From Anolis carolinensis (Eukaryota): 64,000 nucleotides of DNA. The DNA lies in NCBI RefSeq assembly GCF_035594765.1, contig NW_026943821.1:20243608-20307607 (forward strand). The letters are read 5' to 3'. The notes beneath the pieces are model-generated. The model was not told the origin of the DNA and did not search any database. It saw only the letters and a program-made list of their open reading frames with translations. Positions within the stretch are counted from its first letter, which is position 1. Every line of letters begins with the position of its first letter. Positions 1 through 64,000 of the stretch are shown here, piece by piece. Made by a program: the position numbers and the translations under genes.

Positions 1-585
1 TCCATCAGAAAAAGCACCTGTAGATTCCAACAGGTTTTATTGTACAGAATACCAGAACCTTCTCTTTAGCCCATTTATATAGGGGCTCTCACATACCAGA
101 GGGGAATTGAGGTTTTATGGCTGGCCCGTTTTATGGCTGGCATCTGTTCTTTGTCAGCCAACCGGAGATGTCAAAAATTTGGAGATCATGACACACGTTC
201 CCGCCTTTCCTTCCCGTTAGTCCAGCACATGCTATTCAGTGTTACGGTATCAATTTTTCCTGTCCGTCTGTGCCGTCACGTTACCTGTCGACTGATGGCA
301 GCCCCATGCATTTAAAGAGCGTTTTCTGCGAACAATGTTAGCCTTTGCTCACATGTTTTCACTTGTCTAAATACATGGTTTGAGTTCCCGATCCAGAAAT
401 TTCTGAACTTTGATTCTACAAAGGTGTGGATATAATTATGGCGTTATGCAGTGTGATGCAATATGTATTTATATTTTCTTTTGCCATTTAGTATCGCCCC
501 TGAATGCTTTAAGTATAGCAGTAGTCGTTATTCTGTGCCTTAAATTGTTTCCGAGTGATTGCTGAAAGGATAATAAAAAATATTA

Positions 586-928
586 CAGTATTCCCTCACT
601 TATTGCTGGGGTTAGGTTCCAGGACCACCCGCAATAAGTGAAAATCCGCGAAGTAGGGACACTATATTTATTTTAATATTTATACATTATTTTAGTAGCT
701 ATGCACTATTTTAAGTCTTTATCAACCAGTCGTGTGTTGATAAATCGCCTCTTTCTCCTCCCGTTGCCGCTTGGGCTCCTTTTCTCTCCCTTTGGCTTCT
801 CCTTCCTCCCTTCCTTAGGCTGTAAATTGTAATTTTTTGGGATTTATAATAGTCTTTTAGAGTTTATTGAAAAACCGCGAAACAGCGAATCCGCAAAAAG
901 GGAACCGCAAAGTAGTGAGGGCACACTG
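586..928. mobile_element. Tc1/mariner-type MITE
   Basis: TA-flanked imperfect TIRs CAGTATTCCCTCACT ... AGTGAGGGCACACTG; non-coding. Confidence 0.7.
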
Positions 929-1558
929 TATTATCATCCTCATCATTCTAAGGGGTTTTCTGGGGCTGAGAGAATGCGACTAGTCCAAGGTTACCCAATG
1001 AGTTTCCATGGCCAAACCGAGAGTCGAACCCTGAATTGTAGTCCAATGCTCCAACCGTATCTACATGGATGATATGTGATAATCTGTATTTATATGTTCT
1101 TCTTCGTTGTCATTTTTCTGCTTGAAGAGTATCTTGTTGTTACTGTGTGCCTTAAAGTTGTTTCCGACTTACGGCAGCCCTAAGGCAAACCTATCCTGGC
1201 GTTTTATGAGGCTGAGAGTATGTGACTTATCTGAGGTCGCCCAGTTGGTTTCCATGGCCCAACTGGGAATTGAACCTTGGTTTCCAGGGTTCAGACCACT
1301 ACACCACACTAGCCAAAACACATCAGGCGTTTTGACCAATAGAAGAACAATATTTTGCTTCCATTTTCTTCTGTGAAACCCTTGAAAGACATTGCTTCCG
1401 GTCAGAGTTGCCAAGGTTGTGACTCAGTCCATGGCTGCTTCCATTCTTCCCATTAGAATCAACCCATTAGATGAACATGCCCATCTGTATTTTATAAGTG
1501 TTTTTATGAATGTCTGATGTAATTTAATAACTTTTTAATTGATTCACAATGTATTGTA

Positions 1559-2032
1559 TCTATATATATATAAGAGTGATGGCAGCAGGGCAACCCACAA
1601 AACAACGAAACTACAGGCCCCCCAACTTCGAAATTTGACAACACAACCCATCATCCATGCCTCTAGGTTGATACAACAAAAAGAAAAGAAAAATAAAGTC
1701 CTAATTAGAGGGAGAGGAATAATTGCTTTTATCCAATTGCTGCCAGTTAGAAGGCTAAGCTCCTCCAACTTGGTCTCCTAGCAACCCAATAAAAAATAAT
1801 AAAAAACACTAAAAATAATTAAAAACACGAAAAAATTAATACAATAAAATACTATAATAACAGAAAATAACTAAAACTAATACAAGAAAATAATAAAATA
1901 TAATAAATAAAAAAATAACTTACAATAAAATTAATTAAAAAATACAAATAACATCAAATAAAAATTACACAACAATTTTTAACCAATACCACCACCACTT
2001 TGCCACAGCAACGCGTGGCCGGGCACAGCTAG
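1559..2032 (+). mobile_element. Non-autonomous Helitron, copy 1
   Basis: Starts TC after A, ends CTAG before T, subterminal hairpin GCCAC-agcaacgc-GTGGC; homologous to 5488-5976 and 43341-43815. Confidence 0.8.
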
Positions 2033-2267
2033 TATTTTATAAGTGTTTTTATGAATGTCTGATGTAATTTAATAACTTTTTAATTGATTCACAATGTATT
2101 GTATAATTTTATATATGTGTTTTATTGTAAGCTGCCCTGAGTCCCCTATAGGGTGAGAAGGGCGGGATATAAATATTGTAATAAAATAAATAAACAAATA
2201 AATAAACCGGTACAAGAGATGTCTATAGACCTGATTCACAACTTGCTTTTCCATTTCCAGGGAAGTG

Positions 2268-10985
<8,718 letters not shown>

Positions 10986-12089
10986 ACTCACAAGCCTGGA
11001 TAGTCTTCCTCTTATTTACAATTGCAGTACTGAGTAGTAGCCACTGGGAAAGAAGTCAACTATGATGGATTCCATCATTTTATACATCAAGGAGTTGAGT
11101 GATCTTCTCAATTTTGGGAGCTACGCTGGACAGAGATCATTGCAACAGATATGTGTTATGCAGAACTCTGTGTGAAAAAAGATGGGCCTAAATCCTACTT
11201 AGTTCAGACTAGACCCACCAAATCAATGCAATTGAGTCATATTTACTATTTCATCTAGTGGATCTGTTTTCATTGGGACTAATCAACAGGATTCAGGCCT
11301 GGCCTCAAGAACAGCTCCATATTAAAAAGACTGTCTGCCAACATGTTTGCCAACATTGCTTTATTTTTGTCCTTCAAGCCATCTGCTTGTAATTGGAACC
11401 TGTTATGAAACAAGAAACTGAAATAGAATTAAATGTTTTTATAAACATGTCTTTTGAAACAACCTTTCAAAGAGTAACTACTTTTGTGTTGATGCTTATA
11501 CTACAACTTGAAGTAAATCTAATAATAATACACTATTATAATTGTATATTTATATTACATGTAATATTACTAATAATATTGCAATATAGTGGTATGCTAC
11601 AATATAGTAATATATAATGCTTATATTGTACTATACCAATAATATTGTATGTACATATAACTTGTAAGCCGCCCTGAGTCCCTTTTGTGGTGAGAAGGGC
11701 GGGATATAAATGTTGCTAATAAATAAATAAATCTTGCAAAAGGTAGCTCCCCATATAGATCTTAAGAAAACATTGGCACTTGACTTTAATGTGCCACTTT
11801 CCTGCATGACTTTTGGTGCTTCTCTCTCAATCTCAAACCAAGGATAAATCTGATACATCTCAGGAAAAGGCTTTCTGCACATTTGAAGACTGTTCCTTCA
11901 TAATATTCCAGTGTCCTTTCTTCACCTCACAGCTGCTCTTTTTACTAAATTATTAACTTTATTTATATCCTGGCTTACTTCCCCATGGACTCATAGTTAA
12001 TACAGTTCCGTGCAATTATCCAAAATATCTTTAGGTTTTGTTGTTGTTTTTCTAAAAAGAGTCAACCACATTCTACATAGAAAACCAAA

Positions 12090-12095
12090 TTTATT
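12090..12095 (-). promoter_or_regulatory. Candidate RBBP4 poly(A) signal
   Basis: AATAAA on the minus strand about 1 kb after the stop, at the end of a repeat-free UTR-like stretch. Confidence 0.45.
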
Positions 12096-13066
12096 TTATC
12101 TGAAGCACTTGCACAGGTCCATGAAAAGATAAATGGGCTGCTGGTGCAATAGTTCACCCACACAGGAGATGTATTGATACAAGGGAAAAAGAGTACATTA
12201 TCTGCACATAGTACTCCTTAATATGTGCACCAACTGCTAGGATGATCCTAAGTAGTTGGTGTGTGGTGTGTCATTCAGTTGAAAACAAAACACCTTTTAG
12301 AACTTGGTGGTCCCCCAAGTTTAAATGCAAAAAAATAATTCACAGAAACAAAAGGTAATAGGATAACACAGATCAAGAAACACACAAGAAGGAAGCCATG
12401 TGCAGGTTTAGGCACCTCAATCATATCTGAATCCGAGCCATATCCACTGCCTTATCTACCCATCGACAAAAGATGGAAGGTTCAACGGCTTAGGGAGAAA
12501 TTATCTAGGCCAATGGAAACACAGCTAGAAATAGAAAATCAGTTGATCCTGCATTGCATTTCAGAACTACAAGACTAGAGAGAGCAAAAGCCCTGCACAC
12601 GACTTTAATCAGAGGGACCAAAAATATCATATAATATTAATAAAATAAAAGAATCTTCTCCACGCTGGAATATTCCCTCCGAGAAAAACGTTCAGATCTT
12701 ACTAACATTTGAACTGCAACTTGGGCACTGTTTGCATTAAAAATGTAAAAAGTAAACATCACATCTCAAAGGAGAGGATGCTGACTCAATTCACCAAATA
12801 CTGTAAAGAGGAAAAGTGGTCAACGATGAAGCCACTGGTGCCATGATGGTTGCGCTTATCAATTTTCAACTGGCAACAGTTCAAGTTCTGTGTTAGAAGC
12901 AAAATCAATGGGCAGTATCTACAAATGGGTTGTTTGAATACAGTGTGTGTGTGTGTGAGTGTGTCTTTCAAAACAGCAGTATTGACAATCTTGGGAAAGC
13001 AGAGAGAACAAAGCAGGGAGAAAACAACGGAGGAGGGAAGAACAAGGCAGGAACTGGGCCTAATAT

Positions 13067-20236
<7,170 letters not shown>

Positions 20237-21464
20237 GATGCCGAATCTCTTCGTCGCCGTCGCGGCTTCTCTGCTTCTTCCCCTCAGTGTCCCGGCTTCC
20301 CTTCTCTTCCTTGTTTTCCCCACCGCTTGGCCCGCGGTTTTTTTTTTTTCTCTATCTCTCTCTCTCCGGGAAAGGGACGCGGAGCGCGCGAGAGGACGGG
20401 TTCGCGCCAACGCGGGCCAATCGCCGCCGGCGCCGCCGTCTCGAGCCGCTCGGCGAATCAGGAGCGCGTGCGCAGTGGGAGGAGGGGAGGGGGCGGGGCC
20501 GCCGGGGGATGCCTGCGCAGGCGCAGTGGCACTCTTGCTTCTCCCACCGTGGAAGCCGCCATTTTGAGGCATTTTGGCCTGTGTGCTGAGTGAGCGTGGT
20601 CCTGGGCTTCTTTCCTGTTTACCTATATACACATGTATGCATGAGGTATTCCTATACATAGTTGCATTCAGGGGTGAATAGGCGCTCGACCCAGCAGCCT
20701 CGAAAATAGCTTAAATGTACAGTAGAGTCTCACTTATCCAACCTTCGCTTATCCGATGTTCTGGATTATCCAACGTAGTCTGCCTCCTGCTCGGATCCAC
20801 TGCTGTTTCTCTAGGCAGCAAGGATTGAACTTTTTAGGGATTTAATTTCTGAAAATGTTGTTACTATAAGCTCATTTTATGCAATTCTATCTTTATTTTT
20901 AGTCAATTTGTTAGTAGCCAATTTGTATTAGTCAATGTTTTCAATACAATGTGATGTTTTGGTGCTAAATTCGTAAATACAGTAATTTCTACACAACGTT
21001 ACCATGTATCGAACTGCTTTTTCTGTCAATTTGTTGTAAAACATGTTTTGGTGCTTAATTTGTAAATTCATAATGTAATTTGAGATTTAATAGGCTTTTC
21101 CTTAATCCCTCCTTATTATCCAACATTTTTGCTTATCTAACTTTCTGCTGGCCCGTTTATGTTGGATAAATGAGATTCTACTGTATATATATATTAATAT
21201 AAGTAGATACATACTTTTTAAAGCAGCCATGGACAAACTTTGGCTCTCCAGGTGTTTTGGACTTCAGCTCCCACAATTCCTAACAGCCAGTATATCTCTA
21301 TATAAATATATATTCATATAAATATATATATGTTTATGGCTATAGCTATATATGTGTGACCGAAAAAGTATGTATATATGTGTTGTCGAAGGCTTTCATG
21401 GCCGGGATCACAGGGTTGTTGTATGTCTTTCGGGCTGTGTGGCCATGTTCCAGAAGCATTCTCT

Positions 21465-21505
21465 CCTGACGTTTCGCCCACATCTATGGCAGGCATCCTC
21501 AGAGG
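21465..21505 (-). ncRNA. Minimal hammerhead ribozyme motif (mirror copy)
   Basis: Exact reverse complement of 22531-22571. Confidence 0.7.
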
Positions 21506-22530
21506 TTGTGAGGTATGGAGAAAACTAAGCAAAGAGGTTAATATATATCTGTGGAAAGTCTGGGGTGAGAGAGGTCAGTGTGAATGTGTAGTTAATCACT
21601 TAAATTAGCATTGAAAAGCTTATCTGCTGTCTTCTTCCTGCCTCTGGGGCATCCTTTGTTTAGAGTCGTTAACTGCCCTTGGTTGATTCATGTCTGGAAA
21701 CCCTCTGTTTTCAGAGTATTGCTTTTTATTTACTGTTCTGATTTTTGAGTTTTGTAATACTGGTAGCCAGATTTTGTTCATTTTCATGGTTTCTTCCTTT
21801 CTGTTGAAGTTGTCCACATGCTTGTGGATTTCAATGGCTTCTCTGTGTAGTCTGACATGATAGTTGTTAGAATGGTCCAGCATTTTTGTGTTCTCAAATA
21901 GTATTCTGTGTCCAGGCTGGTTCATCAAATGCTCTGCTATGGCTGATTTCTCTGGTTGAATTAGTCTGCAGTGCCTTTCATGTTCTTTGACTCTTGTTTG
22001 GGCGCTGCGTTTAACCCTAACCCAAACGCAGCGCCCAAACAAGAGTCAAAGAACATGAAAGGCACTGCAGACTAATTCAACCAGAGAAATCAGCCATAGC
22101 AGAGCATTTGATGAACCAGCCTGGACACAGAATACTATTTGAGAACACAAAAATGCTGGACCATTCTAACAACTATCATGTCAGACTACACAGAGAAGCC
22201 ATTGAAATCCACAAGCATGTGGACAACTTCAACAGAAAGGAAGAAACCATGAAAATGAACAAAATCTGGCTACCAGTATTACAAAACTCAAAAATCAGAA
22301 CAGTAAATAAAAAGCAATACTCTGAAAACAGAGGGTTTCCAGACATGAATCAACCAAGGGCAGTTAACGACTCTAAACAAAGGATGCCCCAGAGGCAGGA
22401 AGAAGACAGCAGATAAGCTTTTCAATGCTAATTTAAGTGATTAACTACACATTCACACTGACCTCTCTCACCCCAGACTTTCCACAGATATATATTAACC
22501 TCTTTGCTTAGTTTTCTCCATACCTCACAA

Positions 22531-22571
22531 CCTCTGAGGATGCCTGCCATAGATGTGGGCGAAACGTCAGG
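22531..22571 (+). ncRNA. Minimal type I hammerhead ribozyme motif (PLE-associated)
   Basis: CCU-CUGAGGA-U-GCCUGC/GUGGGC stem II-GAAAC-GUC^-AGG; predicted cleavage after 22568; loopless palindromic stem III (ACGU). Confidence 0.75.
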
Positions 22572-22659
22572 AGAGAATGCTTCTGGAACATGGCCACACA
22601 GCCCGAAAGACATACAACAACCCTATGTATATATGGTCGAATCTGGATAGTCAAATTCG

Positions 22660-23345
22660 TAGAGTCACAACGGAGAACCTACAGAGTCCTAGAGAGACAA
22701 TTTGTAATCCGAACTATTCAAATCCATAGAGATGCAATGGAGGACCTGGAGGTTCCTAGAGAGACAGTTTTTGATCGAACCCGTGAATAATGGGGTCCAT
22801 AGAGTCGCAATAGAAGACCTAGAGGTTTCTAGAGAGACTATTATGAATCAGTGAATAATGGGATCCATAGTTTCAATGGAGGACCTAGAGATTCCTAGAG
22901 AAACTATTTGCGATCAAATCCATGAATAATGGGATCCACAGAGTCGCAATGGAAGAACTAGAGGTTCCTAGAGAGACCATTCTTGATCAAATCCATGAAT
23001 AATGGTATCCATAGAGCCCTAATGGAGGACGTAGGGATCCCTAGAGGATCAAATCCTTGAATAATGGGATCCATAGAGTCGCAATGGAGGACCTAGATAT
23101 TCCTAGAGAAACTATTTTCAATCAAATCCTTGAATAATGGGATCCACAGAGTCGCAATGGAAGAACTAGAGATTCCTAGAGAGACTATTCTTGATCAAAT
23201 CCATGAATAATGGGATCCATAGAGTCCCAATGAAGGACGTAGGGATCCCTAGAGGGAATGTCAATCAAATCTTTGAATAATGGGATGCATAGAGTCGCAA
23301 TGGAGGACCTAGGAGTCCCTAGAGGGAATGTCAATTCTGAATAAT
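22660..23345. repeat. About 70-bp minisatellite (9-10 diverged units)
   Basis: Recurring GAATAATGGGATCCATAGAGTCGCAATGGAGGACCTAGAG.TTCCTAGAGAGAC. Confidence 0.85.
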
Positions 23346-23648
23346 GATCAAACTTGCAAATGTGGAGGAACAACCGTTTTTTCAGAACTGCAAATCTAGG
23401 GATTCTGGGAGGCATGGCCATGGCAGTGAAAGTGGGGGCAAAGTGCTATAGGCATTCAGTGTGGCTGCAGGTGCCCCCTTGCGTAAAAGCCTGCTACTGT
23501 CTCTTTAACAGGCAACCAGGAAGAGGCCCTGCTTTGCTGCCTGGACTGAAGCTGAGCAGAGACAGCAAGAGATTGCTGGCCGTGTTCTCCACCGCTTCCC
23601 GTTCCTTCTCCCTAAACAACCATTAATTTCATTTCATTTTTCCTTAGC

Positions 23649-26600
23649 ATGGCGTTCAGTGAAGCTACGGAGCTGGACAATTACCGGGATTACAATTTAA
23701 CCGAGGACCAGAAGCTCATTAAAGCGAAATACGCTCCTATTTCGAAGAAGTACGAATGTGAGTCTTTCCCCTCGTGTTCCCTTTTCCATTTGAAAAGGAT
23801 TTCATTCTTCTTTTATTAATAAGGGGCCAAGAAATGCTGTTTGGGGCTGATCTATAGTTAAATCACTTGTATGTGTATATGTGTGTGTGTGTGTGTGTGC
23901 GTGTATGTGTGTATCTTGATTTCTCTTGCGTTCAAAGGAGACTCAATGCAATCACATCATGTTTAACCCAACATGTATAAGCCAGGCATGGGCAAACGTT
24001 GGCCCTCCAGGTGTTTTGGATTATAACTCACACAATTCCTAACAGCCAGTAGGAATTGTGGGAGTTGTTCTCCAAAACACCTGCCCCCCCCCCGAATATT
24101 TTTATATTTTAGTATAAAACACTAAAATAGAATTAAATATGGGACTTATCTAAAGCCAATGAAATAATTAAAACCATTTCTTGACTCCAGGGAAGGCAGT
24201 GGGCAAGTTGGAAATTGTTTGGTGAGAGGTTGTTGTTGTTGTCATTATTATTATTAACAGTATCATCTTTGTTGGTACATTGGTGTATCCCATCCTTTCC
24301 TAAACTGTAACTCAGAGTAGTTGACAAACTTCTTAAAATATAATGATACAAAGCACTACTTTGTATTCAAGGAGAAGCATGTAACAAATAAAATGCATTA
24401 TTATTATTACTTGTATATGAATGTTTTGAAAATATTTTATTTTCCCACTTACTGCTTCTTGTAAGCAACCTGGATTGTCTCCCAATTTATAACATGTTAT
24501 TGTAATATGAACTTAAAGAACTTGATTCTAGGGAATGAGTAAGTTGGCAATGATTGTGTGAGAGGCTAATATTATTATTATTATGAATACCTTTGTTGTT
24601 GTTATATCACATCTTTTTCCAAACTATAACTCAAAGCAGTTTTCAAACCTCTTAAGACGTTATGACACAAAATATCCATTTTTGTCTGCCCACTTACTGT
24701 TCCTTTTAAGAAGTCTTTTTTAAAAAAATTCTTTTTTACTCCCTCTGTAGATTTGGATCATACAGCTGATGTCCAGTGAGTATTGACTTATATAATAATA
24801 ATAAAATAATAATAATAATGGTGATGATGTACATGTTGCCTGCCTCTCCTCACCTCTCAAGGCAGACTACAATGAGTTACAACGCCCAGATCACATACAC
24901 TGCCATTACAAGGAGAAAGGAAGCAATATTGCCAGGTATTGCATGTTCCCTTCTGCTCCTCCCAAAGCAGAAACTGTGACTCGTTCTCTATTCTGTCAGC
25001 TGTGCTCTGATGGTGAATCACTATTGATCATAGTTTTGCTGATGATAGACCAACACTGTCTGGACTTACAGAAAATAGGAATCTGTTTTCTGGTAAATCG
25101 CAGTCAATTTTTAACTCTGAATTTTATATTCTGTCCCTATTGTGTTTTAATCTTGGTTCCTGTGTATTTTAGTATGTGCATTTTATAGAAATATGTTTTA
25201 ATATATGCATTTTATTTAATGTATTTGATTATAGTGGTGATGATGATGTACTTTAACTGTGTTTGGCCCCGCCTTGAACCGTAAGGAGAGACGGGTAACA
25301 AACAAATTATTATAATTATTATTATGAAGGTGACGATGATGGTAATAATAATAACAATAACAGTCACAACAATAACAGATGGTTTTGTTACCTGCCTCTC
25401 CTCAAAGCAGGGTACAACACAGTCAAAACACATAAACATAAGTACATTCAACAAAATATCTATATCAGAACGCGGCACTAAATGATACATACATCAAAAC
25501 ATATGGTACAAAGATCAAAATACATCAGTAATGGTTTATGATCCACAAAAACACGTTTGTCCATTAATCTGTTTATTGGCGGGTAACACATACATTGTTG
25601 TTTGACTGCCCCATGAAGGCAACAACAACAACAATAGTACACATGGTACAAAGGTCAAAATACAGCAGCAATAGATTATGATCCACAAAAAACTCATTCT
25701 GCAATAAATTATTTTATCTCAAAGCATCTCCATGGTGGTTTCTTGTAAAAGACTTAGCACAACTAGCATTCCGTATCTAGATTCAGTTCCTAGTAATGCA
25801 AGAAAAGTAGGGAATAAACATATGGTAGTCACAAAGTTTAAAAGGTAACTGCCATACATGGATTGGAGTTTTAATGTAAATAACATAGCATTTTGGGTAA
25901 CTGTTCCATCCCTTGCTGTGCCATATTACTGAGAATAAAGAATAATTAAAAGAATAAGATAGAGAGATTGTTTTTCTTTTTACAATAAAAGTAGGGGAAC
26001 ATATAAGTTTAAGAGTAGGAATAAAGAGTTAGCAAAATATAAGATAGGACCTTATATTTTTGACCTGCTTCCCCATGACCATTATGAAGCATTTCTGGTG
26101 TGTTTAGGCTGCATGCCTGGGGAGACACCTTGGAAGAGGCCTTTGAGCAATGCGCCATGGCCATGTTTGGATACATGACAGACGCAGAGACCGTGGAGCC
26201 CCTGGACACCGTCGAAGTGGAGGCAGAAGGTAGGAGGCCCCCCTGGATCTCCCTCGATTCCTGATCGTCCCATAAGCATCAACTTTCCAAGACGACAGGC
26301 AGGGATGGTTTCCCAGCACTGTTACCCAAGACCAATAATAATCAGAATCATTTTTCCAAGACCCCAGGCAGGGATTGTTCTCCAACTGCCACCTAAGACC
26401 ACTTTTGATGCATTATGGGAAAATGGAAGAAGGATTGGATACATCCAAAGGGTCGGCTCTTCCCATGAACCATTTAACCTTCTCCTTGTTAAGTGTAATG
26501 TGAAATGCAAAGGTCTGTTCTTGATTTATAAGGCTGTAGGATCTGGAAGACAACATGCTTCCTTAACATAATTAGGTGCTCTAAGAAGGAACATGAGGTG

Positions 26601-27211
26601 TCTTGGTGATCGTTGCACCAGTGTAGACCCTTTTATCCCTCACCTGTTAGTACCTGTTGCTGGAGAGAATAGGATGAGCATTTGTTCTCTTCTTATAATC
26701 TGTGTCTCATCTGGAAGCCTTCCTTTGCACTGAGAGAGATTCTCCACTTAGGACTGTTCCTTTTCTGCTTACCCGACAGGACATGACTTGTTGTCTCTTC
26801 TTTTTCACTTCCTGGACGAGTGGCTCTATAAATTCAGCGCCGAGGAGTTTTTCATTCCTAGGGTAAGTGCTTGTTGTATTCCAGTTTATAGACTAGGTTT
26901 TGGAATGAATTCTACATCGTCTCCAGATTGGTTACACTTCACACACTCTTATATTGCTAGTCCACTGGATCCATCCTGTATAAATTCAGCATTTTGGAGT
27001 TGGAATTAAGACACTACAATGAGCTAATAGGACATTGAAAGAGAGACAGTTTGGGGGCCAAGTGAAAATTACAAAGCAAAGTTTCCTTTCAAGTTTCACA
27101 TAAATGTTCTCTGAGTATGCTACAAAATAATAAAGAAAAAACTAAACAGAAAAAGTAGGTGATGATAATTATCTGAATTTCCCTTGAAAGAGAAGAAGTG
27201 GTATGATGATA

Positions 27212-27249
<38 letters not shown>

Positions 27250-28508
27250 ACATGACCAGTCTCATGAATCATCAGATAGTCATTCAGGAAAATCATAGAA
27301 TCATAAAATCATAGAGTTAGAAGAAACCGCAAAAGCCATCTAGTTCCAAATTCCCTGACTTTCAAACTGAATAACTTTTGATAACCTTAAACAGTCACAA
27401 ATTACTGTTATTGTTGTTATTATTATTATTTGACCTGAGATTACGTTACCTGGAGTATTTATCAGGTCTTACTAGATCTCTCTGAAGCATGTTTTTAAAA
27501 ATTGTAACTAACATTTTCTCTTTATTCCCATTTTTTTATTAGGAAATCAAAGTGCTTTCCATAGATCGATCGAGATACAAAATAAGGTCTATTGGGTAAG
27601 CAGAATCATCCAGAGTTGCCATTCATTTAACTAAGTCATACATTTAGCACCTGAAAGGAGGTAGCAATTTTTAGTGGATGTATATTTTAATTTGTTGAAT
27701 TGTATCCCTCCTTTCTCCCATCATGGGACTTATCAGGAAGCAAGGGAATTCTGGGGCAAGGTACAAAAAAACACTGCAGGAAATTTAAAAATCAGAATTA
27801 CAATTAAATCCTGGTTTATTTTAATTGGGAATGCCAAACAAATAAATAAAATCACTAAATGACAAACAAGATAATTGCATCGTGGATGCTATATATCCAG
27901 CATTGGAAGCACCTTCTGACAAGAGAAAAATGGGTTGTAAACATGTTTTAGAAGAATAGAAATGGATCAGTGGGCCATGATGAACAAAGGAAACACCCAA
28001 ACAACTTTCTCAAAGACTGGCAACCATTTCTAACATTGGGAGGGAGGACACGTTTTTATAGAAGGCTTCATCATTTAATCGGTCAGAGTTTTCGTGTGGA
28101 ATGTTTGAATAACTATTATGCTAAAAGGAGGAATGGGAAAATATTGTAATAGGAAAGAAAAATAGAACTGTACACGACGGTCTCTAACCCAAAGGGTGGG
28201 AAGTCACTGCAAAGGGGTGCGAGGGAAAGGTATAATTAGTGTAGAAGTAATTGTTTAATCTGGTTTTTTTTTTCATTTTTAAGGTGGGGAGAGGAATTCT
28301 CGCTGTCCAAACATCCTCAGGTAAGTCATGATGATGATGATGATGATTATTATTTATATCCTACTTTTTCTCTTTACAAGAACGCATAATAAATGCTTCC
28401 ATAAATGCTGTTAGCATTCTTTAGGCCTTGAAATACAGAAAGCCAACCATCAGATTGGTTTAACTATAACATGATTGTGACATATATATGTGTATATGTG
28501 TGTGTATG

Positions 28509-28551
<43 letters not shown>

Positions 28552-28881
28552 CTCCCCAGAATCTCTACATTCCCTCTCCAAAGTAATGAATGAAATGGCT
28601 AATCATTACTGTTTAATGAGGCTGACTTATGTCCAAGCGCTGGAGCCCTGATCAAGATGTTGAAGGAGGGGAAGCTTGTTGCATGACAGTATTTGCTTCC
28701 TTTTGCTGTCTCTTGCTATGCATCATCAGATAGTGTTGTTTGCCCATCCCTAGGCCACCAAAAGTTGGAGATATATTGTGTTTTTATTTGCCAGGGCACC
28801 GAGGTCAAGGCAATCACCTATTCGGCCATGCAGATCCATGAGGAGGAGAAGCCTGAGGTCTTTGTCATCATTGACATCTAA
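23649..28881 (+). CDS. ZBTB8OS: Protein archease (RTCB tRNA-ligase cofactor), 171 aa
   Basis: Exons 23649-23757, 24751-24775, 26108-26229, 26780-26862, 27543-27595, 28284-28320, 28795-28881 = 516 nt; motifs YEYLDHTADVQLHAWGDTLEEAFEQ, SLLFHFLDEWLYKFS, GTEVKAITYS, VFVIIDI. Confidence 0.96.
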
Positions 28882-29213
28882 GCCAAGGAAGCAAAGGGCA
28901 TTGCTCATGTTTCCTAGCAGAAATATCACACAGGAAGGGAATATGCCACCTTGGAAAGACTTGGGAACTGGTTCAGTGAATGGCAACGGTTGAAAAATTA
29001 TCATGAAGGTGGCAGTGACCCTTTAGGAATGTCCAGATCCGGATGATGCATCATGCAAGAAACTGTTTACAAAGAGAATTTGTATGTATGGAAATATTAA
29101 CCAAGGGTCATCCTGATGGTGCTGCCTATATTGTTTTCAATGGAGTCAGAGAAAATATCCTTCTTTGGGGATGAAATAGAGCTAGAACTGAACACTTATC
29201 TTCTTCTAATCAT

Positions 29214-29219
29214 AATAAA
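29214..29219 (+). promoter_or_regulatory. Candidate ZBTB8OS poly(A) signal
   Basis: AATAAA about 330 nt after the stop. Confidence 0.55.
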
Positions 29220-30467
29220 ACTACCTCTTGGTTCTTCAGATATCACATAAACTTGATATGATAAAGTTTGCACAAAAAGGAACTAGTGCTTGAGTCTGGA
29301 TTATGCTGAATATATAGCAGTCCTATCTTCTGAAGGGTTTTTTTTTTGCAATATTATTTGTTTTTATTTCTATTTGTATCTCAAAAAAAGATTCAAAGCG
29401 GCTCACACTGAAACCAAGACCATGCAATTTTGGACCTAAAAATAATCAAACATTAAAATAAAATATAAACATGAAGCAGTTTTAAAAATAAACAATGAAA
29501 AACATGGAAGGATGTTCACCATTACCTTCTGAGGCTGAGAGAGTGTGTCTTGCCCAAAGTCTCATACTGAATTTCCAGAGCTGAGCAAGGATTCAAAACT
29601 GGATCTCACACTCAAACCATTGCAACAACAAATGTATTTAAAATATTTTATTAATTAAATAGTAATAGATCTATTACTATTTAATTAAGGCTCTGCATGT
29701 TCTGTAGGAAACAGGAAACAATTGAAAATGTGGATTAAAAGAGTGCCTTTGTAATATGAAAACTGGCTTTCAACCTATCAAAAATTAAAGGGATAAGGAA
29801 AAAAACTGTTTTAATGCCCCTAAAAAGCTAATTGTCCCCCCAAGGGGTTCCACCTCCTCATCTTGATATAAATACAGCACTATTATGTTGTGTTTAAAGG
29901 CCCAAAGCACCATAACAACATGGTCTGCTGTTAGGAATTGTGGGAGTTGAAGTCAAAATTTGCCCATGACTGGTCTAGACATAGTAATTCACGGTTGCTC
30001 TTGTGTGTGTGTATTTATGTATCTCCTGTTTACCTTAACTGTTCAGTTTCGAGAGATATATTTCTGGTTAAACAGGGCAGAAATAACAGGAACGCATGGT
30101 TACGAATTCAATTTTATGTTAAAGGACCCTAGCATAACATTCATTTTTACTATGCTTTTATATTTAATTGCGCAAATGAAAGAAAAGGATTTGTGCTTTT
30201 ATTTTAAATATCTGTGGAATGAACTATTTTCAGCTCAAATAAAATTCATACTGAAAATAGGTGTTCAAGACTTGTGAGTCCATAAAAATCTAAGGATCTG
30301 CTATAGCGGAAAGCTGCTGTGTCTCGCATACAAAGTTTGCTGAAATGCTTTTTTTTGGGGGGGGGGGGGCTGTGTGGAATTTTATCCCTATGCTTCTCAT
30401 TTGATTTCTGCCTGAGGGTCGGTCTTGGTGAGAGATTGAGTCTTGCCATCCATATCTATATCTATAG

Positions 30468-31141
30468 ACGTTACTAGGTGAAGTGGCCCTCTGTGGTGAT
30501 GTCACTGGATTGGCCCTTCCTAGGTAAAGGATTGGCTGTTGCTGGGTGAACTGGCCTTTGGTGATATCACTGGATTGGCCCTTCCTAGGTAAAGGATTGG
30601 TTGTTGCTAGGTGAAGTGGCCTTTGGTGATATCACTGGATTGGCCCTTCCTAGGTAAAGGATTGGCTGTTGCTGGGTGAAGTGGCCTTCAGTAATATCAC
30701 TGGATTGGCCCTTCCTAGGTAAAGGATTGGCTGTTGCTAGATGAAGTGGCCTTCTGTGATATCACTGGATTGGCCCTTCCTAGGTAAAGGATTGGCTGTT
30801 GCTGGGTGAAGTGGCCTTCAGTAATATCACTGGATTGGCCCTTCCTAGGTAAAGGATTGGCTGTTGCTAGATGAAGTGGCCTTCTGTGATATCACTGGAT
30901 TGGCCCTTCCTAGGTAAAGGATTGGCTGTTGCTGGGTGAAGTGGCCTTCGGTGATATCACTGGATTGGCCCTTCCTAGGTAAAGGATTGGCTGTTGCTGG
31001 GTGAAGTGGTCTTCGGTGATATCACTGGATTGGCCCTTAGGTAAAGGATTGGTTGTTGTTAGATGAAGTGGCCCTCTGGTGTCACTGAAGTGGTCCTAGG
31101 TAAAAGATTGCTAGGTGAAGTGGCCCTCTGTGATGTCACTG
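30468..31141. repeat. 65-bp minisatellite, about 10 units
   Basis: TGGATTGGCCCTTCCTAGGTAAAGGATTGGCTGTTGCT.. at 30506, 30571, 30636, 30701, 30766, 30831, 30896, 30961, 31026. Confidence 0.92.
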
Positions 31142-31432
31142 AGAAAGAAAGGTGACGTACATACGAGTATAAGGAAGGAAAGAGACAAGGGAAAGAGGAA
31201 AGGAGATGAGAGAAAGAAAAAGGAAGAGAAAGGAGGAAAGGAAGGCGTCTCAGGGAAAAGAAGGGAAAACATTGCCATTAAGACATTGTGAGAGAGGCGT
31301 CAGAGCTGGAGAAAGGAGAAAGCAGACGAGTATAACCGATTATATGTCTATCTGCCCGACCAACAGTAAACATTTTTTATTATTACAATGACTTCCAGGA
31401 ACAAATAGCCAGTGGTCACCAAACTCAACCTC

Positions 31433-34400
31433 TCAGGTGCTCTCCCCCAAAGAGTGCTGGTCGAAGAGGTGCTCCCCGAGGCCATTGTGGGGCACCTCCA
31501 GGCGCCGCAGGTTGGAAACGTGACCTCCCATCTCCTTGACAGTTGCCACTTGGTCCTCCAAGAAGGACTTTAGGAAGTCGCACATCTGCAAGGAGAGAGA
31601 AAGCAGGGAGGCTGAAAGAGTGAAGAACTTTTTGCAAGTTGCATGTGTCTGAATGGGAACTCTTGAGTGTATTCTCAGTCCCATCCTCCTTGTTCACTTA
31701 CGTGCGGATCCCCTTTCTGCAGAGCCAGATGGTGCAAATCCAGGAGAGCTTGGTTCAGGATGCGCTCCAGCCGTAAGGCGCTCTCAAAGGCCACCAAACT
31801 GTTCTCCCATTCATCCTTTTCTGGCTTCTGAGGAGGAAAGACCAAGCAGTAAGGAAAATCACTCATGTATTTACATTTTCATGACTACTCAGCCTTTGTC
31901 AATGGATGAAAGAGGGTTGTTGTGTGTTTTCCAGGCTGTATAGCCATGTTCCAGAAGTATTCTCTCCTGACGTTTCGCCCACATCTATGGCAGGCATCCT
32001 CAGAGATTGTGAGGTATATGGGAAAACTAAGAAAGGTTTATTTATTTATTTAATACATTTATATCCCGCCCTTCTCACCCGAAGGGGACTCAGAGCGGCT
32101 TAGAAATTAAATTTACATACAATATTGTATTATTAGCATAGCACAATACTGGCAATAAATTACCATATTGTACTGTATATATTGTAATATTAATTTTTTT
32201 TTCGAGTCAGGAGCAACTGGAGTTGCTTCTGGAGTGAGAGAATTGGCCGTCTGCAAGGACGTTGCCCAGGGGACGCCTGGATGTTTTTGATGTTTTGTGG
32301 GAGGCTTCTCTCATGTCCCCGCATGGAGCTGGAGCTGATAGAGGGAGCTCATCCGTGCTCTCCCTGGGTGGGATTTGAACCTGGCAGCTTTCAGGTCAGC
32401 AACCCAACCTTCAAGTCAGGAGGCTTTTATGCCCTAGGCCACCAGAGGCTCCTAAAATTATTAATAATATTACATGTCATATATAATATATTATTAATAT
32501 TATATTTTATTAATTTTAAGGTAAAGGTTTTCCCCTAACGTTAAGTCCAGTCATGTCTGACTCTCGGGGTTGGTCTTATCTCCATTTCTAAGCCAAAGAG
32601 TCGGTGTTGTCCGTAGACACCTCCAAGGTCATGTGGCTGGCATGACTGCATGGAGCGCCGTTACCTTCCCGCCGGAGCGGTACCTATTGATCTACTCACA
32701 TTGGCATGTTTTTGAACTGCTAGGTTGGCAGGAGCTGGGGCTAATAGCGGGCACTCATTCAGCTCCCGGGATTTGAACCTGGGACCTTTTGGTCTGCAAG
32801 TTCAGCAGCTCAGCGCTTTAACACACTGTGCCACCAGGGGCCCCTATATTGTATTATTATTTATTTATTTACAGTATTTATATTCCGCCCTTCTCACCCC
32901 GAAGGGGACTTAGGGCGGATCACATTATATACATATAGGGCAAACATTCAATGCCTTAACATAGAACAAAGACAGAGAGAAACGCAGGCTCCGAGCTGGC
33001 CTCGAATTCATGACCTCTTGGTCAGAGTGATTTGTTGCAGCTGGCTGCTCACCAGCCTGCGCCACAGCCCGGGCCTATTATATATATATAATACTAATAT
33101 TATTAGTATTATATTGTATTACAAAATAATNNNNNNNNNNNNNNNNNNNNNNNNNNNNNNNNNNNNNNNNNNNNNNNNNNNNNNNNNNNNNNNNNNNNNN
33201 NNNNNNNNNNNNNNNNNNNNNNNNNNNNNNNNNNNNNNNNNNNNNNNNNNNNNNNNNNNNNNNNNNNNNNNNTAACAACCTCTGAGGATGCCTGACATAG
33301 ATGTGGGCAAAACGTCAGGAGAGAATACTTCTGGAACATGGCCATACAGCCCGGAAAACACACCACAGCCCTGTGATTCTGGCCATGAAAGCCTTCGACA
33401 ACACAATAGATGAAAGTTTACTTCTTTCGTCCATTCACCTGAATGTCCTTCAGCATGATGCACCCTCCTCTCTTGTTCTGATACTTGAGAAACGCCTCTG
33501 CGTCCGCACTCTTCTTGAGGGACTCTTTGCTGAAGAAGTCGGCCACGTGCTTCAGGGCCACGTCGTCACGCTTAAAGTAGTGGGACTGGGGTCAAGGAGG
33601 GAGAAAAGAACAAGAAACCATCAAAGGCCCTTTACCAGATCCGTTGATCAGTGATCAGTATTTTCTGACGTTTTCTACTGGTGTTATATACATCCTATCC
33701 ATCAGTTTCCACACTCACAAATTACACTCTATAACAAAATTTGAAAAAGTTTCTGTTCCTGGTTTGAAAGTGTTACATCCTGTTTAATAGTGTGGTGCTT
33801 ACGTTGAAAATAGTTGTTCTACTTCAGAAACTTGGTTTTTGTGGCTACCACAAACTAGGTTGAATTGGTTGAGACTCTATGAGATATTCACTGAAAAACT
33901 AGAGCAAAATGTGCTGCAGGATGTCCCTCCTGCACAAACATTTTTGCAGCTTAGGAAACTTTTCCCATGTTTTTATGATAGAACCAATTAAGAAATGATA
34001 TATATACCCCAGGAACAAAAATCGTGTTAGATATAGTGTTATTGAGCTGTTCTCATCATGCTTTGATTACACTTACCGTATATACTCGAGTATAAGCCAA
34101 CCCCAATATAAGCCGAGGCACCTAATTTTACCATAAAAAACTGGGAAAACATTGACTCCAGTATAAGCCGAGATACCAGTAAAATTACTGTATATACTCG
34201 AGTATAAGCCTAATTTTTCAGCCCTTTTTTTAAGACTGAAAAAGGCCCCTCGGCTTATACTCGGGTGAGGGTCCTGGTTGGCTTGTATTTGGGTCAGCTT
34301 ATACTTGAGAATATATGGTACATTTATTATTTTTCTCTATTATTATTGGTATTATTACATTTATTTTTTTCTCTATTATTGTTGCTACTATTACCTTTAT

Positions 34401-35862
34401 TTTACTCTATTATTATTAATAATACATTTATTATTTATATCTGATCTTATTATTATTACATTTAATATTCTACTCTATTTATTATTACATGTATTATTTT
34501 CCTGTATTTATTATTATTATTATTATTACATGTATTATTTTACTCTATTATTATTAAAAGGATACATAAGCACATTTACATTGAAGAAGATGAGAATAAT
34601 GATTTGATCAGAGTTGGACAGTCTTATCTTAAATTTGAGCTTTATGTAAATATTCAAAAACATTTAACCTACCGATGCCTCATTTAATGTAATTTTATTG
34701 GTATCTATTTTTATTTCTGAAATTTACCGCTCTCGGCTTATACTGGAGTGAATGTTTTCCCAGTTTTTTTGTGGTAAAATTAGGTGCCTCGGCTTATATT
34801 CGGGTCGGCTTATACTCGAGTATATACAGTGATATTTTGGTGCTAAATTCGTAAATACATTAATTACTACGTAGCATTACTGCGTATTGAACTACTTTTT
34901 CAGTCAAATTTGTTGTATAACATGCTGTTTTGGTGCTTAATTTGTAAAATCATAACCTAATTTGATGTTTAATAGGCTTCTCCTTAATCTCTTATTATTA
35001 TCCAACATATTCGCTTATCCAACGTTCTGCCGGTCCGTTTATGTTGGATAAGTGAGACTCTACTGTACATGCAGTAGGTAGGTAGTTAGGCAGGTATGGT
35101 AAATAGATACAGATCAATAGAGAGTAGATAGGTATGATAGATAGATAGATTGGAGAGAGAGAGGGAGAGCAGATTCTCCCAAAGGGCCGGGCTGTGGCGC
35201 AGCTGGCTAGTAACCCGCTGCAATAAATCACTACTGACCGAGAGGTCATGAGTTCGAAGCCCGGGTCGGGTTAAGCCCCCGACCATTGAATAGCCCAGCT
35301 TGCTGTTGACCTATGCAGCTCCGAAAGACAGTTGCATCTGTCAAGTAGGGAAATTTAGGTACGCTTTATGCGGGGAGGCTAATTTAACTAATGTACAACA
35401 TCATAAAACTGCCAGCAAAACACGAGGAATGGAATGAGGAAGTACAGCCACTACTGGACAGTGAAGCAACAGCTCCCCCTGTGGCCGGAATCGTGAAGCT
35501 GGAAAAAAAAAAGTTAAATGCCTCTGTGTCTGTCTATATATGTTGTTTGTCTGTTGGCATGGAATGTTTGCCATATATGTGTTCATTGTAATCCGCCCTG
35601 AGTCCCCTTCCGGGTGAGAAGGGCGGAATATAAATACTGTAAATAAATAAATGAAATCAATGGGGTTAAGTCCAACAGTGCTGTTGAAACATGTCCTATT
35701 TGGATCTAAAGAAGAAGTGCTGAGCATGTCCCACAAGAGAGAAGCAGCACGCAGGCTTACCATGGAGAGGTAGGCATAGCTGGCATAAAGCTCCAGGTTG
35801 GCCACGCAGTTCACGGCCGCCTCGCACTCCACGTGGTAGTTCTGGTTCACCTGGGAGCCCAT
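31433..35862 (-). CDS. Ferritin subunit-like protein, 175 aa (H/M-type framework, degenerate ferroxidase centre)
   Basis: Exons 35862-35761, 33585-33439, 31827-31702, 31585-31433, all phase 0 and GT-AG at canonical ferritin intron positions; [59 protein letters not shown]; AATAAA at 31381-31376. Confidence 0.92.
31913..33403. mobile_element. Second inverted Penelope-like insertion with nested SINEs, in ferritin intron 2
   Basis: PLE termini at 31913-32030(-) and 33273-33403(+); TSD CAAT(G/A)GATGAAAG at 31900-31912 and 33404-33416; N gap inside. Confidence 0.75.
31966..32006 (-). ncRNA. Minimal hammerhead motif, intact core, sense to the ferritin pre-mRNA
   Basis: UCU-CUGAGGA-U-GCCUGC..GUGGGC-GAAACGUC-AGG. 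Confidence 0.65.
34076..34829. mobile_element. MITE family B
   Basis: TIRs CCGTATATACTCGAGTATAAGCC ... GGCTTATACTCGAGTATATACAG. Confidence 0.8.
35186..35650 (+). mobile_element. tRNA-derived SINE (Anolis SINE2-like)
   Basis: Head GGGCTGTGGCGCAG..GAGTTCGA, tail GCCCTGAGTCCCCTTC.GGGTGAGAAGGGCGG-(AAAT)n. Relatives at 32860-33075(-), 36517-36745(+), 55295-55849(+), 57345-57575(-). Confidence 0.7.
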
Positions 35863-37120
35863 CTCTCAGTGGCTCCCGGTTGAGTCAAGGGCCACTCCAG
35901 GTTTGGGCACTGAACATTTCTGCCGAAGGCCTGTGACTCACCACCATTGTTCGTCCATATAATGGGACTCAATGGACAGGGAATGCCATTCAATAGCAAG
36001 TGGAGATGAGCACGTGGCCTCGCAGCGTGACACAAGGGTCTCCATGGCACCAGGGAAGGACAAGGCGATGCCAAGCAACACAATCACACTAGACAGAGAT
36101 CTTGAAGGTCCACAGGGAGGATTCTTGCTCTTATGTATCCAGGAACCAAAGGCTATCTAAGAAATGGACTAACCTGAGGCTGTGGTTAGCAGCCAGCTTC
36201 AATAAATCACTCTGACCAAGAAGTCATGAGTTCAAGGCCAGCCCATGTCGGGGTGAGCACCCGAAAATTTAAAATATAGCCCCTGCTCGTTGCTGACCTA
36301 AGCAACCCGAAAGATAGTTGCAACTATCAAGTAGGAAATTTAGGTACTGATGATACCAACATAACGCACTTTCGGCCCCGTTTCTTTGGATCCAATCCAA
36401 GATTTTAATCAGTATATTTTCTATGTGATTTTTTATGACTGTTTTTATTGTTGATGGTTTTGTTCTATTGCTTGTTTTTATATTGTTGATGTCCGGGCTT
36501 GGCCCCATCTAAGCTCAGGCTGTGGCGCAGGCTGGAGAGCAGCTGCAATGAATCACTGCAATGAATCACTCTGACCAGGAGGTCATGAGTTCGAGGCCCG
36601 CTCGGAGCCTATGTTTGTCTTGTCTTTGTTCTATGTTAAAAGACATTGAATGTTTGCCTATATGTGTAATGTGATCCGCCCTGAGTCCCCTTCGGGGTGA
36701 GAAGGGCGGAATATAAATGCTGTAAATAAATAATAAATAAATAAATAGCACATATTTAAAAGAAAACTTCCACGCCTCCGTGAGTTGTAATAGAGTAACT
36801 TACAATGAAGTTGTGAACTTTTATTTCGAAGCGCTCCTCAACATTGGAAAAAAAAGGATTGAGAAGAGATCCGCTGAATACTATCAAAAGTGATCATTGT
36901 CGTCGAATGGCAAATGAAATGCCATCTTGGGATGGACGAAATCGCAAGACTTGGGAGTAAATGCAAAAAAGTCATACAACGCTCTGTCCATAAATGCATG
37001 CAAGTCATAGAAGAGAAAACGGATGGTACGTTTAACTGCAGGCCGGTTGGGAGTCGAACGGTCAAGACAAAGGAACGGCAACCGAAAAAGGGGGGTTCTC
37101 CGCATCCAGTCCGTTCTGGA

Positions 37121-40100
37121 CTACCTGACGTTTGGCTTCACGTCTTTCTCGTCGTCCTCGCTGTCGTCCACTTGCTGGATAACCAGGTCGGTGGAGCTGT
37201 CCTCGACAATTTCCACGTCGGATTTGTTGTCCTCGCTGTAATTCCAGCTGGAGTCCTTGTCCTCTTCCAAAGGGAACTCTGGCGGAGGCTCCGTGTTTAA
37301 GTCAATGCGGATGCTGTCGATCCCGGCTTCGGAGAGGCACTCGTTGCACAACCTGTAGCGCCGCGTCCCGTCCTGGACCACCTGCCCGGTCATCTCCGTC
37401 ACGTGCCGCTTGCACTTCCGGCAGATGGGCTTGCAAGCTTGGTGGATCTGCGGAGAAACGGAAGAAGGCCAATGAATTTCAACAAGAAGTGTAGGAGACT
37501 TTACCCAGGCAGAAAAAAATAAAATGTACAGTTACAGGACGGTGGCTGCCTGGCTTGACAACAATGTTATATGTGAAAGAGACCTTGAGAGTCTTTGTGA
37601 CTTTTTTTTTTACAGAAGGAAGTTTAACGAGTGGTGAAAATTAAAATGTATAATACAGTAGAGTCTCACTTATCCAAGCCTCGCTTAATCAACGTTCTGG
37701 ATTATCCAACGCATTTTTGTAGTCAATGTTTTCAATATATCGTGATATTTTGGTGCTAAATTCGTAAATACAGTAATTACTACATAGCATTACTGCGTAC
37801 TGAACTACTTTTTCTGTCAAATTTGTTGTATAACATGATGTTGTGGTGCTTAATTTGTAAAATCATAACCTATTTTGATATTTAATGGGCTTTTTCTTAA
37901 TCTCTCCTTATTATCCAACATATTCGCTTATCCAACATTCTGCTGGCCCGTTTATGTTGGATAAGTGAGACTCTACTGTAGTCAAATTTGAAACCCCCAC
38001 GTTGAAATAGTCTTTCCTTCTAAAAACCTTTTTTGAAGAAGAAAAGAACTAGAGCTTACAATGGCTGGTGGCTTGTGAACAGGTTGTGAAACAGTGAAAA
38101 TAAGCAGATAATTCAGGTGTACAGTACAATCTCACTTATCCAAGCTAAACAGGCCGGCAGAAGCTTGGATAAGCGAATATTTTGGATAATAAGGAGGGAT
38201 TAAGGAAAAGTCTATTAAACATCAAATTAGATTATGATTTTACAAATTAGGCACCAAAACATCATGTTATACCACAAATTGGACAGAAAAAGTAGTTCAA
38301 TACGCCATCATGTTATGTTGTAATTACTGTATTTACGAATTTAGCACCAAAATATCACAATATATTGCAAACATTGACTACAAAAATGGCTTGGATAATC
38401 CAGAAGCTTGGATAAGCGAGACTTGGATAAGTGTGTTTCTTTGCCAAGTACTTTTGCATTTTTATATTGCCATTTGTTCAGATTTATTTGTTTATTTTCT
38501 TTTTAATATAAATATGGACACTTTTTAAAAATATAAATATGGACACTTTTTTAAAAAAAGAGTCTTTGTGGACAAGCTGAACATGAGCCAACAATGGGAT
38601 GCAGCAGCTGAAAAAGCCAATAGGATTTTGGGCTACATCAAAAGGTCGCACCGTTCGGAAATGGCTGGTGAGGTGGTCCAAGCGGCTGAAGCGCTTCCCG
38701 CAGGCCTCGCAGGGGTAGGGCCGCTCTCCCGTGTGGCAGCGCAAGTGGCGCTTGAGGTCTGCTTTCCGCTTCACCACGTGCGTGCAGAAGGGGCACTTGA
38801 AGCGCGTCCGGGGCAGGTCCTCTGCAAGGGGAGGGAGGGAGGGAAAGCAAGCCTTGTTAAGATCCTAAAAAGGGGGGGGGGGCATAACACATTTAGCACC
38901 ACTCTGTATCCACATACATACAGTCGCTTCTTCCAAGGATGTAAACACTGTACATGAACATGCAAGCAACACCGCAATTAAGTCCTGGCCCCACTCTCAT
39001 CTTCTGCTTTGGTCAGACCTTCTCACCTGTAATGACACTTGGTCCAAATCTGGGCAACAACATTCAAAGAGGAAATGGACACCATGGTAGATAGACAGAT
39101 ATGGTAGATAGATACGGTAGACAGACAGACGGATATGGTAGACAGTTAAGATATAGTAGAAAGAGACAGATACGGTAGATCGAAAGATACGGTAGATCGA
39201 AAGATATAGTAGATCGAAAGATACGGTAGACATACAGACAGATATGGGAGATAGTTAAGATATGGTAGAACGACAGACAGATACAGTAGATCAAAAGATA
39301 TGGTAGATTGATAGATACGGTTGATCAATATATACAGTAGACAGACAGATATGGGAGATAGTTAAGATATGGTAGAACGACAGACAGATACAGTAGATCA
39401 AAAGATATGGTAGATTGATAGATACGGTTGATCAATATATACAGTAGACAGACAGATATGGGAGATAGTTAAGATATAGTAGAACGACAGACAGATACGG
39501 TAGATCGATAGATATGGTAGATCGATAGATNNNNNNNNNNNNNNNNNNNNNNNNNNNNNNNNNNNNNNNNNNNNNNNNNNNNNNNNNNNNNNNNNNNNNN
39601 NNNNNNNNNNNNNNNNNNNNNNNNNNNNNNNNNNNNNNNNNNNNNNNNNNNNNNNNNNNNNNNNNNNNAATAGGCAGAAAGATAGGGTAGATACACGAAT
39701 ATGGTAGGTAGGTAGGTAGATAGAGTAAATAGATAGGTGTCCAGAGAAAGTGACCAATTCTGGAAACCATGAATCTCTCAGAGGAGTGCCTTATCAATAC
39801 ATATAATATTGATAATAATATTATAATGGAATACAATATTATACTACTAATAATACAATATAATAATAATTATATATTATATATTAAATGTAATATTACT
39901 AATAATATTACCATATAATGATATAAAGAAGCCCCGGTGGCAAAGTGCGTTAAAGCACTGAGCTGCAGACTGAAAGGTCCCAGGTTCAAGCCCCGGGAGC
40001 GGAATGAGTGCCCGCTGTTAGCCCCAGCTCCTGCCAACCTAGCAGTTCGAAAACATGTCAATGTGAGAGTAGATCAATGGGTACCGCTCCGGCGGGAAGG

Positions 40101-41835
40101 TAACGGCACTCCATGCAGTCATGCCGGCTACATGACCTTGGAGGTGTCTATGGACAACGCCGGCTCTTCGGCTTAGCAATGGAGATGAGCACCAACCCTC
40201 AGAGTCTGACACGATTAGACTTAATGTCAGGGGAAACCTTTACCTTTACCTATAATGATATAGTACAATATAGTAATTTAATGCTTATGTTGTGCTATGC
40301 TAATAATATATTGTATGTTCATTTGATTTGTAAGCCGCTCTGAGTCCCCTTCGGGGTGAGAAGAGCAGGATATAAATGTAGTAAATAAATAAATGTATTT
40401 TCATCTGCTGATGAAGTGCATCATGCCTGTATTTTCTTTCGTTATTTTGCAATTATCCGGGCTTGGCCCCATGTTAGTCGCCCCGAGTCCCTTTGGGAAG
40501 ATGGAGGCGGGGTATAAAAATAAGGTTATTATTATTACAATATAGTAATTTAATGCTTATATTGTGTTATGCTAATAATATATTGTGTGTTCATTTGATT
40601 TGTAAGCCGCTCTTGAGTCCCCTTCGGGGTGAGAAGAGTGGGTTATAAATGCAGTAAATAAATAAATAAATAATAAATACATGAATTTTCATCTGCTGAT
40701 GAAGTGCATTATGCATGTATTTTATTTTGTTATTTTGCAATTATCCGGGCTTGGCCCCATGTTAGTCACCCCGAGTCCCTTTGGGAAGATGGAGGCAGGG
40801 TACAAAAATAAAGTTATTATTAGTCACTGCGCGACAGTCAAAATATCAAATCCTGCACAGCAAAGACACAGAAATAAACACAGAACACATTTCCTTACCA
40901 TCTGCCCAATTCCCCATGACGCCCAACATGGAGGACATGCTATTGTAGGGCTCATCCCCTTTGGATGGTTTAGATTTGCTGGTGGAATGCAAAGAGTCCA
41001 GTTCTTGCGGGGCCACTGCCAAGCCCCTTGGGTTGCCATCGGACCCTTGGCCGTATTGGTACCCCACCGGGCCAGAATCCCCCTCCGAATCAATCTGGAG
41101 ATCGTCTTCCGGTGGAGAAGGATGGCTAACGGGTTCTGCGGCTCCGTCTTCCATCTTGCTCGACTTGTAGTGAGGGGCGTCGGGGGGCTGCGTCAGTCCC
41201 GAATGCCGGCTGTTTTTCTTCCCAGAGTCCGGCCTTTGGTCGTGTTTGGAGAGCGGCTGGACGTTCCTTTGCGAGGGCGGGTAATAGCTGAAACTGGTCC
41301 AGGAATTCCCGCTGTCCGGGCTCAAATGGGACGGAGGAGGGCTGCCCTCCGCTCGCCACCCGCCGCCGACTCCGCCGCCGTACAAACACAAACGCTCCAC
41401 GCCGTTCGAGTTCACGGCCTCTTTATCCGACAGGCTGAAGTAGCGGTCCTTCTCCTTCTCGCTGATGTCCAGGGAGGACTTGATGAAGGTCTTGCACACG
41501 CTGATGACGTCCGTCATCTGCAGGAAGCTGGCGGCCGACATGACCTCGATGACGTTCTGCCCCGTGAGAGAGAGCTTCCCTGAATAGACAAAGTCCAGGA
41601 TGACCGAAAAGGTCTCCGGGGCAAAGGCCTGGAAGGTGGCCGTGGAGGGCTGGCCGCTCTCTTTCGAGGACTGCGAGAGGAACATCTTGAAGTAGCCGCT
41701 GCTGGCGAAGAGCACGTTCCGGTGGGCCTTGAAGACCTTGCCTTCCACCACGATGCTGCAGTCGCAGAAGAGGTCCTGCCTGCGCTGCTCGTCCAACTGC
41801 TGCAGGAGGTGGAACTGGTGGGAGGAGATCTCCAT
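37121..41835 (-). CDS. ZBTB8A: Zinc finger and BTB domain protein 8A, 477 aa
   Basis: Exons 41835-40899 (BTB: [26 protein letters not shown]..), 38821-38652 (two C2H2 fingers, HTGERPY linker), 37447-37121; acceptor at 41863-62; AATAAA 36825-36820. Confidence 0.95.
39085..39735. repeat. GATA/GACA-derived complex satellite with N gap
   Basis: Reiterated TAGATAGA/GACAGACA/GATACGGTAGA units. Confidence 0.85.
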
Positions 41836-41932
41836 CCTCGACTGCTGCAGGCTTCCTTCCTCTGCAAAAGAGAAGGAACAGCACCCGTATTGACTACCAT
41901 CTCATGCACCGTCAATCTCATGCGCACCTCAA

Positions 41933-42380
41933 GTTTCAAAACCCCTATTTAGTATTTTTGCATTTTGGGTTTTGTAAATAGCTTCTATTATATTTTGGAA
42001 ATAATACCCCATATCCAATTCTCTAATTATTGTTTTAAAAAAATTCCCAATTAACGTTGTCGAAAGCTTTTTGGGCATCTAAAGCGAGGAAGAGGACTTT
42101 TTTTCTCATGATTTAAAAAATATATATTTTTATTGAAAATTTTATATTTAAGGTTAGAAAGAGGGGTTTCAAAACCCCTATTTAGTATTTTTGTATTTTG
42201 GGTTTTGTAAATAGCTTCTATTATATTTTGGAAATAATACCCCATATCAAATTCTCTAATTATTGTTTTAAAAAAATTCCCAATTAACGTTGTCGAAAGC
42301 TTTTTCGGCATCTAAAGCGAGGAAGAGGACTTTTTTCCTGATGATTTTAAAAAATATATATATTTATTGAAATTTTTTTA
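41933..42380 (-). mobile_element. L1/Tx1-type RT fragment, tandemly duplicated (about 233 bp)
   Basis: Minus strand encodes LDA(E/Q)KAFDNVNWEFFKTII; copies start at about 41933 and 42166. Confidence 0.65.
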
Positions 42381-43340
42381 GAAAGAGAATATAGGTTAGC
42401 CAGTAGTAAAATTTTCACATCGAAAGTGGGGGAACACTGATTGTTTATAGGAAAGTAGGAAATGAGATATAAAGAAGAGAAAGACAGAAAAAATAAAAAA
42501 ATAAAATAAAAATAAAAAATTGATTGACTTCCATCTAACTTTAACTGGTTCATCATAACAAAAAAAGAACACATACAGTAGCTTAAATGTACAGTAGAGT
42601 CTCACTTATCCAACCTTCGCTTATCCAACGTTCTGGATTATCCAACGTATTTTTGTAGTCAATGTTTTCAATATATCGTGATATTTTGGTGCTAAATTCG
42701 TAAATACAGTAATTACTACATAGCATTACTGCGTATTGAACTACTTTTTCTGCCAAATTTGTTGTCTAACATGTTTTGGTGCTTCATTTGTAAAATCATA
42801 ACCTAATTTGATGTTTAATAGGCTTTTCCTTAATCCCTCCTTATTATCCAACATATTCACTTATCCAACATTCTGCCGGCCCGTTTATGTTGGATAAGTG
42901 AGACTCTACTGTATTATTATCATCACATTAGATAAGGACAAGGGGTAAAAAATTCATTATTACTATTATTAAACTAAATAAGAAGGGCCCCCCAGTGGTG
43001 CAGTGTGTTAAAGCGCTGAGCTGCTGAACTTGCGGACCGAAAGGTCGCAGGTTCGAATCCTGGGAGCGGGGTGAGCACCCGCTGTTAGCCCCAGCTTCTG
43101 CCAACCTAGCAGTTTGTGTATGTGCAAATGTGAGTAAATCAATAGGTACCGCTCTGGTGGGAAGGTAACGGCATTTCATGCAATCATGCTGGCAACATGA
43201 CCTTAGAGGTGTCTATGGACAATGCCGGCTCTTTGGCTTAGGAATGGAGATGAGCACAAACCCCCAGAGTCGGACACGACTATCAGGGAAAAACCTTTAC
43301 CTTTACTCAGAAATGAGCAAAGCAATTATTATTATAATTA

Positions 43341-43815
43341 CTAGCTGTGCCCGGCCACGCGTTGCTGTGGCAAAGTGGTGGTGGTATTGGTTAAAAATTG
43401 TTGTGTAATTTTTATTTGACGTTATTTGTATTTTTAATTAATTTTATTGTAAGTTATCTTTTTATTTATTATATTTTATTATTTTCTTGTATAATTTTTA
43501 GTTATTTTCTGTTATTATAGTATTTTATTGTATTAATTTTTTTTGTGTTTTTAATTATTTTTTAGTGTTTTTTATTATTTTTTATTGGGTTGCTAGGAGA
43601 CCAAGTTGGAGGAGCTTAGCCTTCTAACTGGCAGCAATTGGATAAAAGCAATTATTCCTCTCTCTCTAATTAGGACTTTATTTTTCTTTTCTTTTTGTTG
43701 TATCAACCTAGAGCCATGGATGGTGGGTTGTGTCGTCAAATTTCGAGGTTGGGGGGCCTGTAGTTTTGTTGTTTTGTGGGTCGCCGTGATGCCATCACTC
43801 TTTTATATATATAGA
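43341..43815 (-). mobile_element. Non-autonomous Helitron, copy 3
   Basis: Reverse complement of 1559-2032, with TC start, CTAG end and hairpin. Confidence 0.8.
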
Positions 43816-44099
43816 TTATTAGACTACATAAGGAGAGGTGGGTAATACATTTACTACAAAGATGAGCTGCGCTGGCCACGACTGACCAGAACCCATAGGG
43901 AGCAGGAGGCTGGGCTTCGGATCAAGGGAGCTGTGCTGTGACCATTCCCATCTGGCCTGTCTTATTCTACCCAATAGGAACCGGTGCTTTTTCCTCCTTC
44001 CATCTCTCCTTCCTCACTTCAGCTTCCCTGAAGATGTGTGCTGGCCAACTTCGCCAGGGATGGACGGGATTTCTCAACCCACCACAGAGACCGGGAAAA

Positions 44100-45995
44100 G
44101 GGCCAAGGAAGGAAGAAGGAAGGGAGGGAGGAGAAGATGTATAAGGAAGAAAAGAAAAGAGAGAAGGGGAGAGGAAAGGAGAANNNNNNNNNNNNNNNNN
44201 NNNNNNNNNNNNNNNNNNNNNNNNNNNNNNNNNNNNNNNNNNNNNNNNNNNNNNNNNNNNNNNNNNNNNNNNNNNNNNNNNNNNNNNNNNNNNNNNNNNN
44301 NNNNNNNNNNNNNNNNNNNNNNNNNNNNNNNNNNNNNNNNNNNNNNNNNNNNNNNNNNNNNNNNNNAAAGAAAAGAGTGAAGGAGAGAGGAAAGGAGAAA
44401 AGCAAGAAGGAAGGGACAGAGGAAGGAAGGAAGGAAGGGAGGGAGGGAGGGAGGGAGGGAGGGAGGGGAAGATGATTAAGGAAGAAAAGAAAAGAGGGAA
44501 GGAGAGAGGAAAGGANNNNNNNNNNNNNNNNNNNNNNNNNNNNNNNNNNNNNNNNNNNNNNNNNNNNNNNNNNNNNNNNNNNNNNNNNNNNNNNNNNNNN
44601 NNNNNNNNNNNNNNNNNNNNNNNNNNNNNNNNNNNNNNNNNNNNNNNNNNNNNNNNNNNNNNNNNNNNNNNNNNNNNNNNNNAAGAAAAGAGGGAAGGAG
44701 AGAGGAAAGGANNNNNNNNNNNNNNNNNNNNNNNNNNNNNNNNNNNNNNNNNNNNNNNNNNNNNNNNNNNNNNNNNNNNNNNNNNNNNNNNNNNNNNNNN
44801 NNNNNNNNNNNNNNNNNNNNNNNNNNNNNNNNNNNNNNNNNNNNNNNNNNNNNNNNNNNNNNNNNNATTAAGGAAGAAAAGAAAAGAGGGAAGGGGAGAG
44901 GAAAGGAGAANNNNNNNNNNNNNNNNNNNNNNNNNNNNNNNNNNNNNNNNNNNNNNNNNNNNNNNNNNNNNNNNNNNNNNNNNNNNNNNNNNNNNNNNNN
45001 NNNNNNNNNNNNNNNNNNNNNNNNNNNNNNNNNNNNNNNNNNNNNNNNNNNNNNNNNNNGCAGGAAGGAAGGGAAGAAGTTAGGGATGGAGGAAGGAAGG
45101 AAGGGAGAGAGGAAGGGAGAGAGGAAGAAAAGAAGGAAGAAAGGAACGAAGGAAGGAAGGAAAAATGAGAATATGAAGAAGGGGAAAAAGAAGGAAGGGA
45201 AGAGGAAGGGAGGAAAGAAGGGAGGGAGGGAGGGAGGAGAAGATGAATAAGGAAGAAAAGAAAAGAAATGGGAAGGAGAGAGGAAAGGAGAAAAGCAGGA
45301 AGGAAGGGAAGAAGGAATGGATGAAGGAAGGAAGGGAGAGAGGAAGGAGAAGAAGAAGGGAGGTAGGGAGGGAGGAAAGAAGAAAAGAAGGAAGGAAAAA
45401 GGAGAATGTGANNNNNNNNNNNNNNNNNNNNNNNNNNNNNNNNNNNNNNNNNNNNNNNNNNNNNNNNNNNNNNNNNNNNNNNNNNNNNNNNNNNNNNNNN
45501 NNNNNNNNNNNNNNNNNNNNNNNNNNNNNNNNNNNNNNNNNNNNNNNNNNNNNNNNNNNNNNNNNNNNNNNNNNNNNNNNNNNNNNNNNNNNNNNNNNNN
45601 NNNNNNNNNNNNNNNNNNNNNNNNNNNNNNNNNNNNNNNNNNNNNNNNNNNNNNNNNNGAAAAAGAAAGGAAGGGAAGAAGGAAGGGAGCAAAAAAGGGA
45701 GGAAGGGAGGAAGGAAAGAAGGAAGGAAAGAAAAAAGAAGGAAGGGAGAAATGAGAGAAGGATGGGAGGGAGGAAAGAAGGAAGGGAGGTTGGGAGGAAG
45801 GCTGGAATGAAGGAAAGGAGAAGAAGGAAGGAAAGAAAAAAGTCAGGAAAGGGAGGAAGAAATAAAAGAAGGATGGAAGAGGAGAAGAGGAAGGGAGGAA
45901 GGAGAAAAGGAAGGAAAGAAAGAAGGAAGGGAAGGAGGGAAGAAGGGAGGGGAAGAGGAAGAAGGGAGGACGGAAAGGTAGGAGGGAGGGAGGGA
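44100..45995. repeat. Polypurine (GA-rich) low-complexity tract with assembly gaps
   Basis: Nearly pure A/G plus strand with several N runs. Confidence 0.9.
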
Positions 45996-46640
45996 GGGCG
46001 CCAGGGATCCTCAGCCCCGCCCCGCCTCCTCCGCCTCCTCCTCCTCCTCCCCTGGCGGGCCACTCGCTCCGCACCGGAGGTTCCAAGGGACTCCCGCCAG
46101 GGACCCGGGAAGGAAGGAAGGGAGGAAGAGAGGAAGGGAGGGAAGGAGGAGAGAAGGGAAGGGCCAGGGGAGTCCCCGCTCGCCCGCCCGCCCGCCCGCC
46201 CGCCTCCCTGGAGACGGCTCCCCGCCCGCCCTCCCTCCCTCCCGCGCCCGCCCTCCCTCCCTCCCGCGCCCCTTCTTGCCCGGCTCAGCCCTCCTTGCCC
46301 TCGGCCGGGCCCCGCGGCGCCGCTCACCGTCCTGCGAGAGGCCGCGCCTGGGCGGAGGGCGCTGCGGGCGCTGCGGGCGAGGAAGCGAGGCAGGGAGGGA
46401 GAAGCCCGGCGGCGGCGGCGGGAAACAAAAGGCTGAGCCCAGCGCTGCTGCTGCCTCTGCCTCTGCTGCTGGTGATGATGATGACGTGGGCGTCGGAGGG
46501 CGGAAAAGAGAGAGAGGCGCCCCGGGGACACAGTTAAAGGGGCAAGGCGCAAAGAGGGCGGGGGAGCCAGGCAGGCAGGGAGGCGGGCGCTGCGCCCTTC
46601 CAGGCTCTGCCCACCACCCCTGCAGAACGCCCCGCAGGCA
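45995..46640 (-). promoter_or_regulatory. ZBTB8A CpG-island promoter and probable non-coding exon 1
   Basis: GC/CpG-rich, Sp1-like repeats, TGACGT half-CRE, minus-strand donor ACG|GTGAGC at 46328/46327. Confidence 0.7.
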
Positions 46641-48306
46641 CAGCCAAAGCCCTCCCAGCAGATAGCCATCCAGCCATAGATATCATTGAGATAGGTAGGT
46701 AGGTAGAGATGGCTGAAGACACAATCAAAGCCCTCCCGACAGATGGCCATCCAGCCATAGATATGATTGAGATAGGTAGGTAGGTAGAGATGGCTGAAGA
46801 CACAATCAAAGCCCTCCCGACAGATGGCCATCCAGCCATAGATATGATTGAGATAGGTAGGTAGGTAGAGATGGCTGAAGACACAATCAAAGCCCTCCCG
46901 ACAGATGGCCATCCAGCCATAGATATCATTGAGATAGGTAGGTAGGTAGAGATGGCTGAAGACACAATCAAAGCCCTCCCGACAGATGGCCATCCAGCCA
47001 TAGATATCATTGAGATAGGTAGGTAGGTAGAGATGGCTGAAGACACAATCAAAGCCCTCCCGACAGATGGCCATCCAGCCATAGATATCATTGAGATAGG
47101 TAGGTAGGTAGAGATGGCTGAAGACACAATCAAAGCCCTCCCGACAGATGGCCATCCAGCCATAGATATGATTGAGATAGATAGGTAGAGATGGCTGAAG
47201 GTATTTATTATATGGTAGGGATAGCATAGAAATTGTGCTGGAAGGAGTTCCCAAGGGCCATCCAGTCCAGCCTGCTACACAATCAAAGCCCTCCCGACAG
47301 ATGGCCACCCAGCCATAGATAGGATTGAGATAGATAGATAGGTAGGTAGAGATGGCTGAAGACACAATCAAAGCCTCCCCGACAGATGCCCATTCAGCCA
47401 TAGATAGGATTGAGATAGATAGATAGGTAGGTAGAGATGGCTGAAGACACAATCAAAGCCCGCCTGACAGATGGCCATCCAGCCATAGATATGATTGAGA
47501 TAGATAGGTAGGTAGGTAGAGATGGCTGAAGACACAATCAAAGCCCTCCCGACAGATGGCCATCCAGCCATAGATATCATTGAGATAGATAGATAGATAG
47601 GTAGATATGGCTGAAGACACAAAGCCCTCCCAACAGATGGTCATCCAGCCATAGATAGGATTGAGATAGATAGGTAGGTAGAGATGGCTGAAGACACAAT
47701 CAAAGCCCTCCCAAGAGATGGCCATCCAGCCATAGATATCATTGAGATAGGTAGGTAGAGATGGCTGAAGACACAATCAAAGCCCTCCTGACAGATGGCC
47801 ATCTAGCCATAGATATCATTGAGATAGATAGGTAGGCAGATATGGCTGAAGACACAATCAAAGCCCTCCCGACAGATGGCCATCCAGCCATAGATATGAT
47901 TGAGATAGATAGGTAGATAGATATGGCTGCAGACCCAATCAAAGCCCTCCCAAGAGATGTCCATCCAGCCATAGATATCATTGAGATAGATAGGTTGGTA
48001 GATGTGGCGGAAGACACAATCAAAGCCCTCCTGACAGATGGCCATCCAGCCATAGGTAGGATTGAGATAGGTAGGTAGGTAGAGATGGCTGAAGACACAA
48101 TCAAAGCCCTCCCAACAGATGGCCATCCAACCATAGATATCATTGAGATAGATAGGTAGGTAGCGATGGCTGAAGGTATTTATATATGGTAGGGATAGCA
48201 TAGAAATTGTGCTGGAAGGGGTTCCCAAGGGCCATCCAGTCCAGCCTGCTTCTGCCAGGTAGAGACACAATCAAAGCCCTCTCGACAGATGGCCATCCAG
48301 CCATAG
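46640..48306. repeat. 81-bp minisatellite (CR1-like core plus GATA/GGTA)
   Basis: GAAGACACAATCAAAGCCCTCCCGACAGATGGCCATCCAGCCATAGAT.. period 81. Confidence 0.92.
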
Positions 48307-48761
48307 AAAGGAGTGAGATCATTTTCTTTTACTTGCATGAAAACAAGACCCTCGTTCCATCGTTTTCTTGATGTTCATTCACTTATTTTATTTTCCACAT
48401 GTTTCATCTATAAAAGTACCGGACAACAGCCATATAAACGTGTATGGTACATGTACAGTTTCAACAAGACGCAATAACGCACCACCGGAGAAACGGGGGG
48501 GGGGGGGGGGGGTGTCACAAAAGCACTTTGCATTGGCTCCTTTGCCCTTGGAGCAGAACAGTGGCTTTTTAGAGATTCTCAGCTTTGGTTTATTTCCTTC
48601 CGCTTTGATATAAGCCAAGAGGAATACGCTGGGATTTCACTTTGGCACCAGAGTTTTGAGAGGACCATACCATAATAATATGTTATTTTGTAATAATAAT
48701 TATTATTTGTAGAAAACCCTACAAAATTATTAGAGTATTATTATTATATCATAATAATTGT

Positions 48762-48900
48762 GTAGGATTTTCTTAGACAAAGAATGCTCAGAGGTGGCTT
48801 GGCCAGTTCCCTTCTTCCAAAATACAGCACTTGGGTTTGCTTGGCGGTCTCCCATCCAAGTACTAACCAGGGCTGTCCCTGCTTAGCATCCACGGTCAGC
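48762..48900 (-). mobile_element. 5S rRNA-derived SINE fragment (5S-Sauria-like)
   Basis: Minus strand GCTAAGCAGGG..CCTGGTTAGTACTTGGATGGGAGACCGCC matches the 5S internal control region, followed by a non-5S body also seen at about 8750-8810. Confidence 0.7.
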
Positions 48901-51900
48901 TAAGACATTTCAGGTACTGTATATACCCAAGTATAAGCCTAGTTTTTCAGCCCTTTTTTAGGGCTGAAAAAGCTCCCCTCGGCTTATACTCGAGTGAGGG
49001 TCCTGGCCGGCTTCTATTCAGGTCGGCTTATACTTGAGTATATAGGTATTCAGAGTTGGACAGTCTTATCTTATTAAAGGCTTATTATCTTAAATTACAT
49101 TAATTTTATATATGAATTTTCCCAGCATATGTTTGCAGGTCTTTGCAAATCCTATATACATATAGATCCACGGACCTGTACATCTGTATCCATATATATA
49201 CATTATTTAACCTACTGATGCCTCAAATAATGCAATTTTATTAATATCTATTTTTATTTTTGAAATTGAGCCATAGCTGCTGCATTTTCCACCCTTGTCT
49301 TATACTCGAGTCAATAGGTTTTCCCAGTTTATGTGGTAAAATTAGGTGCCTCGGCTTATATTCGGATCGGCTTATACTCGAGTATATACGGGTATCTGGA
49401 TATCAACTTAGACTCCATCTGCACTGACCGTTTAATGCGGTTCAAAGCTAGTTTTATGTTGCGGAGGACAGACAAACACGCAAAAAAGGGCATGAAAGAA
49501 AGCCCTTCATGCACATCCGTGCAATCAAACTGGTTCCAGGATTTCCTCTGGCATCGAATAAGAGCTCAGTGCATTCTTGCCACCAAAGCTCCAAAAACAG
49601 TTCATTGTTGCCTTTGTCCCATTGATTTTAGTTAGGGTGGCCCCAGAAATGGATGCATGAGGATTCTGTACCATATAAATTTAGAAAACTTGGCACCGCG
49701 GGGTCTGAAAGGCAGCAAATATTATGGTTTCCTCGTCATAGGTTTCCGCCCTTCTCTTTACATAGAAGAAGTGGATGAAAAGGTGGGATACCTGGGGAGA
49801 ATTTGCCTAAATATGTCTACAAACCAAAACATTACATTGGTCAAAATTGGGCCAAGGAGCTCCAGTTGTAAAGTTACTGTTCACTGCAAAAGAAAGAATG
49901 AAAAACGAAGGGAAAAGGAAAGGAAAAACTACATTATCTCTCAAATGGTCTGGGGATTCAGCACTGAGGAGTCTAGATTCTTTTCAGTCAAAAGGGCAGA
50001 TTGTAAATCTCAGTGTTTTACTACATAATTATGGTTTTTTTAAAAGGATTATTGCTTCCTGCTCAGCTCTGTTTGCCTCGTAAACAATAGAAATCGGTAT
50101 GATAACAACCATCGCAATCTCTTTTATAGCAATGCTTTGGAACATTTTAGAAAATGGGTCTGTAAGGGAACCAACGCAAGTCACCAAATTTATGTAGCAT
50201 CCCAGGTATTAATTATGACCAAAGTGATTGTATATAAATATGCAAAGCTTGGTTGACTTTTAACAAATTGCTTGTTTCGCTATCTTAATAAGGGTTCCCT
50301 CCAGTATGTTTCCCAGTCGAGTTAATTGCTGTGTTCCTAGATATTAATAGTGACCCTAAGTTGTCCCACTGGGATTGCTGTTGCTGTTTTGCAACATTAA
50401 TCCTTCAAGGGTTTGCCATTGTCTTCGCCTATGGCTGAGAGACCGGGATTTATCACTGGATGTCTATGGCCAATTGTCATAATCGCTCATGTCATGCAAC
50501 GATAATATCCCCGGTACAGTCACATAGCATATGGACAAAAGGGGGGACAGGGACAAATGGGGCAGGAAACTGGAAGGTGACATTAGCTGGCCATAAAGAT
50601 CAATTACTCCGATGTGCAGGAAAGTGCAGGCTTCAGAGGAGTTCTGTGATTTATGACATTATAGGTAAAGCCCCTGGTGGCGCAGCGTGTTAAAGCACTG
50701 ACCAACGGTCACAGGGGAGTTGAGTGAGCACCCCCTGTTAGCCCCAGCTTCTGCCAACCTAGTCAAAGGTTTCCCCTGACATTAAGTCCAGTCGTGTCCG
50801 ACTCTGGGGGTTGGTCCTCATTTCTATTTCTAAGCTGAAGAGCCGGCGTTGTCCCTATACACCTCCAAGGTCATGTGGCCAGCATGACTGCATGGAGCGC
50901 TGTTACCTTCCCATACCTATTGATCTATTCACATTTGCATGTTTTCGAACTGCTATGTTGGCAGAAGCTGGAGCTAATAGTGGGTGCTCACCCCGCTTCT
51001 CGTTTTCAAACCTGCGACCTTTCAGTCTGCAAGTTCAGCAGCTCGGCTCTTTAACACACTGCACCACTGGGGGCTCAGCAGTTCGAAAACATGCAAACGT
51101 GAGTAGATCAATAGGTACTGCTCTTGCTGGAAGATAACGGCGCTCCATGTAGTCATGCCAGCGACATGGCCTTGGAGGTGTCTATGGATAACACCGGCTC
51201 TTTGGCTTAGAAATGGAGATGAGCACCAACCTTCAGAGTTGGACACGACTGGACGTAATGTCAGGGGAAAACCTTTACCTTTACTACTAGGTAAAGCCCA
51301 ATATATATGGGCTGTAGAGCATTACTTATGTATTCCGAACAATAAAGATATTTGGTATCCTCAGCTCCTGTGCATCTTGGAGAATTCTTTTGAGAGAAGG
51401 CTAACTCTATAGCAACACAGCCAATGCTCAAAGGGACCATAACACTTTGTTCAGAATCACCAGCGTGCTTCTACCCACAGCAAACATGCAGTCCAACATT
51501 GAAACCACTGAAACCTGCCTGGCTCTCTAATAAACAAGGGGAATCAGCCGTTGGAAAGTCAACCAAGGAGCCCCACATTTCCATTGACAGGAAGGAGATG
51601 ATGTCCAAGGTGAAATTTCTAACATGGAGCAGGACTCGGGTTTATAAGACTGTAAAAATCTAAAAAGAATTGTCAGTACAGACGACACCATCTCACCATA
51701 CAAATAACACGGATTTAAATTGAAGGAAAGTGGACAGGAACGTGGTCCTTATTACAAAGTGGATGAAGGGCACCTTGGAAAGATAAGAGAGAGCTGGATA
51801 AATGTGGCTCATTTAAAGTTTTGTAACAACTTGGACAGAGACGCTTTGTGCCACGACAAATGACCAAAACTTTGGCATTCCTAGAAATTCTTTTAAGGTT

Positions 51901-52331
51901 TTCCTTTTCTCCAAAATTAAGATAATCCAGCCCAAAGAAGAGTTCAATCCAGCTTTCTTCCAAACAGAAAGTGGAATCGTATAAAAGGGTCTGGGAGAAA
52001 GGCAGCAAAGAGTGGCAGCAAAGAGGACGAGAAACAACTGAATGGACGGAGGAAGGTTTCTCACTGCACAGATCCCAAGGCAAGCAAGAGATGGCGGGAA
52101 TGCGGCTTCCGTTTACCCTGGACACAAAATCCCTTTGAAAGGTATAGCGCACAGCACTAAAAACAGTTTAGAAGACATGTCGGAGTTGTGGAAGTCCAAC
52201 TGCTCCTATATGTCCTAGGAAAGTTGAATGTTGATATTATTCATATTTTTTAAAGATCACGATCTTGATAAATATCGTACAACAAGTCACACAAAAAGAC
52301 TTCTTGGCATTACCCTGCCCTGCTTTGGCTA

Positions 52332-53118
52332 CTACAGAAGGGCTTCCCGGTGCAGGCCCCGCTTATCGTCGGGATCGGGGTCCACGTCGTCGTCGTCATC
52401 CGGGGGGTCGTTCTCGTCCCCGGACTCCACATAGATGGGCCAGTCATTGTCCGGATCTCTCTTCTCCGGACCCTCCGAGGAAGGCTCCATCAGGCTGAGG
52501 TTGATGGGCATGGAGTCCTCATGCGTAGTCGTGACGCATGTGCAGCTGTCGCACAGGCCGAAGCGTCGCAAGCCTTGGGACAGGCTGCTGGTGAACGTTC
52601 TCCGGCAGCCTTTGCAGATGATGGGCTTGTTCGAGCGATGGACCTGGAAAGGCAAAGCAGAGCAGGAACATGAGCGGATCAGGTGCCAAAAAATATGGCA
52701 TTATATGGTCCTTGAGGGGCCAGCAGAAGTCATCTGGAACATATCAGCAGCATGGGAGCAGGGGCTCTTATACCAAGAGTAGGAGTGTCACACTCATTTT
52801 CATGGAGGGTCATATCAGCCTAATAATAATAATAAGAAAAAGAAGAAGTAGAAGAAGAAGACTGGCAGAAACCAGCGCAGGTGGTCCCGGTGGTGATTGG
52901 CACATTGGGTGCCGTGCCAAAAGATCTCAGCCGGCATTTGGAAACAATAGACATTGACAAAATTACGATCTGCCAACTGCAAAAAGCCACCCGACTGGGA
53001 TCTGCGCGCATCATCCGAAAATACATCACACAGTCCTAGACACTTGGGAAGTGTTCGACTTGTGATTTTGTGATACGAAATCCAGCATATCTATCTTGTT
53101 TGCTGTGTCATACAATAA

Positions 53119-53166
<48 letters not shown>

Positions 53167-56100
53167 TGTATATCTTCAGCTGCTGTAAGAAAATAACACA
53201 TACAGACTACAAACAGAGGCACAACTATGTGGCCCAAATGATTCATTGGAACTTATGCCTCAAGCACCACCTCCCAGCAGCAAAGAACTGGTGGGATCAC
53301 AAACTTGCAAAAGTAATGGAAAATGAACACGCAAAGATACTTTGGGACTTCCAAATCCAGACTGATAAAGTTCTGGAACAAAACACACCAGACATCACAG
53401 TTGTGGAAAAGAAAAAGGTTTGGATCATTGATGTCGCCATCCCAGGTGACAGTCGCATTGACGAAAAACAACAGGAAAAAGTCAGCCGCTATCAGGACCT
53501 CAAGATTGAACTTCAAAGACTCTGGCAGAAACCAGTGCAGGTGGTCCCGGTGGTGATGGGTACACTGGGTGACGTGCCAAAAGATCTCAGCTGGCATTTG
53601 GAAACAATAGACATTGACAAAATTATGATCTGCCAACTGCAAAAGGCCACCCGACTGGGATCTGCGCACATCATCCGAAAATACATCACACAGTCCTAAA
53701 TGCTTGGGAAGTGTTCGACTTGTGATTTTGTGATACAAAATCCAGCATGTCTATCTTGTTTGCTGTGTCATACTATGCCGTTGTGTCAATAATAATAACT
53801 GTTATTCAAAAGGCTGTTGAATCCATGGATGGAGAATCCGTGGAGACAGAGAGAGGGACAACTATCATTTCTTTTACATAGCAATCAGTGCCCTTGAGTT
53901 TTCACCCAGTTTGCGTCCCCGGATGTTAATGAATGGCAACTCCCATCACTTGTGAATATCCACTATAGGGACTGGGGATAATGGGAGTTGCAGCCCAATG
54001 GCCCTTGTGGCTCTGAGGTTGGGGAAAGGCGAAATGGCATTTTGAAGTCAGGCATCATACTTACAAGCCTTGTATCTCAATCCAAACCCCACTCACCTGA
54101 CTACACAGAACAAACAGCAGCCTTCCAGATGTGACTGTATGCCAACTCCCATCACCTCTAGCCATGATAATGTCTCATGATGAGGAATACAGGAGTTGTA
54201 GTCCAGCGAGCCTTGCATTTCACACAAAACTTAGATGACACAAAACTTAGATGACACAAAAGCCTCCCCGCCAACCTTCCCTGGAGTCACACCCTCCTCA
54301 CCAGTCCTGTTTATAAGCCCATTTGTTTATTTGTTGACTCCAATCTGTAACTAGACAGGTCTGCACAGATCAAGTCACAACAAAAACACGGGCCAGAACC
54401 ATTGCCTGCTCTTTCCTTACACTCAATGCGTGGCTCCGGAGGTGCTCCTGCCGTGTGAAACGCTTGCCACAGATCTCGCAGGGGTAGGGCCTCTCGCCGG
54501 TGTGCGAACGGATGTGGCGCTTCAGGATGCCTTTCTGTTTGGCCGTGTAGGGGCAGAAGGGGCATTTGTGCAGCTTGATGGGCACCACGAGCACGTCACC
54601 TGCGGAAACACAAAAGAGATCGGCTTTGAACCGAAGTCAGAGGCTTAGGACAACCACAGCTTTAAACACAACCTAGCGAGAATATTAGAAAAAGAGGTAA
54701 TTGCTACATCACTCAATACTAACCATGCCAGACACAGTCCACACAATACTCATTGTTGCAAGGGAAACAGGAGTAGTGTGGGGTCGAAGGAGACAAATTC
54801 TCTCACTTTGAAATCTTCCAAATGTATTTGAATGTTTTCTAAAACTTTTGATGGCTCTACTATCGTTAACAAGGCGTCATCCGCAAATAAACTAATGTTT
54901 ACTTTTTCTTCTTGTCCGATTCCTCTACATCTTTGTCTTTCCTTATTGCATTCGCTAATAATTCTGTCACTAGTATAAATAAAATTGGAGATAAAGGGCA
55001 ACCTTGTCTAGTTCCTTGGTTTAGGTTAATTAATTCTGTTTCTCCATCATTAACTAATAATGAAGCTTTATTCTTTGCATAGATAAAGGTAAAGGTTTCC
55101 CCTGATGTTAAGTCCAGTCGTGACCGACTCTGGGGGTTGGTGCTCATCTCCATTTCTAAGCCAAAGAGCCGGCGTTGTTCATAGACACCTCCAAGGTCAT
55201 GTGGCCGGCATGACTGCATGGAGTGCCGTTACCTTCCCGCTGGAGCAGTACCTATTGATCTACTCACATTTGCATGTTTTCGAACTGCTAGGTTCGGGCT
55301 GGGCTGTGGCGCAGGCTGGTGAGCAGCCAGCAGCCAGCTGCAACAAATCACTCTGACCAAGAGATCATGAGTTCAAGGCCAGCTCGGAGCCTGTATTTGT
55401 CTTTGTCTCTGTTCTATGTTAAGGCATTGAATGTTTTCCTTATACAGTAGAGTCTCACTTATCCAACATAAACGGGCCAGCAGAACGTTGGATAAGCGAA
55501 TATGTTGGATAATAAGGAGAGATTAAGGAGAAGCCTATTAAACATCAAATTAGGTTATGATTTTATAAATTAAGCACCAAAACATCATGTTATACAACAA
55601 ATTTGGCAGAAAAAGTAGTTCAATATGCAGTAATGCTATGTAATAATTACTGTATTTACGAATTTCGCACCAAAATATCACGATATATTGAAAACATTGA
55701 CTCCAAAAATGTGTTGGATAATCCAGAACGTTGGATAAGCGAGTGTTGGATAAGTGAGACTCTACTGTATGTGTAATGTGATCCGCCCTGAGTCCCCTTC
55801 GGGGTGAGAAGGGCGGAATATAAATACTGTAAATATAAATATATAAATATAGGTTGGCAGGAGCTGGGACTAACAGGAGGCGCTCATTCCGCTCCCGGGA
55901 TTTGAACCTGGGACCTTTTGGTCTGCAAGTTCAGCAGCTCAGCGCTTTAACACACTTTGCCACCGGGGCTCCATATTCTTTGCATATAAGCTTGTAATAC
56001 TATATTTGTTAAGATGGATGTTAGTAACTCGGGGACAGCCTGTATCCTATATCCATCCAGACCAAACAGGCCTTATCCCAGGTAGGACATTACCAGATTC

Positions 56101-57099
56101 TATCAGAAGAGTTTTAAATATCATATAACAAAAGTGTTTGGTGTCTGGTCTCAACTCACCTGCATCCTCTCCATACCAGTCGTTGTCCATCATGGAGCTC
56201 ATGGGCATGGCACCGTCCTCCGGTCTCCCTTCGAAGCCGCGCACAAAGTGATGCACAACATCCTCCTTCCTCTGCACAGTGCTGTTGCGTAGCAGAGCCT
56301 CCAGGAACTGCTTCATGTGGTAGTTGTTACAGGCCAGGTCCATGGCCTGGCCGCTGTGGAGCCCCTCCTCGATCTGCTCCATAGTCAACGGAGCCGGGAA
56401 TTGTGACAGCCTCTCACCCACCTCCACCTCCACCTCGTCGGCATCGAACTCCACTTTGGGCTCCACCACTTTGGGCAGCGAGGAGTTTGTGTCATCCGGA
56501 GAGTCGCTGCCGACGGGGTCCCGGACCCTAAGCTCAATGGGGTGGCAGTTGTCGCACTCCCCGCAGGGAGGGTCTTGGCGACAATCCGGGTTTCTGTCCT
56601 TGTCTTGCAAAGACGAGACGGAGGCCGAGCACTGGCTCTTCGTGGCGAACGATGTGCCTTCTCTGGCGGAGCTGCTGCTCCCGCTGTCGGCCTGGTAAAA
56701 AGCGGCCTCTCGCTCTATCTTCCTGCAGATATCCAGTGAGGACCGAATGTACGCCTTGCAGAAGTTGACAACGTCCGTCATCTGCAGGTAACTGGCCGCA
56801 GACATGACCTCGATCACGTTCTCCCCGCAGAGGTCCAGTTTCCCGGAATAAAGGAAGTCCAGGATAACCGAGAAGGCTTCCGACGTCACGATGTCCAAGG
56901 AGGCGGTGCTGTGCCGGCCGCTGTCTTGGATGTAGTGGATCAAGAGCGCTCTGAAGTAGCCGCTGTTGGCAAAGAGGATGTTCTTGTGGGCCTTGAAGAT
57001 CCTCCCTTCGACGATGATGCTACAGTCGCAAAAGAAGTCCCTCTTTCGCTGCTCGTTGAGCTCCCCTAAGAGTTTGGCGTAGTACGACTGCATCTCCAT
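52332..57099 (-). CDS. ZBTB8B: Zinc finger and BTB domain protein 8B, 476 aa
   Basis: Exons 57099-56160 ([26 protein letters not shown].. BTB), 54599-54421 (two C2H2 fingers), 52643-52332; acceptor at 57136-35. Confidence 0.95.
52859..53790 (+). mobile_element. Two tandem 3' fragments of R4/Dong-like LINE (RLE endonuclease)
   Basis: ORF 53166-53699: [32 protein letters not shown], a restriction-like endonuclease; flanked by (AAT)n. Confidence 0.85.
54790..55082 (-). mobile_element. L1/Tx1-type RT fragment
   Basis: [13 protein letters not shown] and SLFADD motifs, frameshifted. Confidence 0.7.
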
Positions 57100-57619
57100 G
57101 GCTTCGGCACAGCGAGGAAGAAGTATTTTCACGTCTGCAAGGAAAAGCAAGGGGAGAACATCAGGAGAGGCACAGGGTGACTCACAGTCCTTCTCATCCG
57201 CAACAAATGCACATGGAACTGAATCAGGAGTACTTTAGGATTCCATAGGATACAATTATGACTATAAAATTGGCATCACAGGGCTATATTTGTGGCGTAG
57301 GGTCTCCGATGCTGTGGATGGCATCCTATACTCCAAACTAGGCTTATTTATTTATTTATTTACAGCATTTATATTCCGCTCTTCTCACCCCGAAGGGGAC
57401 TCAGGGCAGATAACATTACACATATAGGCAAACATTCAATGCCTTTTAACATGGAACAAAGACAAACAAACATAGGCTCCAAGCGGGCCTCAAACTCATG
57501 ACCTCCTGGTCAGAGTGATTCATTGCAGTTAATTGCAGTTGGCTTGCTCTCCCGCCTGCGCCACAGCCCAGGCTTCCCCTTTTTCCACTTTTGTGCTGAT
57601 TGTTCACAAAATCCCAGCT

Positions 57620-57920
57620 AGAATCATAGAATTGGAAGGGATCCCAAGGGACATCCAGTCCAACCCCTTTCCGTTATCTAGGAATTCTCAACACAAGCCC
57701 TCCTGACACATAGACATCCAGCCATTGCTTTAAAAAAAACCCAGGGAAGGAGGCTCTATTGGATTCCTAGGTAGCATATTCCATGGTTGGACAGCGATTA
57801 CCATCAGGAGGTTCTTCCTAATGTTCCGGTGGAATCTCTTTTCTTGCAATTTGAACTCATGTCTCCACTGTGTCCTAATCTCCAGAGCAGCAGAAAACAA
57901 GCTGGTCTTCTTGGTGCAAC
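57620..57920 (-). mobile_element. CR1 LINE 3' fragment
   Basis: Minus-strand translation HEFKLQEKRFHRNIRKNLLMV..PWNMLPR resembles the CR1 ORF2 C-terminus, with an (ATTCT)-type tail. Confidence 0.6.
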
Positions 57921-58097
57921 ATCCTCTCAAATTAACATTTTGGTGCCTCAAATGTTAGACCGTTTCTGGATATATTTGATCGGTGAAGTCCAAAAATGGT
58001 ACTGGTTTCCACAGTCAGCTTTAGTTTTGAAGATATGACATATAAGAGTCACCACCTGGTCAGCCACGGAAAACCAGGATAACCATATCTAAGAAAT

Positions 58098-58130
<33 letters not shown>

Positions 58131-58159
58131 TATAATTATTATTATTATTATTATTATTA

Positions 58160-59430
58160 TGATACGGAAAACAAGATAGATATGCTGGATTTCGTATCAC
58201 AAAATCACAAGTCGAACACTTCCCAAGTTTCTAGGACTGTGTGATTATTATTATTGTTATTATTATTATTATTATTATTGACACAAAGACATAGTATGAC
58301 ACAGCAAACGAGATGTATATGCTGGATTTCGTATTACAAATTACAAGTTGAACACTTCCCAAGCGTTTAGGATGGTGTGATGTATTTTCGGATGATGCGT
58401 GCAGATCCCAGTCGGGTGACCTTTTGCAGTTGGCAGATTGTAATTTTGTCAATGTCTATTGTTTCCAAATGCCGGCTGAAATCTTTTGGCACGGCACCCA
58501 ATGTGCTGACCACGACCGGGACCACCTGTACTGGTTTCTGCCAGAGTCTTTGAAGTTCAATCTTGAGGTCCTCATAGCGGCTGAGTTTTTCCTATTGTTT
58601 TTCGTCAATGCGACTGTCACCTGGGATGGCGACATCAATAATCCAAACCTTTTTCTTTTCCACAACTGTGATGTCTGGTGTGTTGTGTTCCAGAACTTTG
58701 TCAGTCTGGATTCGGAAGTCCCACAGTATCTTTGAGTGCTCATTTTCCATTACCTTTGCAGGTTTGTGATTCCATCAGTTCTTTCCTGCTGGGAGGTGAT
58801 ACTTGAGGCATAAGTTCCAATGAATCATTTGGGCCACATAGTTGTGCCTCTGTTTGTAGTCTGTCTGTGCAATTTTCTTACAGCAACTGAGGATATGATC
58901 AATGGTTTGTCAGTTTCCTTGCACAGTCTGCATTTTGGTTCATCAGCTGATTTTTCAATCTTGGCCTTAATTGCATTTGTTCTGATATCTTGCTCATGGG
59001 CTGCAAGGATCAGGCCTTCTGTCTCCTTCTTCAGGGTCCCATTCGTGAGCCAGAGCCAGGTCTTCTCCTTGTCAGCTTTTCCTTCAGTTTTGTTAAGGAA
59101 CTTTCCATGCAATGTTTTGTTGTGCCAGCTGTCAGCTCTAGTTTGTAGTGCGGTTTTCTTGTACTGGTTTTTTGTCTGCTGTGCTTTGAGAAGTTTCTGA
59201 TTTTTGACTTCAATCAAAGCAGGTTCTTCACTTTGCTTTACATATTCTGCTAGGGCATGTTCTTCTTCTTTGACTGGTTGTTTTACTTGAAATTACTATT
59301 ATTATTATTATTATTGACACAAAGACATAGTATGACACAACAAACAAGATGTATATGCTGGATTTCGTATTACAAAATTACAAGTCAAACACTTCCCAAG
59401 TGTTTAGGACTGTGTGATGTATTTTCGGAT
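58160..59430 (-). mobile_element. R4/Dong-like LINE fragments in a (TAA)n tract
   Basis: LHGKF..LKKETEGLILAAHEQ..CRLC zinc knuckle plus RLE domain; extra 3'-end pieces. Confidence 0.8.
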
Positions 59431-59542
59431 GATGATGATGACGATGACGATTATTATTATTGTTATTATGGCCCACAATGTGACTGAGACTCTCCAATTA
59501 TTATGCCTAGCCTACACTGGGGTTTAGAACATTCAGGGAAGG

Positions 59543-59680
59543 TGTTGTCGAAGGCTTTAATGGCCGGAATCACAGGGTTGTTGTGTATTTTCCGGGCTGT
59601 CTGGCCATGTTCCAGAAGTATTCTCTCCTAATGTTTCGTCCACATCTATGGCAGGCATCCTCAGAGGTTGTGAGGTATAG
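59543..59680 (-). mobile_element. Solo PLE terminus with degenerate hammerhead
   Basis: Matches 21381-21515; the cleavage triplet GUC is changed to AUU. Confidence 0.7.
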
Positions 59681-60124
59681 GATTCCAAGCTTGCTCTTGG
59701 GACGTCTAAATATAGAACTTGCAAAATAACCAAGAATTAGGGGAGAAAGCTGAAGCCAAGGCGATGACACTTCTTCCTTGATCCTCTTCCTACGAGAAGC
59801 CAAAACCACGCAAGGTGACCCTTGGAGGAAGCGGCATTAGGACCTGGGCAGAATCCGCATCCCTTGCCAACCATGTGGTTTTCGTAGCATGACCCTCCAG
59901 GGGGAAAGCCAGCCTGACCAAGGAACAAAGAATTTCCAGTCCAGCCAGCAGAGAAAGCACAGGCCCCAAATATCCCAAAGCATCTTCCTTATTTATTTTT
60001 ATTTTTTTTGCCTGCGATCTTTATCAATCATTCCTTCTCCAATTCTGGACCGTTTTCCTCTCTGTCTTTTTGCAGCTCGTCCTTCTCTTCTTCCGCCTGC
60101 TCCAGCATTTCCACTTTGCATTTG

Positions 60125-63100
60125 CCAAGAGTTGGAAGGGACCCTCAAGGGCCATCCAGTCCAGCCCCCTTCTGTCAAGCAGGAAGACACAATCAAAGCC
60201 CTCCCAACAGATAGCCATCCAGCCTCTACTTAAAAGCCTTCCGAGAAGATAAGGAGATAGATAGATAGATAGACAGACAGATTCCTAGAGTTGAAAGAGA
60301 TCCCAAGTGCCATCCAGTTCAGCCCCTTTCTGCCAAGCAGGAAGACACAATCAAAGCCTTCCCAACAGATGGCCATCCAGCCTTTACTTAAAAGCCTTCC
60401 GAGAAGATAAGGAGATAGATAGACAGACGGACTGATTCCTAGAGTTGGAAGAAACTTCAAGGGTCATCCAGTCCAACCCCTTCTGTCAAGCAGGAAGACA
60501 CAATCAAAGCTCTTCTGACAGATGGCCATCCAGCCTCTGTTTAAAAGCCTCCTGAGGAGGAGATAGATAGAAACCTGGAGTTGGAAGGGACTCCAAGGGC
60601 CATCCAGTCCAACCACCGTCTGCCAAGCAGAAATACACAATCAAAGCCCTCCGGACAGATGGCCCTCCAAGCCTCTACTTAAAAGCCTCCTGAGAAGGAG
60701 ATAGAGAGATAGAATCCTAGCATTGGAAGGGACCCCAAGGGCCATGCAGTCCAGCCCCTTTTGTCAAGCAGGAAGACACAATCAAAGCCCTCCTGACAGA
60801 TGGCCATAAAGCCTCTACTTAAAAGCCTCCTGAGAAGGAGATAGGTAAAGGTAAAGGTTTCCCCTGACGTTTAGTCCAGTCGTGACCGACTCTGGGGGTT
60901 GGTGCTCATCTCCATTTCTAAGCCGAAGAGCCGGCGTTGTCCGTAGACACCTCCAAGGTCATGTGGCCGGCATGACTGCATGGAGCACCGTTACCTTCCC
61001 GACCTTTTGATCTACTCACATTGGCATGTTTTCGAACTGTTAGGTTGGCAGAAGCTGGAGCTAACAGCAGGCGCTCACTTTGCTCCCCGGATTTGAACCT
61101 GGGACCTTTTGGTCTGCAAGTTCAGCATCTCAGCGCTTTAACACACTGAGCCACCGGGGCGAAGATAGATAGAATCCTAGCATTGGAAGGGACCCCAAGG
61201 GCCGTCCAGTCCCACCCCTTTTGTCAAGCAGGAAGACACAATCAAAGCTCTCCCGACAGATGGCCATACAGCCTCTGCTTAAACGCCTCCTGAGAAGGAG
61301 ATAGGTAGATAGAATCCTAGAGTTGGGACCCCCAAGGACCTTCCTGTCCAACTCCTTTCCGTCTAGCAGGAAGACACAATCAAAGCCCTCCCGACAGATG
61401 GCCACCCAGCCTGTACTTAAAAGCCTCCTGAGAAGGAGATAGGTAGATAGAATCCTGGAGTTGGGACCCCCAAGGACCTTCCTGTCCAACTCCTTTCCGT
61501 CAAGCAGGAAGACACAATCAAAGCCCTCCCGACAGATGGCCACCCAGCCTCTACTTAAAAACCTCCTGAGAAGGAGATAGGTAGATAGAATCATAGAGTT
61601 GGGACCCCCAAGGACCTTCCTGTCCAACTCCTTTCCGTCTAGCAGGAAGACACAATCAAAGCCCTCCCGACAGATGGCCACCCAGCCTGTACTTAAAAGC
61701 CTCCTGAGAAGGAGATAGGTAGATAGAATCCTGGAGTTGGGACCCCCAAGGACCTTCCTGTCCAACTCCTTTCCGTCAAGCAGGAAGACACAATCAAAGC
61801 CCTCCCGACAGATGGCCACCCAGCCTCTACTTAAAAACCTCCTGAGAAGGAGATAGGTAGATAGAATCATAGAGTTGGGACCCGCAAGGACCTTCCCGTC
61901 CAACTCCTTTCCGTCAAGCAGGAAGACACAACCAAAGCCCTCCCAACAGATGGCCACCCAGCCTCTACTTAAAAACCTCCTGAGAAGGAGATAGAGAGAT
62001 AGAATTCTAGAGTTGGGACCCCCAAGGACCTTCCTGTCCAACTCCTTTCCGTCAAGCAGGAAGACACAATCAAAGCCCTCCCGACAGATGGCCACCCAGC
62101 CTGTACTTAAAAGCCTCCTGAGAAGGAGATAGGTAGATAGAATCATAGAGTTGGGACCCCCAAGGACCTTCCCGTCCAACTCCTTTCCGTCAAGCAGGAA
62201 GACACAATCAAAGCCCTCCCGACAGATGGCCACCCAGCCTGTACTTAAAAGCCTCCTGAGAAGGAGATAGGTAGATAGAATCATAGAGTTGGGACCCCCA
62301 AGGACCTTCCTGTCCAACTCCTTTCCGTCAAGCAGGAAGACACAATCAAAGCCCTCCCGACAGATGGCCACCCAGCCTGTACTTAAAAGCCTCCTGAGAA
62401 GGAGATAGGTAGATAGAATCATAGAGTTGGGACCCCCAAGGACCTTCCCGTCCAACTCCTTTCCGTTAAGCAGGAAGACACAATCAAAGCCCTCCCAACA
62501 GATGGCCATAAAGCCTCTACTTAAAAGCCTCCAGAGAAGGAGATAGAGAGATAGTATCCTGGAGTTGGGACCCCCAAGGATCTTCCTGTCCAACTCCTTT
62601 CCGTCAAGCAGGAAGACACAATCAAAGCCCTCCCAACAGATGGCCATAAAGCCTCTACTTAAAATCCTCCTGAGAAGGAGATAGGTAGATAGAATCCTGG
62701 AGTTGGGACCCGCAAGGACCTTCCCATCCAACTCCTTTCCGTCAAGCAGGAAGACACAATCAAAGCCCTCCCAACAGATGGCCACCCAGCCTGTACTTAA
62801 AAACCTCCTGAGAAGGAGATAGAGAGATAGAATCATAGAGTTGGGACCCCCAAGGACCTTCCTGTCCAACTCCTTTCCGTCAAGCAGGAAGACACAATCA
62901 AAGCCCTCCCGACAGATGGCCACCCAGACTGTACTTAAAAGCCTCCTGAGGAGATAGGTAGATAGAATCATAGAGTTGGGACCCCCAAGGACCTTCCCGT
63001 CAAGCAGGAAGACACAATCAAAGCCCTCCTAACAGATGGCCCCCCAAGCCTCTACTTAAAAGCCTCCTGAGAAGGAGATAGAGAGATAAAGTCCTAGCAT

Positions 63101-63205
63101 TGGAAAGGACCCCAAGGGCCATCCAGTCCAGCCCCTTTTGTCAAGCAGGAAGACACAATCAAAGCCCTCCCGACAGATGGCCACCCAGACTGTACTTAAA
63201 AGCCT
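60125..63205. repeat. 138-bp tandem satellite (CR1-like 3' core), homogeneous at 61310-62990
   Basis: Period 138 (AGAATC at 61311, 61449...), which gives the 46-aa repeats of the spurious 613-aa ORF. Confidence 0.93.
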
Positions 63206-63359
63206 CCAAGGCAAGCCAAACAGCATCTTATACTCAGGAGCGCCTTCCTGGTGTTTAGGTAGAATCTTTTCTCGCCCAAGCCCTGGATTTCGCTCTTCTC
63301 AAATTGCATTAGAACGGGTCTGGTCTCCTCTGAGCATCTGCAGAGTGCATTTCCGTTTC

Positions 63360-63800
63360 CAAGGGGCGGCTCGGAGGACCAGGCGCCGGAGAGGCGTGGC
63401 TCCTGGAGGGAAGGTGGCCCAACTTCTTCCTCCTTTCCTTCCTTCCTTCCTTTCTCCCTTCCCTTTTTCTTTGGCTCACAGCAAGTGATGCGGGTCGAGA
63501 AGGACAATGGCAGGGAGGGAGGGAGGAGGACCCATTCCGGGTGGGCAGAGGCTCAAGGGAAAGGCAGGACGGGGAGAGGGTGGCTTTGGGGGGCTCTCCT
63601 TAAGGAAGGAAGGAAGGACAGCTCCTCGTGGACCCCCCCGCCCCCTCCTCGCAGTCTTTACCTGTCCGCGGGTTTCACCTGGAGCCACAGCCTCCGCCTC
63701 CAGCCGAAGGGCAAGCAGCCCCTTCCATCCTGATGCTGGGGAGGCGCCGGGGCTTTCAAACTCCTCCTCTTGCGCCGGGTTTTCTGGGATTTGCAGTTCC
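63360..63800 (-). promoter_or_regulatory. Probable ZBTB8B promoter / non-coding first exon
   Basis: GC-rich island upstream of the ZBTB8B coding exon; minus-strand donor CAG|GTAAAG at 63662/63661. Confidence 0.45.
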
Positions 63801-64000
63801 AGTGCTCTTCAACAGCTCCATCCACGACCGAACATCCACATCCCACCTGAACATTAGGAAAAAACTTCCTGAGCTGTTCAACAGTGGAACTCACTGCCTC
63901 TGAGCCTGATGGAGCGCTCCTTCCTTAGAGGCTTTGAAACAGAGCATGGATGGTCATCTGTCAGGGGTGTTAAATTAAATTTCCAATTAAAAGAGAAATA

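What the first reader, a model, noticed from the sequence alone, without database searches (positions are those of the whole stretch)
31433..35862. Intact, intron-containing ferritin with charge-reversed iron sites: a probable non-ferroxidase cage subunit
Seen: an uninterrupted 175-aa ORF over four canonical exons, with a poly(A) signal. Aligned by eye to human H-chain, E27, Y34, E107 and Q141 are kept, but helix B QSHEEREHAE becomes [10 protein letters not shown] (E61K, E62K, E64A, H65D). The 3-fold-channel motif CDFIETHY becomes CDFLKSF (E134 lost, 1-aa deletion) and E140 becomes D. Known: E62 and H65 are needed for ferroxidase activity, L chains compensate with a cavity Glu cluster that is also missing here, and D131/E134 gate Fe entry. 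Inference: neither H, M nor L function. It could modulate heteropolymers, form a cage for non-iron or anionic cargo, or be a germline-type protein analogous to FTHL17.
Basis: partly seen in the sequence, partly recalled or inferred. Interest (0 to 1): 0.75.

Follow-up and report, generated by a model that had tools for sequence, protein, structure and literature searches.

The report
Ferroxidase-dead ferritin subunit conserved in lizards
This is an intact, selectively maintained ferritin gene, already annotated as Anolis carolinensis "ferritin heavy chain B", that belongs to a lizard- and gecko-wide gene family which has lost the residues ferritins need to oxidise and admit iron, so it is probably an inert cage subunit that arose independently of the mammalian light chain.

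Summary
On the minus strand there is a four-exon, 175-aa ferritin gene with phase-0 GT-AG introns, a TGA stop and an AATAAA signal. The N gap lies inside intron 2 and touches no coding sequence.

The four exon translations are 100% identical to XP_003228764.1 / H9GQV1, "ferritin heavy chain B [Anolis carolinensis]".

It is not a private oddity. Thirteen squamates, from geckos to iguanians, carry an orthologue. In the six species where neighbouring genes were called, it sits in the same ZBTB8A – ferritin – archease slot, and RBBP4 follows in the three loci that reach that far.

The clade signature is Q58E, H60L, E61K, E62K, H65 to D/Y/Q/N, E134K and Y168H. The one-residue deletion is confined to Anolis, Sceloporus and Phrynosoma.

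dN/dS is 0.13–0.30 pairwise and 0.18 by maximum likelihood, so this is not a decaying duplicate. The predicted fold is a canonical ferritin subunit. No iron-responsive element was found.

E62K plus loss of H65 matches the engineered ferroxidase-null human H chain. The most likely reading is a catalytically inert, L-like subunit that arose independently of mammalian FTL.

No paper on this clade was found, and the scan had not noted it before.

The parts
35761..35862 (-). Exon 1 coding part (34 aa, ATG at 35862..35860). It holds E27 and Y34 in human H numbering.
   Evidence: Translation. GT donor at 35760-35759. 100% match to P0301 residues 1-34.
33439..33585 (-). Exon 2 (49 aa), helix B. The motif [10 protein letters not shown] is at 33525..33496. 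K58 and K59 (human E61, E62) are at 33516..33511. D62 (human H65) is at 33504..33502.
   Evidence: AG acceptor and GT donor read. HMMER alignment to bullfrog M ferritin. 100% match to P0301 residues 35-83.
31702..31827 (-). Exon 3 (42 aa), helix C. It holds the retained E107.
   Evidence: Splice sites read. Pfam Ferritin hit. 100% match to P0301 residues 84-125.
31433..31585 (-). Exon 4 coding part (50 aa plus TGA), helices D and E. K131 (human E134) is at 31570..31568. The one-residue deletion falls between 31565 and 31564. Q141 and H at position 168 are also here.
   Evidence: Sequence. HMMER alignment with a one-residue gap. 100% match to P0301 residues 126-175.
31376..31381 (-). AATAAA polyadenylation signal, 52 nt downstream of the stop codon.
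   Evidence: Read directly.
33131..33272 (.). Assembly gap (N) inside intron 2. It is not coding.
   Evidence: Intron 2 spans 33438..31828. The exons on both sides are complete and match P0301.
36008..36088 (-). Conserved block about 150-225 nt upstream of the ATG, a candidate core promoter. It holds an X-box-like palindrome at 36051..36037.
   Evidence: tblastx match to Podarcis L003 9708-9788. Eight-species alignment of the upstream regions. The transcription-factor reading rests on a remembered consensus and is not tested.
37178..41838 (-). Upstream neighbour: a ZBTB8A-like BTB zinc-finger gene (context, synteny anchor).
   Evidence: Pfam BTB hit on ORF 40846-41835. tblastx to the BTB/zf gene of Podarcis L003. 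The same neighbour is called in six orthologue loci.
23676..28908 (+). Downstream neighbour: archease (ZBTB8OS), tail to tail with the ferritin gene (context, synteny anchor).
Evidence: tblastx to the Pfam-Archease gene of Podarcis L003 at 15380-20327.

Best explanation
What is shown:
- This is the Anolis carolinensis gene annotated 'ferritin heavy chain B'.
- It is one member of an orthologue group found in 13 squamates, from geckos to iguanians.
- Wherever neighbouring genes were called, the orthologue sits between a ZBTB8A-like gene and archease.
- The group descends from the sauropsid M/H-like ferritins, not from FTL.
- It keeps the ferritin fold and evolves under purifying selection.
- It has replaced ferroxidase ligands E62 and H65, the Fe3+ exit and nucleation residue E61, and the three-fold-pore residue E134. 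Three of these four are now lysines.
- It has no iron-responsive element.

What is inferred:
- The subunit cannot oxidise iron.
- K62, with E27 and E107 retained, fills the former di-iron site with a salt bridge, as K62-E107 does in mammalian L chains.
- Lysine at 134 makes any three-fold pore it contributes to less attractive to Fe2+.
- The subunit most likely co-assembles with catalytically active H/M-type subunits and tunes the cage's uptake or stability. In that sense it is an L-like inert partner that arose independently, but without the L-type nucleation cluster.
For: - Identity to XP_003228764.1 / H9GQV1.
- Squamate clade with 100/99 support. It lies inside a sauropsid M-like group (95/100) and apart from the clade holding fish and amphibian H ferritins.
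- The ferritin lies between a BTB zinc-finger gene and archease in A. sagrei, Paroedura, Podarcis, Sceloporus, Phrynosoma and Tiliqua. RBBP4 follows in the three loci that reach it. The same neighbours are in the window.
- Clade signature Q58E, H60L/F, E61K, E62K (12/13), H65 non-His (13/13), E134K (12/13), Y168H (13/13).
- Pairwise dN/dS 0.13-0.30. Window versus A. sagrei is 0.16, Fisher p = 2e-7. ML omega is 0.177.
- AF2 model of the 92%-identical A. sagrei orthologue has pLDDT 88.7 and five helices, with helix D continuous across the deletion. Foldseek TM is 0.94 to frog M ferritin.
- The best PDB sequence match is bullfrog M at 227 bits, then human H at 209; no L chain is in the top 60.
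- E62K+H65G abolishes ferroxidase activity in human H (PMC6929972, PMC4029007).
- A K62-E107 salt bridge replaces the iron site in L chains (PMC11396501).
- E61 is key for Fe3+ exit and nucleation (PMC13411386).
- No IRE was found in the window or in seven orthologue loci. A frog control scored 54.5 bits.
Against: - No activity, assembly or expression data exist for this protein. Loss of ferroxidase activity is inferred from residue identity alone.
- E27, Y34, E107 and Q141 are retained, and iguanians have gained carboxylates at positions 58 and 65, so a remodelled metal site cannot be excluded.
- The heteropolymer role rests only on analogy with L chains, and the L-type nucleation cluster is absent.
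- The protein was seen on only one contig, a chromosome, in the protein collection. That is compatible with low or restricted expression.
- The IRE is also missing near the turtle and gharial M-like ferritins examined, so its absence is not specific to this clade.
Confidence: 0.6

Rival explanations
1. It is a specialised cage, or a non-cage protein, whose job is not bulk iron storage. It could form homopolymers with lysine-lined pores and a de-acidified inner surface. Alternatively it could have a tissue-restricted, iron-independent role, for example in germ line or ciliated cells, comparable to mammalian FTHL17.
For: - All three classes of iron-handling residue (ferroxidase, exit/nucleation, pore) are changed at once and kept changed across the clade.
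- There is no IRE.
- A conserved upstream block holds an X-box-like palindrome. The RFX reading comes from memory only.
- No transcript-sized contig carries the protein.
- FTHL17 is a precedent for a ferroxidase-less H-like ferritin (PMC13149808, citing Ruzzenenti 2015).
Against: - Nothing shows restricted expression; it simply was not measurable here.
- Overall subunit charge is ordinary, -1 to -10, so there is no global redesign of the cage.
- Unlike FTHL17, this gene has introns and is not a retrocopy.
Confidence: 0.2
2. It still oxidises or stores iron through a remodelled site, using E27, E107, Q141, Y34 and the new carboxylates E58 and D65. On this reading it is a divergent but active H/M-type subunit.
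For: - Four of the seven canonical centre residues are retained.
- Iguanians carry D at 65 and all members carry E at 58.
- Purifying selection shows that something is being maintained.
Against: - The bridging ligand E62 is a lysine in 12 of 13 species, and E62K is part of the classic ferroxidase-null mutant (PMC6929972).
- Residue 65 varies (D, Y, Q, N), which is not the behaviour of a metal ligand.
- The pore residue E134 is a lysine.
Confidence: 0.12
3. It is the reptile orthologue of the mammalian ferritin light chain (FTL).
For: - It shares K62 and several L-like residues, for example LNQALLDLH and GLGE (read from the sequence).
- Like L chains, it lacks ferroxidase ligands.
Against: - It lies in the ZBTB8A-archease-RBBP4 block. 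Human FTL lies between BAX and GYS1 on 19q13 (own knowledge).
- It nests inside sauropsid M-like ferritins.
- PDB matches rank M and H chains first, with no L chain in the top 60.
- It keeps E27 and lacks the L nucleation cluster.
- No mammalian FTL sequence was available for the tree, so this rival was not tested phylogenetically.
Confidence: 0.03
4. It is a decaying duplicate, an unprocessed pseudogene that happens still to be open.
For: - It evolves roughly three times faster than the H-type (177-aa) ferritin clade of the same tree (branch lengths).
- Iron-site residues are lost.
Against: - The ORF and all splice sites are intact in eight species examined at the DNA level.
- Omega is 0.18 overall and 0.16 between the two anoles, p = 2e-7.
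- The derived residues are themselves conserved across the squamates sampled, from geckos to iguanians.
Confidence: 0.02

Closest known systems
Bullfrog M (H') ferritin and other non-mammalian H/M-type ferritins
   Same: - It is the closest relative by sequence: 227 bits, about 60% identity.
- It is the closest by predicted structure: TM 0.94.
- The length is nearly the same, 175 versus 176 aa.
   Different: - M ferritin has all ferroxidase residues, the pore carboxylates and an IRE. A related frog ferritin locus scored 54.5 bits for IRE_I.
- This protein has K61, K62, D65 and K134 and has no IRE.
Mammalian ferritin light chain (FTL)
   Same: - It is a catalytically inert subunit with lysine at position 62 and glutamate at 107. 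In L chains these form a salt bridge in place of the di-iron site (PMC11396501).
   Different: - The origin is independent: a different locus and an M-like ancestry.
- E27 is kept.
- The cavity Glu cluster (57, 60, 61, 64) is absent.
- E134 is a lysine, whereas L chains keep D131 and E134 (own knowledge).
- It has no IRE.
Engineered human H-chain mutant E62K/H65G ('222', ferroxidase-null)
   Same: - It carries the same E62K change and the loss of His65. The mutant assembles but has no ferroxidase activity (PMC6929972, PMC4029007).
   Different: - The natural protein adds E61K, H60L, Q58E, E134K and Y168H, and in iguanians a one-residue deletion in helix D.
FTHL17 (mammalian ferritin-heavy-polypeptide-like 17)
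   Same: - It is an H-like ferritin reported to lack ferroxidase activity and to have a non-canonical role (PMC13149808, citing Ruzzenenti et al. 2015).
- It has no IRE (own knowledge).
   Different: - FTHL17 is an intronless X-linked mammalian retrogene family (own knowledge), expressed in embryonic stem cells and germ cells (PMC13149808).
- This is a four-exon gene at a conserved squamate locus, with unknown expression.

Membership tests
Eukaryotic 24-mer ferritin (Pfam PF00210) | Ferritin-like domain above Pfam's gathering score | tested here: met
   P0301, identical to the window's exons, scores 100 bits against a cut-off of 24.5. The single exons give 14-20 bits each.
Eukaryotic 24-mer ferritin (Pfam PF00210) | Four-helix bundle plus a short fifth helix E | tested here: met
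   The AF2 model of the 92%-identical A. sagrei orthologue has helices 11-39, 46-72, 93-121, 124-153 and 160-169, with pLDDT 88.7. Foldseek TM is 0.94 to frog M ferritin.
Eukaryotic 24-mer ferritin (Pfam PF00210) | Assembly into a 24-subunit cage | not testable with these tools
   Only a monomer was modelled. Assembly needs expression followed by native mass spectrometry or cryo-EM.
H-type (ferroxidase-active) ferritin subunit | Di-iron centre ligands E27, E62, H65, E107 and Q141, with Y34 and E61 nearby | tested here: not met
   E27, Y34, E107 and Q141 are present. E61K, E62K and H65D are changed. The same pattern holds in 12-13 of 13 clade members.
H-type (ferroxidase-active) ferritin subunit | Acidic three-fold pore (D131, E134) | tested here: not met
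   D131 is kept in the window, but E134 is K, and a one-residue deletion follows. D131 is H in Podarcis and N in Paroedura.
H and L ferritin mRNAs under IRP control | Iron-responsive element in the 5' UTR | tested here: not met
   No IRE_I or IRE_II at E<=10 in window 30500-38500. None at gathering score in seven orthologue loci. None by motif scan of 1 kb upstream. The frog control was found at 54.5 bits.
Mammalian-type L chain (FTL) | K62 with E107 replacing the di-iron site | tested here: met
   K at 62 and E at 107. The salt bridge itself is inferred, not seen.
Mammalian-type L chain (FTL) | Cavity nucleation cluster of glutamates at 57, 60, 61, 64 and 67 | tested here: not met
   The window has K, L, K, A, E at these positions.
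Mammalian-type L chain (FTL) | Orthology (position and phylogeny) | tested here: inconclusive
   The locus is ZBTB8A-archease-RBBP4 and the clade nests in sauropsid M-like ferritins. No mammalian FTL sequence was available for the tree. The human FTL location comes from own knowledge.
M-type ferritin (fish/amphibian) | Both a ferroxidase centre and L-like nucleation residues | tested here: not met
   Neither set is intact, although M ferritin is the closest relative by sequence.
FTHL17-like | Intronless retrogene | tested here: not met
   There are three introns at the ancestral positions. Expression was not testable.

The most novel reading that the evidence does not exclude
Squamates keep a ferritin whose three-fold pores and ferroxidase/exit region are lined with lysines. 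It would not be a storage subunit at all. It could be a natural Fe2+-excluding cage, or a dominant modulator of cages, with an iron-independent and tissue-restricted role such as germ line or ciliated cells. The missing IRE and a conserved X-box-like promoter element hint at this. It could also be a carrier for anionic cargo.
Probability: 0.15. Interest if true: 0.7.

Novelty: new variant of a known kind. Interest (0 to 1): 0.42.

Why it matters
Inert ferritin subunits are known from mammals (L chain), frogs and insects. How often and by what routes they arise is an open evolutionary question.

This clade would be an independent origin in lizards and geckos that reuses the same E62K switch as the mammalian L chain. 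Unlike the L chain, it also reverses the charge of the pore residue and of the iron-exit residue. It is therefore a natural experiment on which ferritin functions can be separated.

It also shows that the database name "ferritin heavy chain B" is misleading for these proteins. Iron-metabolism inferences in reptile transcriptomics that treat the gene as an H chain would be wrong.

Tried and rejected
- **Exon-by-exon searches.** Pfam, PDB and the representative library with exon 2 found no near-identical representative. The best was 66% identical, but it led to the clade.
- **Expression.**
  - The look-up of sequencing runs listed no run on record as RNA. The holders cover 40-68% of words including introns, so they look like DNA.
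- **Rfam at E<=10** found only chance-level hits.
- **Synteny outside squamates.**
  - The turtle (L004) and frog (L005) loci show only tandem ferritin copies within 10 kb.
  - The gharial locus (L006) shows no neighbour.
  - One turtle protein was not on record.
- **Third word search.** It used a fish L-type ferritin to look for reptile FTL and returned only teleosts in its top 120. Whether squamates also have a true FTL stays open.
- **Literature.** Searches for a described reptile non-ferroxidase ferritin found nothing.
- **Rejected readings.**
  - Pseudogene: rejected on omega.
  - FTL orthologue: rejected on locus and tree.
  - FTHL17-like retrogene: rejected because the gene has introns.
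  - Globally charge-reversed cage: rejected because net charge is ordinary.
Full report
**1. The observation**

The minus strand between 35862 and 31433 carries a four-exon ferritin gene.
- Exon 1 CDS is 35862..35761 (34 aa).
- Exon 2 is 33585..33439 (49 aa).
- Exon 3 is 31827..31702 (42 aa).
- Exon 4 is 31585..31433 (50 aa plus TGA).
- All three introns begin with GT, end with AG and lie between codons.
- An AATAAA sits at 31381..31376, 52 nt past the stop.

The assembly gap (33131-33272) lies inside intron 2 (33438..31828). The exons on both sides are complete and in frame, and the junction reads as in every orthologue. The gap is therefore irrelevant to the ORF.

**2. How the searches were done**

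The exons were concatenated only inside local scripts that read window.fa, for alignment, dN/dS and the tree.

Later, the listing of cluster members returned a database protein, P0301, that is identical to all four exon translations. Full-length searches used that id.

I took no contig for human.

**3. The residues**

- Kept: E27, Y34, E107, Q141.
- Changed: H60L, E61K, E62K, E64A, H65D, E134K, E140D.
- One residue is missing after CDFLKS.
- The cavity positions that form the L-chain nucleation cluster (57, 60, 61, 64, 67) read K, L, K, A, E.

**4. Identity**

The protein is XP_003228764.1 / UniProt H9GQV1, "ferritin heavy chain B [Anolis carolinensis]", at 175 of 175 residues. The window is therefore most likely A. 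carolinensis, and the gene is already annotated.

Pfam gives Ferritin at 100 bits. There is only one ferritin copy in the window.

**5. It is a clade, not an oddity**

The representative search with exon 2, followed by two word searches, found proteins with the same helix-B motif (ESLKK) and CDFLKS:
- Iguanians: Anolis sagrei (92% identical), Sceloporus, Phrynosoma.
- Lacertids: Podarcis, Zootoca, Lacerta.
- Elgaria.
- Tiliqua, Lerista, Hemicordylus.
- Geckos: Paroedura, Heteronotia, Euleptes.

The signature across 13 species, against 17 canonical ferritins, is:

| Position | Change | Species with the change |
|---|---|---|
| Q58 | E | 13/13 |
| H60 | L or F | 13/13 |
| E61 | K | 13/13 |
| E62 | K | 12/13 |
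| H65 | D, Y, Q or N | 13/13 |
| E134 | K | 12/13 |
| Y168 | H | 13/13 |

The one-residue deletion at position 136 is shared only by Anolis, Sceloporus and Phrynosoma.

Net charge (-1 to -10) is like that of ordinary ferritins, so the charge reversal is local.

I saw no member from snakes, Varanus, Pogona, Salvator or Rhineura among the top hits. That is "not seen", not shown absent.

**6. Position and ancestry**

In A. sagrei, Paroedura, Podarcis, Sceloporus, Phrynosoma and Tiliqua the orthologue lies between a BTB zinc-finger gene and archease. RBBP4 follows beyond archease in the three loci that reach that far.

- a SYNC-like intermediate-filament ORF,
- RBBP4,
- archease,
- the ferritin,
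- two ZBTB8-like genes.

From my own knowledge this is the human 1p35.1 block, not the FTH1 or FTL neighbourhood.

In a careful ML tree of 82 vertebrate ferritins:
- The clade has 100/99 support.
- Its nearest rows are a gharial protein (E62H, H65Q; 99/73) and one tuatara paralogue (E62K, H65N; 85/73).
- All sit inside a sauropsid M-like group (95/100).
- That group is separate from the clade that holds fish and amphibian H ferritins and the 177-aa squamate ferritins.
- The bootstrap had not fully settled, so those values are rough.

No mammalian FTL, FTH1 or FTMT sequence was available for the tree. PDB matches rank bullfrog M (227 bits) and human H (209) first, with no L chain in the top 60.

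**7. Constraint**

All eight genes examined at the DNA level have intact ORFs. Their internal splice sites are canonical, except that Elgaria has a GC donor in intron 1.
- Nei-Gojobori dN/dS is 0.13-0.30 for all 28 pairs.
- Window versus A. sagrei is 0.16: 15.5 non-synonymous and 22.5 synonymous differences. Fisher p = 2e-7.
- A GY94 codon model gives omega 0.177.

The clade evolves about three times faster than the H-type (177-aa) ferritin clade of the same tree (branch lengths), but it is clearly maintained.

**8. Structure**

AlphaFold2 on the A. sagrei orthologue with a 35-row alignment gives pLDDT 88.7 and the five ferritin helices. Helix D is continuous across the deletion. Foldseek's best match is frog M ferritin, TM 0.94.

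**9. Regulation**

Rfam finds no iron-responsive element in window 30500-38500 at E<=10. It finds none in seven orthologue loci at gathering score. A motif scan of 1 kb upstream finds none either.

A frog M-like ferritin served as positive control and scored 54.5 bits for IRE_I. The turtle cluster and the gharial locus also lack one, so the loss may be older than this clade.

An eight-species alignment shows a conserved block about 160-215 nt upstream of the ATG (window about 36008-36088). It holds an X-box-like palindrome. That is only a lead.

**10. Mechanism**

Shown: the points in sections 1-9.

Inferred from published work:
- E62K+H65G abolishes ferroxidase activity in human H chain (PMC6929972, PMC4029007).
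- K62-E107 forms a salt bridge in place of the iron site in L chains (PMC11396501).
- E61 carries Fe3+ out of the centre and seeds the mineral (PMC13411386).

From my own knowledge, D131 and E134 line the Fe2+ entry pore.

The protein is therefore most likely a catalytically inert subunit. I think it most probably co-assembles with active H/M-type subunits and tunes them (confidence 0.6 for the whole statement).

Rivals:
- A specialised non-storage role: 0.2.
- Residual activity through a remodelled site: 0.12.
- FTL orthologue: 0.03.
- Decaying duplicate: 0.02.

**11. Novelty and verdict**

The gene is annotated, but under a name that implies an active heavy chain. Six literature searches found no description of this clade.

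It is a new variant of a known kind: an independently evolved inert ferritin subunit with an unusual lysine-lined pore and exit site. Interest is moderate, because the biochemical claim is untested and expression could not be examined here.

Noticed in passing
window 36008-36088 (minus strand; X-box-like palindrome at 36051..36037): A block about 150-225 nt upstream of the ferritin ATG is conserved from Anolis to a gecko. It contains a palindrome resembling the RFX X-box (GTTGCC-AT-GGCAAC, from memory). The right half-site GGCAAC is exact in Podarcis and the other non-iguanians except Elgaria (AGCAAC), and is degenerate in the iguanians.
   Followed up: partly
L004 (Chelydra serpentina), whole locus: There is a tandem cluster of at least five M-like ferritin gene copies in 50 kb, judged from exon-1-like matches at about 10001, 18033, 25656, 36782, 44892 and 47670. 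Rfam finds no IRE anywhere in the locus, unlike the frog locus L005.
   Followed up: partly
P0242 (Gavialis, locus L006) and P0226 (Sphenodon): Two other sauropsid ferritins carry altered ferroxidase ligands: gharial E62H/H65Q and tuatara E62K/H65N. They are the nearest rows to the squamate clade in the tree. The loss of E62 and H65 may therefore predate squamates.
   Followed up: partly
window 31921-32020 and 33276-33372: Two inverted copies, about 90 nt each, of the same repeat lie 1.26 kb apart in ferritin intron 2. They bracket SINE-like sequence and the N gap. This was read directly.
   Followed up: no
window 44000-48300 and 61100-63000: Long tandem arrays appear here, seen as ORFs repeating ...WMAICREGFDCVF... 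and ...LDGKELDRKVLGGPNS... The first array is broken by many N gaps and sits beside an extremely G/A-skewed stretch (GC skew 0.83 at 44-46 kb).
   Followed up: no
Nothing was laid, so expression is untested.
   Followed up: no
P0002, P0187, P0304-P0306: RefSeq lists alternative isoforms of the orthologue in Paroedura, Hemicordylus, Podarcis raffonei and Lacerta agilis, either retaining intron 3 or starting in exon 2. This hints at transcript evidence in those species but was not checked.
   Followed up: no
(hit lists): No member of the ESLKK clade from snakes, Varanus, Pogona/Phrynocephalus, Salvator or Rhineura appeared among the top 120 hits, although canonical ferritins of those taxa did. 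This could mean lineage losses or missing annotation.
   Followed up: no
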